This document shows positions 1 through 64,000 of a DNA stretch of 64,000 nucleotides, piece by piece. A program made the position numbers and the translations under genes. Source of the DNA: Candidatus Zixiibacteriota bacterium (GTDB taxonomy: Bacteria; Zixibacteria; MSB-5A5; GN15; FEB-12); NCBI GenBank assembly GCA_029860345.1, contig JAOUBJ010000001.1, positions 195,089 to 259,088 on the forward strand, in the 5' to 3' direction. The notes below the pieces were generated by a model that saw only the letters and a list, made by a program, of their open reading frames with translations, did not search any database and was not told where the DNA came from. Within the stretch, counting starts at the first letter, position 1. The number at the start of each line of letters is the position of its first letter.

Positions 1-3000
1 GCGGCGGTTCGGCGTCGTCCATAGCCAGCGTAGGTGGCTGGCCGAAACGTCCCGTGACCACGATACTGGTATCCGGCAGCGTACAAGCCAGCAAATCATC
101 AAGCACGGCCATCCCCTGGTCGGGCGTGATAGCGGTGATGCCGTCACGGGCCAACTCCTGTACGCGACCCAGCCGTTCACCCATGCCGACGCCGGACCAG
201 ACCGACCACTCGATGGACAGACAACGGCAGTTCTGTTGCTTGAGAGCGAATCGCGCCACCAGGTCGGATAGCCATTCGTTGGCCACGGCATAGTCGGCCT
301 CGCCGCGCAACCCGGCCCGGGCTATGATGGAACCGAAAGAGATGAACAATCGCAGGCGCCCATGGTTGAGGGCCGACAGAATGTTCTCAGCACCGAACAG
401 CTTGGGCGCCAGGGTGCGAATAAACGATGGTTTGTCCAGTCCCCGTATCAATTGCGGCACGTTAGTACCGGCGGCGTGCAGAAAAGCTGTCACTTCACCA
501 TGATCACGTCGTATTTTCTTAATTGTCGCGCCAACAGCGTCGGCATCGGTGACATCGGCAGAGTAGTACTCGAAATTCACGCCGGCCGAGCGGAGCCGCT
601 CCAGATTGGCCGCCAGTTCACTATCGCCACCAGGTTCGGCCCGTCCCAGCAGAGCCAGCCGAACACCACTCTTTTTGGCCCAGGCAAAGGCACACTCGGC
701 GCCTATTCCTTTACCCCCGCCCGAGACCAGCAGGAGATCCCTGGAGGTAAGTTTCATCGGCTGCTGTTTGTCTGAATTCTCAAAGTCCAGTAGTTGTAGT
801 CGCGGCGTTCGCCTTAGACCGTCTGCGTCGTAGGTAGCTTCTGAGAATCCCACCGCCGACTTCACTTCCTGCACCACCCAGGGAAGAGCTTCGACCTTGA
901 GCGGCACATCGACCAAGCAGGTGACCAGGTCGCGCCCCTCCAGATGAATTGTCCGGGCCAGTGAGCTGGCTGAGCGGCCGGCAACGGCGCTATGTTGCAC
1001 AAAAACCAGATACGAACCGGCCTTGAGATCGACGGCTGCTCTGGCCCCGCGTAACATGAATTCGATATGGTCTTCGTTTACATCGGAGGGCAGACAGATG
1101 ATCACACCCTGGCCGCCCCATTTTTCAAGCTCGGTCCTCAGCGAGGAAGCAAAGAGATGCTCCGGGTCGCTAAAGAGATGCCATTCTCCCTTCTCAGGCG
1201 GAGGTTGCTCAGGCCGTATGGATTGCTCTACTTTCTCCACATGCAGACAGCGCACCCAGGAATCTATCCCCGGCGCTTGCGTGGTGGGCGCAGCTGTTCC
1301 GTTGGTACCGGTCTCTTTTATGCGATCCAGCGCCGCGGCCACTTCCGACACGGTGGCGTCGGCGAACTGGTTGGGCGCCGTCAATGGCGGCAAGTTCAAA
1401 CGCCGAGCCGCTTCAACCACGATGCGACTCACCGTAATCGAGTTCAAGTGCAGATCATCAAGCAATCGACTATCACCACCGATTGCACGCAGCGGCAATT
1501 CCGCTTTGGCTGCAACCAATTGGCGAATCAAATCAAGTGTGTCTTCGGGTTGGTCGGCATCCTCCACCGAATCAAATTCACCCGACTCTCCTTCATCCGG
1601 GGCCTCTTTGGCCAGACGCTCCAACAACTCGGCCGAGGGTTGCTCATCATCGTCGATAGGCGCCAGTTCGCACGGGTTGACCAGATAACGAGGTTGTCGA
1701 TCCATATCGAATGGTCGGATAGCCCGGTCGGCAAAGAACACCGACGGCTCCAGATCGGCCCCCAGTGCGAAGGCCGCGGCGACCGCTTCAAGCATTCCGC
1801 GCAATTGTTTCCCGGCCGCATCGGTAGCTATCACCAAAGCGTCCACTTGCATGGCAGCCAGGCCGGCCAGGATTCCGCCCGGTCCCAGTTCGATAAACAA
1901 ATCGGATTCGGCCGCTGCTTGTTCTATAGCATCGGAGAACAGAACCGGCGATTGTACCTGCCGACATAAGAGAGCTTTGAGGTCATCGTCTTGGTTAAGT
2001 TCGCGTCCGGCTATGGTCGAAATGACCCGTCCGTTGATAGCTGCAAACGGAACGTCCGACAAATACGCAGCCAGAACCTGCTCAGCCTCAGCCAACAAAG
2101 GCGAGTGAAAAGCATGTGACACCGGCAGACGCCTGGACCTCAGCCCGCCGTCCTGAGCGCGGGCTATGATTTCTTCCACAGCTTCTTCACGACCCGAAAC
2201 CACCATCTGCTCGGGCGCGTTCACGCCGGCCAAGACCACTTCGCTGTCTTCCAGCAGCTTCTCAACCGTGGATCGATCGGCAATCACCGAAGCCATAGCG
2301 CCGGCTTCATGGCAATGTTCTGTCATGGCCCGTCCACGGGCCGCCGCCAGTTGCAAATAGGTTGCTTCATCGTAGACACCGGCCCAATGCAGGGCCGTCA
2401 ACTCACCCAGGCTGTTGCCGATTGCGTTGGTGGCGGAGATTCCCGCCTCGGTCAGAACTTTGAGTATAGCCATCGAAGCGGTGGCAATAGCCGGTTGAGC
2501 CACAGCGGTGGCAATGCCGTCGCCTTCCTGGGGTAGCTGCGCCCGGTCGTAGAGTTCATCGACGATCTCGAAGCGCGTTCTGATAGCGCCGCCGTCAAGA
2601 TTAGCCGGGGCGGCCTGGCCGGAGAAAAGGTAGGTTATCCTGGGCGCACCTTCGGGTGTACCAAGGAAGACTCCGGCCTCAATATCAAGCCTGCTGTCAA
2701 CACCTTCGGCCAGCCAGGTGGCAAGAGTTTTCAAAGAAGCGGTCAACCTGTCCGGCTGACCGGCCACAACAGCGGCGCGCATTTCTCGTTGGTCAAGATT
2801 GTCGGCCAGGGTGGCCGCTAAGTCGGCCATTTCCGCAACCGACAGGCCGGGTGCCAGGTTCGACAGCAGGTCTACCTGGCGGGACAAATCTTCGCGGTCG
2901 CGCCCACCCAACAGGAACAGTTCGGCATCCTGAGTAGTGCGCAACAGAGATTGTTCACGCGGCGTGAATGCCGTGCGAGTCATCGCTTGGGGACTCTCCA

Positions 3001-4378
3001 GGGTAACGTGCACGTTGATGCCACCAAAACCCATGGAACTGACGCCGGCACGCATGGGACGGGTCTGTGTCCATGGCTCGGCTGTCGAGTTCAGACGAAG
3101 GGCTGCCGTTTCCGAAGTCAGTTCCGGATGTGGCGTGGTAACACCGGTATTGGGCGGGATAGTCTGTTTATGCAGAGCCAAACTGGCCTTCAGCAACCCA
3201 GCCAGTCCGGCCGCAGCTTTGCAGTGCCCGATGTTGGCCTTTACAGAGCCGACAGTAGCCAGACGGTCGGGCGGCGTACCGGCTCGAATCGACTCGCTGA
3301 GTGCGGTCAACTCAACCGTGTCGCCGATCTCGGTGCCGGTGCCGTGGCCTTCGAAGTATCCGACCGAATCGGGGCCATAACCGGCCCGATCATAGGCTCG
3401 TTTCAAGGCCAGTTTCTGCCCCGGGATTTCCGGACGAGTGAGACCACCTTTGCCGTCGGACGATATTCCCCAGCCGCGAATCAATGCGTATATGCGACGG
3501 TTTTGGGCCACCGCTTCATCTTCGCGCATCAGCACCACGAAACCGGCCCCTTCACCCGGTAGGAATCCGGTCGGTCCGGCGTCATACACCCGCATTTCTC
3601 CTTTGGCTAAAGCACCCAAGCGGGCGAAACCGACCAGCTCAAACGGGTCCAGACTAAGATCAACGCCGCCAACTATAGCGACATCGATATCACCGACCGT
3701 AAGAGCGGAGCAAGCATTGGATAGTGACAAAAGCGAAGAACTACAAGCGCCGTCAACGGTGTAACCACCGCCGTGAAGGTCAAAGTAGTTGCAGATGCGC
3801 CCTGCTATAGTGTTGGACAGTCCGCCGGCCAGCGTCTCATCGCCAAGGGCCGGAAAGGGATGCTTGTAACGCGCTTCGAGATCACGCATGAAAGCAGCCC
3901 GCCGATCTTTTTCCCAGCCCTCCTCGGCTAACCGAGCGTTGACCACCCGGCGCACATAGGGCCAACGCAGCCTCATCACCGAGGCGCGTGAAAACTCACC
4001 GGTCAGGGTATTGCCCACCAGTACCCCGGTGGACTCGTTAGGTAGTCCTTCGCCGTCGGGAAAACCAGCATCGTCCAGAGCCTGAGCAGCCACTTCCAGG
4101 GCAAGCCAGTGAGTCGGGTCGGTCGAGCGATAGGTGCTGCCCACTACTCGGAAGCGTTCACGGTCGAACTCCCAACCTTCAATCAGGGCGGCTCGCGCGA
4201 CATAAGTCTGATCGGTAGCGCGGGGGTTGGAGGATACGTAATCGGCCGCTCGCAGCCGCTCGGGCGGCAAACGCCGGAACGACCGGCGACGAGCCAGTAC
4301 GTTTTCCCAGAGTTCCGATGGAGTTGCGGCGTCGGGATAGCGACACGCCATACCAACAATGGCCAATGATGACTTCAA
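1..4378 (-). CDS. Type I polyketide synthase, N-terminal ~1459 codons (KS-AT-ACP-KR); the 3' end runs off the left window edge
   Basis: Absent from the supplied ORF track because there is no stop in the window. My hand translation of the minus strand is open from TTG 4378 (in-frame ATG 4351) to base 1. KS: IAIVGMACRYP, active site DGACSSS (Cys codon 3743-3745), EGHGTGT, KANIGHCKAAAG. AT: GNSLGE (2405-2419) and VSHAFHS. ACP: LLDDLHLNSITV (Ser codon ~1439-1441). KR: LLVSGGGKGIGAE Rossmann motif (~700-725) and EADYAVANEW. The plus-strand ORFs listed here are antisense shadows. Confidence 0.9.
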   Translation of the reverse strand, partial: MKSSLAIVGMACRYPDAATPSELWENVLARRRSFRRLPPERLRAADYVSSNPRATDQTYVARAALIEGWEFDRERFRVVGSTYRSTDPTHWLALEVAAQALDDAGFPDGEGLPNESTGVLVGNTLTGEFSRASVMRLRWPYVRRVVNARLAEEGWEKDRRAAFMRDLEARYKHPFPALGDETLAGGLSNTIAGRICNYFDLHGGGYTVDGACSSSLLSLSNACSALTVGDIDVAIVGGVDLSLDPFELVGFARLGALAKGEMRVYDAGPTGFLPGEGAGFVVLMREDEAVAQNRRIYALIRGWGISSDGKGGLTRPEIPGQKLALKRAYDRAGYGPDSVGYFEGHGTGTEIGDTVELTALSESIRAGTPPDRLATVGSVKANIGHCKAAAGLAGLLKASLALHKQTIPPNTGVTTPHPELTSETAALRLNSTAEPWTQTRPMRAGVSSMGFGGINVHVTLESPQAMTRTAFTPREQSLLRTTQDAELFLLGGRDREDLSRQVDLLSNLAPGLSVAEMADLAATLADNLDQREMRAAVVAGQPDRLTASLKTLATWLAEGVDSRLDIEAGVFLGTPEGAPRITYLFSGQAAPANLDGGAIRTRFEIVDELYDRAQLPQEGDGIATAVAQPAIATASMAILKVLTEAGISATNAIGNSLGELTALHWAGVYDEATYLQLAAARGRAMTEHCHEAGAMASVIADRSTVEKLLEDSEVVLAGVNAPEQMVVSGREEAVEEIIARAQDGGLRSRRLPVSHAFHSPLLAEAEQVLAAYLSDVPFAAINGRVISTIAGRELNQDDDLKALLCRQVQSPVLFSDAIEQAAAESDLFIELGPGGILAGLAAMQVDALVIATDAAGKQLRGMLEAVAAAFALGADLEPSVFFADRAIRPFDMDRQPRYLVNPCELAPIDDDEQPSAELLERLAKEAPDEGESGEFDSVEDADQPEDTLDLIRQLVAAKAELPLRAIGGDSRLLDDLHLNSITVSRIVVEAARRLNLPPLTAPNQFADATVSEVAAALDRIKETGTNGTAAPTTQAPGIDSWVRCLHVEKVEQSIRPEQPPPEKGEWHLFSDPEHLFASSLRTELEKWGGQGVIICLPSDVNEDHIEFMLRGARAAVDLKAGSYLVFVQHSAVAGRSASSLARTIHLEGRDLVTCLVDVPLKVEALPWVVQEVKSAVGFSEATYDADGLRRTPRLQLLDFENSDKQQPMKLTSRDLLLVSGGGKGIGAECAFAWAKKSGVRLALLGRAEPGGDSELAANLERLRSAGVNFEYYSADVTDADAVGATIKKIRRDHGEVTAFLHAAGTNVPQLIRGLDKPSFIRTLAPKLFGAENILSALNHGRLRLFISFGSIIARAGLRGEADYAVANEWLSDLVARFALKQQNCRCLSIEWSVWSGVGMGERLGRVQELARDGITAITPDQGMAVLDDLLACTLPDTSIVVTGRFGQPPTLAMDDAEPP

Positions 4379-4514
4379 GCCGCTATCTCCTGAAATGACA
4401 GCGCGTGTGCATGCATGGTATACGCAACATATTCAGTAGTATGTTGAAAAAGTCTTTCCGTTATCGTGGCGCACGAGGACGTACACCACGCACAAGTATT
4501 TGCTGACAGCAATC

Positions 4515-5489
4515 TCACGTAGTTGTTTTCTCCTCGGTCATAATTGTCTGCAGCCGCTGGCGCCAGACTTCGTAGGCTGGGGTGGCATCAGTGCCCTCCG
4601 GCAAACCTTTCAGCGCTTCGTCGGTGCAGGCTGAGGCTTCACTTGCAGTCAAACCACACAGTTTCATACAGGCGTTATCGGTATGAGCAGCCGGATTTCG
4701 AGCCCGCTGGCGGGCTTTGGCGGCGAAGGCAACCCCTTGCCGGATAGGCAGCAGATACTCAGGCGACAAGGCAAGCCATTTCTGAAAATCGTCCGGTCTC
4801 GGTTTCCCCGCATAGGCTGCGGCCAGGCCGATGCCACTGAACAGGTCGGAACGGCGTTTTTCGGGGAAAGTGAGCGCGGTCGCCGTGGCTGTCTCCAGAT
4901 CGGCGCCGCTCACGAACCAGATGGCCCGACCCAAGCCCTGATCAAAAGCGCGCACCGCATAACCGGTCAGTTTGGACTCGGGCTGACGTTGCTCAATATA
5001 GCGAGGCCAGTGGAAATAGCCCTGGTGGAAACCGTAACCGTCCATAACCAGCCAGCGATACAAAGGGTCACACCGTTTCAGGAAGGGCTCAACCGCCCTT
5101 CCCATCCGCGCCAGGGCCCAGCCTGCTCCGATATGGACCATATAGAGATGCCTCTCCCCCGGGCCACTCAAAAAGGTCTTCACTCGGTTACGATTCCAGG
5201 GTGTCAATATATCCATCAGGGCCAGTGCCATCGAGGCGCCTTCATAGGCAAAACCGACCAGTTCGTCGTCGGTTTGGTCAAGTACTTCAGCCAAATCCGC
5301 CTGGGAATCCGCCTCCAGACCGGCTGAGTAGCCTCGGATGAAAGTAACGCCCAGTCCTTCCAAATGTGCCACCATCTCAGTCTCAGCAGGAAATCCGCGA
5401 CGACCGAACTTTGCCTCGCGCTCTGAGATGCCGAATAACCTTCGGCGGAGTTTTCCCGACAATTTCGACACTGGACGATTCACTTCCAT
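4515..5489 (-). CDS. DUF1702 family protein, resembling the UnbL/E3 component of enediyne PKS cassettes
   Basis: 324 aa, in the size range I recall for UnbL (~320-330 aa). Motifs recalled for DUF1702: GFAYEGASMA, HIGAGWALAR, RWLVMDGYGFHQGYF, DQGLGRAIWFVSG, GIGLAAAYAG. It lies directly upstream of the PKS on the same strand. The family call is from memory only. Confidence 0.6.
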   Translation of the reverse strand: MEVNRPVSKLSGKLRRRLFGISEREAKFGRRGFPAETEMVAHLEGLGVTFIRGYSAGLEADSQADLAEVLDQTDDELVGFAYEGASMALALMDILTPWNRNRVKTFLSGPGERHLYMVHIGAGWALARMGRAVEPFLKRCDPLYRWLVMDGYGFHQGYFHWPRYIEQRQPESKLTGYAVRAFDQGLGRAIWFVSGADLETATATALTFPEKRRSDLFSGIGLAAAYAGKPRPDDFQKWLALSPEYLLPIRQGVAFAAKARQRARNPAAHTDNACMKLCGLTASEASACTDEALKGLPEGTDATPAYEVWRQRLQTIMTEEKTTT

Positions 5490-5927
5490 AGTAATTTAGT
5501 CTGACAATACCGAAAAAGGTTCTCAATCGAACCAAAAAAAAACAAACCGTCTATCCACCGGACCGGTTTCGAGCCTTCCTTGCTAGCCCGAAAAGTGTTG
5601 TACTGTTCAAACAGAGCAGCACACCTTCACCCCAGGTATCGGCCGCTCCTTCCTAAACGATTCGACCCGAATAATATAGACCCAAAGCCGTCAATTGTCA
5701 AGAAACGAAACGAGTCCATCCGGAGAATATCTATTAAAAAGGTCCATTTCATAAATGATGCTACCGCAAGTAGTTAGCATGTCGCGGATCGGGCCGACGG
5801 CGAAAATAAACCGAAAAATGGCTTGCGATAATAGGTCCTATACGCCATATTTGAGAACCGAGAGCGAATATCTCAGACTAATGTCGTATCAGAAGCGAAA
5901 ACCTTAGAACATAGGTAGGTCCTAATT

Positions 5928-8012
5928 ATGGTGGAGGAGAACCGTTTGTCGAATCGAAATGTCGGTCCCGAGAGCAAGGCTCGGGAATGGAAATCGCCAC
6001 TGGCAATACTTGTTGCGGGAGCCTTTCTGTTTTTGGCAATTTCAGGCGTGGCCATTTACTTTTTTGGCTTCAGTGTCACCAACCAGTTTATGGTGCTGTT
6101 TCACACCGCCTTGGGGTTGGCCTTTGTCCTGCCGTATATTATTTACCAAATCAGACACTATCTGTATTCGCGGCAATTCAATCTGACCGATGTAAAACTG
6201 CTCGGTTACACTTCTTTTGCCGCCGTCGCTGTGTGCTCAGTGAGCGGCTTGGTGCTGACCTGGCAACCGATCTTTGGCACTCGTATCTCCTACCTGTGGG
6301 ATACCATTCACACCGTTTCCGGACTGGTTTCGATCGCCCTGGTGCTGCTTCACGTGGCCCTGTTGGTAGCCCGCTACTCCGCCCGCACGGCTGAAACCAG
6401 CCCGGCCCTGAACGCAGGTATCAAGCGGTTTGTCTCCGGCAGCAGTCTGGTGGCAACGGTTTCGATAGTCCTGGTGGTATTGGCGGTATACGCCTATGTG
6501 CCGGTACCCTTCGCCAATGAGTTTCCGGAAGATTATGTTATAGAAGAAGGTAAAACGCCATTTCAACCGTCATTGGCTCTGACGGCCAGCGGGGGCGCCT
6601 ACGATCCCCGAACCATGGCCGACTCCAAAGACTGCGGCGAGTCCGGCTGCCACGAACAAATCTACCAGGAATGGCTGCCGAGCGCGCATCGGTATGCCTC
6701 GATGGACGCCGCCTTCCAGGTGGTTCAGAACGTCATGGCCAAAAACAACGGACCGGTATCGACTCGCTACTGCGGCGGCTGTCATGATCCGATCGCGCTG
6801 TTTTCCGGCTCCAAGAACCTCTACACCGATGACCTGTCCTCCTACGGCGCCGATGAAGGTGTCTCATGCGTGGCCTGTCACTCCATCGAGAGCACAGATG
6901 TCAAGGGAAATGCGAATTATGTCATCACCCAGCCGGAGCGCTATGTATACGAATTCAAAGAGGGCGCTACCGCCAAGTTTCTGCGCAATTTCCTGATCCG
7001 GGCCTATCCGCAGCACCATGTCGAGAGCTTCACGCGTGATCTCTACAAGACGCCTGAGTATTGCGGCGCTTGCCACAAGCAGTTTATCGATGAGGAGATC
7101 AACAAAGTTGGCTGGGTCCAGCTTCAAAACCAGTATGACAACTGGAAGAACAGCCGCTGGTACCACGAAGGGGACCCGGAGAAAACAGTGGCCTGCCGTG
7201 AATGTCACATGCAGCTTTTGGCTTCGACCGATCCGGCCAGAGGAGATGGTTCAGACTACAATCGGGATGAAAACGATGGCAGCCACCGGTCCCACCGTTT
7301 CCTTGGAGCCAACCAGTTCATGCCGCTGGTGTTGAAGCTGCCGGGCGCCGAAGAGCATGTGAAGCTGGTCGAGAGTTGGATGCGAGGCGAGACCGACATC
7401 CCGGAAATCGCCGATAAATGGGCGCAGGGCCCCGCAATCCCGGTCGAAGTGATCGTCTCGGAGAAGGCCTCACCGGGTGATACTGTCAGCGTTCAGGTTT
7501 CGATGTTGAACAACAAGGCCGGACATGATTTCCCCACCGGACCGCTGGATATCATTCAAGCCTGGGTGGAACTTGATGTTACCGACCAGGAAGGCAACGT
7601 GATTTTTACGTCGGGCGAGATGGATGATCGCAATTTCCTGAAAGAAGGGACCTTCATTTTCAAAGCTGAAGGAATCGATCAGTACGGTAACCTGATTGAC
7701 CGCCATAATCTCTGGGAGATGGTCGGCGCCCGATTCAAGCGCGCCCTCTTCCCCGGCTTCTCCGATGTGGCCGAGTATCGATTCATCTGTCCCTCGACCA
7801 TAAGGGGCGTCGCCAATGAAGGTGACGGCAACCAGACCTTCGAGTTTGAGGTACCGGCCGAATATGACGGTGCCTTGAAAGTCTCGGCCAGTCTGGCCTA
7901 TCGCAAGGTCGGTCAATTCCTGATGAATTTCCTGTTCACCGAAGAGGCCGGCCTGACCGCCAGTGTGACTCGGTTGTCCGAGGATTCGAAGACCATTTGG
8001 GTCCAAAAATAG
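5928..8012 (+). CDS. Membrane-anchored multihaem c-type cytochrome with an N-terminal polytopic His-bearing domain
   Basis: 694 aa. About 5 N-terminal hydrophobic helices carry conserved-looking His residues (FHTALGLAF, IRHYLY, IHTVSGL, LLHVALL). Four CxxCH motifs follow (CGGCH, CVACH, CGACH, CRECH) plus CGESGCH (Cx4CH). Confidence 0.8.
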   Translation: MVEENRLSNRNVGPESKAREWKSPLAILVAGAFLFLAISGVAIYFFGFSVTNQFMVLFHTALGLAFVLPYIIYQIRHYLYSRQFNLTDVKLLGYTSFAAVAVCSVSGLVLTWQPIFGTRISYLWDTIHTVSGLVSIALVLLHVALLVARYSARTAETSPALNAGIKRFVSGSSLVATVSIVLVVLAVYAYVPVPFANEFPEDYVIEEGKTPFQPSLALTASGGAYDPRTMADSKDCGESGCHEQIYQEWLPSAHRYASMDAAFQVVQNVMAKNNGPVSTRYCGGCHDPIALFSGSKNLYTDDLSSYGADEGVSCVACHSIESTDVKGNANYVITQPERYVYEFKEGATAKFLRNFLIRAYPQHHVESFTRDLYKTPEYCGACHKQFIDEEINKVGWVQLQNQYDNWKNSRWYHEGDPEKTVACRECHMQLLASTDPARGDGSDYNRDENDGSHRSHRFLGANQFMPLVLKLPGAEEHVKLVESWMRGETDIPEIADKWAQGPAIPVEVIVSEKASPGDTVSVQVSMLNNKAGHDFPTGPLDIIQAWVELDVTDQEGNVIFTSGEMDDRNFLKEGTFIFKAEGIDQYGNLIDRHNLWEMVGARFKRALFPGFSDVAEYRFICPSTIRGVANEGDGNQTFEFEVPAEYDGALKVSASLAYRKVGQFLMNFLFTEEAGLTASVTRLSEDSKTIWVQK

Positions 8013-8164
8013 GTTGCGTAATCGATCCGTAAGTGGTGTCTTAGCCCAACGTGAGGTCGTGAGTAATCACAGGCCGACGACATGGACGTAAACAACCTCT
8101 GATAACAACGATCAGCGGTGCAAACCAGACAACCACCATCGGCCGACCCTCGGCAACGGACGAT

Positions 8165-9937
8165 ATGACTCGACGAAAAAGGCAAGTTTACATATATAGC
8201 GCCGTGACCATCGGACTGACCGCGCTCGCGGTCTATCTGGTAATGAGTCGAACCAGGGGACCTGCCTCAGGCAAACAATCTGTCCAGGGCGTAACCCAGG
8301 CATTGTTGCGCCACCTACCCGAAAACTGTCCGACCGTGCAATTCACCGATGTATCGGATTCATCCGGAGTTGTCTTTCGACATTTCGATGCCGTCCGTTC
8401 CACTATGCTGCCGGAGGATATGGGTTCCGGCGCTGCCTGGTCGGACTACGACAACGACGGCGACCTTGATCTGTACGTTGTCAACCTGGCCGGTCCCATT
8501 ACCTGGTCGCCGGCCCGGATCGCCGAATCGAGAGGTAATGCTCTGTACGCCAATAACGGCGACGGCAGCTTCACCAATGTGGCCAAAGCAGCCGGCGTGG
8601 ATCACAAAGGCAGAGACATGGGGGCGTTCTGGGGCGACTACGATGGCGACGGCGACCTCGATCTGTACGTGACATCCTATGGACCGAACGTGCTGTACTC
8701 AAACAACGGCGACGGAAGCTTTAGCGATGTGACATCCGAAGCGCGAGTGGGTGACAACAGCTTCTCCACCGGCGCGGCCTGGGGTGACTATGATCTTGAC
8801 GGATACCTTGATCTTTACGTGAGTAACTATGTCGAATTCCGACCCGAAGATACCTCGGTGAAAGAATCTTCGATGCAGTACCAGGCGACGGTTCCCTTCA
8901 CTCTTAATCCATCGTCCTATACAGCGCAAGCCAACAGGCTGTACCACAACCTCGGCAATGGAAGTTTCGAAGAGGTAGCCGAAGCGGCGGGCGTGGACAA
9001 TCTGACCGGACGCTCACTGAGTGTGACCTGGTGCGACTTCAACGACGACCGCCGGCCCGATCTGTATATCGCTAACGATGTCTCGGCCAACGGCATGTTT
9101 CAGAATGTCGGCAATGGCACTTTCGCCGACATAGGGGCATCATCGTGGGCGGCCGACTATAGGGGGGCAATGGGTCTCGCTATTGGTGATTTCGATCTCG
9201 ATCTTGATCTCGATATATTCCTGACCCACTGGATCGCCCAGGAAAACGGTCTCTACAGCAACATGCGAACCGAGTTTGAGGACATGGACGCAGATTCGTT
9301 ACGTTTTCGCGATATCGCCGACGGTGTCGGTCTTGGCGAGATTGCTCTCAACAAGGTGGGTTGGGGCACCGATTTCTTCGATTATGACAACGACGGCTTG
9401 CTCGACCTGCTGGTGATCAACGGCAGCACTTTTGAGAACCCCGAAAACACTCGTGAGTTGATCCCCATGAAGAGCATGCTGTTCTGGAATCGCGCCAACA
9501 AAGGGTACTTCAACGTTGCCCAAGTGGCCGGAGAAAGCCTGAACCGAAAAATCGTCGGTCGTGGCGCAGCCTTTGCCGATTATGACGACGACGGCGACGT
9601 GGATGTTTACGTGGTGGTACACGGCGGCGTGGGAATGCTCTTGCGCAACGACGGCGGCAACGACAATCATTGGCTGAAAGTGCAAACGATCGGTCGCGCC
9701 CCCAACACCCGGGCTATCGGCGCCAAACTGCGCCTGGTGTCCGGCGGTGTCTCACAACTGCGTGAAATCGGCGCCGGTAGTTCCTACATTTCGCAGAACA
9801 GCCTCGAAGCGGAGTTCGGACTGGGTACATCCACTCTCATCGATTCGCTGGTTGTCACCTGGCCGTCCGGCCTGACCCAGGTCATGACCAGGCTGGATGC
9901 CGACCAGACCGTTGTTGTCACCGAAGGAAGCCATTAG
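8165..9937 (+). CDS. FG-GAP/VCBS repeat protein with C-terminal ASPIC/UnbV domain (CRTAC1-family; UnbV/E4-like)
   Basis: 590 aa with an N-terminal TM anchor. Repeated DYDNDGDLDLYV-type FG-GAP Ca-binding motifs. C-terminus NHWLKVQTIG...AIGAKLRL...REIGAGSSYISQNSLEAEFGLG...VTWPSG is typical of UnbV_ASPIC. Confidence 0.8.
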   Translation: MTRRKRQVYIYSAVTIGLTALAVYLVMSRTRGPASGKQSVQGVTQALLRHLPENCPTVQFTDVSDSSGVVFRHFDAVRSTMLPEDMGSGAAWSDYDNDGDLDLYVVNLAGPITWSPARIAESRGNALYANNGDGSFTNVAKAAGVDHKGRDMGAFWGDYDGDGDLDLYVTSYGPNVLYSNNGDGSFSDVTSEARVGDNSFSTGAAWGDYDLDGYLDLYVSNYVEFRPEDTSVKESSMQYQATVPFTLNPSSYTAQANRLYHNLGNGSFEEVAEAAGVDNLTGRSLSVTWCDFNDDRRPDLYIANDVSANGMFQNVGNGTFADIGASSWAADYRGAMGLAIGDFDLDLDLDIFLTHWIAQENGLYSNMRTEFEDMDADSLRFRDIADGVGLGEIALNKVGWGTDFFDYDNDGLLDLLVINGSTFENPENTRELIPMKSMLFWNRANKGYFNVAQVAGESLNRKIVGRGAAFADYDDDGDVDVYVVVHGGVGMLLRNDGGNDNHWLKVQTIGRAPNTRAIGAKLRLVSGGVSQLREIGAGSSYISQNSLEAEFGLGTSTLIDSLVVTWPSGLTQVMTRLDADQTVVVTEGSH

Positions 9938-9942
9938 CTGCT

Positions 9943-11952
9943 ATGAAAAAGCTCGTACTGGCCGCCGCGCTCGTTCTGCTATCGGCCTTTATCGTCGTTA
10001 CCGTATTAAGAAAAACGACTACGGATACATCCAACCTTGACAAGGCCGGAGATACCATGGGCTCCAAGGCCAAGTCCGAGATCGATGATTTCTGGGCGGC
10101 TTACAACCGGGGCGAAGAATTATTCAGGGCGGGGCAGTTTGATCGATCACTTGATTATTTCCAAAATGCAATCGGGATAGATTCCACCCATGAAAACTCC
10201 TGGTATCAACTGGCCAACGTCTATGCCGAGACCGGACGGTACAGCAAAGCGCTTGAATGTTTTGAACACTTGATCGAGATAAACCCGATGAGTTCCCGAG
10301 CCCATCGACGCGCCGGTCAGCTCCTGAGTCGCCCTCGTCCGGGCGCGTCCACCGATCAGGACCTCGCCAAGGCTCATTTTGAACAAGCCCAGATGCTCAA
10401 CCGCGCAGAATCCGGACCCCACTATTCGATGGGACGACTTCTTGCGGCCGGGGGCGAAGCCAAACCGGGACGTGAACTGTTGCAGAAAGCAGCGGCCACC
10501 AATCCGAGATTCGTCGAGGCCTTCAGGCTGCTCGGCTATACCGATTTACTGCATGGACGATACGCCCCGGCCATCAGTTCATACATTCGCGCCCTGCAGG
10601 CCGGTGGTGTAGAAGATGCACCTGGTGCGCAGCCGGGTGAGGGTGACACCAAACAGTCTCTCAGCCAACAAGGACCATACTCCGGCAAGAACATCGCCGC
10701 ACTCTATGGACTGGCCATTGCCGCTCAATCCGCCGGCGGATATACCAACGACATTCCTGCAAACTGTCAGGTGGAACTGCCGCCTGTCGATCGCAGACTG
10801 ACTCCTGTTAACGTCTCATGGACACCGAAACCGCCGACACCAGAAGCAACGACGTGGGCCGACTTGAACGGCGACGGCAAGCCGGAACTCATTACGACAG
10901 GAGCCGGTTCACCCCTGCAAATCTGGAAGCAGAACGACTTTCACTTCTCAGACATTAGCGCCGACTTTGGCCTGAACGGTACGACCTTCGGTAGTGATCT
11001 TGTGCTGGTAGATTTTGGTCAAGATAAGGACCTGGATATCTTGTTGATCATCGGCACCCGTTACGGTGTCCAACAGTTGACGCTTATGCAAAACGAGGGT
11101 GATCACTTTGTCGACGCCACCGAGGAGACCGGACTGTCGCAGATTCCAGCGTTCACAACTTTTGCTTGTGACGACTTTGATAATAATGGTTGGACTGATC
11201 TGATCATAATGTCTCCCACCCAGGACACCGGATCACGACTTTTGCTCTATACTGACTTCACCGAAAGCCTCCAGCAACAATGGAGCTGTAATCTGACCGG
11301 TCCGGGCTGGCCCATCGATATCACCGTCGGTGACTATGACAATGACGGCTACCGTGATTTGTATATTACCCGGTGGAAAAACCCCGGCCACCTGATGAGA
11401 AGTGTTCAGGGGCGGTCTTTTGACGACGTTACCGCTAAGTCGGGTCTGGCGGCTCATACTTTGTCGTTGGCCGCAGAGTTTATTGATTTTAACCACGACG
11501 ACCACCTCGATTTGTTTGTATCAGAAGTAGCGCCATACGGGGACGCTTTGCGCTCGGTCCTGGATTTGCCGGCGCTTTCTGCAGACTATCGTCCGACGCT
11601 TTACACTGGTCGGGCTGATGGAGTTTTTGAAACTATGCCCTTTGACAACGCACTTGGCCACCACTACGGAACCTTGAATGTACATGCCGTTGACTTCGAC
11701 GCCGATGGATACACCGACATCTATCTCACCAACGGAGGATTTGCCTTCGATCGTTTCGAGCCGGATGCGCTGTTGTTGAACAAGACCGGGAAACAGTTCG
11801 ACTGTTATTACGCTGAGCCCCGGCTCGGCAAGTCGTTGTCGGTGTCCTCGCATCCGTCGATGGGTGATGGCCGTCCGCCGGTCATGATCGCGCGCGGTGG
11901 ATTCCATCCGGGTCAGCCGGAGACAGCACCACAACTATTCAACCTAAAGTAA
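9943..11952 (+). CDS. TPR plus FG-GAP/VCBS repeat protein, membrane anchored
   Basis: 669 aa. Signal anchor, TPR-like helical repeats in the N-terminal half, and FG-GAP motifs in the C-terminal half (DLNGDGKPE, DFDNNGWTDL, DYDNDGYRDLYIT, DFDADGYTDIYL). Starts 6 nt after the previous gene. Confidence 0.75.
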   Translation: MKKLVLAAALVLLSAFIVVTVLRKTTTDTSNLDKAGDTMGSKAKSEIDDFWAAYNRGEELFRAGQFDRSLDYFQNAIGIDSTHENSWYQLANVYAETGRYSKALECFEHLIEINPMSSRAHRRAGQLLSRPRPGASTDQDLAKAHFEQAQMLNRAESGPHYSMGRLLAAGGEAKPGRELLQKAAATNPRFVEAFRLLGYTDLLHGRYAPAISSYIRALQAGGVEDAPGAQPGEGDTKQSLSQQGPYSGKNIAALYGLAIAAQSAGGYTNDIPANCQVELPPVDRRLTPVNVSWTPKPPTPEATTWADLNGDGKPELITTGAGSPLQIWKQNDFHFSDISADFGLNGTTFGSDLVLVDFGQDKDLDILLIIGTRYGVQQLTLMQNEGDHFVDATEETGLSQIPAFTTFACDDFDNNGWTDLIIMSPTQDTGSRLLLYTDFTESLQQQWSCNLTGPGWPIDITVGDYDNDGYRDLYITRWKNPGHLMRSVQGRSFDDVTAKSGLAAHTLSLAAEFIDFNHDDHLDLFVSEVAPYGDALRSVLDLPALSADYRPTLYTGRADGVFETMPFDNALGHHYGTLNVHAVDFDADGYTDIYLTNGGFAFDRFEPDALLLNKTGKQFDCYYAEPRLGKSLSVSSHPSMGDGRPPVMIARGGFHPGQPETAPQLFNLK

Positions 11953-11980
11953 ACCAGAACCCCACGGACGGGAGATACAA

Positions 11981-14900
11981 TTGGCCATTCGAACGAACAA
12001 TTTTCTGCCTGGACTTTCGTGCCTCGGTACACTGATGCTGGTATCGGCAGTAGTCACTGGTGCCGACAATCCCGACCTGATTCGCACCCGCAACCAGGGG
12101 GCGGCCTACTATGAGAATCAGGACTACCCGGACGCGGTGCCGCCGTTTGAGAGCTGCGTGGAGTTCGAGGACGCCGTGGCGGCAGATTGGATCAACCTCG
12201 GGCTGGCCTACTATCGAACCAAACAATGGGAAGAAGCCGTTGAGGCGCTTGAGACGGCGGACAGTGACGAGGATAGCTATCCGCATATCGCCTACGCACT
12301 CGGATTGATCCTCAAAAAGAACGATGCCTTCGAAGCAGCCGCAGAGCGATTTGAAAAAGTCGTCGCCCAGGACCCGGCCGAAGCGCCGGCCTATTACAGT
12401 CTGGGTGTCATGTACCAAAAACTGGGTCGTGATGATGATGCTGAGCGAGCCTTTCAAGCGGTCGTGCGCCATGATCCCCAACATGCCAGCGCCCACTACT
12501 ATTTGTTCAAGTATGCCAAAGCAGCCGGACGACGTGACGAAGCCAAACGAGAGATGCGAATCTTCAGCCGACTGCAACGTGAGATACCGGACAAACAACG
12601 CACCGAGGCCGTCTACGAAGAATCGCAATACCTCACGCCCATTATCCCACCCCACCAGAGTTTCATGCCCGCCGATAGCGACCATCGTGGCAGGATCAGG
12701 TTCGTGGATGTTACCAAAGAGGCGGGGCTGCATGGACCGTCACCGTTTGACACTGACTCATTAAATTACCCACAAGTCTATCAGATCAGTTCACTTGATG
12801 GTAGCACCTGCTTGGTTGACCTTGATGGCGACAATGATCTGGACTTGTACGTCGTTAGGTGCAGTGATGAGCGATCGCCTGGTAATAGGCTGTATCTAAA
12901 TGACGGATCCGGCCACTTCTCGGACGTCAGCTCCGGATCTGGGGCCGCCAACACAAGTTGCGGCCATTACGCGGTTGCAGGTGATATCGATAACAACGGT
13001 ACTGTTGATATTGTACTGTTCAATTACCGTGAGATCAAAGTGCTTAGCAACGATGGAACAGCTCACTTCACCGACCTGTCCGATCGAGCAGGTCTTAGAG
13101 ACTCCACTGTGGTCGGAGATGCCGAGTTGATAGACTACGACCACGACGGAGACCTGGACTTACTTATTGGTGTTTACGGATCACCGGGACAGTCACGCGA
13201 TGGCTGGATGATGTACGTCGACAAGCCGGAGGTTGGATTTGACCGATGGCGTGATCTTATGCCCGAGACAAATCGTATTTATCGCAATAACGGGGACGGC
13301 AGTTTTACAAAAGTCGAAGACAGCGTCTGGGGAAACGAAGTACAGGCATGGACTATCGATGTAGAGTGCGGTGACTTCGATAATGATGATGACACCGATT
13401 GGTTATCGGTCAATGTCAACGCTCCTTGTCAGCTTCACCTCAACCTACGGCAGGGGCAATTCGCTACTTCCGAACCACTCGGCGAGGAGGGCGCGGAAAG
13501 GGGGACGGCCTGCGACTTTGACAACGATGGCGACCTGGATGTTCTTCTTGTCAGGGCAAAAGGCGCACACCTTTACTTGAACAGCGGTGATGCAACTTTC
13601 ACAGAGAAGCGTTTGCCGATCCTTACAAAAGCAGTCACCGACGCCAACATTTCCGCGGTTCGGCCGTTTGACTTCGATAACGACGGGCTTATCGACATCA
13701 CTATGACATACGATAAGGGCGACCCGAGTTTTCATGTCAACCTTGGCCAGAACGAGTTTCAGCTTCTCACTAACGGGCCGGCACTAACCACCGCTTTTTC
13801 AGCTTGGGAACCCGATCATCTTACCGTTGGAGACATCGATAACGATGGTGACCTGGATTTGGTTGGACACAACAACCGTATCCTGCCCTTCATTCTCGAA
13901 AACCGGGGTGGCGAAAGCGCCAACTGGCTCAAAGTGCAGCCGGTGGGAATACGGGTGCCAAAGCAGGGCATCGGCGCCAAACTTGAAATCAAAGCCGGAC
14001 CCTACTACCAACGCCGAGACGTTCACCAATGGCCGGTGCATTTTGGACTCGGCGAGGTGGACAAAATCGACGTGCTGCGCATCACCTGGACCAACGGAAT
14101 CGTGCAAAACATGGTCGACGTGCCCACCAACGAAATCTACAAGGTCGAAGAAATCGTCCGCACCGACGCATCGTGCCCCTTCCTGTTCACGTTCGACGGT
14201 GAAAAGTTTAACTACATTAATGACATCCTCGGCGTGTCGGCGATGGGCGTGCCGCTTGACGAAGGGTTCTATCACCACCCCGACCCGGATGAGTATGTCC
14301 GTATCGATGGCACCATGCTCGCGCCTTTCGACGGTCGTTACCTGCTCAGGCTGGCCGCCGAATTGAAAGAGACAGTTTACCTCGACCAGGTGAAACTCAT
14401 TGCCGTAGATCATCCATCGAACGTCGACGTCTACCCCAACGAACGGTTCAGCGAGCCGCCGTTTATGGAACCCGGCTTGCACACCGTGAAAGAAAGACGT
14501 CACCCTGTTGCAGCCACCGACTACCAAGGCAACAACATCCTGCCGCTTATTGAGAAAACCGACCACAGGTATCCGTCTAACATTCCAATGAGCAGCTATG
14601 ACGGATTGGCCCAACGGCACTGGTTCGAATTCGATCTCGGTGACCTGCGCGGGCATGAGACGATCACGATGTTTCTCACCGGATGGATCTACTGGTCGTC
14701 GGCCTCGGCCAATGTAGCTATCTCGCAGAACCGTCAGGTTGGTTTTGAAGTTGTCAGCCTGAGTGTCCCGGATGCCGACGGTGAATGGATCACGGTAATC
14801 GACGACATCGGCCTGCCAAACGGCAAGAACTCCACTATTCCGGTGCATCTGTCGGGACTCTTTCCCTCTGATGACTTTCGCGTCCGCTTGACCACTAACC

Positions 14901-15430
14901 TGGTCGTTTACTGGGATGAAGTTTTTTTCACGGTGGGGACCGAAAGCTATCCCGCCGATCAGATCGAATGTAGACTATCGACAGCCGATCTTCACTATCG
15001 CGGTTTCTCGAACATGCGACAAGACTCGCTGGGTATGGAGTTTTTTGATTACGCCGCAGTCAACAAGATGGGACCCTGGCGCCAGCACTCAGGGCGATAC
15101 ACACGCTACGGCGAGGTCTCGGAACTTCTCACCGAACCGGATGATCGCTATGTCATCTATGGACCGGGTGAGGAGATATCTTTCGAGTTTGAAGCGCCAC
15201 CCCTTCCGAAAGACGGCTGGCGGCGCGACTTTTTTCTGTATGCCTTCGGTTGGATCAAGGACGGCGATCCCAACACCGTCCATTCGGTGACTGTCGGACC
15301 GCTGCCGTTTATCGATATGCCCGGCTACCCGTATGACTCCAGCCTCTCCGGGCGGGCCGATGAAATCGCCGGCGACCTCGCCGACTGGTTGACCAGAGAA
15401 CAGGTCCGCACCGTGAGACCGTTGCGTTGA
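11981..15430 (+). CDS. Large TPR + FG-GAP + ASPIC/UnbV protein with a ~430-aa unassigned C-terminal extension
   Basis: 1149 aa. TTG start with GGGAGA RBS. N-terminal TPRs, several DxDxDGDLD FG-GAP motifs, an UnbV-like block (NWLKVQPVG...GIGAKLEIK...HFGLGE...ITWTNG), then a long unassigned C-terminus. Confidence 0.75.
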   Translation: MAIRTNNFLPGLSCLGTLMLVSAVVTGADNPDLIRTRNQGAAYYENQDYPDAVPPFESCVEFEDAVAADWINLGLAYYRTKQWEEAVEALETADSDEDSYPHIAYALGLILKKNDAFEAAAERFEKVVAQDPAEAPAYYSLGVMYQKLGRDDDAERAFQAVVRHDPQHASAHYYLFKYAKAAGRRDEAKREMRIFSRLQREIPDKQRTEAVYEESQYLTPIIPPHQSFMPADSDHRGRIRFVDVTKEAGLHGPSPFDTDSLNYPQVYQISSLDGSTCLVDLDGDNDLDLYVVRCSDERSPGNRLYLNDGSGHFSDVSSGSGAANTSCGHYAVAGDIDNNGTVDIVLFNYREIKVLSNDGTAHFTDLSDRAGLRDSTVVGDAELIDYDHDGDLDLLIGVYGSPGQSRDGWMMYVDKPEVGFDRWRDLMPETNRIYRNNGDGSFTKVEDSVWGNEVQAWTIDVECGDFDNDDDTDWLSVNVNAPCQLHLNLRQGQFATSEPLGEEGAERGTACDFDNDGDLDVLLVRAKGAHLYLNSGDATFTEKRLPILTKAVTDANISAVRPFDFDNDGLIDITMTYDKGDPSFHVNLGQNEFQLLTNGPALTTAFSAWEPDHLTVGDIDNDGDLDLVGHNNRILPFILENRGGESANWLKVQPVGIRVPKQGIGAKLEIKAGPYYQRRDVHQWPVHFGLGEVDKIDVLRITWTNGIVQNMVDVPTNEIYKVEEIVRTDASCPFLFTFDGEKFNYINDILGVSAMGVPLDEGFYHHPDPDEYVRIDGTMLAPFDGRYLLRLAAELKETVYLDQVKLIAVDHPSNVDVYPNERFSEPPFMEPGLHTVKERRHPVAATDYQGNNILPLIEKTDHRYPSNIPMSSYDGLAQRHWFEFDLGDLRGHETITMFLTGWIYWSSASANVAISQNRQVGFEVVSLSVPDADGEWITVIDDIGLPNGKNSTIPVHLSGLFPSDDFRVRLTTNLVVYWDEVFFTVGTESYPADQIECRLSTADLHYRGFSNMRQDSLGMEFFDYAAVNKMGPWRQHSGRYTRYGEVSELLTEPDDRYVIYGPGEEISFEFEAPPLPKDGWRRDFFLYAFGWIKDGDPNTVHSVTVGPLPFIDMPGYPYDSSLSGRADEIAGDLADWLTREQVRTVRPLR

Positions 15431-15454
15431 TAGGTTCCCCAAACGAAAGGACCG

Positions 15455-16387
15455 TTGCTTGTGACCAACTCGGATGACAACCTGCGCTACTATGCCGCTG
15501 CCTGCCAGACAGATTTCGCCTGCCCCGACACGCGCAAAGGTATCAAAGCCAACGTAGATCAGATGTTGCGCATGATTGACTGGACGGTGGAGGGCTACGG
15601 GCCGTTCTTCAACGTGAAGCTGCTGGTCTTCCCGGAGTTTGCCCACACCGCACCGGTTTATGATTCGGTCGACGAGTTACGTCGTAAGCTGACGGTGGAG
15701 ATACCGAACGAACATACCGAACGCTACTGCCAGACGGCCAGGAAACTCAACCTGTTTATTCAAACCGGGACCTTCCTCGAAGAAGACCCGGCCTTTCCCA
15801 ACACGGTCTTCAACACCACCTGTTTGATAGGACCCGACGGCATACTGTCCAGGTATCGCAAGGTCAATCCCTGGCTGCCGTGGGAGCTTCACACCAGCCC
15901 GGCCGACATTGAGGAGTACGAGCCCGACCTGTTCCCGGTGGTTCAAACCGAGATCGGTAACCTGGGGGTGGCTATTTGCTATGACTGGCTGTTTCCGGAA
16001 ACGCTCAGGCAACTCAGGCTGCGTGGGGCCGAGGTGCTCATCAGGGTCTCGGCTTACATGGATCCCTGGGGCGCCACCGAGCCGATGGATTGGTGGACGG
16101 TGGTCAACAGGTGTCGTGCTTTGGAGAACACTTCCTACGTCGTTGCCTCCAACCAGGCCGCGTCGATCAGGAACTACCCACCCTTTTCATGGCCGGGCGG
16201 CAGTATGGTAGTCGATTACGATGGTCGTATTCTGGCTCAGGCTGATCCCGGACCGTTTGAGAAAGTTGTGGTCGCACCGATTGACATTGCCGCCCTGCGG
16301 CACACCCGCAAGACTCGAAAGGGACATGATTTCTTGTCGCATCGTCACGCCCGCGCCTACCGGATGACTGAACCCGGCAGGGAGTAA
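15455..16387 (+). CDS. Carbon-nitrogen hydrolase (nitrilase superfamily; aliphatic amidase/formamidase-like)
   Basis: 310 aa. Catalytic-triad context: VFPEF (Glu), RKVNPW (Lys), VAICYDWLFPE (Cys). Confidence 0.75.
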   Translation: MLVTNSDDNLRYYAAACQTDFACPDTRKGIKANVDQMLRMIDWTVEGYGPFFNVKLLVFPEFAHTAPVYDSVDELRRKLTVEIPNEHTERYCQTARKLNLFIQTGTFLEEDPAFPNTVFNTTCLIGPDGILSRYRKVNPWLPWELHTSPADIEEYEPDLFPVVQTEIGNLGVAICYDWLFPETLRQLRLRGAEVLIRVSAYMDPWGATEPMDWWTVVNRCRALENTSYVVASNQAASIRNYPPFSWPGGSMVVDYDGRILAQADPGPFEKVVVAPIDIAALRHTRKTRKGHDFLSHRHARAYRMTEPGRE

Positions 16388-16424
16388 ACTTGGAGTCGGC
16401 GCATGCAAGGGACGACAAGATCCG

Positions 16425-18767
16425 TCACTTCTTCTGCTGAAAAACGAATCGCGGCCTGCACACCGCGACAATAGCCGGTAATACTGTCACGCTGACAACA
16501 AAGCTGACCAGCATAGCAATGGCGATCAACAGACCAAACCGCACCAACGTGCTGAACTCAGAGACTGCCAACAGCAAGAAACCCAAGGCCACTACAAAGG
16601 CAGTGAAAAAGAGTGCACGACCGGTGAAGGCAAGGGCACGTTGTATGGCGCCGGCGTCATCATCGGTATGTGCGCCGGCTTCAAGGCGCAGACGATCCAG
16701 CAGGTGTATCGGGAAATTCACGCCCGCTCCGATGGCGATAGATGCGAACATTGATGTACCTACGCCCAAGCCGATGCCACCGATACCCATTACAGCATAG
16801 TTGACCAACACCGCCACCGCCACGGTGAATGTACACAGCAATCCGGCGACCATCGAACGGAACATTAGCCCGGTCAACAGCAATACGCACAGGATAGAGA
16901 ACAGCACGCTGCGTATGTGGGTCTGACGCACCAACCCCAACCAGTGGTAATCGAGATTGGCCCGGCCGGCCAGTCTGATCGTGAGCGCGCCGTCACTGAA
17001 GGTGCTGTCGATGAACCCCTGAAGCGCCGTAATGGTCTCACGCTGATGAACGTACTCACTTGAGGTCATGCGAACGATCAGGTTGGCCGAGCCGTAGTCG
17101 GCGTCTACCACTTCACTGAGCAGGCGCGACATAGGCGAACTTGGCGCCCTCAGCACGTCGAGATAGAAACCGGTCACCCCTGGGTCGTCAGGGATAGCAA
17201 AGAAGTCCGGATCGTCCCGATTCATTTTCTGATGAGCGCGCTTGACCCAACCGACCAGCGAGTGGGTCCCACCCACGAAGGGCAGTTGCTCGGTGAACTC
17301 TTCCAACCGAGCGATCTTCTTTAGCGTCTGGGCCTCCAGCATGTATCGAGGTTCAGCGGATGACAGAACTATATTGAGCTGATTGGTACCATCGAATCGT
17401 TCATTGAACGCATTGGTCGCCTGAACCATCGGATGGTCGTCCTTAAAAGCCAGCAAGCGTGAATCATTGACGACCAACTTAAGCGATCCAAGGAAGGCTC
17501 CTCCTATCAATGCAACCCCGACCACCAAAACGACCTTTCGCCTGCGATGAATCAGCGTACCCAGAACCGACATGAACCTCCCAAGTCGATCCAGAGCGGC
17601 AACACCTTCAGCGTGCGATGCTCTTGAGGTAAAGGCGCCACTGGACTTCAAAGGCAGGATGGCCAATCCGGCCGGTATCACGGTGAACGAATATATCAAC
17701 GCACCGGCGACACCGAAACAGGTGAACAATCCAAAAAAGCGTATGGGCGGCATAACTCCGGTTATGTACAGTGCCAGGAATCCGGCGATGTCGGTCAGAG
17801 ATGTTATCAGAACCGGATACCAAAGGGCCATACAGGCATCGACAACAATCGTGCGTGTATCTCGACCGCGCATGGCCAATTGTTCCTCGTAATACTGACC
17901 GACAAGATGCAGCGAATCGGCCACCCCCAGAGCCATTATGATCACAAAGATACCATTGGTGACGATAAAGACCGGTACGCCAAACACCGACATCAACCCC
18001 AGCGCCATAGCCGACGCCCCGCCAATTACACAAAGCGGCAAAACCGTTCCACGCAGCGTTCGGTAGGCCAGAATAATCAAAAGAGCCATCACGATCGGAC
18101 AAACGAAGTTCATACGTAGCGCGTCGTCGGACACCGCGGTGCCCATATAGGCCCGCACTGCCGGTTCACCGGTGACGATCAGCTGTTCATCGGTCGTTGG
18201 AAAACCGTCCAGGAGAAGACTCAGACGATGGTACAACGCTTCAGCCTGGGCGTCATCATCGACTGCGATGATGATTGCGCCGGCGGAACCGTCAGCTGCC
18301 ACCAACGTCCCCCGATACAATTCGTATGACAGGATGTCGTTTTTCAGAGAGTCCAGCCCGGCTCTTGTTTCCGGCGTATCTCCCAGTAGTAGATCGAATC
18401 CCGGTTCACCATCCTCATCAAAGTAGACGCCGGATTCCGTGGCCAGACTCATGACATCGGATGAATCTATCTGCGGCAACTTTTGGATGGCCACGGTCAG
18501 GTCACGAATCAACGATATCGTCGACTCGGTAAAGATGCCATGTTTGGCGTCGCGGATGATGCCGACCACCAGTGGCTCGTTCAGATCAAAACGGTGATCG
18601 ACTTCCAATTTTGCGAGTAAGGCGGGATGATCGGCTGGAATGAATGTGTCGGGATGCGTCTCGCGCGTTAGCCCGAACATGTACAACCCAAGCACACCAG
18701 CAATCAATGCCACCACGGCCAGGACCGGGTAAGGATGCTTGGTTACAAACTCAAAGTATCGTCGCAT
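16425..18767 (-). CDS. MMPL/RND-superfamily membrane transporter (exporter)
   Basis: The track ORF is 831 aa starting at 18920. I place the start at ATG 18767 (MRRYFEFVTKHPYPVLAV...), which removes the overlap with the upstream TPR gene ending at 18796. Architecture is two blocks of ~6 TM helices separated by soluble domains, typical of MMPL/HpnN-like proteins. Confidence 0.75.
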   Translation of the reverse strand: MRRYFEFVTKHPYPVLAVVALIAGVLGLYMFGLTRETHPDTFIPADHPALLAKLEVDHRFDLNEPLVVGIIRDAKHGIFTESTISLIRDLTVAIQKLPQIDSSDVMSLATESGVYFDEDGEPGFDLLLGDTPETRAGLDSLKNDILSYELYRGTLVAADGSAGAIIIAVDDDAQAEALYHRLSLLLDGFPTTDEQLIVTGEPAVRAYMGTAVSDDALRMNFVCPIVMALLIILAYRTLRGTVLPLCVIGGASAMALGLMSVFGVPVFIVTNGIFVIIMALGVADSLHLVGQYYEEQLAMRGRDTRTIVVDACMALWYPVLITSLTDIAGFLALYITGVMPPIRFFGLFTCFGVAGALIYSFTVIPAGLAILPLKSSGAFTSRASHAEGVAALDRLGRFMSVLGTLIHRRRKVVLVVGVALIGGAFLGSLKLVVNDSRLLAFKDDHPMVQATNAFNERFDGTNQLNIVLSSAEPRYMLEAQTLKKIARLEEFTEQLPFVGGTHSLVGWVKRAHQKMNRDDPDFFAIPDDPGVTGFYLDVLRAPSSPMSRLLSEVVDADYGSANLIVRMTSSEYVHQRETITALQGFIDSTFSDGALTIRLAGRANLDYHWLGLVRQTHIRSVLFSILCVLLLTGLMFRSMVAGLLCTFTVAVAVLVNYAVMGIGGIGLGVGTSMFASIAIGAGVNFPIHLLDRLRLEAGAHTDDDAGAIQRALAFTGRALFFTAFVVALGFLLLAVSEFSTLVRFGLLIAIAMLVSFVVSVTVLPAIVAVCRPRFVFQQKK

Positions 18768-18795
18768 GGTACTGTATTGTTCACCAGAATTCCAT

Positions 18796-20001
18796 TCATG
18801 GCATATTGAGAGCCTGTCTGGCCGGCCAGCAAGTGGGGTCCAACTCAAGCGCCCGCTCGGCGTGTTTCTTGAAATCCTTCTGTTTGCCCGGAAGCTGCCG
18901 GAAGAAACCGGACAGAACATAATGGGTCCGCGCCCGCAGTGGTCGATGTGAGTAAATGCCCCTGAGCAAGTGTGGATTGGCCCAGCAAGGATCGTACTGG
19001 ATGCATGGTTCGCTTTTTAGATAGGTCTTAACACTCTCTATGACATCGTCGCTTGGTTCATAAGTCTTCGTGGGCAACCCAACGACCGACAATAGTTCGA
19101 GTTCCGGGCATTCACCTGTGACGTCCTCAAGAGTGGCTATCAAACTATCACTAGTTGCAAAGTTCCCCACTCCCAAATGATACTCCGCCAGGAAAAACAG
19201 CGCCTCGATGTCCTTCGGATTGTTGTCCAGTATTGAACGATAAACGCCGGACGCATCATGTGTCATGAAACGGAGCCAGGCCAGATTCAGCCTGGCCTCC
19301 CGAATACCGCTCTTGCCCGTTTCGGCAAGCACCGAATCCGCCTTACTGCGATCTCCCATTCGCACATAGAGCCCGGCCAGCCGCAGTTGTGCGAGTACGT
19401 TTGTGGAATCAAAGGCAACGGCCTTCAGCAACGCCGTCTTCGCTTTCGAAGTATCTTCATCCTTGTATTCATAAATAAACGCCGCTGCAAGATGCCCACG
19501 CACCGAGTCGTGTTGCATGATAAAACCAACCTGCTCCCACGCCGTCTTCAGGCTACCGCCCGCCACACCGGGAGCACGCACATGAAACTCGATCAGTCCT
19601 TCGCGTGCGTCGAGACTTGAGGAGTCCAGATAGATAGCACGTTCAAACGCCTTCTTACATCTGCGAGCGTTCATCAGCTTGGACCCAAACCACCCGCTCT
19701 GTGTTTTCTCACTATAGGCAACGCCCAACCACAGTTGACAAACCGATGCATCCGGTTCCATCTCAACCGCCTTTTTGGCAAACTTGACGGCGTCGTCGAA
19801 CTTGTCGTTGGCGTAGGCACGGCGGCACGATTCAAGAAAGGCTCGGGCGTCCGGTGACATCGATGTGTCGCCCGCTAACGAATGGACAAAAGCGAGGGTG
19901 ACAAGGCAGACCAACACGGTGGCTCGTGATCCGGTTCGCACTATTCCCCCTGGTATCCATCGCCCCAAGCAACCGTCTGTAGTGCTCCATTTTCTGACCA
20001 T
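18796..20001 (-). CDS. TPR-like repeat protein, secreted
   Basis: Track start is 20037. ATG 20001 gives a signal peptide (ATVLVCLVTLAFVHSLAG) and avoids overlap with the gene ending at 20016. Helical repeat composition. Confidence 0.55.
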   Translation of the reverse strand: MVRKWSTTDGCLGRWIPGGIVRTGSRATVLVCLVTLAFVHSLAGDTSMSPDARAFLESCRRAYANDKFDDAVKFAKKAVEMEPDASVCQLWLGVAYSEKTQSGWFGSKLMNARRCKKAFERAIYLDSSSLDAREGLIEFHVRAPGVAGGSLKTAWEQVGFIMQHDSVRGHLAAAFIYEYKDEDTSKAKTALLKAVAFDSTNVLAQLRLAGLYVRMGDRSKADSVLAETGKSGIREARLNLAWLRFMTHDASGVYRSILDNNPKDIEALFFLAEYHLGVGNFATSDSLIATLEDVTGECPELELLSVVGLPTKTYEPSDDVIESVKTYLKSEPCIQYDPCWANPHLLRGIYSHRPLRARTHYVLSGFFRQLPGKQKDFKKHAERALELDPTCWPARQALNMP

Positions 20002-20015
20002 TATTTCGGTCTGGC

Positions 20016-20933
20016 CTACTCTGCCCAGATCATCCACATGTCGGTGTCGATCGGCTTTTTCAGAGAACGGGTGACTTTCACAAACTTCTCAAGTTCCTCA
20101 TCATCGATGAAGCTCAGCCGCTTGCGCAGCTTGGCGCTTCTGGGAAAAAGCTCCGCCCCCTGCTGCCACACCCGGCGTGCCTCGGCGTGTTTGAGATCCT
20201 TCACGTAGGCATCACCTAAACCGATGTAGGTGAGTTCGAAATAGGCTTTAGGTTGGGACAGATTAAGTTCATTTTGCAGTTTTAGGGCTTGCTTGAAATC
20301 GGCGATCGATTCCGGCGCGTGTCGCATCATGCGCGGCCAATGCAGGTGATTCATGCCGCGACCGTACCAACCACCCCAGTAGGTGGAGTCCTGTTCAATA
20401 ATCAGAGTAAGCTGATCCATCGAGAGGTTCGACTGCTGTCCCTGCTGAACCATACCAAGCGTGTACCACGGCATTTTGTCGACATAAGCCAGAGCCAGAT
20501 GAAATCGAGCGTTTATGGATGTGTGGTTGCGCTCGACAAGGCCCTCGAGGAACTCAATACAGCGATCAAACTCATGCCACCAAATGCAGGCCAGTCGGTA
20601 ACTGTTGCCATGGATAGGCGCGCCCGGGTTAAGCTCCAGAGCAGCCTCAAAATGGTTCAGGGCCGATTCCCGTTCATCCTGCCGCGACAACAACACAGCC
20701 AGCTGGTAGTGCGTGACATCGTCCCCCGGATACTCGGACAACAGTTCCTTAAGCTCTTTTATGGCCATTTCCTCTTCGCTCAGACGTGTTCGTTGAGCCA
20801 TCAGAGGTGAGACCGCGAGACACAGCAGAACCAAAAGAGACACTGGTATCTGGGCGAACTTGCATCTATTTCGCAAGGTTGTTCTCCTCTTCCAGGGTAA
20901 AATCGTATACACCGCCGACCGGACCAACTTCAA
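20016..20933 (-). CDS. TPR-like repeat protein, secreted
   Basis: 305 aa. TTG start overlaps the upstream stop (TTGA). Signal peptide IPVSLLVLLCLAVSPLMA. TPR-like helices (HYQLAVLL, ALNHFEAALELNP). Confidence 0.55.
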   Translation of the reverse strand: MKLVRSAVYTILPWKRRTTLRNRCKFAQIPVSLLVLLCLAVSPLMAQRTRLSEEEMAIKELKELLSEYPGDDVTHYQLAVLLSRQDERESALNHFEAALELNPGAPIHGNSYRLACIWWHEFDRCIEFLEGLVERNHTSINARFHLALAYVDKMPWYTLGMVQQGQQSNLSMDQLTLIIEQDSTYWGGWYGRGMNHLHWPRMMRHAPESIADFKQALKLQNELNLSQPKAYFELTYIGLGDAYVKDLKHAEARRVWQQGAELFPRSAKLRKRLSFIDDEELEKFVKVTRSLKKPIDTDMWMIWAE

Positions 20934-22750
20934 CCTCCAGCTGGTTCGGACACTGTCAGTACTTGGTTGACTTCTACATTTTCGAGCGTCTGAACTCCAC
21001 CTGCCGGCCAGCGGATCACAAGTTTTTCAATGACGTCGTGGCTGCCGAGACCAAAGTGCGCACGCCGACTGCTCTGCGATGCGTAGCCGTTACCGGCCAC
21101 GATTTCGCGAATCATCAGTTGATCGCCGACCGTGAGTTCAAGCCGGGCGCCGACGGCATCTCTGTTGCTCAAGGTGCCGGTGAGATCGACCTCGAACCAA
21201 TTTGCACGGTTGCCGATTTCGTTTCGGTACATCACACCGGCGGCGTCCTGATTGGCCACATACATATCCAGATCGCCGTCGTTATCATAGTCGGCCACGG
21301 CGATTCCCCGACCGTCACGCTTGTCGTCCACACCCGACTCGGCGGCTATCTCGGCAAAGCCATCGAACCCGTCGTTGCGAAACAAGCGACTTGGTTCGTG
21401 TCCTGAACAACTCTTGTTACCCATCATCGGCCAGGTGGCAGCATCCTCCGGGTTGCTGTGAATATCGGTGGCGAACACGGCCAGGTCATACCACCATTCC
21501 TCCTCACCGGCGCTTACGAATCCGTTAACGGCATATATGTCAAGATCACCGTCGTTATCAAAATCCATGAACTTGCAGCCCCAGCCCCAACCACCGTCCC
21601 AGCAATTCGTCTCCACGGCGACATCGACAAAAGACCCATCGCCGAGATTCTCGTGCAGGACGTTGCCTTCCTGGAGAAACTCGTCGGTTGAAATATTGGC
21701 CACATAAATATCAAGCCATCCGTCGTTGTTATAGTCGCCAAACTCGGCGTTCATCCCCTTGCGGCTGTCTATCCCAATGGCTTGGTTTGAAATATTGACA
21801 AAGCCGTCAGCGCCTCGGTAGGTGAACAACCGATCCGGCCCAAAATCGTTGGCCGTGAAAATCTCCATCGTGCCGTTGTTATCAATGTCACCGCAACCGA
21901 CATCAAGCGTCCAACCGCTGTCGGCGATTCCGAGACCACCGGCGACATCGGTGAAAGTTGCATCACCGTTATTACGATACAAGACATTGGCCCCGCCATT
22001 GACAGCCGTTTCAAAGGCATCGTGCATGATACGAGTATGTTCGAGATTCCACAGATCGACATACGGAAAGTAGTTGCCGACATACAAATCAAGATCGCCG
22101 TCGGAATCGTAATCGACAAAGATCACGCCGTTGGCGTTGCCACAGTCGCCGGTGCCGCTCGACTGCGTGACCTCCGTGAACGTTCCGTCGCCATCGGAGT
22201 GAAACAGCCGGTTGCATCCCCATTTGATGACATAGAGGTCGAGGTTCCCATCATTGTCATAGTCACCGAACACCGCCCCCATCGAGGCCCCGTGCTCTTC
22301 GTTGACCCAGGCAACACCGGCCTGGGCGGCCATATCGGTAAACGTAAAGTCACCGTTGTTGTGGTAGAGCAAGTTCGGCTCACCCATACGGGACTGCGTC
22401 ACATATATATCGACATAACCATCACCATCGTAATCGGCGGCGGCAGCGGCGGCGCCCACCGAGGCCATCCAGGGCATGATATTGCCCAGCTTTTCATCCA
22501 GCACCGGTTTGTGATGCCTGTGAGTGATCCCGGCCTGCCGGGTAACATCCGTAAACGCTCTCTGGACCGATTCTTCAGCATTCAAGACGACAGGCAGGGC
22601 GATCAGAAGAAACAACAGTGTCGACCAGCCAAACGCGGCAGAGCATGAGGTGATGAGCCCAAGCCGGCCGCTTTTCTCAAAAACGTCACTGTTCCTTATA
22701 GTTGAGTTGGCTGTCTTTTGCATTGTTCTATGTCTTATGGTTGTTCGCAA
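20930..22750 (-). CDS. FG-GAP/VCBS repeat protein with C-terminal ASPIC/UnbV domain (CRTAC1-family)
   Basis: 606 aa. Multiple DYDGDGYVDIYV / DYDNDGNLDLYV / DYDSDGDLDLYV motifs. C-terminus NWFEVDLTG...AVGARLELT...REIVAGNGYASQSSRRAHFGLG...IRWPAGG. Confidence 0.8.
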   Translation of the reverse strand: MRTTIRHRTMQKTANSTIRNSDVFEKSGRLGLITSCSAAFGWSTLLFLLIALPVVLNAEESVQRAFTDVTRQAGITHRHHKPVLDEKLGNIMPWMASVGAAAAAADYDGDGYVDIYVTQSRMGEPNLLYHNNGDFTFTDMAAQAGVAWVNEEHGASMGAVFGDYDNDGNLDLYVIKWGCNRLFHSDGDGTFTEVTQSSGTGDCGNANGVIFVDYDSDGDLDLYVGNYFPYVDLWNLEHTRIMHDAFETAVNGGANVLYRNNGDATFTDVAGGLGIADSGWTLDVGCGDIDNNGTMEIFTANDFGPDRLFTYRGADGFVNISNQAIGIDSRKGMNAEFGDYNNDGWLDIYVANISTDEFLQEGNVLHENLGDGSFVDVAVETNCWDGGWGWGCKFMDFDNDGDLDIYAVNGFVSAGEEEWWYDLAVFATDIHSNPEDAATWPMMGNKSCSGHEPSRLFRNDGFDGFAEIAAESGVDDKRDGRGIAVADYDNDGDLDMYVANQDAAGVMYRNEIGNRANWFEVDLTGTLSNRDAVGARLELTVGDQLMIREIVAGNGYASQSSRRAHFGLGSHDVIEKLVIRWPAGGVQTLENVEVNQVLTVSEPAGG

Positions 22751-22885
22751 AAATCAAGATACAAAAACAAACTACCCACCAATCGGCTCAGCGTCAAGCT
22801 GAATCATGGGTCGACATTCGAGACTATTACGGCCGTAGAACTAATGATACTTCCTCCGTGCTCCACGGCCGGCACGAATACGGAG

Positions 22886-24952
22886 TTACTCGGCCGTTCC
22901 TCGGAGGGCATCGTAGTCAAGTTCCCAGTCGGGCGGATCGCCCCCGGGTCCTCTGAGGTAATGATCCATCCAGCGAATCAACCGCCGACTGAAGTCATAC
23001 CGCGCCGCGGCCTTACGATTGCCGTGACCTTCTTTTTTGAAGAAGACCAACCGTACCGGCGCTTTACCCACAGTCTTGAGATAACGATACAGTTCCATCG
23101 ACTGGCTGGGATGCACTCTCGAATCGTCTTCGCCGTGCATGATCAACAGCGGCGTGTTGGCCTGTTGCGCGTAGTAGATCGGACTCCGTTCCAGATACCA
23201 CTGCCAATGGTCCCACGGCCAACGTCTGGCGTGTACGAGAAACATCTCCTGCGGAATATCGGTGGTGCCGAACTTTGAAATCAAATCGCTGACCCCGACC
23301 GACATGACACCACATGCGAAGTGCTCGGTCAGCGCTGTGGCTCCCCAGGCCGTAGCATAGCCGCCATAGGAGCCCCCGGTGATACCGACCTTGTCGGCGT
23401 CAACCAAACCTATCTCGACCAGGTGATCGACCGCATCGACCAGGTCGTTGAACTCACCCCCGGCGTAGTCGGCCTGACTCATTTTTGAGAACTCCACACC
23501 GCGCCCCGTGCTGCCTCGATAGTTAGGATAGAATACGACGTATCCCTGAGCCGCCAGCACCTGGCCGGGACTTGAATAATAGGTAAGCCAGCCGTCGCGC
23601 CGATGCGACTCCGGTCCACCGTGCACGGCCAACACCAGAGGATACTGTTGGTCTGGTTGCTCGTTTACCGGGTGGATCAGAATCCCCTGCAATCGCAAAC
23701 CGTCACGAGCGTTATGCTCCACCACTTCCTGCTCGGCAAACTGTATCTCGTCCAACCAGGGGTTACTGTTGCTGATTCTCTCGGCAGCTTTGTCACCCAG
23801 TCGGTAACTAAAAAGTTCCGAAGGATGGTCAAAACTGTTGGCCAACAGGGCCAGGCTTCGACCGTCGGCAGCCAGTTTCATTCGCGTAATAACCGGTCGA
23901 CCGGGTGCGAGAATAGCTCTTTGTTTGGAACCGTCGGTGCGTACCGTCCCGATGAAGTTATGTACTTCTCGCGCCGCCAAGAAGACAATAGTCTGATTAT
24001 CACCAAAAGCCAGGTCCCAGACGTGGCCGTCGAAATCGGTTATCACCGGTCTGAGTTCATCGCTGTCGACCGAGGCGATCACTACTTCCCCGGCCGAAGG
24101 GTCGTGGATATCGGCGCCGGTAATAAAGGCCACCTGGCTGCCGTCGGGACTGAAAGCCAGCGAACCCAGCTTGCCCGGTTTGTCATACGTCCGGATTAAC
24201 TCACCTGTTCCGGCATCAATCAGCGTGACGCTTCGGTACATGAGCCGGTCATCAACCGACGGCGTCGGCTGCGTCACGACCGCCAATCTCATTCCATCAG
24301 GACTCCACCGAACCACCGATACCGTGCCGTCAATATCCAGCGATCGCGGCGACTGCGATGAATCCCGGGGATCGGTCATCCACACTCGCGTGTGACGCCA
24401 ATCTTCCTCGTACACTTGTTGATTAAAGCCCTTATCGCGAAGTTCCTTCAGCTCAGTCGGCACCGTATCCCGAGCCAAAAAAGCAATTCTACGACTGTCC
24501 GGCGCCCAACTGTATCCGGAGATTGAGCTGCCGAATTGCAGAAGCCGTCGTGACTCACCGCCGTCGAGCGGGATTGCATAGAGCGATTTGACGGTATCTT
24601 CTCCGCGCTCGGCTAAGTAGGTTATAAAACCGCCGTCGGGTGTAAAGGCCACATTACTGACGCGCACCTTGCCCGTCACAAAGGGCCGCGTGATGCCGTC
24701 GTGCCCGGCGACATACAGTTCAACCCAGGCCGAACCGTTATCCTCTGCGAACGGATTGCGAGGCACCGACAAAGTATAGGCCATCGTCTGACCGTCCGGG
24801 GCGATAGCTACCTGCCCAACCGTGCGCAGGTTGGCGATGTCTTCCAAAGTCATCGAGCGCTGAGCAGTCGCTACAGCGGCTATGAACACCAGAAGAACAG
24901 TGGTACAAGTCATTATCAGACGGCTTGAGGACGCGGGCTTTTTCCGAAACAT
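22886..24952 (-). CDS. S9-family serine peptidase (prolyl oligopeptidase / acylaminoacyl-peptidase type) with N-terminal beta-propeller
   Basis: 688 aa with a signal peptide. Propeller-type repeats (SPDG motifs). Catalytic-domain nucleophile GITGGSYGGY, and later GEDDSRV and GHG motifs. Confidence 0.85.
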   Translation of the reverse strand: MFRKKPASSSRLIMTCTTVLLVFIAAVATAQRSMTLEDIANLRTVGQVAIAPDGQTMAYTLSVPRNPFAEDNGSAWVELYVAGHDGITRPFVTGKVRVSNVAFTPDGGFITYLAERGEDTVKSLYAIPLDGGESRRLLQFGSSISGYSWAPDSRRIAFLARDTVPTELKELRDKGFNQQVYEEDWRHTRVWMTDPRDSSQSPRSLDIDGTVSVVRWSPDGMRLAVVTQPTPSVDDRLMYRSVTLIDAGTGELIRTYDKPGKLGSLAFSPDGSQVAFITGADIHDPSAGEVVIASVDSDELRPVITDFDGHVWDLAFGDNQTIVFLAAREVHNFIGTVRTDGSKQRAILAPGRPVITRMKLAADGRSLALLANSFDHPSELFSYRLGDKAAERISNSNPWLDEIQFAEQEVVEHNARDGLRLQGILIHPVNEQPDQQYPLVLAVHGGPESHRRDGWLTYYSSPGQVLAAQGYVVFYPNYRGSTGRGVEFSKMSQADYAGGEFNDLVDAVDHLVEIGLVDADKVGITGGSYGGYATAWGATALTEHFACGVMSVGVSDLISKFGTTDIPQEMFLVHARRWPWDHWQWYLERSPIYYAQQANTPLLIMHGEDDSRVHPSQSMELYRYLKTVGKAPVRLVFFKKEGHGNRKAAARYDFSRRLIRWMDHYLRGPGGDPPDWELDYDALRGTAE

Positions 24953-25030
24953 GTCTATTCTCCTGCGGTTCTTTGTCTTCTTACCTTATGGCAATCCTAT
25001 ACCGGTCAAGTCACTCGATTCTATGTCGAC

Positions 25031-27064
25031 TCATTTCGCTTTTGTACGTCGATAGAGCAGCACTCCCATCAGCCCGAACAAGACAAGGGCCACGATTTCC
25101 CCCCACGGTTCCGGCCATGCCCATCCCACGCCGGTCGGTTTGCCCCACTTGTAAGCATAGGCGGCAATGATTACACCCATGAGACCCTCGCCGCCAATCA
25201 ATCCGGAACAGAAGAGGATACCTCTCTCTTTCCGTTGGGTAAGTTCAGATTCATCGTGGCGCGAGCGTGCTTCCACGATTCTGCGGATGATGCCCCCGAA
25301 CAAGATCGGCGTCATGGTGGCTACCGGCAAATAGAGACCGACCGCGAAGGGCAGCGAAGGTAACGAGCAAAGTTCGACAATGGCGCCAAGAAAAGCACCT
25401 ATCAGTACCAACGACCAGGGGATGCCGGACTCCAGAACACCGTCGACCAACGTGCCTATCAGCATGGCCTGTGGCGCGGGCAGATCGACCGAGCCGATTT
25501 GATACGTCTTGACCAGCACCATGACCGCCGCGCAGACAGCCAGCGCCGATGTGGCCGCGCCGATTATTTCACCAACCTGCTGACGCCAGGGTGTCGCACC
25601 GACCAGAAAACCGGTCTTTAAGTCCTGTGAAGTATCCCCGGCGATAGAAGCTGCCACGCAAACAACGGTACCGACAGTGAGCGCGGTCACCTTGCCCAAC
25701 ATATCGGTCCAGCCAAGCCAGACGAACAGACCGCTCACACCCAATAGCGTAACAATCGTCATCCCCGAGGTCGGATTCGATGACACCCCGATCATCCCTA
25801 CGATCCGCGATGATACCGACACAAAGAAGAATGCAAAGAGCGCTATGGCCGGTGCCGCCACCAGGCGCATCATGAAACTGGTGCTCAAACCGAGCACACC
25901 CGGCAGCACGGCCAGGAGCACCACGACCGCCGCCACTCCGAGGAGCACGTAGCGCATGTTCAGATCACGCTCGGTCCGCAGCAGACCGTTTAGTCCGTGG
26001 CTTGCCTTGGCATCCTGGTCACCGAGCCGGGCGCGCATGGCACCGAATGTCATGCGGAACGACTTGAGCATCATCGGGAACGATCGAACAATCGTGATAA
26101 GCCCGCCGAAGGCCACCGCCCCGGCGCCGACATAACGTATGTAGCGCGTCCAGATTTCCGACGGACTCATACTGCCGATGGTCTTGATCGCCTCCGGAAA
26201 GAGCGGCACCGTGAGATGCTCGCCCAGGTGTCCCATGAGTGGAATCAAAACCACCCACGAAACCAAGCTGCCGGCCACCATGATCGCCGACACGCGGTAA
26301 CCCAGAATGTATCCCACCCCCATCAACATCGGCGTGGCCACAATGCCGACCTGGGCCTTCTTGACCAACGGCAGATTGATGGATACTTCGCGATCGATTA
26401 GCTTCAAGAGGTGATTACAACAACGATAGAGCGCTCCAAGACCAAGGCCGAGGAATAGATTACCCGCACCGGCGCCACCTTTGTCGGCGGTAATCAATAC
26501 GCGCGCACAGGCCGTGCCTTCCGGGTATGGCAACGACAGGTGTTCATCCTTGATGAGGAACCGACGCAGCGGAATCATGAACAGGACGCCAAGCAGTCCC
26601 CCGAACAGCGCCAACCCGGTTAGCTGAAACAAGGTTGGATCGACACCCCAGATGTAGAGGGCCGGAATTGTAAAAATAACACCGGAGGCCAACGATGAAC
26701 TGGCCGATCCGATTGTCTGCGCCATATTGCTTTCGAGAATCGTAGAACGACCGAAGAGCCGTCCGGTCAAACGGAAGAAACCGACCGTCATGACGGCCAC
26801 CGGTATCGAAGTCGATACCGTTATACCGGCCAGCAAACCGAGATAAGCGTTGGCGGCGCCAAACAGAACGCCAAACAACACCCCGGCTAATACCGATCTG
26901 ATTGTAAACTCGGCGATACTCTCCTGAGGCGAGATGTACGGTTTGGGCGGGGGACCGGATTGACCGGCTTGGTTGGTAGCGATCGGTTGTGTCCTCTCTG
27001 TGGTTTCGGCTGACCGATTCCTCAGTCTGCACCTTGCGTTCCAATCATAATAACAGCCGCCCAC
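25031..27064 (-). CDS. OPT-family oligopeptide transporter
   Basis: 677 aa, polytopic. The N-terminal EFTIRSVLAGVLFGVLFGAANAYLGLLAGITVSTSIP pattern is characteristic of the OPT superfamily. Adjacent to the S9 peptidase. Confidence 0.75.
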   Translation of the reverse strand: MGGCYYDWNARCRLRNRSAETTERTQPIATNQAGQSGPPPKPYISPQESIAEFTIRSVLAGVLFGVLFGAANAYLGLLAGITVSTSIPVAVMTVGFFRLTGRLFGRSTILESNMAQTIGSASSSLASGVIFTIPALYIWGVDPTLFQLTGLALFGGLLGVLFMIPLRRFLIKDEHLSLPYPEGTACARVLITADKGGAGAGNLFLGLGLGALYRCCNHLLKLIDREVSINLPLVKKAQVGIVATPMLMGVGYILGYRVSAIMVAGSLVSWVVLIPLMGHLGEHLTVPLFPEAIKTIGSMSPSEIWTRYIRYVGAGAVAFGGLITIVRSFPMMLKSFRMTFGAMRARLGDQDAKASHGLNGLLRTERDLNMRYVLLGVAAVVVLLAVLPGVLGLSTSFMMRLVAAPAIALFAFFFVSVSSRIVGMIGVSSNPTSGMTIVTLLGVSGLFVWLGWTDMLGKVTALTVGTVVCVAASIAGDTSQDLKTGFLVGATPWRQQVGEIIGAATSALAVCAAVMVLVKTYQIGSVDLPAPQAMLIGTLVDGVLESGIPWSLVLIGAFLGAIVELCSLPSLPFAVGLYLPVATMTPILFGGIIRRIVEARSRHDESELTQRKERGILFCSGLIGGEGLMGVIIAAYAYKWGKPTGVGWAWPEPWGEIVALVLFGLMGVLLYRRTKAK

Positions 27065-27121
27065 AGATTATACCAAGCGGTTTTTTCATATACGAACACA
27101 TGCAAGAGAATCAAGCATCTG

Positions 27122-27151
27122 TTGACAAACCACATTCTCAAGCTGTAATTA
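27122..27151 (+). promoter_or_regulatory. Candidate sigma70-type promoter for the methyltransferase operon
   Basis: TTGACA at 27122-27127, an 18-nt spacer, then TAATTA at 27146-27151, ~60 nt upstream of the TTG start at 27213. Promoter rules for this lineage are unknown. Confidence 0.3.
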
Positions 27152-27212
27152 CTGTCTGCAAGAGATATGCGGTCGGCGCAGACGACCCGACTTTATCGAC
27201 AAGGAGAGAGCA

Positions 27213-28670
27213 TTGAGACCAACTGTAAGATTCCTCAGCGATGAACTGATCGGCCGCATCCTGTCCGAGGCTCGTGAGCTGATCTGCAAACTGGGTGTTG
27301 AGATTCATAACGAGAACGTCCTGGGACTACTCGGTGATCATGGCGCCCGAATCGATTCAAGCAAACATCGCGCCTTTTACACCGACGACATCATCGACCA
27401 ATCATTGAAAGCGGCGCCGTCGTCGTTTTGTCTGTACGATTCCTCAGGAAATCAAGCCGTCGATCTTTCCGGCATGAATGTCAACTTCACCCCCGGATCG
27501 GCGGCCATTAACATTCTGGATTCAGACTCTCTCAAGTCCCGCCGACCGACAACCGCCGACTACGTCAAGTATGCAAGGCTGGTGGGCGGCATGGACCATA
27601 TCGGTTCTCAGTCAACGGCCCTGGTCGCAGACGACGTCCCCGGCAGAATATCCGACAGCTATCGCCTGTACCTCAGTCTGATGCACTGTCATAAACCTGT
27701 CGTGACCGGCGCTTTCACAATCGATGCCTTTGAGATCATGAAAGAGCTTCAGCTCACTGTGCGCGGCTCCGGTCAGGCGCTAAAGGAGAAGCCGCTGGCT
27801 GTTTTCTCATGCTGCCCCACTTCGCCCCTGAAATGGTGCGATGTCACCTCGCAGAACGTGGTCGACTGTGCCAAACACTCGATACCGGTCGAGTACATTT
27901 CGATGCCGTTGTCCGGATTCATGGCCCCGGTAACCCTGGTCGGTTCGCTGGTGCAACACACGGCTGAAACGTTGAGCGGTCTTGCTATCAGTCAATTGAC
28001 AAACCCCGGCACTCCGGTGTTGTACGGTGGTTCTCCGGCTGTTTTCGACCTGCGATACGAGACGACGCCGATGGGCGCTATCGGCACCATGATGATCGAC
28101 TGCGCATACAACGAAATCGGCAAACATCTCGGTCTGCCCACCCAGGCTTACATCGCCCTCAGCGATGCCAAACTGCTCGATGCCCAGGCCGGGCTGGAAA
28201 CATCGATGGGCGCAACGTTGGCGGCGCTGGCCGGGATCAACAACATCTCAGGCCCGGGCATGCTCGATTTTGAAAGTTGTTTCAGTTTGGAAAAACTTGT
28301 CGTTGACAACGAAATCTGTGGCATGGTGCATAGAATGGTCAAAGGTATCGAGCCCAAAGAAGACTTCCCCGCCCTGCCCCGCTTTGAAGAACTGCTGCGC
28401 GACGATCACCTGCTGATCTCGCCGCACACGCTCAAGTATCTCAATGAAGAGATCTATCTCCCCGGCCCGGTAATCGACCGCGCCAACCGTTCCCGCTGGG
28501 CCGAGGAAGGCAGCCTCACCATTCAGCAACGGGCGGCACAGGAAGTAAAACGAATTCTTTCAGAACAGACCGACTCGCCTCTGCCGCAGGATGTCGGCGA
28601 CGAATTGACCCGCCAGATGACCGCCGCTGCCCGCACCCATGAGATGGAGCAGTTACCAGAGTACGCTTGA
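27213..28670 (+). CDS. MttB-superfamily methyltransferase, non-pyrrolysine class (quaternary amine:corrinoid methyltransferase-like)
   Basis: 485 aa. TTG start with AAGGAGAGAG RBS. Overall MttB-like sequence (LSDELIGRILSEARELICKLGVEIHNENVL..., ISGPGMLDFE). There is no in-frame TAG, so it is not the Pyl-containing TMA enzyme. Confidence 0.75.
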   Translation: MRPTVRFLSDELIGRILSEARELICKLGVEIHNENVLGLLGDHGARIDSSKHRAFYTDDIIDQSLKAAPSSFCLYDSSGNQAVDLSGMNVNFTPGSAAINILDSDSLKSRRPTTADYVKYARLVGGMDHIGSQSTALVADDVPGRISDSYRLYLSLMHCHKPVVTGAFTIDAFEIMKELQLTVRGSGQALKEKPLAVFSCCPTSPLKWCDVTSQNVVDCAKHSIPVEYISMPLSGFMAPVTLVGSLVQHTAETLSGLAISQLTNPGTPVLYGGSPAVFDLRYETTPMGAIGTMMIDCAYNEIGKHLGLPTQAYIALSDAKLLDAQAGLETSMGATLAALAGINNISGPGMLDFESCFSLEKLVVDNEICGMVHRMVKGIEPKEDFPALPRFEELLRDDHLLISPHTLKYLNEEIYLPGPVIDRANRSRWAEEGSLTIQQRAAQEVKRILSEQTDSPLPQDVGDELTRQMTAAARTHEMEQLPEYA

Positions 28671-29380
28671 TGAAACGCCAGGTTACAATTGAACTCAAGG
28701 CCACCGTGCCCTCCTCGGCCGACGTTCTTAACGCCCAGTCTGTCCCCAAAACGGCTCACGATGACAGCTCGTTACAAGCGCTGGCCGAGCAAGGGATAGC
28801 TATCTTTCGCAAGCTGGCTCAGCCGATAGGCATGTATGCTCAAGTTGAGTTGCCTGAGTTTGAGAGGATCTACCACGGCGTGGGAGCCAACGACAATGTC
28901 GCCCCCTTGCCGCATATTGCGCAGGCATCCGATAAACTGGCCTTGTATTGCGTCACTCTCGGACAGGAAGTCTGCGCCAGGATATCGCAGCTTTTTGACA
29001 GCCATGAGTATCCTCTGGCCACCATGCTTGACGCCGCCGCCTCGACCGGCGCGGAACTTGCCGCCGAGGTTGTGCAAAAGGAATTTGAACTGCAATTGGA
29101 CAGTGATAAACTAAGCAGTGCACAAACCGGCGTGATGCCGTTCAGCCCCGGCTACTGCGGCTGGCATGTGAGCGGGCAGCGCGCCCTTTTTGATTTTCTA
29201 AAACCGGAGGAGATCGGTGTAAGTCTGAATGAGAGCTGTTTGATGCAACCATTGAAATCAATCAGCGGCGTCATGGTATCAGGCATCAAAGAGATTTTTT
29301 ACTTCGAAGATGTTTTTCCGTTTTGCGCCTCTTGCGCCACCCGTTCCTGTCGGGCGCGGATTGCATCGCTTGAAATGTGA
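28670..29380 (+). CDS. Methionine-synthase (MetH) activation-domain-like protein
   Basis: Track start is TTG 28667, but ATG 28670 (TGATG overlap with mttB-like) is more likely. SPGYCGWHVSGQRALFDFL...IGVSLNESCLMQPLKSISGV resembles the vitamin-B12-dependent methionine synthase activation domain. Cys-rich tail FCASCATRSC. Confidence 0.6.
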   Translation: MKRQVTIELKATVPSSADVLNAQSVPKTAHDDSSLQALAEQGIAIFRKLAQPIGMYAQVELPEFERIYHGVGANDNVAPLPHIAQASDKLALYCVTLGQEVCARISQLFDSHEYPLATMLDAAASTGAELAAEVVQKEFELQLDSDKLSSAQTGVMPFSPGYCGWHVSGQRALFDFLKPEEIGVSLNESCLMQPLKSISGVMVSGIKEIFYFEDVFPFCASCATRSCRARIASLEM

Positions 29381-29410
29381 ACGAACGACCCCAAAGGTAC
29401 AGGGAGAGAT

Positions 29411-30046
29411 ATGAACATACTTGAAGAATTGTCCCAGTCGTTACAAAGAGGTGTGGACAAAGATGTCGTAGCGCACACCCAGAAGGCTATCGACAGCGGC
29501 CTGGCCGTTAAGCAGATTCTTGACGACGGCTTGATCGCCGGTATGTCGATCGTTGGTGAACGATTCAAAAAACACGAACTGTTTCTACCCCATGTGCTAT
29601 TGGCCGCCAAGGCCATGTACGCCGGACTGGACCTCCTGAAGCCGCTGATGCTGAAGGAAGGCATTCCCACGCTGGGAAAAGTCGTGATCGGCACTGTGCA
29701 TGGCGACCTGCATGACATCGGCAAGAACCTCGTCGGTATCATGCTCAAAGGGGCCGGCTTCGAAATAATCGATTTGGGCAAAGATGTGCCCGCGGAGAAC
29801 TTCGTCGAGGCCGCCATCGCCGAGAACGCTCAGGTGATCGGCTTGTCGGCGCTGTTGACCACCACCATGCCGACCATGAAGCAAGTAGTCGACCTGGCCA
29901 CCGAACAAAATGTGCGCGACAAGTTCAAAATCGTTATCGGCGGCGCCCCTTTGTCCGATGAATATGCGCAGGAGATCGGCGCCGATGCCTACTGTTTTGA
30001 TGCCGTCAGCGCCGTCGACCGCGTCAAGCAGTTTGTCGAGAACTGA
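29411..30046 (+). CDS. Cobalamin-binding corrinoid protein (MtbC/MttC/MtgC-like)
   Basis: 211 aa. B12-binding DxHxxG motif (GTVHGDLHDIGKNLV), SALLTTTM and GGAP motifs. RBS AGGGAGAG. Confidence 0.9.
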   Translation: MNILEELSQSLQRGVDKDVVAHTQKAIDSGLAVKQILDDGLIAGMSIVGERFKKHELFLPHVLLAAKAMYAGLDLLKPLMLKEGIPTLGKVVIGTVHGDLHDIGKNLVGIMLKGAGFEIIDLGKDVPAENFVEAAIAENAQVIGLSALLTTTMPTMKQVVDLATEQNVRDKFKIVIGGAPLSDEYAQEIGADAYCFDAVSAVDRVKQFVEN

Positions 30047-30048
30047 AC

Positions 30049-30945
30049 GTGTGCCCACCACTTCTCGAACAGATCAACTCAGGCAGTCTCTTTGTCGGCG
30101 ACGGCGCTATGGGGACGATGCTGTTTGCGCACGGTTTGCAAACGGGTGACTGCCCCGAGAAGTGGAACCTGGATCATCCGAAGACGCTTGAAGAAATCGC
30201 GCGGCTTTATCATCAGGCCGGAGCCGATATCGTCAGCACCAATACGTTCGGGGGATCGGCGCTCAAACTAAAACAGTACGGTCTGGGTGATCGCACCGAA
30301 GAGATCAACGCAGCCGCCGTGTGTGCCGTGCGAAATGCTATCGGTGACGAAGCATACCTCTCGGTTTCATGCGGACCGTGCGGACAATTGATCGAACCGC
30401 TCGGCGATGTCTCTGAGGACGCTGTGTTCGACAGCTTCCTCAGACAATTGCGCGGCGCAACTCAGACGCCGGTCGATTTGATCTGCGTCGAGACCATGAC
30501 TGACCTATCCGAAACTAAACTGGCTGCAAAAGCAGCCCAAACCGCCGCACCGGGAGTACCGGTTGCCGTTACCATGACTTTTGATGAAACGCCCAACGGT
30601 TTTTACACAATGATGGGCGTGAGTATCGTGCAAGCGGCACAGGAACTATCCGACGCCGGGGTGGACATCATAGGCTCCAACTGTGGCAACGGCATCGAGA
30701 ACATGATCAAGATTGCGCACGAGTTCAAAGCCTGCTCATCTCTGCCGATAATGATTCAGTCCAACGCCGGGCTACCGGTGCTCAATGGCGACCGGCTCAC
30801 CTATCCCGAGACACCTGAGTTCATGGCCGATCAGTGCCGCGAACTTGTCGAACTGGGCGTGAGCATCATCGGTGGTTGTTGCGGCACTACGCCCGAGCAT
30901 ATCCGGGCGATACGTGCGATGGTCGACGGACGCGGCGTGGACTAA
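30049..30945 (+). CDS. Homocysteine S-methyltransferase-domain protein (MetH N-terminal-module-like)
   Basis: 298 aa. GTG start 2 nt after the corrinoid gene. FVGDGAMGTMLFAHGL at the N-terminus and Zn-ligand motifs SNCGNG and GGCCGTTPEHI. Confidence 0.8.
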   Translation: MCPPLLEQINSGSLFVGDGAMGTMLFAHGLQTGDCPEKWNLDHPKTLEEIARLYHQAGADIVSTNTFGGSALKLKQYGLGDRTEEINAAAVCAVRNAIGDEAYLSVSCGPCGQLIEPLGDVSEDAVFDSFLRQLRGATQTPVDLICVETMTDLSETKLAAKAAQTAAPGVPVAVTMTFDETPNGFYTMMGVSIVQAAQELSDAGVDIIGSNCGNGIENMIKIAHEFKACSSLPIMIQSNAGLPVLNGDRLTYPETPEFMADQCRELVELGVSIIGGCCGTTPEHIRAIRAMVDGRGVD

Positions 30946-31058
30946 GAAACACACTCCGCCCCGCCGTCGGCGGGCCATCCCTCTCAAGAGGGGACCCTAT
31001 AAATGAGTCTTGGCCCTACATGCGCCACCAACCTCATGCTGAGCGGAGTCGAAGCATG
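30946..31058. repeat. Hairpin-module cluster, including the left 49-bp direct repeat (30946-30994) and a GAGCGGAGTCGA-loop hairpin (31035-31058)
   Basis: 30946-30994 matches 34865-34913 at 46/49. It contains hairpins cccgcc-gtc-ggcggg and ccctc-tcaa-gaggg. 31035-31058 is catgct/agcatg around the loop gagcggagtcga. Confidence 0.8.
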
Positions 31059-31411
31059 ACACAGCAGAACCGTGAGTAACCGCGAAATGGCTTTGTTTTG
31101 CGGAAAAAAGCTTTTCCCGGGTCCCCCCTCTGAGCAAATGGGTTCGTTTGGTGGGTTTTTGTTTCCCGGTAATAGAATCGATGGTGAATGCGCTGGCCTG
31201 AATAGACACTTATGCATCATTGTGGTCCTTTATAGAATGATGAGAACCCGTGATTTGGATTGGGTCGGTAGTGTTTATGTGCGAGGTGTGGAGTCAGCCC
31301 TGCAGGTGTCGGCACGGGTGCGAAATGTGATTGCCCACGGGAAGACCATGGAGTACCTTTCGTTGATTTGGAATTGCAACTGTGGTATGTGGGTCTTTGG
31401 AGGAGAAGTAG

Positions 31412-32866
31412 ATGGAGGAAATCTATCCCAAACAGCCGTTTGACGATGTCCATCGGTTCATTGGCGAACTCAAAGCTGATGAACACACGGTTGATGGTCT
31501 TCAGATCGTCGCCCAATACTCATTGGATAAGCCGGGTCCAATAAGGATAGTCATCGAGGGCGATTCAGAAGTTCGCAAGACGTTAAGAACCGTACTCGAC
31601 AAGAACCCACACTCGCTGTCAGTAAAGAGCACCGACAAAGACGAAGGTGGAAAGCGCATTCTCATGGATGATGTATGGCTAAAAGACTGGCACAGTTCGG
31701 AGTTTCCCGACTTTCTGGGCAGGTTTGGGACCAGATCACCTGACGATCGACTGTTCCGCCCGATTGTGGAACTTAGGGCAAGTAGCCTACTTGCCACCCC
31801 TGAAACATTCATGGGTGATTCGGAACGACCTCACATTGAGTACTTCTTCCCAGCGCAACACAATTTCTGGGCGTTGTACGTTTTGGAGGGTCAGCGGGAA
31901 TCACAGTCCGGGTTGGATCCAGAACGTGGTTGCGAGGTCTTGATTGGCAGAGACCTGCCATTTAGTGCAAAGCTATTGCCGTCTAGACTGGAGAGGTTCG
32001 ACCAGGCAAGCGGATACATGTGGACCTCCCGGAATCACTCGCTGAAGCTCAAGCTCGATGGCGAAGCTGGGGAGGTCTCTCTTAAGGAGTGTATGCCATA
32101 CGCAGACGCTGTTTCCCTCGCGGTCTCGGTGGCAACCCGCACTAGAACGGCATGGCTTCGTGCCCACATAGGATTGCGTAAGGAAGTCTCTCGGTTTATG
32201 GTTGCACGGCTAGAACTCGAGGAGCGGGGGGTCAGCTATGCCCCGTGGCTCATCGATGTTGGATCATCCTTGAGGATGTACCTTGACACTGCGGTCAATA
32301 GAATCCGGGAGTTCAGCAATCAAGGTATAGATCTCCGTGTTGCTCTAGAGTCCTGGCATCAGGCAAGACTTCAGACCAATACTACGAATCAGTTCCTATT
32401 GCTCTTTGTGTGTTTGGAGAAGCTAAAGGATCTTTATGCCAGGAAGGCTGGACTGCTACAAATCCAATCAGATGCAGAGTACATAAAGCTCGCATCCGCT
32501 ATAGACGGTGTGCTCGGAGATTGTATTGCGGAACCAAAGATAAGGCGGCAGGTCAGCTCTAAACTCCGAGAACTAAATCGACCAACTTTTCGCTCAGTGC
32601 TGCAGCGAATGCTTGATCACTATAAAGTTCCATGGCGCGATTTGTACCCACCAGATGCAAAACTGGGATTTATTCGGACACGTGATACGTTGTTGCACTC
32701 AACCGACCCTGTACCACCTGACAGACTCTACAACGATATGGAGCGGGTACAAGCTATTGTCGATAGGCTATTGCTCAGATTGCTCGGATGGGATGATCTG
32801 TCCGCTACGCCTTCTGAATACACGCTGGAGCGTCTATCGAAGGTTCACGACAATGAGGCTTCGTAG
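31412..32866 (+). CDS. Hypothetical protein with a C-terminal Rx4H (HEPN-like) motif
   Basis: 484 aa with a strong RBS (GGAGGAGAAGTAG ATG). GC is ~10 points lower than neighbouring genes on sampled lines. The C-terminal helical half contains FIRTRDTLLHS (R-x4-H). No other family recognised. Confidence 0.6.
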   Translation: MEEIYPKQPFDDVHRFIGELKADEHTVDGLQIVAQYSLDKPGPIRIVIEGDSEVRKTLRTVLDKNPHSLSVKSTDKDEGGKRILMDDVWLKDWHSSEFPDFLGRFGTRSPDDRLFRPIVELRASSLLATPETFMGDSERPHIEYFFPAQHNFWALYVLEGQRESQSGLDPERGCEVLIGRDLPFSAKLLPSRLERFDQASGYMWTSRNHSLKLKLDGEAGEVSLKECMPYADAVSLAVSVATRTRTAWLRAHIGLRKEVSRFMVARLELEERGVSYAPWLIDVGSSLRMYLDTAVNRIREFSNQGIDLRVALESWHQARLQTNTTNQFLLLFVCLEKLKDLYARKAGLLQIQSDAEYIKLASAIDGVLGDCIAEPKIRRQVSSKLRELNRPTFRSVLQRMLDHYKVPWRDLYPPDAKLGFIRTRDTLLHSTDPVPPDRLYNDMERVQAIVDRLLLRLLGWDDLSATPSEYTLERLSKVHDNEAS

Positions 32867-32874
32867 TTGAATAT

Positions 32875-32955
32875 GTCGAGACCCGCCCTTTGACTGCGCT
32901 CGGGGTGACGGAGTGTCGAAACCTCGCTTCGCGACCCCTTCGGGTCAGGGGTTTC
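32875..32955. repeat. Hairpin-module cluster
   Basis: gtcgaaacc...ggtttcgac is a 9-bp stem enclosing tcgc-ttc-gcga and gaccc-cttc-gggtc, followed by ctacaag. A degenerate reverse copy of the GAGCGGAGTCGA-type module sits at ~32881-32908. Confidence 0.7.
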
Positions 32956-33086
32956 GACCTACAAGACTGTTATCGGCGTCCTGAACAAACAGAGTTCGCA
33001 ATGTTTTGAGATTGATTCTCTGTTTTGTGACACTTATCCTTAAGAGTCTTTAAGGAATCAAAAAACGTTGTCATGGTATCTACGCG

Positions 33087-34787
33087 ATGAGTGAATTGGC
33101 TTATTTACGAGACTTGGTTATCATTCTCAGCTTTGGCGTGATTATCGTTACTCTATTTCATAGGTTGAGACTCCCCTCTATTGCAGGCTTCATTTTTTCC
33201 GGGTTACTTGTCGGACCCCATGGTTTTGGATTCATAAGTGATGCTCATCAAATTGAAGTTCTGGCCGAGATCGGAGTTGCCCTGCTCCTATTCGGCATTG
33301 GATTGGAACTATCCCTGGACAAACTCAGAAGGCTTTGGAGGTTGATTGTGGTCGGCGGCGCCCTGCAGGTTGGGTTAACCGTTTGCGCTGCCTATGCGAT
33401 TGCAAGGACGTTTGAGATTCCTGGTCAATCTGCTCTTTTCATCGGATTCGTGCTAGCCTTATCGAGTACCGCAATAGTCATGCGCGGCTTGCAACAAAGA
33501 GGCGAACTCGACGCTCCTCATGGTCGCCTGATCCTGGGGATACTGGTGTCTCAGGATTTCAGCGTAGTTCCCATGATGCTCGCTATCCCGATACTGGTCG
33601 GAGACGATATTCCGGCCTCTGTCTATTTGAACACAATGTTGCGCGCTGTCGGCATTATCATTGCCGTTCTGGCAGCCGCCCTCCTTATTGTTCCGCGGAT
33701 ACTACGCTTCGTTGCCAGGACCAGGCAGAGACAACTGTTCATACTCACCGTCTTTCTGATATGCATCGGCACGGCTTGGCTGATAACCTGGTCGGGGGCT
33801 TCGCTTGCTATCGGCGCGTTTCTGGCCGGACTGGTTGTTGCCGGGAGTGAGTACCGACATCAGGCTCTGGCCGACTTGATCGCGTTCCGTGAGGTGTTTG
33901 CAAGCGTGTTTTTTGTATCGATTGGGATGTTACTGGCTCCGTCGCTAATAGTCGAGAACATTGTTTTGGTTCTTGCTCTCCTAATGGCGATTCTGATCGG
34001 GAAAGCGGTGATTACGTTTGTCGCTGCCAGGTTACTCCGGATGCCACTTAGAGTTTGCTTGATGACAGCCGTTGCCCTGGCCCAGGTGGGCGAGTTTTCG
34101 TTCGTCTTACTGTTCTCGGTTCAGGGCAGCGACCTGATTGATAAGAATCTGGAAAGTTCCTTAGTATCGGCAGCCATTCTCTCCATGTTCGTTACTCCCT
34201 TTGCCATGTCATTTGGCCCTCGCCTTGCGGCCGGGCTCGGCAAGCTTCCTCGCCTGAGACGACTGCTCGATGTGGACGTAGCCGAAAACGCGACTGCTTC
34301 AGTTGGTGGAATGCGAGATCACGTGATTGTTGGCGGCTACGGTTTTGCAGGAAGGGAGTTGACCAAAGCTCTAAGAGACCATGAAGTACCTTTAGTTGTG
34401 GTGGATATAAACATCGACAATGTGAAGAAAGCGTCACAAGAGGGCGCTATCGCTTTTTTCGGCGATATTACCAGTCAGAGTGTCCTCGCCAAGCTGGGGG
34501 CTGAGTGTGCGGGGGAGTTGGTACTTCTGGTTAATGACCCCAAAGCGGCTGAGCAGGCTGTACGAGTGGCCAGACGACTTGCTCCCAACCTGCATATAGT
34601 GGTGCGAACGCATTACTTGCTCGACATTGAGCCGATTATTTCCGCCGGCGCTAACCAGGTGGTGCCCTCCGAACGTGAAGCTGCTGTTGAGGTCACATCA
34701 TTGGTGCTCAATCGGCATCAGATAGACAATCGGCGGATTGCCGACCTTAGCAACCGAATCCGTAGTCAATCTGAAGATGATGTTTGA
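33087..34787 (+). CDS. CPA2-family cation:proton antiporter with C-terminal RCK/TrkA-N domain (KefB/C-like)
   Basis: 566 aa. ~12 TM helices followed by a Rossmann motif (VIVGGYGFAGRELTKAL). Lower GC than the surrounding regions. Confidence 0.8.
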   Translation: MSELAYLRDLVIILSFGVIIVTLFHRLRLPSIAGFIFSGLLVGPHGFGFISDAHQIEVLAEIGVALLLFGIGLELSLDKLRRLWRLIVVGGALQVGLTVCAAYAIARTFEIPGQSALFIGFVLALSSTAIVMRGLQQRGELDAPHGRLILGILVSQDFSVVPMMLAIPILVGDDIPASVYLNTMLRAVGIIIAVLAAALLIVPRILRFVARTRQRQLFILTVFLICIGTAWLITWSGASLAIGAFLAGLVVAGSEYRHQALADLIAFREVFASVFFVSIGMLLAPSLIVENIVLVLALLMAILIGKAVITFVAARLLRMPLRVCLMTAVALAQVGEFSFVLLFSVQGSDLIDKNLESSLVSAAILSMFVTPFAMSFGPRLAAGLGKLPRLRRLLDVDVAENATASVGGMRDHVIVGGYGFAGRELTKALRDHEVPLVVVDINIDNVKKASQEGAIAFFGDITSQSVLAKLGAECAGELVLLVNDPKAAEQAVRVARRLAPNLHIVVRTHYLLDIEPIISAGANQVVPSEREAAVEVTSLVLNRHQIDNRRIADLSNRIRSQSEDDV

Positions 34788-34864
34788 TTCGGGCCGGACT
34801 GCACAATCTCCCTAAATCTCACCGCACCTGATTCGTGCAATGGTTGACGCGCGGCGCGGACAAA

Positions 34865-34913
34865 GAAACACACCCCGCCCCGCCGTCGGCGGCCCACCCC
34901 TCTCAAGAGGGGA
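34865..34913. repeat. Right copy of the 49-bp direct repeat
   Basis: gaaacacaccccgccccgccgtcggcggcccacccctctcaagagggga differs from 30946-30994 at 3 of 49 positions. Confidence 0.8.
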
Positions 34914-35077
34914 AGAAAAGAAATCTGCGGTACCGGCATTCCATTTCTACTGCAGGACCCTTCTCGATGCGAATACGAACACTCTTGCCGCAAAAGGTGG
35001 GGATTTCGTAGTAGTTGACAATCCTGGACTATGACTTGAGGATGATCCTGTCGGCCTTTCATTAATAGAGGGGAAGT

Positions 35078-35208
35078 CTTGTAGGGCGGGTCCGTCTTCG
35101 CCTGCGCGCCGCGGCGTGAACCCGCCATCCGTGAAAGGAGAACAAGGCTCCTAATCTCCAGAAGATGACGCTTGTACAAAGATGGATTCCCGCCTTCGCC
35201 GGAATGAC
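35078..35208. repeat. Hairpin-module cluster (GTAGGG-type module with an internal insertion; ATTCCC...GGAAT-type module)
   Basis: 35080-35126 is gtagggcgggtccgtcttcg[cctgcgcgccgcggcgtg]aacccgcc, compared with the uninterrupted copy at 38672-38699. 35184-35208 is ggattcccgccttcgccggaatgac. Confidence 0.7.
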
Positions 35209-35221
35209 AGATAACGCGCCT

Positions 35222-36511
35222 TTAACCGACAATCCCTGCAAAACCCGCCGGGTCGGTGTCACCTTCGGTGTTGATGACGAGAACGCGGGATGTGGAATCA
35301 ATGTGCAAAAACTCACGGGCAGGTGTAAACGCAGGATCGTTAACGAGTGTCGTGAGAGCTGCCAAACCGGCCGCGCCTGACTCGCCGGAGATTATCCGTG
35401 GGTCATCGTCTGTCGGATAAAAACAGCTCCGCATTGCCTCACGACCGGAGTCGTCACTGATGGACACGAACAGATCATAGCCCTGTTTCACGAAGGGCCA
35501 GGCAATCGGCGATGGTGTGCCGCAATTCAACCCGGCCATAATCGATGATGGGTCGCCTGCAATCGTTATTGGTTCACCATCGGTGGTTTGTATCGACTGC
35601 ATGCAACAGTCGGCAGTCAGTGGTTCGACCGAAACAAGTTTCGGATGCGGTTCGGGATAGATGCGGTTGTAATACCACGCAGCAGCAGCCGCCAGCGCCC
35701 CGACACCGGCTTGCACGATCACCACGTCGACCTGGTTGGCGGCATCTTTATGGATCTCTTCGAACATGGTCAGGTATCCCGCTTGTATCCACCGAGGTAT
35801 CTGCTCATAACCGGGCCAGCCGGTGTCGGAGAGTATCTGCCAGTCACGCGCAAGCGCGTCTTCTCTGCAACGAGCCACAGCAGCATCATAAGATCCATCC
35901 ACAACGATAACTTCAGCACCCTCGTTGCGGATGTTTTCGATTCGCGCCGGGACCGTTTCTTTTGGCATGTAGATCACTGCCTTTTGGGCAAGTTGGCGCG
36001 CCACCCAGGCGACACCGCGGCCATGGTTGCCGTCCGTTGCCGTAGTGAACGTGAAACTCCCGGACGGCAACGGTGAATCTCTGTAGAACCGCTCGGACGG
36101 CGGGCAACTTTGAGAGTTTTCGTTGAGCAACTGTTTGATGACCTGATAGATTGCATAGGTGGAGCCGAGCGCTTTGAAAGCGTTCAACCCGAATCGATGC
36201 GATTCGTCCTTGACCAACAACTCCCCAATGCCGAGTCGCTCAGCCAACACCGGCAGCGACACCAACGGCGTCGGCGCGTACTCTTTGAGTGATCGATGCA
36301 CCGATGACGCTTCGCAGCTTTTGAACTCGGAATTGATCGCATCATCCCAGATGGGAGCAACCTGTCGGTGCCTGTTGATTTCAAAGCATGGTTCCATGGC
36401 GAACAAGCTACAACTATCGCCACTTGCGGTCAATGATTTCGAGTCGACAAAAAAAGCGGGACCTCCGGTTGAAACCGGAAGCCCCGCCCCGCGGACGGCG
36501 GAGAGGGTCAT
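35222..36511 (-). CDS. dpaL: Diaminopropionate ammonia-lyase (PLP-dependent, fold type II)
   Basis: 429 aa. YAPTPL...LLVKDESHRFGLNAFKALGSTYAI matches the DAP ammonia-lyase PLP-lysine region as I recall it from E. coli YgeX. The start ATG 36511 overlaps the upstream stop (ATGA). An alternative internal start is ATG 36397. Confidence 0.75.
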   Translation of the reverse strand: MTLSAVRGAGLPVSTGGPAFFVDSKSLTASGDSCSLFAMEPCFEINRHRQVAPIWDDAINSEFKSCEASSVHRSLKEYAPTPLVSLPVLAERLGIGELLVKDESHRFGLNAFKALGSTYAIYQVIKQLLNENSQSCPPSERFYRDSPLPSGSFTFTTATDGNHGRGVAWVARQLAQKAVIYMPKETVPARIENIRNEGAEVIVVDGSYDAAVARCREDALARDWQILSDTGWPGYEQIPRWIQAGYLTMFEEIHKDAANQVDVVIVQAGVGALAAAAAWYYNRIYPEPHPKLVSVEPLTADCCMQSIQTTDGEPITIAGDPSSIMAGLNCGTPSPIAWPFVKQGYDLFVSISDDSGREAMRSCFYPTDDDPRIISGESGAAGLAALTTLVNDPAFTPAREFLHIDSTSRVLVINTEGDTDPAGFAGIVG

Positions 36512-38532
36512 AGACAGATGGGCGGGGGAGGACCGCCTGCGAACATGTAATCCACCAGGTAGACAAGGTCAGCGATATCGGGCCCCGCACCGTTTGCGTC
36601 GATGTCGCTGGCTTGCCAACATGGTGGCACGCCGCCACCTGAGAACATGTAGTCGACCAGAAAAACCAGATCTGCGATATCCGGTCCCAGACCGTCAAAG
36701 TCAAGATCGGCCCGCACCTCACAGCAGAAGAGCGGGTTGATCCATTCGAAGTAGGCCATCATCTGGGGAAAAACCACATCACGTTCCGTCCACTGGGCAT
36801 CGCCGTTGATGATCGCTTCGAAACCGAACGACAAAAACAGCAGGCGGTAGTCGCCACTGTATGAGACCGCTCCCGAGTTCGGTTTGCCCCAGTATTGCAG
36901 TTCGGCCACACCGCCGTTGATTGGATCGATGTGATCCAGAACGCTCTGATTGTCGGCGCCGCCACTGCCGTCAATCTTAAGCGCGACCGAGGCATCAAAT
37001 ACCTGGGCGCCCGGCTGGGCTGCCAGGTAGGGATAGTAACTTGTCTTGACATACTCGCAACGCAGATAGTTGTGCAAGAAGTCTGCATCGGTCGTGTCCA
37101 GCTGGCCGGCAATACCCTGGCCGCTCAAAAGCAGATTACCACCGGCGTCCAGATACGCCTTGATGGTGATAATCTCGTCCGGTGTTAAGAGATTGCTGCG
37201 GTGGTCTCCGGTAAACCATATTACCATATCGTACTCGCCCAGATGGGCCGCTTGGGGCGTGCCCCAGGATGCGTTCCAAACGTCGTAGGTGGAATCGGTG
37301 TACAGCAGCGCCAGGCGGTAGTACAGGTCGACATCGTTGCCGGCCAGATCATCGTCGACCAACAGCACCGACGCTTCGCCGGTCGATTTGTCAAAGCTCA
37401 AAGTCTGCACCTTGGTGCCGTAGTTGCTCGTCCAGGTGATGGTCAGGCTGAAGGTGGCAACCTGCCTGCCGCAGCCGTTGGGGATATCAAACTCGAACGG
37501 CGTGGCCGCATTGTCTACCGATCCCCCGACCGCCATGTCGCTGAAAGATGCACTGCCCACCGTGACATTTAAGGGCGGCCCGGATACCGACAGTTCTGCG
37601 GATATATCGGAGAGCGCTTCTTCGTGCAGGTTGTCCAGAGTAACGGCAAACTGGATCGTTTCGCCGTCTTCCAGAATACCATCGCCGTCGCCGCCTGAAC
37701 TATCATTGAACGCCAGTCCCCCAATCTGCGGACCTTTCCACATGTCGACAAGATACACCGTGTCGCCCTCGAATTCTGAAATTGCCAACTGATAATCGCG
37801 GTTGTTGAAGCATAGACCGGCCGGTTGGTTATGACCGGACGAAATCAACTCCGGCGGCGCCACAAAATCGTTGTCGTAGCGATAGATTGAACCGTTGGTG
37901 TGAGTGGCCACGTAGACATTGCCACGTGCATCAATGTTGACCCCATCATATCGACCTGGTGAGGTAGTAGTAAGACTCACCACCGTCGAATCATCCATGT
38001 TGACCGCCACAATCTGGGAATTCTGAATGTAGCTGACCACGATAATGCGATTGTTTCGAATATCGAACGTACAATCCTGAATAGCCTGGCCCAAGCCGGA
38101 GGCGAATGTCCAATGTTCACCATCGCTGAGGCGCAGTTTTATGATACGCCCGCCCGTGTCAACGATGTACAAGAAGCCCGAAGTATCGGCTGTGAGGCCA
38201 TCGATACCACCCCAGGCAACGATGCTCTGCTGGAATACCGTAGCCCCGGTGGCGGCGTCCAACCCAACCAGTATTCCGGGCGTTGAGACATACAGCACGC
38301 TATCCACTAAGTGGTTGCCAAGCGTCTGGGTGAGTCCATCCCTGAACGGTGACTGAATGCCCGCGGTGTCGATAGCCACGATAGCCCCATCATACAGGCT
38401 CGATACTAAATAGCGATTATTAATGCTGTCAAACGATATGCTCTCTACCCCGTTTAGCAGATTCTGCCCGTTCACTGACCCCACCACTAACAGGATCAAT
38501 GCCACTATTACTGTGCCTCTTCGTCGATACAT
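36508..38532 (-). CDS. Secreted multidomain protein: N-terminal six-bladed-propeller-like region and two C-terminal dockerin-like repeats
   Basis: The track ORF starts at 38748, but residues 1-72 are translated hairpin repeats. ATG 38532 has a GGAGAGG RBS and a signal peptide (MYRRRGTVIVALILLVVGSVNG). C-terminus: DLDFDGLGPDIADLVFLVDYMFSGG and DIDANGAGPDIADLVYLVDYMFAGG. Confidence 0.7.
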   Translation of the reverse strand: MYRRRGTVIVALILLVVGSVNGQNLLNGVESISFDSINNRYLVSSLYDGAIVAIDTAGIQSPFRDGLTQTLGNHLVDSVLYVSTPGILVGLDAATGATVFQQSIVAWGGIDGLTADTSGFLYIVDTGGRIIKLRLSDGEHWTFASGLGQAIQDCTFDIRNNRIIVVSYIQNSQIVAVNMDDSTVVSLTTTSPGRYDGVNIDARGNVYVATHTNGSIYRYDNDFVAPPELISSGHNQPAGLCFNNRDYQLAISEFEGDTVYLVDMWKGPQIGGLAFNDSSGGDGDGILEDGETIQFAVTLDNLHEEALSDISAELSVSGPPLNVTVGSASFSDMAVGGSVDNAATPFEFDIPNGCGRQVATFSLTITWTSNYGTKVQTLSFDKSTGEASVLLVDDDLAGNDVDLYYRLALLYTDSTYDVWNASWGTPQAAHLGEYDMVIWFTGDHRSNLLTPDEIITIKAYLDAGGNLLLSGQGIAGQLDTTDADFLHNYLRCEYVKTSYYPYLAAQPGAQVFDASVALKIDGSGGADNQSVLDHIDPINGGVAELQYWGKPNSGAVSYSGDYRLLFLSFGFEAIINGDAQWTERDVVFPQMMAYFEWINPLFCCEVRADLDFDGLGPDIADLVFLVDYMFSGGGVPPCWQASDIDANGAGPDIADLVYLVDYMFAGGPPPPICL

Positions 38533-38620
38533 GGTTTTCCTCTCCGTCGAATCGTTTTCTATGTCAATTTCTGTCGCGCCTTTCGTATCAGGGGTGCCGC
38601 CAGCGGTCATCTCTTGCACA

Positions 38621-38736
38621 GGCAGACCTTTTTTTTGCGCTTCGCCATATCCTAACCTCGATCTTAGCAAAGTAGGGTGGGTCCGTCTTCGGACCCGCCT
38701 TTGTTGGCAGGCTTGAAGACAGACCTGCCCTACAAG
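38621..38736. repeat. Hairpin-module cluster in a divergent promoter region
   Basis: ggcagaccttttttttgcgcttcgcc (38621-38646). gtagggtgggtccgtcttcggacccgcc (38672-38699; 9-bp stem, tctt loop). ggcaggcttgaagacagacctgccctacaag (38706-38736). Confidence 0.7.
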
Positions 38737-38839
38737 AGAAGGTTCCACCCAAGCAACCAGCCGGACTATCCCATCCAGTAGTTGCGTCTGTCACTTGTTC
38801 GGCTTATGTTTGTCTGATTATGAGGTACGAAGCAGACCG

Positions 38840-39382
38840 ATGAATCTCAATGACCTCTATAGTGCAGCCCGCAACGGCGACCGGCGCGCCGAGGAAAAGC
38901 TATTTGATGTTCTGACTGCAAGATTCAGGCTGTTTTCGCGCCAGAGAATATGGGACAGCGACGTTTCCGAAGAAGTCGTCCAGGAGAGCCTGTTGACGAT
39001 TTATAAGGAGTACAAGACGATTACCTTTACCTCAAGCTTCGCCGCCTGGGCATACAAAGTACTGAACAATCGGATCCTCGCCCAGATCAAGAAAGGCCAA
39101 AGGCAAGCAAGTCGTTTGCAGCCGTTGCCCGAGGGTGATACAACTGTCGCCCCCGCCTCTGAAGACTTTGACCCGGCCTTGAAACGACGGCTTCTGGATT
39201 GTCTGAAGAAGATTCGTTCCACCAACTTGCGCTACGCCCGGATTCTCAATTTACAGTACCAGGGATTCGATACTGAAGATGTATGCAGGCGATTGGCCGT
39301 GACTCGCAGCAACTTGTATTCGCTGCTATCACGGGCGCGTACGGTTTTGGAGCTATGTCTTGAGGAAGGGGGCGTGCTGTGA
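38840..39382 (+). CDS. ECF-type RNA polymerase sigma factor (sigma-70 family, group 4)
   Basis: Start moved to ATG 38840 (MNLNDLYSAARNGDRRAEEKLF). Region 2 (VVQESLLTIYKEY) and region 4 (ARILNLQYQGFDTEDVCRRLAVTRSNLYSLLSRAR) are recognisable. Confidence 0.85.
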   Translation: MNLNDLYSAARNGDRRAEEKLFDVLTARFRLFSRQRIWDSDVSEEVVQESLLTIYKEYKTITFTSSFAAWAYKVLNNRILAQIKKGQRQASRLQPLPEGDTTVAPASEDFDPALKRRLLDCLKKIRSTNLRYARILNLQYQGFDTEDVCRRLAVTRSNLYSLLSRARTVLELCLEEGGVL

Positions 39383-41682
39383 CCAATGGCTGCAACGACC
39401 AACGGTTTGAGACTCTCTTGCACGCCTACGAACTGGGGTTCCTAAGCGAAGATGAACGGGCGGAGTTGGAGATGCACATGCTCGACTGTTCCAGCTGCTT
39501 TGAGAAGGCACAGAGACTCGCACCGACCATGCAACTGATAAAGAGCGATCCCGAGGTGCGCGAAGCTGTCGACTCACTGGATTCAGACGAAAGCACGGTG
39601 CCGAGCGATACGATCGGTATTCCCGAGATGAGAGCTCGCCGTAGTTTGTGGCGCAAGCTCATGCCGACCTCGATTGCGGCTGCAGCCGTGCTCGCACTGC
39701 TTGTGTTCAAGCCCTGGAAAGTCCAGATCAGCACTGACGAAGCGGTGGCTCAGGAGAATCGGCTGGCCGTGATGTATTTCGAGAACCTGGTGGATGAGGC
39801 AGATTCAAGTCATCTGGGCGAGATCGCGACCAATCTCTTGATCACCGATCTGTCGGAATCACGGTTCATCCAGGTGGTATCAAGCCAACACCTGCACGAC
39901 CTGCTCAAACTAATCGGCAATGAAGACGTGAAGATAGTCGACAAGGATATCGCTACCCAGATCGCCCGCAAGGCGAGGGCCAAATGGATTCTGACCGGGA
40001 AGATTCTTCAGTCCTCTCCCGGTTTTGTTGTAACGGCTCAGATTGTGGATGTCTCCAGCGGAAACGCCGTTGCATCCCAGCGAGTGACCGGCGCTAAGGA
40101 GGATGACATTTTTGCGGTCGTCGACAAACTGACAACAGAAGTTAAAAATGATCTCTCCCTGCCGGCCGATGCCATGGGCGAGATGGACCCCTCGGTGGCC
40201 GATGTCACGACACACTCGGCCGAAGCTTACCGGCACTACCTGGACGGCCTGGAACTCCGTCGCAAATTCTATAGTCCCGAGGCGGCGGCAAGTTTTCAAA
40301 AAGCGCTTGAGTACGACTCCACCTTCGCCATGGCCTGGTATCATCTGGCCAAGCTTATCGACCGAAATCTGGTCGACCGGGCCGTCCAGTACGCCGACAA
40401 GGTCGGACGCAAAGAGCAATACTACATACGCAGCCTCAAGGCGTTGATCGACCAAGACACAGAGCAAGCCATGGCCCTGCTGCAAGAATTGGTCCGACAT
40501 TTCCCCGATGAAAAAACAGCCTTGCTGGACCTTGGCCGCCTTTACAATCAAATAGGAGACAACTCAGAAGCGATTGAGGTTTTCCATCGGGCCGTTGAGA
40601 TCGATCCTACGTACAAAGAAGCCTTCAATCTACTGGCCTACACCTATCAAGGGTATGGTAAGCTCGACAGCGCCTTGATGGCCATCAACCGATACATCGA
40701 TCTGGCCCCGGATGAACCTAACCCCTACGACTCACGTGGAGACATTTACCGGGCTGAGAAGATGTTCGATGAAGCGATTGAGTCATACCAACAAGCTCTG
40801 CGCATAGCGCCGGATTTCAATGCCACCCGATACAAACTGGGCCCGCTATTGATGATTCGCGGTGATTTCGATCTGGCCGACAGTTGCTTCCAGTGGATGG
40901 CCGATTCACCCCGCAAAGTCACCCGATCCGGTGCGCGGGTGTATCTGGCCCTGCCCCACATCGGTCGTGGACATCTCAACCAGGCTATCGAGATTCTGGA
41001 CGATGGGATCGCCGCCGACCGCCTCGAACAGAGCGGCGGCTGGAACAGTGTTCTCAAGTACTACCTCAAAGCGCTGTGCTATCTTGAACAGGGACGCAAC
41101 AGCGACGCCATCGATGCGGTGGATTCCTGTTTCAGCGTACACGACCGGGACTCGCCGCTGGACATGCAGTGTTTTCGTGGATTGTACACTTACACGCTGG
41201 CCGAAACCGGCCAGGTTGCGCGCAGTGCCGAATCGACGCTGGTCTTCGAGACCTTCCTTGACACTAACGGGATCGTGTTGGAACCGTACTATTTCGCACG
41301 CGGCGCGCTGGCTCTGATAACCGGTGACAAACGCACGACCGTGGCCGACCTGCAAAAATCGGCCGACTGGGTGGAATGGAAAAACGACTTCTTCCCGGCT
41401 TACTTCCTGGCCCGCGCTCTTTTGGAGGATGGGCAAACCGAAGAAGCTGCAGAACAGTTTGAAAACCTGCTGGACAACGGCACTATATGGCAAGCCTTTC
41501 TGGAGATATGGAATCTGAGGTCCAGACTTTATCTGGCCGCAGCTTACGAGAAACTGGGTCGGTATGACGACGCTCGCACGCAATGCGAGTATGTACTCGA
41601 ACGCTGGTCCGACGCCGATCCGGACCTGGCCATTGTTGAAGATGCCCGCGAGCGCCTGGCTCGTTTGGCACAAAGACCCTGA
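39379..41682 (+). CDS. Anti-sigma factor (zf-HC2) fused to a TM helix and a large periplasmic TPR domain
   Basis: 767 aa. GTG start overlaps the sigma stop (GTGA). N-terminal HxxxCxxC-type motif (EMHMLDCSSCFEK), one TM helix (~aa 95-115), then many TPR units. Confidence 0.75.
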   Translation: MTNGCNDQRFETLLHAYELGFLSEDERAELEMHMLDCSSCFEKAQRLAPTMQLIKSDPEVREAVDSLDSDESTVPSDTIGIPEMRARRSLWRKLMPTSIAAAAVLALLVFKPWKVQISTDEAVAQENRLAVMYFENLVDEADSSHLGEIATNLLITDLSESRFIQVVSSQHLHDLLKLIGNEDVKIVDKDIATQIARKARAKWILTGKILQSSPGFVVTAQIVDVSSGNAVASQRVTGAKEDDIFAVVDKLTTEVKNDLSLPADAMGEMDPSVADVTTHSAEAYRHYLDGLELRRKFYSPEAAASFQKALEYDSTFAMAWYHLAKLIDRNLVDRAVQYADKVGRKEQYYIRSLKALIDQDTEQAMALLQELVRHFPDEKTALLDLGRLYNQIGDNSEAIEVFHRAVEIDPTYKEAFNLLAYTYQGYGKLDSALMAINRYIDLAPDEPNPYDSRGDIYRAEKMFDEAIESYQQALRIAPDFNATRYKLGPLLMIRGDFDLADSCFQWMADSPRKVTRSGARVYLALPHIGRGHLNQAIEILDDGIAADRLEQSGGWNSVLKYYLKALCYLEQGRNSDAIDAVDSCFSVHDRDSPLDMQCFRGLYTYTLAETGQVARSAESTLVFETFLDTNGIVLEPYYFARGALALITGDKRTTVADLQKSADWVEWKNDFFPAYFLARALLEDGQTEEAAEQFENLLDNGTIWQAFLEIWNLRSRLYLAAAYEKLGRYDDARTQCEYVLERWSDADPDLAIVEDARERLARLAQRP

Positions 41683-41868
41683 CCCGCCAGGAGTAAAGTG
41701 TCAATCCCAACTTCCCGCACCTTCAAGGTCTCAGTGATTCCAAATAGAAAATGCGTTAACTGTTACCGTAGGAAACCGCTTGAAAACCTATGAACGAAAG
41801 CTTACCTTCACGCCAGACTAAAGACGACCCGAAAACGAAGACAAAACAACCACCGCTCCCCGTCGCGA

Positions 41869-43137
41869 GTGCGTCGAGTGGTGGAGATGGAGACTGCACT
41901 GATGCACTTTGACCTACTCAGCCCCAAAGATACCAAAGCCATCGATGCGCTGATAGAATCGTATGGCGGCGCACGAGCCATCGGAGACCAAATATCAACC
42001 AAGCGCGGATTCGAGACACGCAAGATAACCGCCGCCGACAAAGGGTACGGCGAAATGATCGAAAAAGCCGAGCAGTACGCCAAGTCGTTTCCCAAAGTGG
42101 GCGATTTCGTGGCCGCCGAAAAGCTTGAGGTCACCAAACCATCGGTCTGCACCACACAGGTGTCCGGATTCCAGGGCGCTTATGTCACACTGGACTGCAT
42201 GCGACGAATTGCAGAGAACAAGAACGTGCTGTTCCCTTCGGAAATGATCTCGGTGGTAGCCTTGACCGAACAATACGTCTATGGGGGTGACCTGCTGGCC
42301 ACCCTGACCATGGCCGAGAACATCCTCAAGGCGAGTAAGTTCTGCTCGACCAATCTTATCGGTATCCCGCTACCCGAAGAACGGTTCGTGCGCCTGGAAA
42401 AAGTGACCGGTGAGAAATTTGACCGACGCGGTCTCGGTGACGGTATGTGCGCCCTGATTCTGAAAAACATGGGGACCGGCTTCGGCAATCTGGGCGGTGT
42501 CGAAGTGGCCGACAACAATCATCTCGTCTATCTCGACGGTGTCATCCGGGCCGGTATGGAGACCGGCAACAACTTTTTCCTCAACCCAAGCTGGTCGACA
42601 ATCGTGGCCGCCTGCTGCTGGGGTCGGGTCATTCCGGAAGTTAGCTTCAAGGTCTCCATGCTGCTCTCCACCCAGAACGCAATCCAGTTCCGCATGCTGC
42701 TGAACATAATCAAAGCCTACCTGCGCGATGACGGCAGTACACCGATCTACGAGATCAACATCGGCAACGGCGCCAGTCCCGAAACATTCATCCAATGTTC
42801 CGAAGAACTCAAAGCCTCAGGACTTGAGAACATCCTGTTAACCGCCCACCTTCGTATCAACCCCGACCTCGGCATGGAAGACTTCAACTGGACCGACAAC
42901 GCCCACAAAGTTCTCGAGGCCGGATGCGACATGACGATTAAGTACGAAAGCGACGGCACGGCGCGACCTTATGATACGATGGAAGCCTACTTCCTTTCCG
43001 ATGACGAACGTACCGCCAAAGCCGACCTGATCGGCGATGTAATCTACCACAAGTGCATCCGCTGCGATCTCGATGCAAAAGAAATCATGCGCCGCGGTCA
43101 CAAAACGCGATTCGCCGGAATTGCCTGCAAAAGCTGA
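41869..43137 (+). CDS. Conserved-looking hypothetical protein, family not recognised
   Basis: 422 aa in the track (GTG 41869). ATG 41902 has the better RBS spacing (GGAGATGGAG). Cytoplasmic composition with no TM or signal sequence. First gene of a tight 4-gene operon. Confidence 0.6.
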   Translation: MRRVVEMETALMHFDLLSPKDTKAIDALIESYGGARAIGDQISTKRGFETRKITAADKGYGEMIEKAEQYAKSFPKVGDFVAAEKLEVTKPSVCTTQVSGFQGAYVTLDCMRRIAENKNVLFPSEMISVVALTEQYVYGGDLLATLTMAENILKASKFCSTNLIGIPLPEERFVRLEKVTGEKFDRRGLGDGMCALILKNMGTGFGNLGGVEVADNNHLVYLDGVIRAGMETGNNFFLNPSWSTIVAACCWGRVIPEVSFKVSMLLSTQNAIQFRMLLNIIKAYLRDDGSTPIYEINIGNGASPETFIQCSEELKASGLENILLTAHLRINPDLGMEDFNWTDNAHKVLEAGCDMTIKYESDGTARPYDTMEAYFLSDDERTAKADLIGDVIYHKCIRCDLDAKEIMRRGHKTRFAGIACKS

Positions 43138-43144
43138 GGTAGCT

Positions 43145-43501
43145 ATGAAGAAACTGATGGAACAATTCGACGGCACTGCTTTTTCGGACCTGATTCGAAG
43201 CGCCCCGGAACTTGACGTGCCCATTGACGGCGTCCGCGGATGGGTGATCGGCAACGACACCCATCAAGTGGTCTTTTTCGATATTCAACCGGGCGTGGAA
43301 GTTCCCCTCCACTCCCACTGTGCTCAGTGGGGAATGGTGGTAGAAGGTGAGATGACGCTGACCATCGGGGATGAGACCCACACCTACGGACCCGGGGCCT
43401 GGTATGTCATTCCGGAAGGAACTATGCACGGCGCCAAAGTCGCCAAGCGCATGTCGGTGATCGACATCTTTGACGCACCCGACCGGTACAAGACAAAATA
43501 A
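43145..43501 (+). CDS. Cupin-domain protein
   Basis: Start at ATG 43145 (MKKLMEQF). Cupin motifs PLHSHCAQWGMVVEGE and GPGAWYVIPEGTMHG. Confidence 0.75.
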   Translation: MKKLMEQFDGTAFSDLIRSAPELDVPIDGVRGWVIGNDTHQVVFFDIQPGVEVPLHSHCAQWGMVVEGEMTLTIGDETHTYGPGAWYVIPEGTMHGAKVAKRMSVIDIFDAPDRYKTK

Positions 43502-43534
43502 CCTGCAAACCATCTCGACCGGAGTATTAATAAG

Positions 43535-44551
43535 ATGCGTTTACTTTTCATTGGCTTTGGCACCGTCGTTCAGGGTCTTTCGGAACTTCTTGCAGAGAAG
43601 GCAACAGAACTCAAACAAAAACACGGGCTTGATTTGAAAGTGGTCGGAATCTCCGACATGCTCAAAGGTTGTGTCTACGCACCTGACGGCATCGATCTGG
43701 CCCAGGCACTGGAGGCCGCGAAGAACGGCGACCTCAAACAATTGCCCAATCAATTCGAGGCTGACGCGCTGGCCATGATCGATGCAGCCGATGCCGACCT
43801 GATGGTCGAAGCTACCTATACCGATATCAAGACCGGTCAACCGGCAACATCGCACATCAAGGCCGCTTTGGCTAAAGGGATGCATGTGACCACCACCAAC
43901 AAAGGTCCGGTGGCTCTTTTCTTGCAAGAGCTAAAAAAGCTGGCCGATGCAAACGGTGTGAAATTTCTGTATGAAGGCACCGTTATCAGTGGTACCCCTC
44001 TGCTGAATCTCATTCGCGAGACGCTGGCCGGTAGTCATATCAGTGAGATCAAGGGGATACTTAACGGCACGACCAATTATATCCTGTCACAGATGGAACA
44101 AGGTCAGCCCTACGATGCGGTCCTTAAGAAGGCGCAGGAGTTGGGTTACGCCGAAGCTGTTCCGGACGCCGACGTACTCGGCTGGGATGCTCTGGCCAAG
44201 ATTACTATTCTGGCCAACGCTGTTTTCGGTGTCGATGCAAAACCTGACGCGTTCTCGTGTCAGGGCATCACCGAGATCAGCAATGACGCTATCGCCGAAG
44301 CCAAAGCCAACGGAAAGAGATTCAAGCTGATCGGAACGCTGAAACGGGATGGTGACTCTGTTGTCGGCAGCGTTGCGCCGGTGCAGATGGACCTTTCACA
44401 CCCGCTGGCCGGTGTGATGGGCGCCACCAACGCCGTAACGATCAGCACCGATACGCTGGGCGACGTCACGATCGTCGGACCCGGCGCCGGGCGAGTCGAA
44501 ACCGGCTACAGCGTGCTTATCGATATCATCAGCATCGGAGGTTCACGATGA
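43535..44551 (+). CDS. Homoserine dehydrogenase-family oxidoreductase (short form, no ACT domain)
   Basis: 338 aa. N-terminal Rossmann motif FIGFGTVVQG, then TTNKGPVA, YEGTVISGTPLLNLIRE, GILNGTTNYILSQM, GYAEAVPDADVLGWDALAKITILAN. Confidence 0.75.
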   Translation: MRLLFIGFGTVVQGLSELLAEKATELKQKHGLDLKVVGISDMLKGCVYAPDGIDLAQALEAAKNGDLKQLPNQFEADALAMIDAADADLMVEATYTDIKTGQPATSHIKAALAKGMHVTTTNKGPVALFLQELKKLADANGVKFLYEGTVISGTPLLNLIRETLAGSHISEIKGILNGTTNYILSQMEQGQPYDAVLKKAQELGYAEAVPDADVLGWDALAKITILANAVFGVDAKPDAFSCQGITEISNDAIAEAKANGKRFKLIGTLKRDGDSVVGSVAPVQMDLSHPLAGVMGATNAVTISTDTLGDVTIVGPGAGRVETGYSVLIDIISIGGSR

Positions 44552-45969
44552 AGATGTTGCTTGGCGGTCAGTGGGTCGACCGCGACGAGAAGATCGATGT
44601 CTGTGACCCCTTCGACAACTCGGTAATCGATACGGTTCCCAGTGGCAAAGCAGACGACGCTGAACTGGCCTTGGCTTCGGCAACCGCCGGATTTGAAATC
44701 ACCAAACGGATGTCCGTCTATGACCGGGCGCAGATTCTCTACAAAGCAGCGGGTCTGATCTCCGATCGGCTGGAAGAGTTCGCCCGGATAATCGCCCGCG
44801 AAGGTTCCAAGACGATCAACGAAGCGCGCAAGGAAGCGGGCCGTTGCGTCAACACGATTACATGCTCGGCCGAAGAAGCCAAACGCATCCTCGGCGAGAC
44901 TATACCCTGGGACTCGTTCCCCGGCGGTGAGAAGCGTCGCGGCTACTACTACCGTTTCCCCATTGGTGTCGTGCTGTGTATCACGCCGTTCAACGATCCG
45001 CTCAATCTGGTGGCCCACAAACTGGGTCCGGCCATCGCCGCGGGCAACTCGGTGATTCTCAAACCGGCCACGGTTACGCCGCTGTCGGCTATCATGTTAG
45101 TCGAAGTGCTTCTTGAGGCCGGACTGCCACCGAATGCAGTTCAACTCATCACCGGCTACGGTTCGAAAATCGGCGATCAACTGGTCAGCGACGAACGAGT
45201 GCGCATGGTGTCGTTCACCGGCGGTGTCGAAGCGGGCAAACAGATAGCATCCAAAGCAGGCATCAAAAAGATCGGCATGGAACTCGGTTCCGATTCGCCG
45301 GTGATCGTCTGGAAAGATGCCGACATGCAACTGGCCGTCGAGTCATGTGTCTCCGGCGCTTTCTGGGCGGCAGGACAAAACTGTATCGGCGTCCAGCGGT
45401 TGCTCGTGCACAAGGATATCTATGACGAGTTCAAAACAGAATTCGTCGAACTCACCAAGACATACAAGATCGGTGACAAACTCGACGAGTCCACGCAGAT
45501 GGGTCCGATGATAACCGAAGCCGAAGCCAAACGAGTAGAAAAATGGGTCAAAGACGCAGTCGCCGGTGGCGCCAACCTGCTCACCGGCGGTGGCCGCACC
45601 GGCGCGTTGGTCGAGCCGACCGTGCTGGACAACGTGCCCGAAGATGCCAAGGTCCATTGCGAAGAAGTATTCGGTCCGACCGTGAACCTATACCCGGTGG
45701 ATGATCTGGACAAAGCAATCGCTGAGGCCAATGCTCTGCCTTACGGTTTGCTCGCGGCCATTTTCACACGTGATGTTGAAACCGCTTTCAAGGCCGCGTA
45801 TGAACTTGACTGTGGTGGTGTGATGATTAACGACTCGACCGATTACCGATTGGACTCGATGCCGTTCGGCGGCGTGAAGTATTCCGGGTTGGGCCGCGAA
45901 GGGCTCAAGTTCTCATTGCAGGAGATGACCGAACCCAAAGTCATCTGCTTCAACCTGCCCGGGATATAG
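44548..45969 (+). CDS. NAD(P)-dependent aldehyde dehydrogenase
   Basis: 473 aa with an ATGA overlap with the upstream gene. ALDH motifs FTGGVEAGK, MELGSDSPVIV (Glu), AAGQNCIGVQRLLV (catalytic Cys), EEVFGP. Confidence 0.85.
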   Translation: MKMLLGGQWVDRDEKIDVCDPFDNSVIDTVPSGKADDAELALASATAGFEITKRMSVYDRAQILYKAAGLISDRLEEFARIIAREGSKTINEARKEAGRCVNTITCSAEEAKRILGETIPWDSFPGGEKRRGYYYRFPIGVVLCITPFNDPLNLVAHKLGPAIAAGNSVILKPATVTPLSAIMLVEVLLEAGLPPNAVQLITGYGSKIGDQLVSDERVRMVSFTGGVEAGKQIASKAGIKKIGMELGSDSPVIVWKDADMQLAVESCVSGAFWAAGQNCIGVQRLLVHKDIYDEFKTEFVELTKTYKIGDKLDESTQMGPMITEAEAKRVEKWVKDAVAGGANLLTGGGRTGALVEPTVLDNVPEDAKVHCEEVFGPTVNLYPVDDLDKAIAEANALPYGLLAAIFTRDVETAFKAAYELDCGGVMINDSTDYRLDSMPFGGVKYSGLGREGLKFSLQEMTEPKVICFNLPGI

Positions 45970-46534
45970 TGGCAAGCCCCTTTTTTGCGCTTCGCGCAGC
46001 ATGCTTTTTGGCGCCGTCAAGCGACCCCGCGTGACGGTTTGGGAGTTGGAAGACGGGTGTCGGGCGAGATCGCCCAACACCACCCTCGAAATGACGGCCG
46101 ATGACGGGTGGCCGTCTCAAGCCTTGTTTGGGACGGACTTCTGTGTCTGCGAAGAGTCACCCCCAAAGCGACTTTGAGGGTGCCACCCAGTCGCCAATGG
46201 CGCCTCTGGCGCCAACCTCACCTTGAGCGGAGTTGGAGGGTGCTTGCATCCAATCACGCTTCATGCCTCGACTCCGCTCGGCATGACATGGATGAACTTG
46301 TGCCCCCTTTGTCATTCCCGCGAAGGCGGGAATCCATCTTCAATGTTACCACGTGCCGTCAAGCGACCCCGAGTGACGGCTTTGGCAGTTCTTCAGTATG
46401 GTGGGGCCGTCTTCGGACCCGCCGCGATTGTCAGGACCACAAGGATCGTGACCTACAAGGTGACGGCGCGCGTAGCGCGAAAAACAGGCTTGCCTGTGTC
46501 GGGCGAGGTCGCCCAACACCACCAACGAAATGGT
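45969..46534. repeat. 566-bp intergenic region built almost entirely of hairpin modules, several present twice
   Basis: M1 ggcaagcc..ttttttgcgcttcgcgc at 45971-45997 and reverse at ~46467-46494. M2 ccgtcaagcgaccccg.gtgacgg at 46014-46037 and 46356-46379. M3 gtgtcgggcga.gtcgcccaacaccacc..cgaaatg at 46057-46093 and 46496-46532. M4 at 46219-46242 and reverse at 46262-46285. M5 at 46311-46335. M6-like at 46401-46423. Confidence 0.8.
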
Positions 46535-48787
46535 TTACCGCGACTCCTCGTCTGAGGTCAACTCTTCCAACGCCGCTTTCGTCTTTTCACGTCTGGCCTG
46601 TTTTTCGGCAATTTCACGCTCACGCAAGTCTACCGTCTGAATTGTCGGGTTATTCACGGGCGTAGGATCACCGGCACCGGTTTGGTCCATTCCTGCATCC
46701 CCCATATTTGAAACTGCCTGAACCGTGCCATACGAGGTTGGGAAGTAAGTGGCTGTCAAGCTTCCATAACAGATCTTTGCTGTAATCGTGTTTTCTTTCA
46801 ACGCCTCAAACCGGAAATCGTAGAAACCGGCCGAGTCCTTGTAGTACACCCGGTGACAGTTGACATCGAAGTCGCTAAAGAAAGAAGAGCCGGCAGAAAC
46901 GTAGGCGCCGAGTCCAATCCTGGTATAGTACCCAGCGGTAGCCGAACCGCCCTCGGTTTCATCTATCTGGGCCTTTATTCGACCGTTATTCGTAGTGCCG
47001 CTTATTTCGGCAAAAGCATGCCCGTTGAGCACTATATACCCGGGGGCCGGAATCTGAATCCTGACCGTCGCAACGTCTTCCATAGTGTTAAGAGCCGATA
47101 TGGTGTGACAGCCGGTATTTCGATCCAGCACGATCCCCGGTTCGTTCATTAGTTCGAGATCGTCGACCGACTCTTCGTGCAGAACTACGCGTTGATTGTT
47201 CAGATAGGTACTTCCATTGCCCATGAAGGCGATTGTGACGCTGTCGTTGGTATCCTTCAGTTTGAGTTGACCGCCGTTGGGACCTGCGTAGATTCTCACT
47301 TGATCAACGGCAGTGTCGGCCTGATGGAACATTTTTATCTGCCCGTAGGTCCAGCCCGACAATTGCATCGTCCTGCGGTCCTGATCGGACCCCCACTCAT
47401 AGAAATTCAGGTGATTGCTCTCAGTATCAAACTCCCAGACCGGACTATCAATAGTGCTTCTACTGATCATCAGGTCACCCCGCATCGAAGTGTTACCCAT
47501 AACAAACACGTCCCCGTTCAGGTTGGCGGCTCGATTGGATACACCACCAGAGGCCGAAGCAGATATGGCCGTGTTGTGACCAGCACCATCGGCGGCAACG
47601 TAAAGGCCATAGTTGGTGGCGGTCGGCTCCCCGCCGCCTACTCCACCGTAGAGGGCATAATTGACATTTGCACCCTGAGCTGTACTGAATACGCCATAGT
47701 TGTTGTCCGCCGTGACAACTCCGTCGGAGTTGGCCTGGCTATATATCCCATAGTTGTGAGTTCCGTCCTCAGCCGTTACGGAGAGCCCATAGTTGGCCTC
47801 GTCTCCGTAAGATCGCCCATAGAAAGCGTAATTGACTTCACCGTCATGGGCTTCTGCATACGAGCCGTAATTCGTACCCAGCCCATCGGCCGTAAACCGC
47901 CCCCCAGTCTTGCCTCCGATGTCGCCGGTAGCAGCACCGTTAATGGCAATGTTGTAGTTTTGACCGCCGGTAACAGCAGCCCGTAGGGCTGTTTTGCTGG
48001 TGCCCAAACCCATCATCCACAGATCCACGGCGGGGCCGTTGCCGAAGTTTTTCAACGAAAAAATCGGATCCTCGGTATTTGTGTTAAGACTTAGCGGTGC
48101 TATGAAGTTGCCGGCCATCGCTACCGTATCCGGACCGTACGAAGAACTGTCCGACCAGTTCCAGCCGGTCGTCGAACCTCCGATAGAATCATCAGCCAGC
48201 GTCCAAGACGAACCCACCCACTTCATGATCTGGCCTTCGGAAGCGCCGTTCTGCCCAATGTCGGCAAGATCGATTCCACCGTCCGTAACGGCATCGGCAG
48301 AGTCGGCTATACCGGCTTGGGCCGCTGAAGTCGCCGAGATGGCTGTCTGAGCTTCCAACGCTGCCTGTGCCGAATCTGACATCTCTGACCGGAGCGCGTA
48401 TGGTACCGCTACCAGCGCTATCCGGGGGCTGTACTCAGGATCGGCCCCGATCTGAATGCCAAGGTAGCGAGTACCTCCGTCGAACACACTGTTAGTCAGA
48501 GGATTCACTTCACCGAGCAGCACGGTAAACAATCCGTTAGTGGTAGCAACGGTACGAGTCTCTGTCCAGAGATCAGCCCCGGCTTCAAAGGAATCGTAAA
48601 TAGTAAACGTCACGCTGTAGTCGCCGTCGGCTACCGGATCGCCGGTATCATCGGTTAGCCTTCCTTGATAGTTCATAGTAGTCGGAACGGCAGCAGACAC
48701 AGCGGTTGTCATCAGCAGGATTGCTAAGGCTGCAATGTACCTGGTGGTCAGAACGGCGCGGGGAATCATAGGTGTCTCCTCTGGCAT
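46535..48787 (-). CDS. Secreted repeat protein (tail-fibre/adhesin-like) with a C-terminal charged coiled coil
   Basis: 750 aa with a signal anchor. The N-terminal MNYQGRLTDDTGDPVADGDYSVTFTIYD...LWTE...NGLFTVLLG module resembles ones I recall seeing on fibre-like proteins. The central region has degenerate NYG/NYA-containing repeats. The tail is REREIAEKQARREKTKAALEEL. Confidence 0.6.
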   Translation of the reverse strand: MPEETPMIPRAVLTTRYIAALAILLMTTAVSAAVPTTMNYQGRLTDDTGDPVADGDYSVTFTIYDSFEAGADLWTETRTVATTNGLFTVLLGEVNPLTNSVFDGGTRYLGIQIGADPEYSPRIALVAVPYALRSEMSDSAQAALEAQTAISATSAAQAGIADSADAVTDGGIDLADIGQNGASEGQIMKWVGSSWTLADDSIGGSTTGWNWSDSSSYGPDTVAMAGNFIAPLSLNTNTEDPIFSLKNFGNGPAVDLWMMGLGTSKTALRAAVTGGQNYNIAINGAATGDIGGKTGGRFTADGLGTNYGSYAEAHDGEVNYAFYGRSYGDEANYGLSVTAEDGTHNYGIYSQANSDGVVTADNNYGVFSTAQGANVNYALYGGVGGGEPTATNYGLYVAADGAGHNTAISASASGGVSNRAANLNGDVFVMGNTSMRGDLMISRSTIDSPVWEFDTESNHLNFYEWGSDQDRRTMQLSGWTYGQIKMFHQADTAVDQVRIYAGPNGGQLKLKDTNDSVTIAFMGNGSTYLNNQRVVLHEESVDDLELMNEPGIVLDRNTGCHTISALNTMEDVATVRIQIPAPGYIVLNGHAFAEISGTTNNGRIKAQIDETEGGSATAGYYTRIGLGAYVSAGSSFFSDFDVNCHRVYYKDSAGFYDFRFEALKENTITAKICYGSLTATYFPTSYGTVQAVSNMGDAGMDQTGAGDPTPVNNPTIQTVDLREREIAEKQARREKTKAALEELTSDEESR

Positions 48788-49013
48788 GTGCTTTGTCTTC
48801 TTTTTGTCTTCTCAATGGCAAGTACTCTCTGTACCGGATAAATATAACCATTTCAGTGCTGTTTGCAAGCGAGATCAACAGCATTGTTCAGAACTTGTCC
48901 GTTGACGCCAAGCCGATCCCTATTGACAACAACAGTTAAAACCCTAAATTGTCCAGCCTATTCATGGGGCGGTCGATCCGCCTCCGGTAAGGTGATTATG
49001 GAAGGATTGCGAT

Positions 49014-50210
49014 ATGCGTCTTTACGAATTCGAAGGCAAAGAGCTTTTCGAGAGATTCAGAATCCCAGTGGGCGAAAGGCACATCGCCCGGACACCCGAC
49101 GAAGTTTACGAAATCGTCAGCGACCTGAAGTACCCGGTGGTAATCAAATCCCAGGTACTCACCGGCGGACGCGGCAAAGCAGGCGGAATCAAAACCGCCG
49201 ACGGCGCCAACGAAGCGCGCACCAACGCCGAACAATGTTTCAACCTCACCATCAAGGACTTTCCGGTTGAGTTGGTACTCATCGAGCCCAGGCTTGATAT
49301 TACACAGGAATTTTACATCGGCGTCACGCTTGATCGGGCCAACTACAAAATCGTGGTCATAGCTTCCGGCGAAGGTGGGGTCGACATTGAAGAGACCGCC
49401 GCTACCCACCCCGAGAAAATCGTCAGGAAGTCGTTGAGCATCGAAGAAGAGCTCTTCACCTTTGATGCCCTTACTATAGCCAAGAAGATAGGTATCCCTG
49501 CATCCTTACTCAAAGAAGGGGCGGCGATAATTGTCGGCCTGTACAATCTGTTTCGCAGGTATGACGCCAAGTTGGTCGAGATCAACCCATTGGTTCTCAC
49601 CGCCGACGGCAAACTGATGGCTGCCGATGCGCGCGTATCGCTCGATGACGATGCTGTCTTCCGGCATCCCGATCTGGTCGATCTGGGTATCGAAAAACGT
49701 CACGAAGAGGGCGAGATGACGCCACGCGAACAGCAGGCTACCGAGTGGGGCATACCTTATCTCGATCTCGACGGCAATATCGGTATGTTCCCCGGCGGCG
49801 CCGGATTCGGCATCATGGGTAACGACTTCATACATTACTATGGCGGCCGTCCAGCCAACTTCATGGATTCAGGCGGCGGGCCCTCACCCGAACGAATCGC
49901 CAAGATGCTCGTGCTTCTGGATGAAAACCCAAACGTCAAGGTGATTTTCGGCGCTCGTTTCGGTGGCATTAGCCGCTGCGACGATTTCGCCAAAGGTGTC
50001 TTGATGTTTCTGAACGATCATGGCCTTTCCAAACCTATGGTGATGCGCATGACCGGAAACATGTGGCAGGAAGGTGTGCGCATCTTCGAGGAGGCCAAGC
50101 AAAAGAACCCCGAACTGTTTTCCAATGTTGAAGCGCATGGTATTGAGACACCGATCGAGGAAATATCAAAACGAGCCGTGGAACTGGCCAACCTGGAAGG
50201 GGGCAACTGA
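49014..50210 (+). CDS. sucC: Succinate--CoA ligase beta subunit-like (ATP-grasp)
   Basis: 398 aa. Collinear with E. coli SucC as I recall it: MRLYEFEGKELF, VIKSQVLTGGRGKAGGIK, EINPLV, LDGNIGMFPGGAGFGIMG, GGRPANFMDSGGG. It is diverged, so the substrate could differ. Confidence 0.75.
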   Translation: MRLYEFEGKELFERFRIPVGERHIARTPDEVYEIVSDLKYPVVIKSQVLTGGRGKAGGIKTADGANEARTNAEQCFNLTIKDFPVELVLIEPRLDITQEFYIGVTLDRANYKIVVIASGEGGVDIEETAATHPEKIVRKSLSIEEELFTFDALTIAKKIGIPASLLKEGAAIIVGLYNLFRRYDAKLVEINPLVLTADGKLMAADARVSLDDDAVFRHPDLVDLGIEKRHEEGEMTPREQQATEWGIPYLDLDGNIGMFPGGAGFGIMGNDFIHYYGGRPANFMDSGGGPSPERIAKMLVLLDENPNVKVIFGARFGGISRCDDFAKGVLMFLNDHGLSKPMVMRMTGNMWQEGVRIFEEAKQKNPELFSNVEAHGIETPIEEISKRAVELANLEGGN

Positions 50211-51076
50211 TGGCTATCCTGGTCGATAATAACAGCAAAGTAATGGTGCAGGGGATCACCGGCGGCGCCGGGAAGTTCCACACCGAGCGAATGCTCACCT
50301 ACGGCACCAATATCATTGGCGGCGCCACGCCGAGCAAAGGTGGCCAGGAAGTGCATGGCCTGCCGGTGTTCGATACGGTTGCAGAATGTGTCGATAATAC
50401 CGGCGCCGATGTATCGGTGATTTTCCTGCCGGCCCGGTTTGTCAAAGAGGCGGCAATCGAAGCGGTCCGGGCCGGGATCAAGTTCCTGGTCATTGTGCCG
50501 GAACATATCCCGATTCATGACATGTTGCACGTTCGCCGTGAAGCGGTCGCGCACGGCGCAACGATCATCGGCGGCAACACCGCGGGCATCATCTCCCCCG
50601 GTCAGGCCAACCTCGGTATCATGCCGGACATCGCGTTCAAACCCGGTCGGGTCGGCACCGTGTCTCGCTCCGGTTCGATAACGTACTACGTCGCCGACAC
50701 CCTCACCCAGTCGGGTTACGGTGAGACAACTTGCGTAGGTTTGGGTGGTGATCCGGTGTTGGGCTCGACCTTCGATGAGATTCTGCTCAAGTTCGAGGAG
50801 GACGATGCAACCAAGGCGGTCGTCATGTGCGGCGAAATCGGCGGCGTCTATGAAGAACGTGCTACCCAAGCGATCAAACAGATGAAAACGCCGGTACTGG
50901 CCATGATCGGCGGCGTCTACGCCCCGCCCGGCAAACGAATGGGTCATGCCGGCGCCATTGTCGAAGGCAAAATGGGAACGGCGCAGGACAAACTGGATGC
51001 TCTGGCCGAAGCCGGAGCACACCCGTGCAAGACCTTTACGGAGATACCCAAGACTCTGGCCAAGCTGGGAGTGTAG
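50210..51076 (+). CDS. sucD: Succinate--CoA ligase alpha subunit
   Basis: 288 aa. VMVQGITGGAGKFH, SRSGSITYY, CVGLGGDP, MGHAGAIV (phospho-His). Start overlaps the sucC stop. Confidence 0.85.
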   Translation: MAILVDNNSKVMVQGITGGAGKFHTERMLTYGTNIIGGATPSKGGQEVHGLPVFDTVAECVDNTGADVSVIFLPARFVKEAAIEAVRAGIKFLVIVPEHIPIHDMLHVRREAVAHGATIIGGNTAGIISPGQANLGIMPDIAFKPGRVGTVSRSGSITYYVADTLTQSGYGETTCVGLGGDPVLGSTFDEILLKFEEDDATKAVVMCGEIGGVYEERATQAIKQMKTPVLAMIGGVYAPPGKRMGHAGAIVEGKMGTAQDKLDALAEAGAHPCKTFTEIPKTLAKLGV

Positions 51077-51135
51077 TCTGGGCAAGGGAAGTGAGCCCTA
51101 TGGAACTTCAGCCCGAACGAAACGTTTAATACTCA

Positions 51136-51459
51136 ATGATCTATGTGCTTTCAAAACCGCGCCTGCTTCAGACTATCGCGGCCCTGGCAGTAGTCCTTTT
51201 TGTGGGGGCTCTTCTTTTGCTAACCGTTGCCGGGGCTCAACCGAATGACTGTAAAGACTGTGACGATGGGTGTGACGGGCACGGCGAGTCGGTCTGCAGT
51301 TGCATAGGTTGCGCTCCTGTTATGGCGGCCTGTCGGGTCTTACCGCCGGAACTCGGTCCTCCGCAAACCCACTGTTGCTTAGCCCCAATCTCTCCTCTTG
51401 AATTGCTCGAATCCGATTGGTTTGATCGTCTGGATCGGCCACCACAAACCCTTTCTTAG
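51136..51459 (+). CDS. Small Cys-rich membrane-anchored protein (hypothetical)
   Basis: 107 aa. One TM helix, then DCKDCDDGCDGHGESVCSCIGCAPVMAAC and HCC. Coding status rests on the ORF and its context with the downstream metal-binding gene only. Confidence 0.4.
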   Translation: MIYVLSKPRLLQTIAALAVVLFVGALLLLTVAGAQPNDCKDCDDGCDGHGESVCSCIGCAPVMAACRVLPPELGPPQTHCCLAPISPLELLESDWFDRLDRPPQTLS

Positions 51460-51603
51460 TTTTTACTTGCAAACGATCAGTGTTCTTGGCCAAATTCCTT
51501 GGGTCCATGTTTGGCGAAGGACGCGGTTCGGTCACTTGGTGTTGTGAACCAAATCGATCGCATAATTATGCAAATGAGAATTAACAGCAAAGGTACAGAA
51601 AAT

Positions 51604-51927
51604 ATGATCAATCGAATAACCCTTCTAACTCTTGTTCTTGCCTTGTCCACACTCGCAATCGCCTGCGGCGGTGGTAAGAACTTCAGCCTCACCGAGGAAC
51701 CGGGAACGGAGATTCGTATCTACGAAGTCTTCGGCATGGACTGTCCCGGCTGTCATGTCGGTGTTGAAAAACTGGTCAATCGGGTTGATGGTGTCGTGAC
51801 CTCCGTGGCCAACTGGACGAAGAAACAAATTGCCATCAAGGTGCGCTCGTCGGATAACGTTTCCGACGAGGCTATCTTCGACGCCATTAAAGAAGCCAAC
51901 TTTACCCCCGGAAAACGTCTCGACTGA
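51604..51927 (+). CDS. Heavy-metal-associated (HMA) domain lipoprotein
   Basis: Start at ATG 51604 (MINRITLLTLVLALSTLAIAC lipobox). GMDCPGCHVGVEK is the GMxCxxC HMA motif. Confidence 0.8.
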   Translation: MINRITLLTLVLALSTLAIACGGGKNFSLTEEPGTEIRIYEVFGMDCPGCHVGVEKLVNRVDGVVTSVANWTKKQIAIKVRSSDNVSDEAIFDAIKEANFTPGKRLD

Positions 51928-51941
51928 TTATGGGAGATAAC

Positions 51942-52790
51942 ATGCTTAAAAAGACACTTCTGATATTTGTGGCCCTGAGTCTATCCCTGGCTACTGTACC
52001 GGACTTGACGGCCGGAGGCATTAGTGCCGATGCCGGTCTCACACCGGCGCACGACAAGTGGATGTTTCGCACGCAAGCGCGCTTGAACAGATTGAAGAAC
52101 GCGCCCGACCAGATGACCCGCGAGATGGACATGTACATGTTCCCGCTGGTGATCGCCTACGGCGTCCGCTCGGATCTGACCGTGATGATCCGTCAGCCGC
52201 TTATGCGTATGAACATGACTATGGCCGGCAACACCACTCACACCACCGGGTTTGGCGACCTGATGCTTATGACCAAGTACCGCGCCGTCCGGCGCAACAC
52301 CCCGACCTATACCTTCGGCGTCGCACCACTGCTTGGCATCAAGCTCCCCACCGGCGAAGATGACATCTCCGCGAACGCAACTTCGCTCAAAACCGGGTTG
52401 TTCGTCTCGGGCCGCATTCAACCGTGGGCGTCCGAGTTGAATTTTACTTATACACTCAACGGTCTGACCGGCGACGACGACCGCGAGGAGTACCAGGTTC
52501 TCGAATTCGTGGGCGCTTTTGCTCGTCAGTTCAGTCTCACCGAGGACGGACGCAGAGCGATCGCGCCGGTGGTCGAGCTGTCGTATGAACATGCTACCGC
52601 CACAGAGATCGATAATGTTGAACAGCCTAACAGCGGTGGATCGTTGCTCCGGGTCGCACCGGGCGCGAAGTTAACAATCTCAGGGGTCGTCTTTGAGTCA
52701 CTGTTGTGGATTCCGGTCTGGGAAGATTTGAACGGCAACCAACTCGAGTACGACATCGGCGGCCTGATCGGCCTGCGCGTGATGCTGTAA
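51942..52790 (+). CDS. Outer-membrane beta-barrel protein (possibly the MetA-pathway/transporter-like family)
   Basis: Start at ATG 51942 with a GGGAGA RBS. Signal peptide, alternating beta-strand pattern, TGFGDLMLMTKY motif, aromatic-rich C-terminus. The specific family is a guess. Confidence 0.5.
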   Translation: MLKKTLLIFVALSLSLATVPDLTAGGISADAGLTPAHDKWMFRTQARLNRLKNAPDQMTREMDMYMFPLVIAYGVRSDLTVMIRQPLMRMNMTMAGNTTHTTGFGDLMLMTKYRAVRRNTPTYTFGVAPLLGIKLPTGEDDISANATSLKTGLFVSGRIQPWASELNFTYTLNGLTGDDDREEYQVLEFVGAFARQFSLTEDGRRAIAPVVELSYEHATATEIDNVEQPNSGGSLLRVAPGAKLTISGVVFESLLWIPVWEDLNGNQLEYDIGGLIGLRVML

Positions 52791-53112
52791 GGTGGCAAGC
52801 CACTCTTTCGCGCTTCGCGCGCCCGTACTGTCACCCACTGCTTGACCGTGTCACCCTGAGCGGAGTCGAAGGGTCCATCTTCTCTTGTAGGGCGGAACCC
52901 TCGTAGCGGTTCCGCCTTTCAGTCCCACAGCAAGCTGTGGGGCACCCCAACTCGAATACGACGTTGGCGGCTTGATCGGCCTGCGCGTGATGTCGGAACC
53001 ACAGGGGTTCCGACCTACTATTCGGACCTACTATTCGAACTTCGCCGGAATGACACAGTCAAGATGAGATTGCCGCGGCCTCGCGAAGCGCGCGGCCTCG
53101 CAATGACGGAGC
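52791..53112. repeat. Hairpin-module cluster that also contains a 45-nt copy of the upstream gene's 3' end
   Basis: M1 52794-52820; M4 52852-52874; M6 52887-52916. Gene-end copy at 52948-52992. gtcggaacc-acagg-ggttccgac at 52992-53014. Tandem 13-mer gacctactattcg x2 at 53012-53037. attgc...gcgaagcgc...gcaat hairpin at ~53068-53105. Confidence 0.8.
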
Positions 53113-53219
53113 GGTGAGTGAAACGCAAGATATCCATTCATGAGCACCCCACTTTATCCTTCCCTTGCCCGCCGTGGCATCGTATTATCTGAAAAAGCGA
53201 ATCCATACCCGGAGGTCCG

Positions 53220-54257
53220 ATGTTTAAGACACTAGTGTCATGCATGGTCACGATGATTCTGGCGGTAGTAGTAATCACACCCACATTTGCCCAACGCCCG
53301 GAACCGAAAAAAGAAGAAATCCGCGGGCATACCATGTATACCCTCATGGAACCGGGTGGCATACCGGCCATATTCGAGCCGGAATTTGTATCCATCGAAG
53401 TAGCCGACTCGTTTTATTACGATGATGAACCGTTGATCGCGGTGTCATCCGGCAGCGTCGCGCGAGGCTACAGCACCTGGCATCTGGACCATCACGAAAT
53501 CGTCAATGACATGCTTGAAGGAACGGCTATCGCCGTCACCTGGTGACCGCTTTGTTTTACAGGCATAGTTTATGCCTCTGAGATCGACGGACAGGTGTTC
53601 ACGTTTCAAGCTTCGGGATCGCTCTGGCAGGACGCCCTGGTTATGCACGACCGTGAGACCGAATCGCTCTGGCCGCAGCCGTGGGGCGAGTGTTTCAAGG
53701 GAGCTTCCGAGGGCAAGAAACTAACCGAGTACCCGGCCATTCATACAACTTACTCAGAGTTCAAAAAACTCTACCCGCACGGCCAACTATTGAAGAAGCC
53801 CGAAAGAGGCGAAGCTGGTTCACCATACTCAAGGTACTTCGCCGACCCGGAGAAGCTGGGTATGTTCGGCAGGCTCAACAATTACGAACAGATGCCCGGT
53901 AAAGACAAAGTGTTTGGAATCCGCAGCGGCGACCAGCAAGTGGCGGTGTCTCTGGCTCTCTTGAAAAGGAGGGGTTACACCTTGGTTACCGGTGTGGGCG
54001 ATCCGATGATAGTCACTTACGATTCGACATCCGAAACCGCCTCAGCTCTTGCATTTGAGGGCGACCAGAGAGCATCGGTCAAAGGTCTTAGAGTTTATAG
54101 CGACAGTATCATCGGACCCGGCGGCGTGACTGTTTGGCACCCTCGGACCGGCAAAGCCATCCGGGGTGAAGGCTCGGACCTGCCGGTTGTACCGACTATG
54201 AGCGCATACTGGTTTGCCTGGTTGAGTTTCTTCCCGGAGACTGAGCTGGTCGATTAG
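53220..54257 (+). CDS. DUF3179-family secreted protein with one in-frame TGA (53544-53546) at the first Cys of the conserved CPLC motif; candidate selenoprotein (otherwise a pseudogene)
   Basis: Track ORFs 53220..53546 and 53595..54257 are in the same frame, with no other stop between them. Joined product: ...GGIPAIFEPEFV...DDEPLIAV...ARGYSTWHLDHHEIVND...AIAVTW-[TGA]-PLCFTGIVY...FQASGSLWQDALVMHDRETESLWPQ...YWFAWLSFFPETELV. This matches my recollection of DUF3179 (VTYCPLCGT, SGKL..S.LVMYDR.T.SLWSQ, FWFAW..F.P.T.V). GGAGG RBS and a signal peptide are present. Confidence 0.7.
53554..53584 (+). promoter_or_regulatory. Candidate bacterial SECIS stem-loop downstream of the in-frame TGA
   Basis: The upper stem aggcata/tatgcct (53561-53567 / 53571-53577) encloses the loop GTT (53568-53570). 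A lower stem, guuuua with ugagau (53554-53559 / 53579-53584), forms using G-U pairs, separated from the upper stem by a C.C mismatch. The hairpin starts 8 nt after the UGA and its loop starts 21 nt after it. The G-U in the loop recalls the fdhF SECIS. Confidence 0.5.
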
Positions 54258-54344
54258 TGCCGGAACTTGCCAGTTGAGAACAACCCGATTTATCGGTGGT
54301 TTGCCTGGTTGAGTTTCTACCCGGAGACTGAGCTGGTGAATTAG
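54211..54344 (+). repeat. Direct duplication of the DUF3179 gene's last 47 nt, including the stop
   Basis: 54211-54257 ggtttgcctggttgagtttcttcccggagactgagctggtcgattag versus 54298-54344 ggtttgcctggttgagtttctacccggagactgagctggtgaattag. There are 3 mismatches and a 40-nt spacer. Confidence 0.85.
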
Positions 54345-54505
54345 TTGCTAGTCTCTTGTGGTGGCTGATTCTTCGGACTCGGCCACTACCCACGCGATCT
54401 GAAGATCACGCGGGCACAAGATACTCAATTAACAAAATAGGACATTTCTATCTTGCTAAAAACCGGACATTTCTGTTTTGCCTTGACATTGGGGCTATTT
54501 GGGGA

Positions 54506-54534
54506 TTGACTAAACGCTCTATTTTCGGTATATT
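54506..54534 (+). promoter_or_regulatory. Candidate sigma70-type promoter for the 1657-aa gene
   Basis: TTGACT 54506-54511, a 17-nt spacer, then TATATT 54529-54534. A second TTGACA sits at 54483-54488. It is ~140 nt upstream of ATG 54673. Confidence 0.35.
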
Positions 54535-54672
54535 CTCACTCGATAGGGTATTTGTCATTTCTTCAGCCGCGGTAGTGCAGGCTATCGGCAGGCTGTGCCC
54601 TCGGAGGTTCTGCGAACCTCTCGCTGAATCTCCATACCACGACGACGATATCAGGACACCGAGGAGTACAAC

Positions 54673-57600
54673 ATGTCTCACCGATTCTCCCTTACATTGC
54701 TCACTCTGTTGATTCTGCTCACCCTCACCGGTTGGACCTGGGCAGGCAACACGTCTAAAGATGGGCTGAACCCGATTCCAATCAGCAACCCGAACGCTCA
54801 ACTCTATAATGACATCGAAGACGCTCGTCCGGCACCGGCTACTTTTAAGAAGCCGATGACGGAAGGTCCTTTCGAGGTCCAGATGTCCGGCGTTGCTTCA
54901 AGTCCTCCGTCAGCCTACTTCTGTGAAGACTTAGGCTACTACGACGACACGGTTACATCCGTCTGGGTGTGGAGTATTCCGGATGCCTGGGGCGACGATC
55001 TCATGAATATGCGCTTTACCGTCGAAGAAGGTATTGAGTGTACTCTGAAGGTCGGTTGGGTCCTGATGTATGGTGGTTTTGCCACCGGTACACCGGATAT
55101 GCGGGTGTACCTATGGGACGACGACGGCTTCGGTTTCCCCGGCAACAAGCTGGACTCGACCGATGTACCTAATGCCGCCATGGGCGGATCCTTCTGGTGG
55201 GCCGAAGCCAACTGGTCGGCTGCCGATTGGGTCTTCACCAATGGTGAAGAATACCATATCGGCTGGACGACCCTGGGCGGCGACGGCGACACGTTGTGGT
55301 GCGTGTCCGATAAAGGTACCGGTCCCCACTCGTACACTGGTGAACAACGGGCCAGTGAAAACTGGAACGGCTTTTGGGGTACGATGTACGACGACTGGGG
55401 CGAGGATGTATGTTTCCTCATGACATCTGAGCGTTGTTGCTATGAGTTACCTTTTACCGATTGCTATTCTCAAAGCTGGGATGAGGGCACTGCCTACTGG
55501 TGGAAAGCTCCCCACGACGCTTATGGTATTATCGACTATGCACAGCGGTTTACTGTCACTGGGGTTGAAACCCTTCAGTCTGTAGATATCGATGTCTACG
55601 ACTTTACGGGTTCCTCCTCGCAGAACGCCGGTATCGTCGGTAATGACGACTTGATTATCAGTGTATGGGATGACAATGCCGGCTATCCCGGCTCGGTTAT
55701 TGCGCAAGAAACCGTCCCGGCGGGGACCTATGTGTACCATCCGGCCTATACTAACGTTGATTTCTCATCACACAATCTGGTGCTGGGTTCCGGGGACTTC
55801 TATGTCTCCTTCAACTCGACCGGTGATCTCGGTGCCGGCGACTTTGAGGGTACCTTGTCGGATGATGAAACGGATGGCCACGGTCGCTCATACTGTATCT
55901 ACGGTGGCGATTGGTGGACCATCGGTGATCTCTTCGGAATCGATGTCGACATGAAGTACACAGCAAATTTGTGTGATGACCCATTCTTCGAGTGTGAATT
56001 GGCTTTCTACGACACGGGTCCGGTCTATTACTGGACTTTGCCGGATGCTTACGGCGACGTCGCCAATGCCCAGTTGATCAAGTCTGTTGGGAAGGCGTGC
56101 GAAGTCAGAGAAGTCTCCTGGGCTCTTCATGATTTCAATCCGGGCGTGGCCTATGCTCACAACTCAGTGGTTTCAGTCCACGAGGACGTGGGTGGTCTGC
56201 CCGGACCGGCCCTGGCCTCGGTCACCCTAACTCCGGCTGATTATGTGATGTACCCCGGTTACACTTCGGTCGACTTCGCACCCTTGGCTGTCAGCGTTCA
56301 GGGACTATACTGGATTTCAATCGAATCCTTGTCACCGACCGAAGCCGAAGGTATTGCTACCCTGACCGATTTTGGCGGCGGCGGCTGGAACTATGGTGCC
56401 GCCGAACTCTGGAATGGTTTCTGGGGTCTGCTCTGTCTGGATTGGAACGGCGTGCCTTGTGATATTGCTTTCGTCGCCAAATCCTATCATTGCTGTCAAC
56501 CACACTGTTGCTGCCCCTGCCAAGGAGATCCGGGTTGGGCTACGCATCAGCACGATCAGCAGCGTACCGGCGCATCGTTCAATTCCTTTGGCGACGCCCA
56601 GTGTGACTTGACAACGCAATGGTGCTACACCCACCCGACCAACCAGATATTTTATACCGGTCCGGCTATTTCGGGCGACAAGGTTGTTTGCGCCTGGGAT
56701 AATGAAGTCAAGGTGTTTAACCTGACGACGGGCTTTGAAGCTTATACCCTGTCCGGTTTTCCGCTGGGCAACCAGATCAGATGTACGCCGCACATACAGG
56801 ATAGCGTGATGTATCTGACCGGCGGAGATCAGCAATCTGTTAGCGCTTGGGACTTCGCTACCGGCGCTATGATCTGGAGCCGTGATATTACCAGTGTCGG
56901 TGTCGGCGGCCTGTTTGGGCAGACCCGTTACGGTTCCTTTATAATTCTGGAACAGGGTAGCGGCGACGTATTGTACTTCGGTACGGATGACGGTGCTATC
57001 GTTGCTGTCGATGCAGCCACCGGCGCTCTGTACTCAGGCTGGACGGTGAACCCGGTGTATATCGCTCCCGGTGCTCCACTGAAATCCGGCTCGACCGACG
57101 GCTTACAGCTTTTCTACAACACCTATCCGGGTGGTGTGGAAGGTGATGTTTACGCCATCGACGCCGCTACCGGCGCTATCAACTGGCAGTTGTCAACATC
57201 CGGCGGCCTACAGGCTGCTGCGGTCTACCCGGAAGGGCCGCAGGGTGGTGAAGGTTTTGCCGCACCTAACGCGGTCAGTCTGGAAAATGGTCTTCTGTTT
57301 GTCAATTCAAGTATTGCCGCTCCGTATCATCCCGGGGATGGTGTCTTCTACGCCATCAACACTTCTGACGGTTCAGTAGCCTACGCGGTGCCTTCGCACC
57401 GTCCCAACACTGCCGGTACCGCCGCCGGTCCGGTAATCGACCGTGCACGTGTCTATCAGGCCGGTCAGTCCTGGTGGGCGACTCCCCCGTCAGGTGGTTT
57501 GATTCTTGCTTTCAACAAGACCACCGGCTCCTATGTGTGGGCGACCTCCAGCCCCGAGTATAACACATACCGCGGTGATATGGCTCTCACCTGCGGAAAA

Positions 57601-59646
57601 GACGGTGAGGCGCCACTGTTGTTCGCAATCGGTCACCACGGCTTTATCAGCACATTGAACTCTGCCACGGGTGAGGAAATCTACCGTCGTCGTATTACCT
57701 ATGGTGGATTCCCCAACTCAATAGCTCTGAGCGCAGCGATAGGACCCGGCGTCGTGGCTATTAGTGACCTTTACGGTACACTTTCTGTTCTGGCCAAAGG
57801 TGAAGATCGTCCGCGCCTGGAAATTCAGTCGTACCAGCCTTCTCCATCGGTGGAGTTTGGTCCGGCCACTTCATTGCACGTGCCGATCCCGAACCGGTTG
57901 GTCAACACCGGTTGTGCCGACCTGACCTTCGGTCAGCTTGAGACCAACACCTCTGCGAACCATCCGTGGATACCGCCGGACTTCGCTCCGGCCAACGTGC
58001 GTCCCGATGTAATGGATCGCGCAGCCGGTATCACTGATCGTTTGACCGAAGGCTTCGAGACCAAAGCTATCCCGGCGCGACCGGAAGCTGAGGTCGATGA
58101 CTATTTCGTCATTCGTGACCGTGGTGAACAGTCGTTGAACCTGGGTGCCGATGCAGGAGTTCCGTTCCTGCAGTATGCGACTCACACCGAAGCGGTCGTT
58201 TGGCCACACGCCGGTGACATTCTTGCCGCCGGTGACACGGCTGACCTCGTTATCGATGTCAACCAGTCGCTGATCGTTCGCGGACCACAGGATTTCTATA
58301 TGGTGATCCCCAGCGACGATCCTGATTTCTATCTGCACGACGTCTGTGGCAACACGCTCTACGGTCCGCCCGAAATCCACGTAACTATCGTCGGTGGCTG
58401 TCTTGTTGATACCACCACCATGCAGTTCGGCATGGGTGGCGGTAACACTCAACTCGTGACCAACAATGGCCGTATCGGTACCGGCGACTGGGACCCGCAC
58501 GCAATGGATATAGACGGCGACGACGCCTCGATCTACCAGGGTTCGTTCATCTATGCCACCGGCCTATATGAGGTGGCCCTAAGCACCCAGGATTGGTATT
58601 CCGGCGGCGGCGAGGACGAGGCGTATCGGTCGATGCAGCCGGACCCGAACTGGTGTGACGACCAGTGCAAGGCGCACATCGATGAGGGTGTCGTCCTGAG
58701 TTGTCTCGGTGGCTACTCCTCAGACGGTATAACTTACACCCCAATCATGGGTAACCGAGTTTGTGTAACCTATCTTGACTCCGTTCAGGACTTCGGAACT
58801 TCTTGGGATTGGTCAAACTACGATGCACCGTTCAGTAATGATCTGACCATGGGTCTCATGGTGAACTCACGCACGGTGGGTGCTTATGACTTTGAGCCGC
58901 TGAAGGACCTCACCGTTGACATCATGGAATTCACCGAGCGCAACGGCGACTCGGTCACAGGCTGGGCTTTCGGCACCACCATGGACTACGACGTCGGAAG
59001 TGATGATATCGCTTCACGTTCTGCGGAAGGATCGGCGGCCTGGGTCTCCAACGGTGGAGTGGGCGATGTCCAATGGGGTATGATCAAGTTCCCGTTCGGA
59101 TGCGGAAGTAACGAGGCGGCAGGCGGCAACAATACAAACGTAGACTACGTCCCGATGATCAATACGGTGTCCGGACACGGCGACGGCATGTGGTTTAACG
59201 TTCCCACCCTCTATCTCGATTCCGCCTGGGACTACCTCAACCGGCCGGCCGGTGAGTATTCTCAAGCGCCGTTCACCAGCGATAGGGAAGCTCACTTCAC
59301 CATTGCCAAACACGATTTTGCCGGTGGCGATACTTATGAGATGGCTGTGGCTCAGTTCGGTCTGCACGGCACTTCGGGCGATGCAACTGAAATCAATGCC
59401 CTGGCCAAGCTGGCCAACAAGTGGCTCGGTTTTGGTCGTGGCGATGTCAACAATGACGGCAATGTTGATCTTGGCGACGTAGTTTGTCTGGCCAGGTACG
59501 TGACTGGTAACGGCCCCGGACCGATTCCGTTCATGCACCTGGGTGATGTCGATTGTGACGGTGACGTTGATATGGACGATGTGGTGTATCTTGCCGAATT
59601 CCTGTATGACAATGGACCTTGCCCGTGTGGTGACTGGTGCTTCTAG
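54673..59646 (+). CDS. Giant secreted protein: three N-terminal ~180-aa beta-sandwich-like repeats, a PQQ/BamB-like beta-propeller, and a C-terminal dockerin-like module
   Basis: 1657 aa. Signal peptide MSHRFSLTLLTLLILLTLTGWTWA. Repeated W.W..PDAWGD/PHDAYG/PDAYGD modules. Propeller repeats (SAWDFATGAMIWS, VAVDAATGALYSGW, YAIDAATGAINWQL, YAINTSDGSVAYA). C-terminus GDVNNDGNVDLGDVVCLARYV...GDVDCDGDVDMDDVVYLAEFLY. Confidence 0.75.
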   Translation: MSHRFSLTLLTLLILLTLTGWTWAGNTSKDGLNPIPISNPNAQLYNDIEDARPAPATFKKPMTEGPFEVQMSGVASSPPSAYFCEDLGYYDDTVTSVWVWSIPDAWGDDLMNMRFTVEEGIECTLKVGWVLMYGGFATGTPDMRVYLWDDDGFGFPGNKLDSTDVPNAAMGGSFWWAEANWSAADWVFTNGEEYHIGWTTLGGDGDTLWCVSDKGTGPHSYTGEQRASENWNGFWGTMYDDWGEDVCFLMTSERCCYELPFTDCYSQSWDEGTAYWWKAPHDAYGIIDYAQRFTVTGVETLQSVDIDVYDFTGSSSQNAGIVGNDDLIISVWDDNAGYPGSVIAQETVPAGTYVYHPAYTNVDFSSHNLVLGSGDFYVSFNSTGDLGAGDFEGTLSDDETDGHGRSYCIYGGDWWTIGDLFGIDVDMKYTANLCDDPFFECELAFYDTGPVYYWTLPDAYGDVANAQLIKSVGKACEVREVSWALHDFNPGVAYAHNSVVSVHEDVGGLPGPALASVTLTPADYVMYPGYTSVDFAPLAVSVQGLYWISIESLSPTEAEGIATLTDFGGGGWNYGAAELWNGFWGLLCLDWNGVPCDIAFVAKSYHCCQPHCCCPCQGDPGWATHQHDQQRTGASFNSFGDAQCDLTTQWCYTHPTNQIFYTGPAISGDKVVCAWDNEVKVFNLTTGFEAYTLSGFPLGNQIRCTPHIQDSVMYLTGGDQQSVSAWDFATGAMIWSRDITSVGVGGLFGQTRYGSFIILEQGSGDVLYFGTDDGAIVAVDAATGALYSGWTVNPVYIAPGAPLKSGSTDGLQLFYNTYPGGVEGDVYAIDAATGAINWQLSTSGGLQAAAVYPEGPQGGEGFAAPNAVSLENGLLFVNSSIAAPYHPGDGVFYAINTSDGSVAYAVPSHRPNTAGTAAGPVIDRARVYQAGQSWWATPPSGGLILAFNKTTGSYVWATSSPEYNTYRGDMALTCGKDGEAPLLFAIGHHGFISTLNSATGEEIYRRRITYGGFPNSIALSAAIGPGVVAISDLYGTLSVLAKGEDRPRLEIQSYQPSPSVEFGPATSLHVPIPNRLVNTGCADLTFGQLETNTSANHPWIPPDFAPANVRPDVMDRAAGITDRLTEGFETKAIPARPEAEVDDYFVIRDRGEQSLNLGADAGVPFLQYATHTEAVVWPHAGDILAAGDTADLVIDVNQSLIVRGPQDFYMVIPSDDPDFYLHDVCGNTLYGPPEIHVTIVGGCLVDTTTMQFGMGGGNTQLVTNNGRIGTGDWDPHAMDIDGDDASIYQGSFIYATGLYEVALSTQDWYSGGGEDEAYRSMQPDPNWCDDQCKAHIDEGVVLSCLGGYSSDGITYTPIMGNRVCVTYLDSVQDFGTSWDWSNYDAPFSNDLTMGLMVNSRTVGAYDFEPLKDLTVDIMEFTERNGDSVTGWAFGTTMDYDVGSDDIASRSAEGSAAWVSNGGVGDVQWGMIKFPFGCGSNEAAGGNNTNVDYVPMINTVSGHGDGMWFNVPTLYLDSAWDYLNRPAGEYSQAPFTSDREAHFTIAKHDFAGGDTYEMAVAQFGLHGTSGDATEINALAKLANKWLGFGRGDVNNDGNVDLGDVVCLARYVTGNGPGPIPFMHLGDVDCDGDVDMDDVVYLAEFLYDNGPCPCGDWCF

Positions 59647-60070
59647 GCCACAAGTGGCCCTTCTGGCGCTTCGCGCGGTCATAAATGACTCTTTCGCGCT
59701 ACGCGCGCCGTTCTGTGCGTGGTGTACGTCCTCATGCGCCACGGTGATAAATCACTTTCTCGCGCTTCGCGTGCCCAGAATCTAACTCAGTGCATCTCTT
59801 CAACCTCACCCTTAGCGGAGTCGAAGGGTGCACGGTCAAGCCGTGTTCTTGTGGCTATGCCACGCGTTGACCCAAAAGCGCGCGAAGCGCAAAAACCAGG
59901 CTTGCCTGTGGTTCGACTCCGCTCACCATGAGGTTGCGCGCGAAGCGCGAGAGACCCATTTATGGGTGTCATTCCCGCACCCCTTTGTCATTCCCGCGAA
60001 GGCGGGAATCTATCCGTATTGCGGTTCGCTCAAAGCTGAAGATGGACCCCCGCCTTCGCGGGGGTGACGA
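59646..60070. repeat. Hairpin-module cluster between the convergent giant genes
   Basis: ggccac-aa-gtggcc at 59646-59659. Three gcgct(t/a)cgcg units at 59659-59776. M4 at 59807-59830 and reverse at 59909-59927. M1 reverse at 59880-59906. M5 at 59987-60010 with a half-copy at 59968-59978. cccccgc-cttc-gcggggg at ~60046-60063. Confidence 0.8.
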
Positions 60071-60127
60071 CCCAGGGACCGTAGGTCGGCCACCCACATG
60101 ATCCCACCGCCCCTTCTTACGCCTCAC

Positions 60128-60183
60128 AAAAAAGACGCCCAGCGGTGGAGGGGAACTCAGGGGAGTGGTCACCACTGGGCGAT
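60128..60183 (-). terminator. Candidate Rho-independent terminator of the 1232-aa gene
   Basis: On the minus strand, cccagtggtg...caccgctggg forms a 10-bp stem with one G-U pair and a ~22-nt loop, followed by cgtcTTTTTT (plus-strand A-run 60128-60133). It lies ~90 nt after the stop at 60270. The loop is unusually large. Confidence 0.4.
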
Positions 60184-60269
60184 ACAGTCGGCTGCACGAT
60201 TGCAGCCGGATGTTGGTCTTACGATATCGTAGAGCCTGTTCCGTTTTTGTTCTATTACCTCACACTATC

Positions 60270-63200
60270 TTACTTCAGCAACACCATTTTGCGGGTGGTC
60301 TCAAACTCCGGTGTGGACAATCGATAGAAGTAAACACCGCTTGACAAGTCTCTGGCATCCCAGGCAACCGTGTATGTCCCAACTTCGTGCCGGCCGTCGG
60401 CCAGTATTGCGACTTTCTGTCCGACAACGTTGTAAACATCGAGCGAGATATTGGCCGCTTTCGGTAAGCTGAACGTGATCGCTGTCACCGGATTAAACGG
60501 GTTAGGATAGTTTTGTCCCAAACTGTAGCCATCAGGTAAAAGTCCGCCGACACTTTCCACCGAAGCCTGCATCGAACCATACTGTTTGTCGGCCACGACG
60601 GCCTCGACCACCCGGACTCTACCGATCAATCTGACTACCGCTGTTTCTCCTGATTCGATGACGTTGTCGCCGTCGAGATCAAGGATTCCCACCCTGACAT
60701 TCTCGCCACGCACACCGTGGACCAGATCGAGCCCGTCATCAACCAGCTTCTGGGGTGCAACCGTTCCATCGGCGCGCAGATGCAATTGCAGTCCGCGAAG
60801 GTCGACCGGTGAATTCAAAATAATATCGGTCGCACCGTTTTCATACACCGCTCTCAAGACGATTTCCGGGTTGGGTTTCGCCACGGCCGCCCCATCGGAG
60901 GTAACACAACCGCAATTCAAGTCGGGGAAGGCTGGTGGATCCAGCGGGTTGAACATCCAGTCGATCAGGAACACCAGATCGGAGATGTCCGGTCCGATAC
61001 AGTCGCCGTTGACATCCAAAGCATCGATCACGCACGGCGGCGGACCATACGAGAACATATAGTCGACCACGCCGACGAGATCGGATATACTGATCACCGG
61101 GTCAGCGTCGAAATTACCCGGTACGTATCCGACGATTTCCACCCGGTCGCGCCAGTAGTCGAAGCCTGGGTGTACGGTCGTGTATGTCGTGTCGGCGAAG
61201 GCGAGTCTCTTGGCGACATCGAGCATCAGGGTGGTGTCCCACCTGATGTAAGCGGCATCGCTACAACCCGGCACAACATTAAAGTGAATGTTGAACACGG
61301 TCGACACACCCGGCGGAATGGTGGCATCGAACGAATTGGCCAGGGCCACAAAAACGTAACCCAAACTGTCATTGACCTCGCTGAAGTTCCAATCCCACTC
61401 GGAGGTCATCAAACCCTCGGTGGACAGCGAACAGATCGATACTCCCTCCGGGATTGAAATCGGAATTGTCGCTCCCTTGATCGGCTGAGTCAATTTGGTT
61501 TGAACCGGCTGTACCGCACAGGCCCAATCGCACGGCGTTACGGTTATACTCGGGACAATCAGAGAATCGACCGGGTCGGTACCCGGGCCGGTAACTCGCA
61601 ACAACACCGGGACCCCTACCGGCGGGAAAGAGACGCCGTCGGTATCGGGCCATATAGTAATCGTATCGTGGTAGTAGCCCGGCGGCAGCGAGTCGGTCTG
61701 CACCGTGACAGGCGACATATAGGGTGTTAAAAATGGTGGTTGATCGTTGAAATCCAGATGCAGCCACGGCGCATGACTCCATATGTGAAAGGGTACGGCT
61801 TCACCGTGCACCTCATAAATGTACAGCCCGGTGGTGATTGCCCCACCCTGCGGCAACACGAACGAGAATTGTTGGGGGTCGGTGGCCACCACGGCACTGC
61901 CGGAATCGGGCAGGATGTGCAGAACCACCGGGACGATCACGTCGTCAAAGCCGTACATGTCATCCAGCGGATAGTAGATCAGCACGCTGTCACCGTAGGT
62001 GCCCGGCGCCAGACCGGCGATGCTGATATGGAAGCCGACATGCGATGGTGTCACACCAAAAGCGGTGCCGGAGTCCAGCGTCAGCCAGGGGCTGTTGTTG
62101 AAAACAGTGGCAGCAAAACTGAGATTGGCGCTATCCAGATCGTACACAAGGAACTCTTCACCGATAACGTGGTTGCCCTGGTTCAGCGTGAACTCAAAGT
62201 GATCCGGCGCCGCCAAGACAGTGAACGGCTGGCCTTCGGTCACGATCAGCGTAAACGGCACATGTGCCACATCGACCGGCGGTTCAACATTCTCAGAGTA
62301 AGCGGTGATGGTGAGAACATCATGGTACACCCCCGGCGCCATGCCCTCGGTGGAGACACCGAACGGAAGGGTCATCGGTGTTGTCGGCACCGTGAACCAG
62401 ACCGGCAGTGTCAGCCAGGGCGCTTCATGGGTAAAACTCAGCGCCAGTGTGGCGCCGTGAAGTTCCTCGATGTGCAAGTAGTCCTCAAAACTGTGCCCCG
62501 ATGGCACCGCGTAATCGAATTGCTGAGGATCGACCACCAACTGAAATCCCAAAGAGTCGACGACCAGCCAAACCGGTATGGCCACCGGCGGGAAAGGTAT
62601 GGAATCATGGGGTGCGTATAGCACGATCGTGTCCACATACTGTCCCGGCCCGAGGTCGTTGGCATAGATGCCGAAGTAGACCGAGTCGGGCGTCCAATAC
62701 ATGTTGTCTGGCTGGGTATCCTCAATGTCCAGCCAGGGACTTCCGTGCATCACTTCGGCTGCGAACGGAATCGACAAACCGTGAGCTTCCCACACGGCTA
62801 TCCCCTGGTGCGGTATCACGTCTCCCGGTTGGGCCGCGAATTCGAAATGGTTGGGATATACTATCAGGTTGGGACCGTCATGGATCGATACGAACACCGG
62901 GACCCGTACCGTGTCGAAGTCGACGTTCGGGTCAACGGGCATTATAACGATAGTGTCCACATAGTTGCCGGGCGGTAGATTGTTGGCACCAACGGCGACG
63001 GTGAGAGTCATAGGTGTTGAGTAGGGCGGCATCGGGAACGGGTCCACCACCAACCAGGGATGCGTGTTCGAAAAATGAAAAGGCACGTTGTGTCCGTTGA
63101 CTTCGAACACATGAAGCGAGTCCGATGTTCCTGTACCACCGGACAGACTGAAATTGAATTCCGAGGGAATCGTGTGAACGACAAATTCGCTGCCACCGCC

Positions 63201-63968
63201 GGTTACGTGCAGCACCACCGGTACATCCAGTGTCTGGAACGGCCCCGTGGAGTCATTCAGGAAAGCGTGAAGGACTATCATGTCCTCGTAGATGCCCGGT
63301 GTCAGACCCTCGGTGTGAACGTACACCGGCAGGCTGAACGGTGTGGCAACCGGCGCGAAGTACACCGGCAGGGTCAACCATTGACTGGAGTTGGACCAGC
63401 CGAAGTAGATAGTATCGCCGTGCGCCTCAAAAACGAACAACGAGTCTTCCATGGTTGCACCGGGCGGCCCCGCGAAAGCCAACTGCGGAGGCGCTACCAT
63501 TAAGAGCGGTTGATTGGGCGTGCAACTCAGGTGAAGCCGGACCACAACTTGCTCGGGCGGGATATTCGGATCACCGGCAGTGACGGTAACAATCGATTCC
63601 AGTAGCAGGGTGTCGCCGGGCGGCAGGGAGTCCGGCAGGTCGCCCAAGTGCTCTTTAACTATCCAAACCAGTACCGAGTCTGAGTCATAACCGGACGGCG
63701 GTATAACCCCCAGCCAAGCCGCATCCGGATCAACCTCCCAGTATAACCCGGTGTCGCCGCAAACAGCCATGATGTATATGGACTTGTATTCGATACTCTC
63801 TTGCAGAAGCCAGCCGTTGCAAAGATCACCGTAGAAATCCAACCCATCCGGCATAACTTCCAGGCATGAATTGTTCTGCCCCCAGGCAGACTGGATACCG
63901 AACATTAAGAGCGCAATACAGACAAACGACCGCAACATCAACTTATAAAGTCCACACGAGTAGCGCAT
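60270..63968 (-). CDS. Giant secreted protein: ~7 tandem ~105-aa Ig-like repeats, a beta-sandwich region, a dockerin-like module, and a T9SS (Por) C-terminal sorting domain
   Basis: 1232 aa with a signal peptide. Repeat signature F.F....G......L.V.E.HG....F......PWL.L......TP....V.V....L.PG.Y.D.I.I. Dockerin-like DISDLVGVVDYMF and DISDLVFLIDWMF. C-terminus GQNYPNPFNPVTAITFSLP...VYNVVGQKVA...SGVYFYRL is the classic T9SS CTD pattern. Confidence 0.8.
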   Translation of the reverse strand: MRYSCGLYKLMLRSFVCIALLMFGIQSAWGQNNSCLEVMPDGLDFYGDLCNGWLLQESIEYKSIYIMAVCGDTGLYWEVDPDAAWLGVIPPSGYDSDSVLVWIVKEHLGDLPDSLPPGDTLLLESIVTVTAGDPNIPPEQVVVRLHLSCTPNQPLLMVAPPQLAFAGPPGATMEDSLFVFEAHGDTIYFGWSNSSQWLTLPVYFAPVATPFSLPVYVHTEGLTPGIYEDMIVLHAFLNDSTGPFQTLDVPVVLHVTGGGSEFVVHTIPSEFNFSLSGGTGTSDSLHVFEVNGHNVPFHFSNTHPWLVVDPFPMPPYSTPMTLTVAVGANNLPPGNYVDTIVIMPVDPNVDFDTVRVPVFVSIHDGPNLIVYPNHFEFAAQPGDVIPHQGIAVWEAHGLSIPFAAEVMHGSPWLDIEDTQPDNMYWTPDSVYFGIYANDLGPGQYVDTIVLYAPHDSIPFPPVAIPVWLVVDSLGFQLVVDPQQFDYAVPSGHSFEDYLHIEELHGATLALSFTHEAPWLTLPVWFTVPTTPMTLPFGVSTEGMAPGVYHDVLTITAYSENVEPPVDVAHVPFTLIVTEGQPFTVLAAPDHFEFTLNQGNHVIGEEFLVYDLDSANLSFAATVFNNSPWLTLDSGTAFGVTPSHVGFHISIAGLAPGTYGDSVLIYYPLDDMYGFDDVIVPVVLHILPDSGSAVVATDPQQFSFVLPQGGAITTGLYIYEVHGEAVPFHIWSHAPWLHLDFNDQPPFLTPYMSPVTVQTDSLPPGYYHDTITIWPDTDGVSFPPVGVPVLLRVTGPGTDPVDSLIVPSITVTPCDWACAVQPVQTKLTQPIKGATIPISIPEGVSICSLSTEGLMTSEWDWNFSEVNDSLGYVFVALANSFDATIPPGVSTVFNIHFNVVPGCSDAAYIRWDTTLMLDVAKRLAFADTTYTTVHPGFDYWRDRVEIVGYVPGNFDADPVISISDLVGVVDYMFSYGPPPCVIDALDVNGDCIGPDISDLVFLIDWMFNPLDPPAFPDLNCGCVTSDGAAVAKPNPEIVLRAVYENGATDIILNSPVDLRGLQLHLRADGTVAPQKLVDDGLDLVHGVRGENVRVGILDLDGDNVIESGETAVVRLIGRVRVVEAVVADKQYGSMQASVESVGGLLPDGYSLGQNYPNPFNPVTAITFSLPKAANISLDVYNVVGQKVAILADGRHEVGTYTVAWDARDLSSGVYFYRLSTPEFETTRKMVLLK

Positions 63969-64000
63969 TACAGCTTCCTCCGCTAAGATGTTGGTTTTCG

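What the first reader, a model, noticed from the sequence alone, without database searches (positions are those of the whole stretch)
1..5489. Unlisted truncated PKS with a DUF1702/UnbL-like partner: a possible enediyne-type (PKSE) cassette outside Actinobacteria
The largest coding region in the first 4.4 kb is missing from the ORF track because it has no stop in the window. Hand translation gives KS-AT-ACP-KR in a single polypeptide. That is the N-terminal order of iterative enediyne PKSE enzymes (KS-AT-ACP-KR-DH-PPTase) and of PfaA-like polyunsaturated fatty-acid/polyene synthases. The gene immediately upstream on the same strand looks like DUF1702, which I recall as the UnbL/E3 component of the conserved enediyne cassette. 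A UnbV(E4)-like FG-GAP/ASPIC protein lies 2.7 kb away on the other strand. The rest of the window looks FCB-like rather than actinobacterial, so this would be an unusual host for such a cassette.
Basis: partly seen in the sequence, partly recalled or inferred. Interest (0 to 1): 0.65.

Follow-up and report, generated by a model that had tools for sequence, protein, structure and literature searches.

The report
Enediyne-type PKS cassette lacking E5
The window's left end carries most of a genuine enediyne-type iterative polyketide synthase with its DUF1702 (E3) partner, in a Zixibacteria genome. The cassette has no E5 gene and no canonical E4 gene, so it more likely makes an exported linear polyene than a cyclic enediyne. 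Such synthases are already known to be widespread outside Actinobacteria.

Summary
Window 1-4378 (-) is an unbroken 1459-aa KS-AT-ACP-KR reading frame, cut only by the window edge. Window 4515-5489 (-) is a strong DUF1702 protein.

An identical public contig shows the full 1941-aa protein, KS-AT-ACP-KR-DH-PPTase. It aligns end to end with SgcE of C-1027 at 46.6% identity; the KS domain alone is 61% identical. A CalE7/SgcE10-type thioesterase (57% identical) follows, then an MMPL/LolA-like transporter. PKSE, E3 and E10 membership is therefore solid, and the PfaA reading is rejected.

The five-gene enediyne cassette is not complete:
- E5 (UnbU) is absent from about 10 kb beyond the PKS to about 59 kb on the other side, and also from relatives.
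- A better but still divergent E4-like gene lies at 20930-22750, in an operon with a second MMPL.

The host is not very unusual. Complete E3-E4-E5-E-E10 cassettes occur in Acidobacteriota, Planctomycetota, Cyanobacteria and other phyla, and the literature already reports this.

Best reading: an E5-less variant that makes an exported polyene-type lipid. Interest is moderate.

The parts
1..4378 (-). First 1459 codons (KS-AT-ACP-KR) of a 1941-aa PKSE-type iterative type I PKS. TTG start at 4378. The DH and PPTase-like parts lie left of the window (L002 14379-15826).
   Evidence: The frame is open to the window edge. The exact full-length protein is P0001, found on L002. It is 46.6% identical to SgcE end to end. 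Active-site residues C212 (3743-3745), H345, H385, S656, S980 (1439-1441) and Y1363 are present.
4515..5489 (-). E3/UnbL-family protein (DUF1702, 324 aa), 136 bp upstream of the PKS on the same strand.
   Evidence: PF08012 scores 345 bits. It is 39% identical to SgcE3 over 315 aa, E 1e-65. It scores 422 bits on an E3 profile whose median score is 448. JGI names its relatives 'enediyne biosynthesis protein E3'. The AlphaFold2 model is all-alpha with pLDDT 92 and has no PDB fold match.
20930..22750 (-). Divergent E4-like protein (E4', 606 aa, FG-GAP x6 plus UnbV_ASPIC, N-terminal membrane/signal segment). First gene of a four-gene operon.
   Evidence: It scores 539 bits on the E4 profile. That is intermediate between true E4 (at least 914) and generic paralogues (at most 145). 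It is 53-54% identical to the PKSE-adjacent E4' genes of L011 (Pirellulaceae) and L039, and 29% identical to true E4. Its orthologue lies next to E3-PKSE in the relative whose PKS is 70% identical (L088). The family also occurs without a PKSE (L089).
16425..20933 (-). Rest of the E4' operon: TPR protein (20016-20933), TPR protein (18796-20037) and MMPL/HAE3-type RND transporter (16425-18920). Starts and stops overlap.
   Evidence: ORFs and overlaps are, Pfam, NCBIfam HAE3/HpnN-like. The MMPL is 71% identical to the one beside E3-PKSE in L086 and 56% identical to the one in L011.
11981..15430 (+). TPR-FG-GAP-ASPIC protein (1149 aa). It is kept next to the E3-PKSE operon in relatives, but its membership of the system is uncertain.
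   Evidence: Pfam is. It is 64% identical to the gene directly beside E3 in L086, 55% in L087 and 34% in Pirellulaceae L011.
8165..11952 (+). Probably not cassette members.
   Evidence: They score 132 and 30 bits on the E4 profile. They are present in L087 but absent from L086.

Best explanation
Window 1-5489 is the front of an operon in a Zixibacteria genome. The gene order is E3 (DUF1702), then PKSE, then an E10-type thioesterase, an MMPL transporter fused to a LolA-like domain, a small membrane protein and a large DUF6073 protein.

Shown. The PKS is a full-length, apparently active member of the enediyne PKS (PKSE) family. The thioesterase and the DUF1702 protein belong to the same families as their counterparts in characterised enediyne clusters.

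Inferred from established PKSE/TE biochemistry. The PKS, self-primed by its C-terminal PPTase-like domain, iteratively builds an ACP-bound conjugated polyene from malonyl units. The hot-dog thioesterase releases it, in the known systems as 1,3,5,7,9,11,13-pentadecaheptaene.

Inferred from context. There is no E5/UnbU gene, no canonical E4 and no tailoring or self-resistance gene. The core is instead embedded among lipid-type RND (MMPL/HAE3) transporters, a LolA-like domain and secreted FG-GAP/ASPIC proteins. The end product is therefore more likely a linear polyene-derived lipid or hydrocarbon, possibly modified by E3 and handed to the cell envelope, than a cyclised 9- or 10-membered enediyne. 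This is an E5-less variant of the enediyne PKS cassette. The same variant recurs in several non-actinobacterial phyla.
For: - Full-length protein and operon.
- End-to-end alignment with SgcE at 46.6% identity. Every domain is 41-61% identical, including the PPTase region.
- KS score is at least 605 bits to all 80 PKSE loci, against about 225-230 bits to PUFA and modular KS domains in the PDB.
- The ACP matches the CalE8 ACP (2l9f) and the AT matches the DynE8 AT (4amn).
- All catalytic motifs are present.
- The thioesterase hits CalE7 at 1e-48 and SgcE10 at 7e-48, and is 57% identical to SgcE10.
- E3 is a typical family member.
- The E5 profile finds nothing in the window, L002, L086, L087, L088, L091 or L092.
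- No SgcE6, E7, E8, E9 or E11 homologues were found.
- The rest of the window is housekeeping.
- The order PKSE-TE-MMPL/LolA-orf219-DUF6073 is conserved in relatives down to about 51-55% PKS identity.
- E4' and the second MMPL lie beside E3-PKSE in L088, L011, L027, L029 and L039.
- Among non-actinobacterial loci with at least 8 kb of flank on both sides, 5 of 19 have no E5 and one more has only a divergent E5.
- PKSE plus E10 giving the heptaene is taken from PMC4480864 and PMC9682884.
Against: - No chemistry is known for any non-actinobacterial PKSE.
- The functions of E3, E4 and E5 are unknown (PMC9992847), so the absence of E5 does not prove that no enediyne or polyyne is made.
- Only about 74 kb of one genome was inspected. 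E4 and E5 could be encoded elsewhere.
- The MMPL/E4'/DUF6073/LolA-like genes also occur together with no PKSE within 10 kb (L089). Most DUF6073 loci have no PKSE, and the E4' family is very large. The link between the core and these neighbours could therefore be plain synteny.
- The E5-less loci are scattered in the PKSE tree, so they are not one coherent lineage.
- The AT carries GNSLG instead of the near-universal GHSLG.
Confidence: 0.6

Rival explanations
1. This is a canonical enediyne producer. The full five-gene cassette exists, but E4 and E5 (and tailoring genes) lie elsewhere in the genome, or the divergent E4' plus some unrecognised membrane protein replace them. The product would then be a true 9- or 10-membered enediyne.
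For: E, E3 and E10 are all typical family members. In some actinobacterial loci E4 and E5 lie 5-8 kb from E, or beyond the 10-kb flank. Another Zixiibacteriota genome (L019) has E5 directly upstream of its PKSE. An E4-like gene is present 15 kb away.
Against: E5 is absent from 10 kb on one side and 59 kb on the other side of the PKS. It is also absent from about 22 kb upstream and 17 kb downstream in relatives. E4' is only 29% identical to true E4 and belongs to a very large family that mostly lacks any PKSE link. No tailoring, apoprotein or resistance genes were found.
Confidence: 0.12
2. This is a PfaA/HglE-like secondary-lipid synthase making polyunsaturated fatty acids or heterocyst-glycolipid-type chains, not a PKSE.
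For: The KS-AT-ACP-KR order is shared with PfaA. The TIGR02813 PfaA model gives a partial hit of 494 bits.
Against: That score is below the PfaA cut-off of 1010. The protein has a single ACP, a C-terminal PPTase-like domain and full-length collinearity with SgcE. The KS is far closer to PKSE (639 bits) than to a PUFA-synthase KS (225 bits). The partner thioesterase is of the CalE7/SgcE10 type. No PfaB, PfaC or PfaD-like genes are nearby.
Confidence: 0.02
3. The E3-E-E10 core is a stand-alone three-gene unit. Its position among FG-GAP/ASPIC, MMPL and DUF6073 genes is lineage-specific synteny with no functional meaning. The product, a heptaene-type hydrocarbon, is simply released.
For: The MMPL/E4'/DUF6073/LolA-like set occurs without a PKSE (L089). 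Most DUF6073 loci lack a PKSE. L050 carries only E3-E-E10 and L052 only E-E10.
Against: The MMPL/LolA gene follows the thioesterase after 17-83 bp in the window genome, L086 and L087, and the same gene order is kept in L091 and L092. MMPL genes also accompany PKSE in L019, L023 and many Pyrinomonadaceae loci. E4' plus MMPL sit beside E3-PKSE in Planctomycetota and Multivoradales at 40-56% identity.
Confidence: 0.22

Closest known systems
SgcE / C-1027 enediyne PKS cassette (Streptomyces globisporus plasmid SGLP1, NZ_CP013739)
   Same: The domain order KS-AT-ACP-KR-DH-PPTase is the same. The PKS is 46.6% identical over 1933 residues. The DUF1702 protein is 39% identical to SgcE3 and the thioesterase is 57% identical to SgcE10.
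   Different: There is no SgcE5/UnbU homologue, no canonical SgcE4, no second DUF1702 (SgcE2) and no E6-E9 or E11 homologue. The thioesterase is directly adjacent rather than 6.5 kb away, and an MMPL/LolA-like transporter follows it. The PKS lies outside the actinobacterial clade, which has 100% bootstrap support.
Complete E3-E4-E5-E-E10 cassettes of non-actinobacterial phyla (Pyrinomonadaceae, Terriglobia, Poribacteria, Isosphaeraceae, Clostridia, Kapaibacteriota, Cyanobacteria)
   Same: The PKSE is 49-52% identical, and the E3 and E10 families are the same. The hosts are likewise non-actinobacterial, and MMPL genes are often nearby.
   Different: Those loci keep canonical E4 (43-45% identical to SgcE4) and E5 (about 50% identical to SgcE5) directly upstream of E. 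The window locus has neither.
E5-less or E5-divergent PKSE loci of Planctomycetota and Multivoradales (L011, L027, L029, L039)
   Same: E3 lies directly next to E. A divergent E4' (40-54% identical to the window's) and an MMPL transporter are nearby. Canonical E5 is missing.
   Different: In those loci E4' and MMPL lie within 5 kb of the PKS, whereas here they are 11-15 kb away behind inserted genes. L027 and L029 keep a divergent RnfD-like E5 (about 30% identical). They have no orf219 homologue, and only L011 has a weak DUF6073-like match downstream.
PfaA-type PUFA synthases
   Same: The N-terminal domain order is KS-AT-ACP-KR.
   Different: The PfaA model cut-off is not reached. The protein has a single ACP, a PPTase tail and a CalE7-type thioesterase partner.

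Membership tests
PKSE (iterative type I enediyne polyketide synthase) | A single polypeptide of about 1900-2000 aa with the order KS-AT-ACP-KR-DH-PPTase | tested here: met
   P0001 is 1941 aa. Pfam finds KS, AT, PP-binding, KR, PKS_DH_N and PS-DH. The C-terminal 190 aa are 46.8% identical to the SgcE PPTase region, and residues D1834, E1881 and K1885 are conserved.
PKSE (iterative type I enediyne polyketide synthase) | Collinear full-length homology to a genetically characterised PKSE | tested here: met
   SgcE residues 2-1933 align with the whole protein at 46.6% identity and 1567 bits.
PKSE (iterative type I enediyne polyketide synthase) | KS domain groups with PKSE rather than with PfaA, modular or FAS KS domains | tested here: met
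   The KS scores 605-690 bits against the other 77 PKSE in the tree and 639 bits (61% identity) against SgcE. The best PDB PUFA KS scores 225 bits and a modular KS about 230 bits. No maximum-likelihood tree with outgroups was made.
PKSE (iterative type I enediyne polyketide synthase) | Catalytic residues intact: KS Cys-His-His, AT Ser, ACP Ser, KR Ser/Tyr/Asn, DH His | tested here: met
   All are present. The only oddity is that the AT motif reads GNSLG instead of GHSLG.
PKSE (iterative type I enediyne polyketide synthase) | Produces an ACP-bound conjugated polyene, or the heptaene when E10 is present | not testable with these tools
   This needs heterologous expression and LC-UV-MS.
Minimal enediyne PKS cassette (E3/E4/E5/E/E10; PMC4480864, PMC9992847) | E10 hot-dog thioesterase of the CalE7/SgcE10/DynE7 family | tested here: met
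   L002 15810-16235 lies just outside the window. It hits CalE7 at 1.4e-48 and SgcE10 at 7.5e-48, and scores 250 bits on a profile with a median of 251.
Minimal enediyne PKS cassette (E3/E4/E5/E/E10; PMC4480864, PMC9992847) | E3 (UnbL, DUF1702) | tested here: met
   
Minimal enediyne PKS cassette (E3/E4/E5/E/E10; PMC4480864, PMC9992847) | E4 (UnbV; secreted FG-GAP/ASPIC protein of the cassette-specific subfamily) | tested here: not met
True E4 proteins score at least 914 bits on the E4 profile. The best window gene (20930-22750) scores 539 bits and is 29% identical to true E4.
Minimal enediyne PKS cassette (E3/E4/E5/E/E10; PMC4480864, PMC9992847) | E5 (UnbU; RnfD/NqrB-like integral membrane protein) | tested here: not met
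   The best E5-profile score in the window, L002, L086 and L087 is 5 bits, against a typical score of about 480-500 bits (lowest full-length E5: 449). L088, L091 and L092 also have no hit. The rest of the genome was not available.
PfaA-type PUFA synthase | Reaches the TIGR02813 model cut-off, has tandem ACPs and has PfaB/C/D partners | tested here: not met
   The score is 494 bits against a cut-off of 1010. There is one ACP, and no such neighbours exist.
DUF1702 (PF08012) | Full-length match above the Pfam gathering score | tested here: met
   The score is 344.8 bits against a cut-off of 25, covering profile positions 3-317 of 319.

The most novel reading that the evidence does not exclude
FCB- and PVC-group bacteria may carry a natural, simplified PKSE pathway consisting of E3, E and E10, without E5 and without canonical E4. 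In this reading its polyene or polyyne product is built as an envelope lipid and exported by a dedicated MMPL/LolA-like transporter, with secreted FG-GAP/ASPIC (E4') proteins acting on it outside the cytoplasm. If so, PKSE chemistry would have a physiological (membrane or surface) role unrelated to DNA-cleaving antibiotics. The system would also isolate the function of E3, which has been unknown for more than 20 years.
Probability: 0.3. Interest if true: 0.65.

Novelty: new variant of a known kind. Interest (0 to 1): 0.42.

Why it matters
How the linear PKSE polyene becomes an enediyne core, and what E3, E4 and E5 do, are still open questions (PMC9992847 calls them conserved genes of unknown function).

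A naturally occurring cassette that keeps E3 but lacks E5 and canonical E4 gives a minimal system. Expressing E plus E10 with and without E3 would show what E3 adds. The cassette recurs in Zixibacteria and is paralleled in Planctomycetota.

The finding also cautions against labelling every 'enediyne PKS' hit in metagenomes as an enediyne producer. In this sample roughly a quarter to a third of non-actinobacterial loci lack a canonical E5.

As a host-range record alone (PKSE in Zixibacteria) it adds little to published surveys.

Tried and rejected
- PfaA/PUFA reading. Rejected on the model cut-off, the architecture and the KS scores.
- 8165-9937 as UnbV/E4. Rejected, because it is a generic paralogue.
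- Search for E5 by tblastn with SgcE5, and by a 63-sequence profile run with filters off. Nothing was found in the window, L002 or any relative's locus.
- Search for SgcE2 and SgcE6-E11 homologues. None was found other than E3 and E10.
- Test of whether E4' is dedicated to PKSE. It is not: the family is very large (7923 hits) and occurs with MMPL, DUF6073 and LolA-like genes in a locus that has no PKSE.
- Walking further left of the PKS in the window's own genome through the metagenome collection. The contig is not held there, but two more syntenic relatives were recovered.
- PPTase motif change E1836Q. It was considered as a sign of inactivation and dropped, because several actinobacterial PKSE share it.
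- Literature. No paper was found on Zixibacteria PKSE or on an E5-less cassette. Rudolf et al. 2016 (PMC4753101) was not held.
Full report
**1. Observation**

On the minus strand, the frame ending at window base 2 is open for 1477 codons, from 4432 to the left edge. A TTG at 4378 is preceded by AGGAG, and an ATG lies at 4351. The ORF listing does not show this frame because it runs off the window.

Pfam finds four domains: ketoacyl synthase (residues 4-413), acyltransferase (621-836), a weak PP-binding match (950-1017) and KR (1217-1395). The gene at 4515-5489 (-) matches DUF1702 over its full length at 345 bits. The gene at 8165-9937 (+) has five FG-GAP_3 repeats and a UnbV_ASPIC domain.

**2. 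Extending the gene**

The exact DUF1702 protein and the exact PKS are on public contigs. Locus L002 (ENA k141_155363, 250 kb) is identical to window 1-14378 with 0 mismatches and continues leftwards. NCBI names the source organism 'candidate division Zixibacteria bacterium'. A T9SS sorting-domain protein elsewhere in the window fits an FCB-group host.

The complete PKS, P0001, is 1941 aa. After the KR come PKS_DH_N and PS-DH, then a 190-aa tail. Downstream genes in L002 are:
- a 141-aa hot-dog thioesterase, overlapping the PKS stop by 17 bp
- a 1064-aa MMPL (HAE3/HpnN-like RND) transporter fused to a LolA-like domain
- two genes specific to this genome
- a 219-aa membrane protein
- a 1609-aa DUF6073 protein

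The 'truncated PKS' is thus an artefact of the window edge.

**3. Is it a PKSE?**

tblastn against plasmids found SgcE on the C-1027 plasmid SGLP1 aligned from residue 3 to 1940. Local tblastn gives 46.6% identity over 1957 columns.

Identity to SgcE by domain:

| Domain | Identity |
|---|---|
| KS | 61% |
| AT | 45% |
| ACP | 53% |
| KR | 45% |
| DH | 41% |
| PPTase region | 47% |

Further evidence for membership:
- The KS scores 639 bits against SgcE and 605-690 bits against the other 77 PKSE in the tree. The best PUFA-synthase KS in the PDB (6riw) scores 225 bits and single modular KS domains score about 230 bits.
- The only ACP hit in the PDB is the CalE8 ACP (2l9f, 63 bits).
- The AT matches the DynE8 AT structure.
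- The PfaA model TIGR02813 scores 494 bits against a cut-off of 1010.
- The catalytic residues of KS, AT, ACP, KR, DH and the PPTase core are conserved.
- The only oddity is GNSLG in place of GHSLG in the AT domain, shared with 1 of the 80 other sequences.

PKSE membership is established as far as sequence can establish it.

**4. The partner genes**

The thioesterase matches CalE7 (1.4e-48), SgcE10 (7.5e-48) and DynE7 (about 3e-40). Generic YbgC-type thioesterases match at 1e-7 or worse. It is 57% identical to SgcE10.

The DUF1702 protein is 39% identical to SgcE3 and 36% to SgcE2. It scores like a typical member on a profile built from 93 cassette E3/E2 proteins: 422 bits against a median of 448. 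An AlphaFold2 model from 33 sequences is confident (pLDDT 92, pTM 0.91) and entirely helical, but it has no significant match among solved structures. The fold therefore gives no clue to E3's chemistry.

**5. What is missing**

The literature defines the enediyne PKS cassette as E10/E/E5/E4/E3, with E3-E5 of unknown function (PMC4480864, PMC9992847).

E5:
- SgcE5 (UnbU) finds nothing in the window or L002 by tblastn.
- A 63-member E5 profile, run with filters off, scores at most 5 bits in the window, L002 and the relatives whose PKS is 70% identical. Typical E5 proteins score about 480-500 bits (lowest full-length: 449).
- In the window genome the searched region runs from 10 kb beyond the PKS stop to 59 kb on the other side.
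- In relatives it covers about 22 kb upstream (L088) and about 17 kb downstream (L091, L092).

E4 scores on the E4 profile fall into three groups:

| Group | Score (bits) |
|---|---|
| True E4 | at least 914 |
| Window 20930-22750 and the genes of L011, L027, L029, L039 | 523-585 |

No homologue of SgcE6, E7, E8, E9 or E11 is present. The remaining 40 kb of the window encodes housekeeping functions: a corrinoid methyltransferase set, transporters, amino-acid metabolism and surface proteins.

**6. Comparison across genomes**

A scan of GTDB species representatives returned 80 PKSE loci, roughly 35 non-actinobacterial and 45 actinobacterial.

Component counts among loci with at least 8 kb of flank on both sides:

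| Group | Loci | E3 | E4 | E4' | E5 | E10 |
|---|---|---|---|---|---|---|
| Actinobacteria | 39 | 34 | 35 | 1 | 36 | 39 |
| Non-Actinobacteria | 19 | 18 | 12 | 3 | 13, plus 1 divergent | 18 |

Complete E3-E4-E5-E-E10 cassettes occur in Pyrinomonadaceae, Terriglobia, Blastocatellia, Poribacteria, Isosphaeraceae, Clostridia and Kapaibacteriota, and the cyanobacterium Crocosphaera carries E3, E4 and E5. A non-actinobacterial host is therefore not remarkable in itself. This agrees with Singh et al. 2023 (PMC10308959), Calteau et al. 2014 (PMC4247773) and Shen et al. 2015 (PMC4480864: 54 of 61 clusters in Actinomycetales, so 7 outside that order).

In a neighbour-joining tree of 81 full-length PKSE, all 47 actinobacterial sequences form one clade with 100% bootstrap support. 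The window PKS forms a clade with its two 70%-identical relatives, also at 100%, outside the actinobacterial clade. Deeper nodes are unresolved.

E5-less loci are the window genome, L011 (Pirellulaceae), L039 (Multivoradales), L050 (Angelobacter) and L052 (Thiotrichaceae). L027 and L029 (Planctomycetaceae) have only a divergent RnfD-like E5, about 30% identical. These loci are scattered in the tree, so the loss or replacement is probably recurrent.

**7. The neighbourhood**

The order PKSE-TE-MMPL/LolA-orf219-DUF6073 is conserved in L086, L087, L091 and L092. In those loci PKS identity falls to about 51-55%.

Window 16425-22750 (-) is a tight operon, with overlapping stops and starts, of E4', two TPR proteins and a second MMPL. 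In the 70% relative the orthologous operon lies directly beside E3-PKSE, with only the divergent 1141-aa TPR-FG-GAP-ASPIC gene between them. In the window genome four extra genes are inserted there.

In Pirellulaceae L011 the order is TPR-FG-GAP-ASPIC, TPR-E4', MMPL, E3, PKSE, TE. The identities to the window proteins are 34%, 54%, 56%, 51%, 50% and 60%. L027 and L029 have E4'-TPR-E5'-MMPL divergent from E3-PKSE-TE. This cross-phylum recurrence argues for a functional link.

Three results argue against exclusivity:
- The E4' family is very large (7923 hits).
- L089 carries MMPL, E4', TPR-FG-GAP-ASPIC, DUF6073 and a LolA-like gene with no PKSE within 10 kb.
- Most DUF6073 loci lack a PKSE.

The envelope module therefore exists on its own, and the PKSE core joins it only in some genomes.

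**8. Mechanism**

Shown: an intact PKSE with a CalE7-type thioesterase and an E3 protein.

Established for the family: PKSE plus E10 yields 1,3,5,7,9,11,13-pentadecaheptaene when the other cassette enzymes are absent (PMC4480864, PMC9682884).

Inferred: this locus has no E5, no canonical E4 and no tailoring or resistance genes. It also has an RND lipid-type transporter, carrying a periplasmic LolA-like lipid-binding domain, located 17 bp after the thioesterase. The most likely output is a linear conjugated polyene or a derivative made by E3, exported to the envelope, where secreted FG-GAP/ASPIC proteins may act on it. My confidence in the whole statement is about 0.6. Confidence in PKSE/E3/E10 membership is above 0.95. 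Confidence that the product is not a cyclic enediyne is about 0.8. Confidence in the export and envelope role is about 0.5.

**9. Verdict**

This is a new variant (E5-less, MMPL-linked) of a known kind of system, in a phylum not previously singled out. Interest is moderate. Its main value is as a natural minimal system for asking what E3 does, and as a caution against equating 'enediyne PKS' hits with enediyne production.

Noticed in passing
window 2414-2416 (-), PKS residue 655: The AT active-site motif reads GNSLG instead of GHSLG. Only this protein and one Crocosphaera PKSE (L022) among 81 aligned PKSE have Asn here, and the relatives that are 70% identical keep His. The catalytic Ser656 and the HAFH motif are intact.
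   Followed up: partly
window 5928-8012 (+): A 694-aa protein with a DUF4405 membrane domain and multihaem cytochrome c motifs lies divergent from the E3 gene. It is 75% identical in relative L087 but absent from L086, so it is probably not part of the cassette.
   Followed up: partly
window 27126-30942 (+): This is a corrinoid-dependent methyltransferase set: an MTTB-family trimethylamine/glycine-betaine-type methyltransferase, a Met_synt_B12-like activation domain, a B12-binding protein and a homocysteine S-methyltransferase-like protein.
   Followed up: no
window 54628-59643 (+) and 60273-63998 (-): These are two very large surface proteins. One has a PQQ-type beta-propeller with a dockerin; the other has a T9SS Por_Secre_tail sorting domain. 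They share short segments of 42-53% identity with the DUF6073 proteins downstream of the PKS.
   Followed up: no
L089 (GCA_975957375.1, CDLSLU010000004.1) 7431-22600: MMPL, TPR-E4', TPR-FG-GAP-ASPIC, DUF6073, a LolA-like (TP_0789-like) protein and an ABC transporter lie together with no PKSE within 10 kb. This looks like a free-standing envelope module of unknown function, the same one that flanks the PKSE core in Zixibacteria and Pirellulaceae.
   Followed up: partly
L052 (Thiotrichaceae, JADGDF010000001.1) and L050 (Ca. Angelobacter): These PKSE loci have full 9-10 kb flanks. L052 contains only E plus E10, and L050 only E3, E and E10. They are even more reduced versions of the cassette.
   Followed up: partly
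L005 7877-9001 (SgcE5) and L027 4864-5877: E5/UnbU gives a borderline match to the NQR2_RnfD_RnfE family: 26.9 bits against a cut-off of 27.7 for SgcE5, and 31.2 bits for the divergent planctomycete copy. PGAP labels some copies 'Rnf subunit D'. This suggests E5 is a membrane redox-type protein.
   Followed up: no
window 53547-54254 (+); L088 12733-13767: A DUF3179 gene lies far from the cassette in the window. In the relative with 70% PKS identity, two DUF3179 genes sit inside the E4'-TPR-MMPL operon.
   Followed up: no
window 4515-5489 (-), DUF1702 family alignment A2: Thirty-three diverse E3 proteins share many invariant polar residues: E44, E83, D93, R102, D150, H155, D183, R188, R212, Q251, R260, C274, C278 and R312. 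They lie in a confidently predicted all-helical fold that has no solved homologue. This looks more like an enzyme or ligand-binding site than a scaffold.
   Followed up: partly

Follow-up and report, generated by a model that had tools for sequence, protein, structure and literature searches.

The four-gene locus at positions 27213-30945 (+ strand) of a metagenome-assembled genome (MAG) from candidate division Zixibacteria, an uncultured sediment bacterium, raises the question of whether methionine could be made there from a methyl donor other than folate. The original prediction had read it as a disassembled MetH in which an MttB-family methyltransferase replaces the folate module. Within the window, that is, the whole 64-kb stretch of DNA analysed, the predicted coordinates and junctions matched the sequence exactly: the first two genes overlap by 1 nt (TGATG), a 30-nt gap carrying a GGGAGAG ribosome-binding site separates the second and third, and 2 nt separate the third and fourth; all four genes are translationally coupled. 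Gene calls of the public assembly agree with the four ORFs (NCBI proteins MDH3889569.1 to MDH3889572.1), and the second gene, which starts at ATG 28670, has an alternative TTG at 28667. Profile searches with Pfam and NCBIfam bore out the domains proposed for the four products, which are named MT1, ACT, CoP, and MT2 in gene order.

Table. Positions of the four genes and flanking elements in the window.
Feature	Position	Strand	Basis or remark
Intergenic leader	27065..27212	+	Separates the operon from the divergent OPT transporter gene (sequence read)
TTGACA, 16-nt spacer, TGTAAT	27122-27127 and 27144-27149	+	By eye; promoter scan made no call
AAGGAG ribosome-binding site	27201-27206	+	6 nt upstream of the MT1 TTG start
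MT1, MttB-superfamily non-pyrrolysine substrate:corrinoid methyltransferase, 485 aa	27213..28670	+	Pfam MTTB PF06253, E 1.4e-75
ACT, stand-alone MetH reactivation (AdoMet-binding) domain protein, TM0269-like, 236 aa	28670..29380	+	Pfam Met_synt_B12
CoP, cobalamin-binding corrinoid protein, base-off/His-on type, 211 aa	29411..30046	+	Pfam B12-binding_2 + B12-binding
MT2, MetH-type zinc homocysteine S-methyltransferase domain protein, 298 aa	30049..30945	+	Pfam S-methyl_trans
GC-rich hairpin	30956..30973	.	Just 3′ of the last gene; no T-run on the + strand

MT2 was assigned to Pfam S-methyl_trans (PF02574; E 2.1e-66, 225 bits), and its best PDB match was the homocysteine module of Thermotoga maritima MetH (1Q7M, 1.6e-44), with BHMT reaching only 1e-20. 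The zinc ligands C212, C277, and C278 align with C207, C272, and C273 of T. maritima MetH, in which the GGCCGTTPEH part of the MT2 motif GGCCGTTPEHI is identical; 43 orthologues keep this Cys triad as well as the glutamate of FET and the asparagine of SNAG, all of which align with MetH. The score against NCBIfam PRK07534 was 220 bits, below the cut-off of 338. Homocysteine-binding models were matched, and no pterin-binding or MtrH model of Pfam or NCBIfam was, which leaves standing the acceptor domain assigned in the original prediction. None of the four proteins matched a MetE family of Pfam, and a core MetE-like synthase of the MesA-D type was ruled out by the membership of MT2 in PF02574.

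A canonical one-chain MetH was also ruled out, as the proteins are separate, three of them score 154.5, 143.2, and 30.9 bits against TIGR02082 (cut-off 1010.85), and Pfam and NCBIfam searches of the four products found no pterin-binding module in the operon. CoP contains B12-binding_2 (PF02607, E 8.5e-21) and B12-binding (PF02310, E 7e-29) domains, with the motifs D99-L-H101-D-I-G104 (DxHxxG), S146xL148, and G177G178 conserved in 51 orthologues. Its NCBIfam scores were 210 bits for pyl_corrinoid (TIGR02370), 210 for MtgC, 207 for MtbC, and 143 for MetH, and by these scores CoP would be of the methylamine type (MttC/MtgC-like) rather than MetH-like. The description as a disassembled MetH thus holds for the homocysteine and activation parts but not for the corrinoid protein.

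The activation part, ACT, matched Pfam Met_synt_B12 (PF02965; E 1.7e-11, 44.5 bits, cut-off 25), and its profile searched against the PDB returned 1J6R, the stand-alone activation-domain protein TM0269 of T. maritima, at E 1.1e-8 and E. coli 1MSK at 6e-3. When the AlphaFold2 model (pLDDT 90.4) was compared with the PDB by Foldseek, the top 19 matches were all MetH activation domains, with 1J6R the best (TM 0.80, normalised to the target), so that TM0269 is the closest match in both sequence and predicted fold. ACT carries the clade-invariant motif SPGYCGW and, unlike TM0269, an extra C-terminal segment C219-x2-C222-x4-C227 (CxxCxxxxC). At the position of RxxxGY, which we take to be the AdoMet-binding motif of the MetH activation domain as in E. 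coli MetH, the PGY part is invariant, while the window has Pro in place of the Arg, which only 36 of 59 orthologues retain.

The remaining product, MT1, belongs to the MttB superfamily, its match to PF06253 covering residues 3-468 at 254.7 bits (cut-off 25), and 40 positions are identical across the window clade, MtgB, and MttB. PDB matches were obtained to MtgB (9YCE/2QNE, 1e-53) and MttB (7XCL, 9e-50), to each of which MT1 is ~28% identical, and more distantly to the S. meliloti-type MttB homologue 4YYC (106 bits); orthologues from other phyla are 68-76% identical. A true pyrrolysine MttB was ruled out by the score against TIGR02369 (trimethylamine methyltransferase MttB; 355.7 bits, below the 525-bit cut-off) and by Leu316 at the pyrrolysine position. 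The ORF is uninterrupted, with no in-frame UAG, and at the same position 78 of the 80 orthologues have Leu and the other 2 have Met.

The MT1 pocket has the signature S96/Q311/Y313/S346/E354. The substrate residues Y97/R312/H348/F356 of MtgB correspond to S96/Q311/S346/E354, and all four are replaced in 80/80 orthologues. Every one of these has S96, Q311, and E354, while 78 carry Ser and 2 carry Ala at position 346; R312 of MtgB has been reported as conserved in every characterised member (PMC13080624). MT1 was therefore rejected as an MtgB-type or other characterised quaternary-amine enzyme, the substrate-binding residues being absent. Because these MtgB residues are all replaced, glycine betaine, carnitine, and proline betaine, three of the candidates put forward in the original prediction, are improbable as donors. 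Since the pocket is without every known MtgB substrate residue and without pyrrolysine, even 'methylated amine' as the donor class would be read only from family membership.

The four-gene order was kept in 53 of the 63 informative loci, i.e. related loci with enough downstream sequence to show it, from at least ten phyla, and the arrangement is far beyond chance because the same genes recur in the same order. The hosts comprise Zixibacteria, Ignavibacteria/Bacteroidota, Phycisphaerae/Planctomycetota, Acidobacteriota, Gemmatimonadota, WOR-3, TA06, Stahlbacteria, Fischerbacteria, and Desulfobacterota; relatives are present in 507 species-level genomes, and 8/63 informative loci are without one or more partner genes nearby. 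ORF clustering of the related loci found no further conserved neighbour, and no conserved linked transporter or regulator. Within ~8 kb in 80 related loci, no RamA, MtrH-type, or URO-D gene was found; the pterin search combined ORF clustering with tblastn using an MtrH-type query, so that only the MtrH type was queried directly. The absence of a methyl-tetrahydrofolate module claimed for this operon thus extends, for the MtrH type, to its relatives.

Sister clades of MT1 instead adjoin RamA together with MtrH-type pterin or URO-D methyltransferases. Among 80 loci of the H311 sister group, RamA was found at 8, MtrH at 7, URO-D at 2, an ACT gene at 10, and a homocysteine domain gene (HCY) at 5, the gene order differing where ACT and HCY are present. 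Because the sister clades pair with these other methyltransferases, the acceptor module has been swapped, and the MT2 position is, as judged from gene neighbourhoods, an exchangeable acceptor slot that is putatively homocysteine-specific here. The swap supports a path from a non-folate donor through the corrinoid to methionine, and the folate-independent route to methionine in the original prediction gains in silico support from the domains, the missing pterin module, the conserved operon, and the swap taken together.

Based on these findings, the four genes probably constitute a self-contained corrinoid relay for methyl groups, by which methionine would be made from a donor other than folate. 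MT1, a TIM-barrel enzyme, would methylate the Co(I) corrinoid protein from a bound methylated compound, for which a cationic methyl-ammonium species lacking carboxylate and phosphate is the likeliest candidate. MT2 would then activate homocysteine as the thiolate and take the methyl group from CH3-Co(III) to yield methionine and Co(I), the proposed direction of transfer. As in MetH, cofactor oxidised to Co(II) would be methylated reductively by the TM0269-like ACT and so restored, S-adenosylmethionine supplying the methyl group and an external donor the electrons. In favour of the relay, MT1, corrinoid, and MT2 proteins from different systems can be mixed modularly in vitro (PMC13618148), in Roseobacters a shared corrinoid protein joins MttB-family enzymes and a homocysteine module (PMC12478193), and some Zixibacteria MAGs have been reported with 'MttB' but no MetH (PMC12484752). 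Weighing against it are the Pro at the Arg position of RxxxGY in ACT, the 8/63 informative loci without one or more partner genes, and the lack of a linked transporter or regulator and of a SAM or B12 riboswitch; full-length MetH moreover co-occurs with the cluster in Electryoneota MAGs (PMC9324843), and the cluster therefore need not be the main methionine synthase.

That Roseobacter system, MtgBCDE, also suggests the alternative that survives best, in which CoP, MT2, and ACT form a split methionine synthase fed with methyl-tetrahydrofolate by a pterin methyltransferase encoded elsewhere, and MT1 is an alternative or competing loader of the shared corrinoid. Methionine synthesis would then not be folate-independent, and folate independence at the level of the organism could fail in this way. 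In Ruegeria pomeroyi, mtgC indeed lies far from the gene for the pterin module MtgD, which neither function can do without (PMC12478193), and in Phaeobacter MtgB and MtgE are regarded as competing partners of MtgC/D. We nevertheless consider this rather unlikely for the window, as co-transcription and translational coupling of MT1 with MT2 recur across dozens of distant genomes and a pterin methyltransferase was never found nearby, sister clades that use such an enzyme keep it, plus RamA, beside the MttB gene, and the large ORFs of the 64-kb window hold no pterin, MetH, or MetE domain.

It is very unlikely that the operon mainly demethylates its substrate, with methionine as a mere sink, or that methyl-CoP feeds another acceptor, such as HgcA in mercury methylation or a methyltransferase encoded elsewhere. 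BHMT of SAR11 is partly a demethylation route (PMC12478193), and transfer from MttB to HgcA has been proposed for MAGs of Zixibacteria, Desulfobacterota, and Spirochaetota (PMC12484752), although that proposal rests on docking only. Against such a use, MT1 has its own homocysteine module of the MetH type and a reactivation protein that is likewise of the MetH type, which is low-turnover and SAM-dependent, in place of the ATP-dependent RamA typical of high-flux catabolic systems; the related loci also show no conserved hgcAB or downstream catabolic gene close by. Most improbable is a reverse or different chemistry, in which methionine or another thioether methylates the corrinoid and then an amine, or MT2 methylates a thiol other than homocysteine: MtsA-type corrinoid systems do take methyl groups from thioethers and the MT1 pocket is unlike that of any characterised member, but MT2 keeps the MetH motifs almost verbatim (DGAMGT, TNTFG, ETM.D, SNCGNG, NAGLP, and GGCCGTTPEHI), all characterised PF02574 enzymes methylate, to our knowledge, homocysteine or selenohomocysteine, and we know of no methyl transfer from methionine to Co(I).

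The relay from a non-folate donor to methionine, which we prefer, is not new as an idea. Williams et al. 2022 (Environ Microbiol, PMC9324843) describe in Ca. Electryoneota MAGs and 'diverse bacteria' a cluster that comprises, besides a corrinoid protein and an activation protein, a homocysteine S-methyltransferase and a homologue of MttB/MtgB without Pyl, and independently put forward, without a biochemical test, corrinoid-dependent methionine synthesis from an unspecified methyl donor. The window very probably holds another member of this cluster, a presumed orthologue in Zixibacteria. The arrangement had been described before, with the same acceptor hypothesis; both cluster and hypothesis are known from 2022, and the present analysis adds to them a comparison with sister clades, a census of loci, and an examination of the MT1 pocket.

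Another close system is MtgBCDE, which acts both as a glycine betaine demethylase and as a split methionine synthase in R. pomeroyi, Phaeobacter inhibens, and Sinorhizobium meliloti (Mausz et al. 2025, PMC12478193). The statement in the original prediction that characterised MttB-family systems pass the methyl group to THF or CoM has to be amended accordingly, MtgBCDE tying these enzymes to methionine synthesis. As in the window, its MT1 belongs to the MttB family, and its corrinoid protein and MetH-type homocysteine module are separate chains; the corrinoid protein links the components functionally, and in S. meliloti they are co-located. However, MtgBCDE needs the pterin-binding MtgD, none of which is linked to the window operon; its reactivation relies on RamA and DUF1638, neither of which was found in the scanned window ORFs, where a MetH activation-domain protein is encoded instead; its MtgB acts on glycine betaine, whereas MT1 is without betaine-binding residues; its MtgC is related to CmuA, whereas CoP resembles MttC/MtgC; and its hosts are aerobic Proteobacteria, whereas those of the window cluster are mostly uncultured phyla of anoxic sediment.

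The classical three-component systems, MtgB-MtgC-MtgA of Desulfitobacterium hafniense, the MtcB/MtpB/MtyB/MthB systems of E. limosum, and MttB-MttC-MtbA of Methanosarcina, likewise combine an MttB-superfamily MT1 of TIM-barrel fold, a His-on corrinoid protein, and an MT2. Their MT2 is an MtrH-type THF or URO-D-type CoM methyltransferase in place of the homocysteine domain, their reactivation is ATP-dependent via RamA, and their substrate residues (Y97/R312/H348/F356, or Pyl) are not conserved in MT1 of the window. T. maritima MetH (TM0268), whose homocysteine module is the most similar to MT2, is a single chain of homocysteine, folate, and cobalamin modules that takes its methyl group from methyl-THF. 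BHMT and MmuM achieve the same net reaction, from a non-folate donor and homocysteine to methionine, with a zinc homocysteine domain of PF02574, but BHMT transfers the methyl group directly as a single protein without a corrinoid, and MT2 is much closer to MetH. MesA, MesB, MesC, and MesD (Price et al. 2021, PMC7857596) are also folate-independent methionine synthases, MesA-C being thought to accept methyl groups from corrinoid proteins (PMC7857596); they place MetE-like catalytic domains on corrinoid proteins of methanogenesis or the Wood-Ljungdahl pathway, whereas the window encodes a MetH-type domain with its own corrinoid protein, loader, and reactivation protein.

A bolder extension, which we hold to be distinctly unlikely, would make the MT1 pocket that of a pyrrolysine-independent enzyme for a non-acidic methyl-ammonium donor, with the operon serving many uncultured anaerobic phyla as their main, folate-independent methionine synthase. 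The donor may in that case be trimethylamine, choline, or another ubiquitous sediment methylamine, and the invariant Glu354 may stand in for the aromatic/Arg pocket of the betaine enzymes. If true, this would cover Zixibacteria, Ignavibacteria, Phycisphaerae, Aminicenantes, WOR-3, TA06, and others, some of them reported to be without MetH.

Finally, the flanks of the operon were inspected. Rfam returned no family in the whole 64-kb window at the gathering threshold and no relevant match in 26800-27500 at E<=5, so no SAM, cobalamin, or T-box leader was found; riboswitches for SAM or B12, which would be a sign of an operon for methionine biosynthesis, were seen neither in the window nor in 8 diverse related loci. 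The hairpin behind the last gene, which the terminator scan flagged only as a terminator-like pattern on the − strand, may mark the operon end.

The corrinoid methyltransferase operon comprises four coupled genes, encoding an MttB homologue (MT1), a TM0269-like MetH reactivation-domain protein (ACT), a corrinoid protein (CoP) and a MetH-type zinc homocysteine S-methyltransferase (HCY, the MT2 component). The four-gene finding is real, and the ORFs and their spacing were recovered as originally predicted, with all four on the + strand: the MT1 and ACT genes overlap by 1 nt (TGATG), a 30-nt gap carrying a GGGAGAG ribosome-binding site separates the ACT and CoP genes, and 2 nt separate the CoP and HCY genes, with an AAGGAG site located 5′ of the MT1 gene. 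Identical metagenome contigs in public assemblies carry gene calls that match this layout, and the four products are deposited at NCBI as MDH3889569.1 to MDH3889572.1 from a candidate division Zixibacteria MAG, in which the second protein, ACT, is labelled only as 'hypothetical'. Searches for a riboswitch or leader gave no Rfam match in the window at the gathering threshold, none in the operon 5′ region at E≤5, and no riboswitch upstream of the operon in eight diverse related loci, so that no regulatory clue to function was gained.

Features of the operon and its surroundings in the window
Feature	Position	Strand	Type
MT1 gene	27213-28670	+	ORF
PYLIS_3 match within MT1 gene	28160-28257		Rfam match
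ACT gene	28670-29380	+	ORF
CxxCxxxxC motif (ACT 219-227)	29324-29350		protein motif
CoP gene	29411-30046	+	ORF
HCY gene	30049-30945	+	ORF
FG-GAP/ASPIC-UnbV and TPR repeat proteins	8165-15430	+	
FG-GAP/ASPIC-UnbV and TPR repeat proteins	20930-22750	-	
OPT-family oligopeptide transporter	25031-27064	-	
123-aa ORF	31072-31443	+	ORF
484-aa ORF	31412-32866	+	ORF
PLP-dependent PALP enzyme (429 aa)	35222-36511	-	
Homoserine dehydrogenase	43535-44551	+	
PQQ-propeller/dockerin protein (1657 aa)	54673-59646		
Por secretion tail protein (1232 aa)	60270-63968		

All four domain assignments were matched in Pfam: MTTB for MT1 (E 1.4e-75), Met_synt_B12 for ACT (E 1.7e-11), B12-binding_2 plus B12-binding for CoP, and S-methyl_trans for HCY (E 2.1e-66). 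Against the NCBIfam model of the genuine pyrrolysine MttB, MT1 scored 355.7 bits, below the cut-off of 525. CoP, which carries the DxHxxG, SxL and GG motifs, is nearest to the methylamine-type corrinoid proteins, with 210 bits on both TIGR02370 and MtgC and 143 on MetH. A pterin-binding identity of the last product, which would speak against homocysteine as the acceptor, was not borne out: HCY matched no pterin or MtrH model in Pfam or NCBIfam and was grouped with the homocysteine methyltransferases by NCBIfam, its nearest relative being the homocysteine module of Thermotoga maritima MetH (1Q7M, 1.6e-44), with BHMT far behind (1e-20), and it retains the Cys triad C212/C277/C278 and the GGCCGTTPEH motif. 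A scan of 32 ORFs across the 64-kb window turned up no MetH, MetE or pterin-binding domain.

ACT is a stand-alone MetH reactivation domain of the TM0269 type. Its top sequence match was 1J6R (profile E 1.1e-8), and the 19 best PDB fold matches of its confident AlphaFold2 model (pLDDT 90.4) were all MetH activation domains. The use of SAM by this protein is less certain, since the window protein has Pro at the Arg position of the RxxxGY motif and just 36 of 59 orthologues keep the Arg. Four cysteines invariant in the clade (C163, C219, C222 and C227) are missing from TM0269 and may form a metal site. Within a small sample, the C-terminal CxxCxxxxC motif was present on ACT proteins that co-occur with a homocysteine methyltransferase (loci L097, L098, L127, L134 and L160) and absent from the ACT-like proteins of HCY-less loci (L136, L140, L143, L145 and L162), and the TM0269 chain stops before the position of the motif.

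MT1 relatives were found in 507 species-representative genomes among those scanned, and the best 80 of them (68–76% identity), every one from a MAG, belong to Zixibacteria, Ignavibacteria/Bacteroidota, Phycisphaerae/Planctomycetota, Acidobacteriota (including Aminicenantes), Gemmatimonadota, WOR-3, TA06, Stahlbacteria, Fischerbacteria and Desulfobacterota. By tblastn, the gene order mttB-act-cop-hcy and the tight junctions recur in the related loci. Among the 63 informative loci, defined as those with ≥2.5 kb of sequence after mttB, 53 carry the compact four-gene cluster and two carry it with an insertion, while at least one partner is missing in the remaining eight. Carriers of the operon include the closed MAG chromosomes CP070742.1, CP070813.1, CP070756.1, CP070674.1, CP070685.1, CP070744.1, CP070718.1, CP070706.1, CP070686.1 and OY760907.1. 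Identity across related loci is highest for MT1 (68–76%), followed by CoP (57–73%), HCY (53–71%) and ACT (35–53%). No substitute MT2 or other methyltransferase was found in the exception loci without HCY; the genes in its place are unrelated (solute-binding protein, ferric reductase, kinase, sulfotransferase and SOD). Clustering of ORFs revealed no further conserved partner, be it a transporter, regulator, pterin methyltransferase or RamA, as no further family occurred in more than five of the 80 loci; ORF clusters 4, 5 and 9 were rejected as antisense ORF artefacts of GC-rich DNA.

The methyl donors named in the original prediction included glycine betaine, proline betaine and carnitine, and the substrate pocket argues against them. 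MT1 is only ~28% identical to Desulfitobacterium hafniense MtgB, the glycine betaine methyltransferase, and ~28% to Methanosarcina barkeri MttB, the pyrrolysine trimethylamine methyltransferase, with Leu316 aligned to pyrrolysine. In the glycine-betaine site of MtgB (PMC13080624, 2026), Y97 and F356 provide cation-pi contacts and R312 and H348 bind the carboxylate; R312 is reported as conserved in every member characterised so far, each of which acts on an acidic quaternary amine (PMC13080624). The equivalents of Y97, F356, R312 and H348 in MT1 are S96, E354, Q311 and S346, of which the first three are invariant in 80/80 orthologues; at position 346, 78 orthologues have Ser and two have Ala. 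Because these site residues are replaced throughout the window clade, glycine betaine, carnitine, proline betaine, gamma-butyrobetaine and phosphocholine are unlikely donors, and the loss of both basic residues together with the gain of an invariant Glu points tentatively, from sequence comparison, to a cationic substrate that lacks an acidic group.

When 1.84 billion cluster representatives were searched, the window clade proved to be the tip of a large uncharacterised radiation, which forms an identity continuum from 60% to 30% and whose members mostly retain an S-[H/Q]-Y-S-E signature. In a rough neighbour-joining tree without bootstrap, built from 102 cluster representatives plus MtgB and MttB sequences reconstructed from PDB alignments, the radiation including the window clade lay apart from both MtgB and MttB; of the four enzymes initially proposed for the placement of MT1, the tree covers MtgB. 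The signature is not strictly operon-bound, as P0242, a divergent member with 52% identity (locus L167, contig Ga0117909_1049356, 627-3550), has the same pocket signature and is followed by a Na+/H+ antiporter-family gene (PF03553), with no act-cop-hcy after it. A protein search with P0242 for a cultured host gave MAG proteins only.

Rfam PYLIS_3, the pyrrolysine insertion element of mttB, matched within this non-Pyl mttB homologue from the pyrrolysine-equivalent codon on, with 34.8 bits in the window and above the gathering threshold (40.5–45.7 bits) in three related loci (L073 8943-9042, L008 8948-9045 and L018 8946-9045). Its reading as a recoding signal was rejected: no UAG was found at the pyrrolysine-equivalent codon under the matches, and 76 of the 80 orthologue genes have a Leu codon there (CTC 23, CTG 21, TTG 17, CTT 6, CTA 5 and TTA 4). 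The match probably reflects the resemblance of the coding sequence to that of genuine mttB.

The classical partners occur among 80 metagenome loci of the H311 sister group, an MttB-homologue clade with His at the Q311 position and 39–54% identity to MT1. A corrinoid protein was found in 36 of these loci, RamA/RACo in eight, an MtrH-type pterin methyltransferase in seven and a URO-D-type methyltransferase in two; the MetH-type ACT occurred in ten and HCY in five, in orders differing from the window, such as cop-hcy-act-mttB and hcy-act-mttB. By tblastn with sister-group queries, RamA, MtrH and URO-D were all absent from the 80 loci of the window clade. The same type of MT1 is therefore paired either with a pterin methyltransferase and RamA, which is a catabolic layout, or with HCY and a MetH-type reactivation protein. 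These alternative partner sets are the strongest comparative support both for homocysteine as the acceptor here and for a replacement, not a mere displacement, of the folate-linked module. In six sister-group loci (L100, L101 at 1468-4118, L108, L114, L120 and L146), a gene of the saccharopine-dehydrogenase family (~388 aa) directly follows the MttB homologue, and the cluster often also includes RamA, a corrinoid protein and an MtrH-type methyltransferase; this neighbour may hint at what that uncharacterised MttB branch acts on or produces.

A corrinoid relay from a methyl donor to methionine is the best available reading of the predicted proteins, with domains and acceptor swap in its favour; the betaine-type donor is the unlikely part. 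MT1 would methylate Co(I)-CoP using the donor and HCY would pass the methyl group to zinc-activated homocysteine, as the chemistry of their families and their conserved catalytic residues suggest, and ACT, by homology to TM0269 and MetH, would repair Co(II) through reductive methylation with SAM.

Three-component and split-MetH systems are known, and this one varies on them; its discovery value is limited, as the cluster and the hypothesis have been in print since 2022. Williams et al., 2022 (PMC9324843) describe this four-gene set in Ca. Electryoneota MAGs and 'diverse bacteria', propose a novel corrinoid-dependent methionine synthesis with the donor unspecified, and mention full-length MetH in those MAGs. 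A 2025 survey (PMC12484752) lists Zixibacteria MAGs with 'MttB' as the sole corrinoid methyltransferase and without MetH, and speculates on methyl supply to HgcA; the published hints on co-occurrence of MetH or MetE with the cluster (PMC9324843, PMC12484752) point both ways. In the MtgBCDE system of Ruegeria (Mausz et al., 2025, PMC12478193), genetics showed that MtgC (corrinoid protein) and MtgD (pterin methyltransferase) serve both glycine-betaine demethylation through MtgB and methionine synthesis through MtgE, with reactivation by RamA/DUF1638 and co-located genes in S. meliloti; in a 2025 preprint, MtgB and MtgE are regarded as modules in competition. The MetE-like Mes families (PMC7857596) include folate-independent methionine synthases reported to draw on corrinoid proteins. 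No biochemical test of the four-gene cluster was found in the literature searched. New here are the evidence against a betaine-type donor, the breadth of distribution over 507 species-level genomes, the acceptor-swap pattern between sister clades, and the recognition of ACT as a TM0269-type protein with a Cys motif.

If the relay works as proposed, methionine, and hence SAM, could be made by hundreds of uncultured species from sediment and groundwater straight from a methyl compound of environmental or metabolic origin, with no methyl-tetrahydrofolate spent on methionine synthesis, and core anabolism in anoxic habitats would be tied to the turnover of methylamines or osmolytes and to the demand for cobamides. 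A very large part of the MttB superfamily that is still uncharacterised would also gain its first function and acceptor; this branch includes the ~30–60% identity continuum of cluster representatives and 575 confirmed metagenome matches of the H311 sister group, and its substrate pocket is unlike that of any member studied to date. In practical terms, the operon offers a compact set of four proteins ready to reconstitute.

Around the operon, the divergent OPT-family transporter (TIGR00733, E 1e-104) recurs in only one of the 80 related loci (L055), which makes a functional link doubtful. Directly 3′ lies the 484-aa ORF, with no Pfam or NCBIfam match and an adjacency not conserved elsewhere. 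The preceding 123-aa ORF is uncalled in public assemblies and therefore probably no gene. Several large FG-GAP/ASPIC-UnbV and TPR proteins, the PQQ-propeller/dockerin protein and the Por-tail protein are typical FCB-group surface proteins with no relation to the operon. Homoserine dehydrogenase, the sole further methionine-pathway gene found in the window, and the PALP enzyme, neither of them a conserved operon neighbour, lie 4–13 kb downstream and act in the metabolism of aspartate-family or sulfur amino acids.

Follow-up and report, generated by a model that had tools for sequence, protein, structure and literature searches.

Gene content of the locus

The window analyzed here is a 64,000-nucleotide stretch of DNA from a Candidatus Zixiibacteriota bacterium. 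Within it, an S-methyltransferase-family gene (SMT) closes a methyltransferase operon at positions 27213 to 30945, in the order MttB, activation-domain protein, corrinoid protein, and SMT; conservation of this four-gene MttB-to-SMT cassette extends to about 40 related loci. Downstream lie a 484-aa gene, a CPA2 antiporter gene, and, on the opposite strand, the diaminopropionate ammonia-lyase gene dpaL. The two middle genes are bracketed by a direct repeat, and the spacers hold several palindromic elements:

30049 to 30945, + strand: SMT gene (Homocysteine S-methyltransferase family; Pfam S-methyl_trans, 2.1e-66)
30909 to 30994, + strand: left repeat copy, made up of the final 37 nt of the native SMT gene with its TAA stop codon (30909 to 30945) and a hairpin module (30946 to 30994)
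31029 to 31059, + strand: hairpin module of the abundant CTGAGCGGAGTCGAAG family (families D7/I13/I18)
31412 to 32866, + strand: 484-aa gene, a predicted single-gene ApeA-like HEPN RNase (from homologues, invariant residues, and AlphaFold2)
32915 to 32966, + strand: palindromic REP-like module GTCGAAACC...GGTTTCGACCTACAAGA (identical to relative L060 at 50 of 52 nt)
33001 to 33086, + strand: conserved, promoter-like region upstream of CPA2 (alignment A4)
33087 to 34787, + strand: CPA2 cation:proton antiporter gene, KefB/KefC-like (Pfam Na_H_Exchanger, 4.8e-61; C-terminal TrkA_N, 1.4e-19)
34830 to 34913, + strand: right repeat copy, made up of a pseudo SMT 3' end (34830 to 34864) and the hairpin module (34865 to 34913)
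34914 to 34923, + strand: A/G-rich tail AGAAAAGAAA after the right module (alignment A1; low-complexity, hence weak evidence)
35081 to 35126, + strand: rare long-loop variant of a REP-like element with a GTAG head, unique in the window
35222 to 36511, - strand: dpaL (NCBIfam PRK08206, 3.3e-128), convergent with CPA2

The preliminary description saw in the segment between the repeats an islet of two genes that lacks an integrase. Indeed, just two ORFs longer than 140 aa lie there, encoding the CPA2 antiporter and a HEPN-like protein, and no integrase is present between the repeats or among the precomputed Pfam labels within 10 kb on either side. Similarly, neither the segment nor the DNA up to about 10 kb away was found to contain a transposase, excisionase, tRNA, or tmRNA.

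The direct repeat and its two-hairpin module

The 49-mer at 30946 to 30994 recurs at 34865 to 34913 in the same orientation with 3 mismatches, as first described. These are its only two matches in the window, against an expectation of 0 from 100 shuffles, and neither of its hairpins has a further copy within the window. Local alignment showed that the full repeat is longer, pairing 30909 to 30994 (86 nt) with 34830 to 34913 (84 nt) at 8 mismatches and one 2-nt indel. The alignment score of 121 compares with 19.5 ± 2.1 (maximum, 26) in 200 shuffles. Each copy thus joins the last 35 to 37 nt of the SMT gene to a 49-nt two-hairpin module.

In the left copy, the additional 37 nt correspond to the final SMT codons and the stop codon, indicating that the right copy, which starts 42 nt past the CPA2 stop codon, carries a pseudo 3' end of SMT. 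The C-terminal SMT codons in the left copy are homologous to those of relatives, while the SMT part of the right copy has TAA changed to AAA, a 2-nt deletion, and a broken frame. The mismatches along the whole repeat are A/T, G/A, C/T, T/C, T/A, T/C, G/C, and T/C. The module part differs at 3 of 49 positions, and the pseudo-coding part has 5 substitutions (3 of them synonymous) and the indel in 37 nt, leaving it 84% identical to the left copy.

Both repeat junctions recur in independent assemblies (NCBI/JGI, two ENA samples, and several Logan runs), arguing that the repeat is not an assembly artifact. Further, the right copy is unchanged in every assembly that covers the site. Short-read assemblies break at the CTGAGCGGAGTCGAAG-family module at 31029 to 31059 (contig ends of L002-L005), not at the 49-mer.

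The module is predicted to form two adjacent hairpins, CCCGCC/GGCGGG and CCCTC/GAGGG. The preliminary description had proposed, as an alternative to insertion, that the repeat belongs to the dispersed hairpin-module family of the window. Part of this proposal is borne out by a third copy at another, unrelated locus in this genome (L061, assigned to the same MAGs via protein accession runs), which lies upstream of a uridine kinase gene and has no SMT flank; the family assignment itself is not upheld, since the module has no similarity to the window's abundant module families and is low in copy number. An exact-core scan of JGI metagenome contigs returned one stretch, the core is absent from the viral contigs scanned, and the number of known copies stands at three, two in the window and L061. 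All three are predicted to fold into the two adjacent hairpins; in L061 the stems are perfect at 8 bp and 6 bp, with a fold z-score of -3.1. The copies are about equidistant, with 3 to 4 differences per 49 nt, a pattern also compatible with the spread of a mobile module. The right copy and L061 end alike, in GGGGA and then an A/G-rich tail (AGAAAAGAAA in the right copy and a similar one in L061), and the left copy has no tail. On this sequence evidence, the 49-mer appears to be a distinct, low-copy dispersed module.

Among known element classes, the 49-mer resembles REP/BIME elements and the REPINs mobilized by RAYT transposases in being short, extragenic, hairpin-forming, located just past a stop codon, present at no fewer than three loci of one genome, and set among other palindromic modules. 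It differs from them in its very low copy number and in having no GTAG/CTAC head, and no RAYT gene was seen in the part of the genome examined. Neither terminal inverted repeats nor a target-site duplication accompany it. Several other palindromic modules nearby do carry the canonical GTAG head, and the genome is rich in other mobile-looking palindromic modules.

The CPA2 antiporter and the predicted ApeA-like HEPN gene

The identification of the second gene as a CPA2 antiporter holds: a Na_H_Exchanger membrane domain is followed by a C-terminal TrkA_N (RCK) domain, and the protein matches the NCBIfam KefC, KefB, and YbaL models, below their equivalog cutoffs. In the three closest relatives found (L059, L060, and L062; SMT amino acid identity of 79 to 80%), CPA2 likewise directly follows SMT and is as conserved as its neighbors (82 to 85% amino acid identity). 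The gene order in L059, SMT, CPA2, and dpaL on the minus strand, is that of the window. The region at 33001 to 33086 aligns with the sequence upstream of CPA2 in L060 and L062 and partly with that in L059, and the SMT-CPA2 spacer of L060 holds the same REP-like module as 32915 to 32966. None of the three relatives has the module at either position flanking CPA2, nor do they have the 484-aa gene, and their spacers are already unalignable. From this conserved synteny, CPA2 appears to be a resident gene and an old neighbor of the methyltransferase operon.

The lower GC content of the segment noted in the preliminary description was reproduced, with different figures: 50 to 52% across 31 to 34 kb, compared with 55.2% for the whole window. 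Among 29 long ORFs (mean GC3, 0.634; standard deviation, 0.043), the two segment genes have the lowest GC3 values, 0.534 and 0.542. A tetranucleotide check, which had been suggested, agrees, as the 2-kb windows at 31.0 to 34.0 kb are the strongest outliers in the window (z of -4.1 to -5.1). It is the 484-aa gene that drives this signal: its correlation of r = 0.25 (z = -7.5) is lower than that of any of the 196 background windows, and CPA2 deviates less strongly (r = 0.56, z = -3.1). The low GC content and unusual tetranucleotide usage of CPA2 are matched in the relatives; in L059, for example, its r is 0.33 versus 0.67 to 0.81 for the remaining contig and its GC content is 46.8% versus 54 to 56% for the rest. 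The composition of CPA2 therefore looks inherited and is not a mark of recent insertion.

The 484-aa gene had been labeled an orphan with an Rx4H motif. The orphan label does not stand, as 247 clusters of homologues were found, and the motif and its HEPN-like flag proved correct: R424-x4-H429 is invariant in 60 homologues. Also invariant in these sequences are S239, E336, L388, and R445, with the consensus TRNxLFHS around the motif. The predicted structure (AlphaFold2 pLDDT, 88.5) has a beta-rich N-terminal domain (approximately residues 1 to 265) and a helical C-terminal domain. Pfam HEPN_Apea is matched by 18 of the 60 homologues (best, 8.7e-6) and the PADLOC Cas13-ApeA model by 11 (best, 8.3e-7); the window protein itself matches no Pfam, NCBIfam, or PADLOC model, no family member matches a Pfam model in the N-terminal domain, and comparison with solved structures gave no significant match. 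Phage and plasmid records contain no match to the protein. Its nearest homologue, at 32% identity, is encoded at a different locus, in a sample that also contains a related Zixibacterium.

The protein is thus predicted to be an ApeA-like HEPN protein, a stand-alone RNase of the abortive-infection type. It shares with ApeA (HEPN_Apea, PF18739) a single-gene organization of about 480 aa and an R-x4-H (RNxLFH) that is invariant within the helical C-terminal domain, in addition to the scores of some homologues on the HEPN_Apea and PADLOC ApeA models. In the described architecture of ApeA-NTD1 joined to HEPN, ApeA-NTD1 spans about 300 aa and consists mostly of beta strands (Anantharaman et al. 2013, PMC3710099), and the N-terminal 265 to 270 aa of the window protein are similarly predicted to be mostly beta, with conserved aromatic residues. 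In contrast, the E. coli ApeA proteins characterized so far are reported to be largely alpha-helical, with N-terminal and Mid domains that are mostly helical where the window protein is predicted to be beta-rich; the mechanism of ApeA is treated in bioRxiv 10.64898/2026.01.26.701840. Of the segment genes, only the 484-aa gene is lineage specific, and it appears to be a gain of this lineage; a further point in common with ApeA is its location in a variable spacer.

Origin of the repeat pair

On balance, we lean toward a local origin, in which the repeat would be a duplication of the SMT 3' end and module by ordinary recombination, with CPA2 ancestral and only the 484-aa gene gained. We infer the order and mechanism of these events as follows. 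The last 35 to 37 nt of SMT and the 49-nt module after its stop codon would have been duplicated locally, with no dedicated recombinase involved, within a spacer where REP-like palindromes are dense. This may have occurred by tandem duplication of a unit comprising the SMT 3' end, module, spacer, and CPA2, with the second CPA2 lost afterward. Alternatively, a unit of module, HEPN gene, CPA2, and SMT-end fragment may have been reinserted through a crossover in the module or by homology-facilitated illegitimate recombination. The predicted defense (HEPN) gene would have been gained separately.

The duplication is probably younger than the residence of CPA2, because the 84% identity of a decaying pseudo-coding part could not have outlasted the split from relatives whose spacers are unalignable. 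Further, the right side of the repeat pair looks like the original SMT 3' flank: the long-loop REP variant found there at 35081 to 35126 lies directly 3' of the SMT stop codon in L062 and another relative, L063, and its 3' flank CCGCCATCC is shared with the REP beside SMT in L060. This positional argument is suggestive only, since REP elements are mobile. Known cases of segmental (tandem) duplication with reductive deletion, or of homology-facilitated illegitimate recombination, similarly leave short native direct repeats around resident genes without mobile-element genes. The present locus differs from them in that neither an intermediate nor the arrangement that preceded the duplication was seen in the nearest relatives, which are only about 80% identical, or in the assemblies of this species, which all agree, and in that the sequence right of the repeat holds no significant remnant of a second CPA2 (score, 22, versus 17.3 ± 2.9 for shuffles), leaving the duplication-deletion route without direct support.

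We consider it unlikely that the 49-nt module is instead a small mobile or copy-prone element (REP/MITE-like, or propagated by template switching at hairpins). The right copy would then have been made imprecisely from the left, starting 37 nt upstream so that the SMT 3' end was carried along, and it would be incidental that the copies enclose CPA2 and the HEPN gene. The L061 copy fits this account, having the 3' boundary of the right copy and no SMT flank, as do the rough equidistance of the three copies, the absence of the module from both positions in relatives, the better preservation of the module part than of the pseudo-coding part, and the abundance of other mobile-looking palindromic modules in the genome. 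However, three known copies, a single stretch in JGI contigs, and none in viral contigs are few for such an element, the usual GTAG head, terminal inverted repeats, and target-site duplication are missing, and the presence beside the right copy of a long-loop REP that follows SMT in relatives is left unexplained.

Quite unlikely, in our view, is the integration at the SMT 3' end of a 3.9-kb circle with the HEPN gene and CPA2 as cargo, with the repeats as attL and attR and the integrase acting in trans or lost. The geometry is classical, as in known islands at gene 3' ends: the 3' end of the target lies within direct repeats of about 85 nt, the gene is intact with its frame restored on the left and its end orphaned on the right, and deviant DNA, the window's strongest compositional outlier, lies between. 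The SMT-type downstream context sits at the right copy, and the 3 synonymous changes among 5 pseudo-coding substitutions would be consistent with the joining of two alleles that each had a history as coding sequence. Against this, three repeat-free relatives carry CPA2 at the same site, with orthologue-level identity and a conserved upstream region, so that the recipient would have needed to lose CPA2 beforehand; in this the locus differs from known islands, one of its two cargo genes, CPA2, being ancestral at the site. The segment and its surroundings also lack the integrase, excisionase, or transposase and the tRNA or tmRNA target of such islands, the 49-mer core is absent from viral contigs, and the 484-aa protein is unmatched in phage and plasmid records. 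The predicted empty site, with the methyltransferase operon beside dpaL and a single repeat, was not found: every assembly of this species has the same arrangement, no empty site or variant occurs among 9 SMT-, 7 CPA2-, and 6 dpaL-carrying contigs, and relatives have CPA2 at that position. The preliminary description had looked to relatives carrying both genes without repeats as the case against a single islet; CPA2 does occur there in this way, but the 484-aa gene does not. The occupation of the same site by CPA2 weakens the single-islet reading, of which the direct repeats, their inclusion of a gene end, and the deviant intervening DNA stand, but not the 3.9 kb as one inserted unit.

It is improbable that crossovers at the module move a cassette of the ApeA-like HEPN gene and CPA2 reversibly into and out of the methyltransferase operon's 3' end without an integrase, or, more generally, that the module is a copy-prone element carrying its upstream flank through REP/RAYT-like or retrocopy-like mobilization of an mRNA 3' end. 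Very improbable is the specific proposal that the right and third copies are retrocopies of the SMT-operon mRNA 3' end, with a fixed 3' end, an A/G-rich tail gained at the RNA stage, and variable 5' truncation: the two share a 3' boundary and purine-rich tails, differ in their 5' starts, and contrast with a tailless source copy on the left, but their tails align with each other, making common descent more likely than independent origin, target-site duplications are absent, no reverse transcriptase is encoded by the ORFs at 25 to 39 kb of the window, the mismatches are not adenine specific as in a diversity-generating retroelement, and only two derived copies exist. A diversity-generating retroelement with a TR/VR pair was itself rejected, as no reverse transcriptase occurs among the neighboring genes, mismatches are not confined to adenines, and the repeat extends past a stop codon.

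With local duplication as the preferred reading, the history of the locus would be one of ordinary genome plasticity and of modest interest. REP elements of E. coli stabilize upstream mRNA; the function of the module, if any, may be that of an RNA 3'-end hairpin, as a stabilizer or weak terminator, rather than of an att site.

The direct repeat and its two-hairpin module

The near-identical 49-nt direct repeats of the preliminary description, at 30946-30994 and 34865-34913 in the same orientation and with 3 mismatches, are confirmed and can be extended. The 49-mer has no other match in the window, where none is expected by chance, and searching with each of its two hairpins alone returns the identical two sites. 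Local alignment lengthens the repeat to 30909-30994 against 34830-34913 (86 and 84 nt), with 8 mismatches and one 2-nt indel, at a score of 121 that 200 shuffles do not approach (at most 26). On the left, the extension adds 37 nt, namely the final codons and TAA stop of the S-methyltransferase-family gene SMT, whose C-terminus (ending RAMVDGRGVD and stop) is homologous to those of its relatives, indicating that the gene end in the left repeat is native. The right copy is a decayed pseudo 3' end of SMT plus two hairpins: the frame is broken, TAA has become AAA, and the same two hairpins follow.

Features between SMT and dpaL
30049-30945 (+): SMT, S-methyltransferase-family gene
30909-30994: left repeat
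31412-32866 (+): 484-aa gene (HEPN gene)
33087-34787 (+): CPA2, cation:proton antiporter gene
34830-34913: right repeat
35081-35126: long-loop variant of a REP-like repeat
35222-36511 (-): dpaL, diaminopropionate ammonia-lyase gene

Both junctions read identically in independent assemblies (NCBI/JGI, two ENA samples and several Logan runs), so the repeat structure is not an assembly artefact; short-read contigs end at the abundant CTGAGCGGAGTCGAAG and REP modules rather than at the 49-mer. Around the 484-aa gene alone, no inverted or direct repeats were found beyond noise-level matches of 12-16 nt, and tRNA/tmRNA and Rfam scans of the entire window gave no match. Some assemblies annotate a 64-aa ORF (34840-35034, +), which takes the ATG of the pseudo-SMT end, inside the right repeat, as its start and is most likely spurious.

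A fuzzy search for the 49-mer in 855 kb of fetched sequence found one extra locus only, L061, and this same further copy was the one hit when JGI metagenome contigs were scanned for the exact two-hairpin core; it sits upstream of the gene for uridine kinase, on a contig of 324 kb. Accessions of the exact uridine kinase protein and of the window's CPA2 protein fall within the same three GenBank runs of Zixibacteria MAGs, suggesting that the third copy lies in the same genome. The population that the window derives from is an uncultured one of candidate division Zixibacteria, represented by MAG GCA_029860125.1 and others. The three copies differ pairwise at 3-4 of 49 positions. The L061 copy has fully paired stems of 8 and 6 bp (fold z = -3.1), with the window copies each short of a pair or two; it shares an A/G-rich tail after GGGGA with the right copy, and the 37-nt SMT end is absent from it. 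Neither a GTAG head, terminal inverted repeats nor an Rfam match was found for the module, and its core has no match in viral contigs. It is unrelated to the window's abundant palindromic families, among which several look like classical GTAG-headed REPs. These properties point to a distinct low-copy dispersed element; the earlier suggestion that the 49-mer may belong to the dispersed hairpin-module family is half borne out by the third copy, but the module is low-copy and unlike the abundant families.

The module is better conserved than the adjoining pseudo-coding stretch, which hints at constraint on the hairpins, and it could plausibly act as an RNA 3'-end hairpin. It does not appear to be a canonical intrinsic terminator. 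A U-tract is absent on the plus strand, and the minus strand gives a weak match to the terminator consensus, with unremarkable folding z-scores; the terminator reading stays a weak possibility.

The abundant palindromic modules form composite intergenic arrays of distinct families at 35077-35209, 38617-38733, 45969-46500, 52782-52907 and 59688-60068, and also at 31029-31059 and 32915-32966. The families (GTAG-headed GTAGGGYGGGTCCGTCTTCGGACCCGCC, ATTCCCGCGAAGGCGGGAAT, CTGAGCGGAGTCGAAGG and GTGGCAAGCCAC...CGCGCTTCGCGCG) also occur on the related Zixibacteria contigs L008, L009, L060, L062 and L069, and short-read assemblies end at the arrays, which look like a REP/BIME-type system. A separate pair of 49-nt direct repeats (54210-54258 and 54297-54345) is 94% identical and spaced 87 nt start to start. 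The window's largest repeat families come from two long genes with many internal FG-GAP/ASPIC-type (DxDxDG-like) units, at 8429-13551 (+) and 21251-22436 (-), and are protein-coding repeats, not mobile DNA.

Gene order and composition between the repeats

SMT, of the Homocysteine-S-methyltransferase family, ends a four-gene operon in which it follows genes for an MttB-family methyltransferase, an activation domain and a corrinoid protein. Scanning species-representative genomes with SMT returned only relatives at 71% SMT identity or less. These genomes widely share the methyltransferase cassette of four genes, but what separates SMT from dpaL in them is different (aldehyde dehydrogenase, homoserine dehydrogenase, cupin), so they stand too far from the window to represent an empty site. 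Closer SMT homologues (79-81%) were taken from a protein database, and the contigs of four of them were fetched.

Gene order downstream of SMT on contigs of the closest relatives
L059: SMT, 318 nt, CPA2, dpaL (-)
L060: SMT, 489 nt, CPA2
L062: SMT, 136 nt, CPA2
L063: contig stops 31 nt past the SMT stop codon, with the start of the downstream spacer only

CPA2 in L059, L060 and L062 is 82-85% identical to the window copy and is conserved equally to, or better than, the neighbouring genes (SMT, 79-80%; corrinoid protein, 79-83%; dpaL, 68%). About 85 nt upstream of CPA2 are also conserved in the window, L060 and L062, and in part in L059. Neither the 49-mer, at either position, nor the 484-aa gene is present in these three relatives. 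The comparison indicates that CPA2 is a resident gene of this site and that the 484-aa gene is the only new gene relative to them. The preliminary description had read the 3.9 kb as one islet inserted site-specifically. Its repeats, which take in a gene 3' end, and its deviant composition support that reading, but CPA2 is syntenic in three relatives without the repeats; of the islet's two genes, these relatives carry one and lack the other. An empty site, with the methyltransferase operon adjoining dpaL and one repeat copy, was found neither in relatives nor among the species' contigs, all of which share one arrangement without variants.

Windowed GC bears out a lower-GC segment (50-52% across 31-34 kb vs 55.2% for the window), and the 484-aa gene and CPA2 have the lowest GC3 among 29 long ORFs. 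The interval is also the window's strongest outlier in tetranucleotide usage, with z down to -5.1. This signal stems mainly from the 484-aa gene, whose agreement with the rest of the window (r = 0.25, z = -7.5) falls below that of every one of the 196 background windows; CPA2 deviates less strongly (r = 0.56, z = -3.1), and OPT, another membrane protein gene, does not stand out. In L059, CPA2 is likewise low-GC (46.8% vs 54-56%) and deviant in tetranucleotides (r 0.33 vs 0.67-0.81), suggesting that its odd composition is inherited and that the gene is resident at the site.

Two further observations concern the neighbourhood. The CPA2 K+/cation:proton antiporter is kept directly downstream of an MttB-type (quaternary-amine) methyltransferase operon (27213-34787 in the window; L059, L060 and L062) and is compositionally atypical in each genome of this Zixibacteria clade; this proximity could stem from a functional tie to osmolyte handling, or the clade ancestor may have acquired the gene long ago. 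Window dpaL is only 68% identical to its L059 orthologue, little above the 62-65% it shares with those of the far more distant L008 and L009, whereas its neighbours split the relatives clearly (79-90% in L059, L060 and L062 vs 66-76% in L008 and L009; activation-domain gene, 62% vs 50%). dpaL may evolve fast or may have been replaced.

Origin of the repeat

The long-loop REP-like variant at 35081-35126, 167 nt downstream of the right repeat, is rare and unique in the window. In all the loci fetched, its only other occurrences immediately follow the stop codon of SMT in L062 and L063, and the REP adjoining SMT in L060 has the same 3' flank, CCGCCATCC. These matches suggest that the right repeat and the sequence beyond it are the original 3' flank of SMT, in which case 30995-34829 would sit within a once-contiguous SMT flank. 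In its pseudo-coding part, the right repeat still matches the left at 84% identity, whereas spacers of the window and its relatives are mostly unalignable, suggesting that the duplication is much younger than the residence of CPA2.

Of three main models, we lean towards a local duplication or rearrangement, which is the best of them and slightly on the probable side. In one route, the SMT end, module, spacer and CPA2 would have been duplicated in tandem; the second CPA2 would then have been lost, and the HEPN gene would have taken the place of the first spacer. In another, a segment comprising the module, HEPN gene, CPA2 and an SMT-end fragment would have been re-inserted, either through crossing over inside the module or through homology-facilitated illegitimate recombination. 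Either route would reconcile an SMT flank on the right with an antiporter ancestral at the locus. The one candidate remnant of a second CPA2 right of the repeat, at 35153-35175, is not significant.

The third copy at L061 and the equidistance of the three copies would also be accounted for if the module itself were copy-prone and had taken 37 nt of upstream flank along, but this leaves the position of the long-loop REP unexplained, and we consider it unlikely. Of these models, a classical site-specific island ranks last and is improbable because CPA2 is syntenic in relatives, no empty site was found and, as the preliminary description had already remarked, no integrase lies between the repeats. 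We regard as very doubtful an excisable cassette that works without an integrase, or a module that takes neighbouring sequence along on being copied. A DGR TR/VR pair was ruled out, with no RT among the neighbouring genes and mismatches that are not adenine-specific.

Direct repeats, low GC and a gene 3' end together resemble the footprint of an island, and the case calls for caution: synteny in relatives indicates that the greater part of the "island" consists of resident DNA whose odd composition is inherited, and that one defence-type gene is new. The locus comprises a duplicated gene end with a two-hairpin module, a resident antiporter and one newly acquired ApeA-like HEPN gene. Its setting, a spacer crowded with REP-like repeats, is one of ordinary genome plasticity, and the case records a repeat-rich, recombination-prone spacer in an uncultured Zixibacterium.

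A predicted ApeA-like HEPN protein

The 484-aa protein itself has no Pfam, NCBIfam or PADLOC match, and a word-indexed protein search returned one homologue, hence its appearance as an orphan. That status is overturned: when 1.84 billion cluster representatives were searched exhaustively with HMMER, 247 homologue clusters emerged, 32 of them at E ≤ 1e-30 and most full length (465-490 aa). In a 60-member alignment, S239, E336, L388, R424, H429 and R445 are invariant, and the last-helix consensus TRNxLFHS is the HEPN R-x4-H signature; the Rx4H motif first noted in this gene is upheld by the invariance of R424 and H429. Pfam HEPN_Apea matches 18 of the 60 members, and PADLOC Cas13-ApeA models match 11.

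A confident AlphaFold2 model from this alignment (pLDDT 88.5, pTM 0.89) predicts that the N-terminal domain (about residues 1-265) is rich in beta strands and that the C-terminal domain is made of helices throughout. A Foldseek comparison with PDB structures yielded nothing significant, the top match of the C-terminal model being the HEPN protein Csm6 (E 0.8). The predicted N-terminal domain resembles ApeA-NTD1 (PMC3710099, 2013) and differs from E. coli ApeA, whose N-terminal and Mid domains are mostly helical. The E. coli ApeA proteins have recently been shown to be tRNA anticodon nucleases activated by deoxydinucleotides (bioRxiv 10.64898/2026.01.26.701840). Taken together, these data lead us to predict that the 484-aa gene encodes an ApeA-like HEPN RNase, divergent and stand-alone.

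At 32% identity, the nearest homologue was recovered from the sample that also yielded L059; it sits at a different locus, on a contig that bears the same hairpin-module families. Homologues are patchily distributed, as expected of a defence gene, and the protein has no match among plasmid or phage records. The family as a whole comprises at least 247 clusters at 50% identity, of proteins of about 475 aa that combine a beta-rich N-terminal domain without a Pfam match and a C-terminal Apea-like HEPN domain. A protein that had no annotation is thereby assigned to a branch of the ApeA-like HEPN proteins that is sizeable and uncharacterised, and that could supply candidates for defence-system screens.
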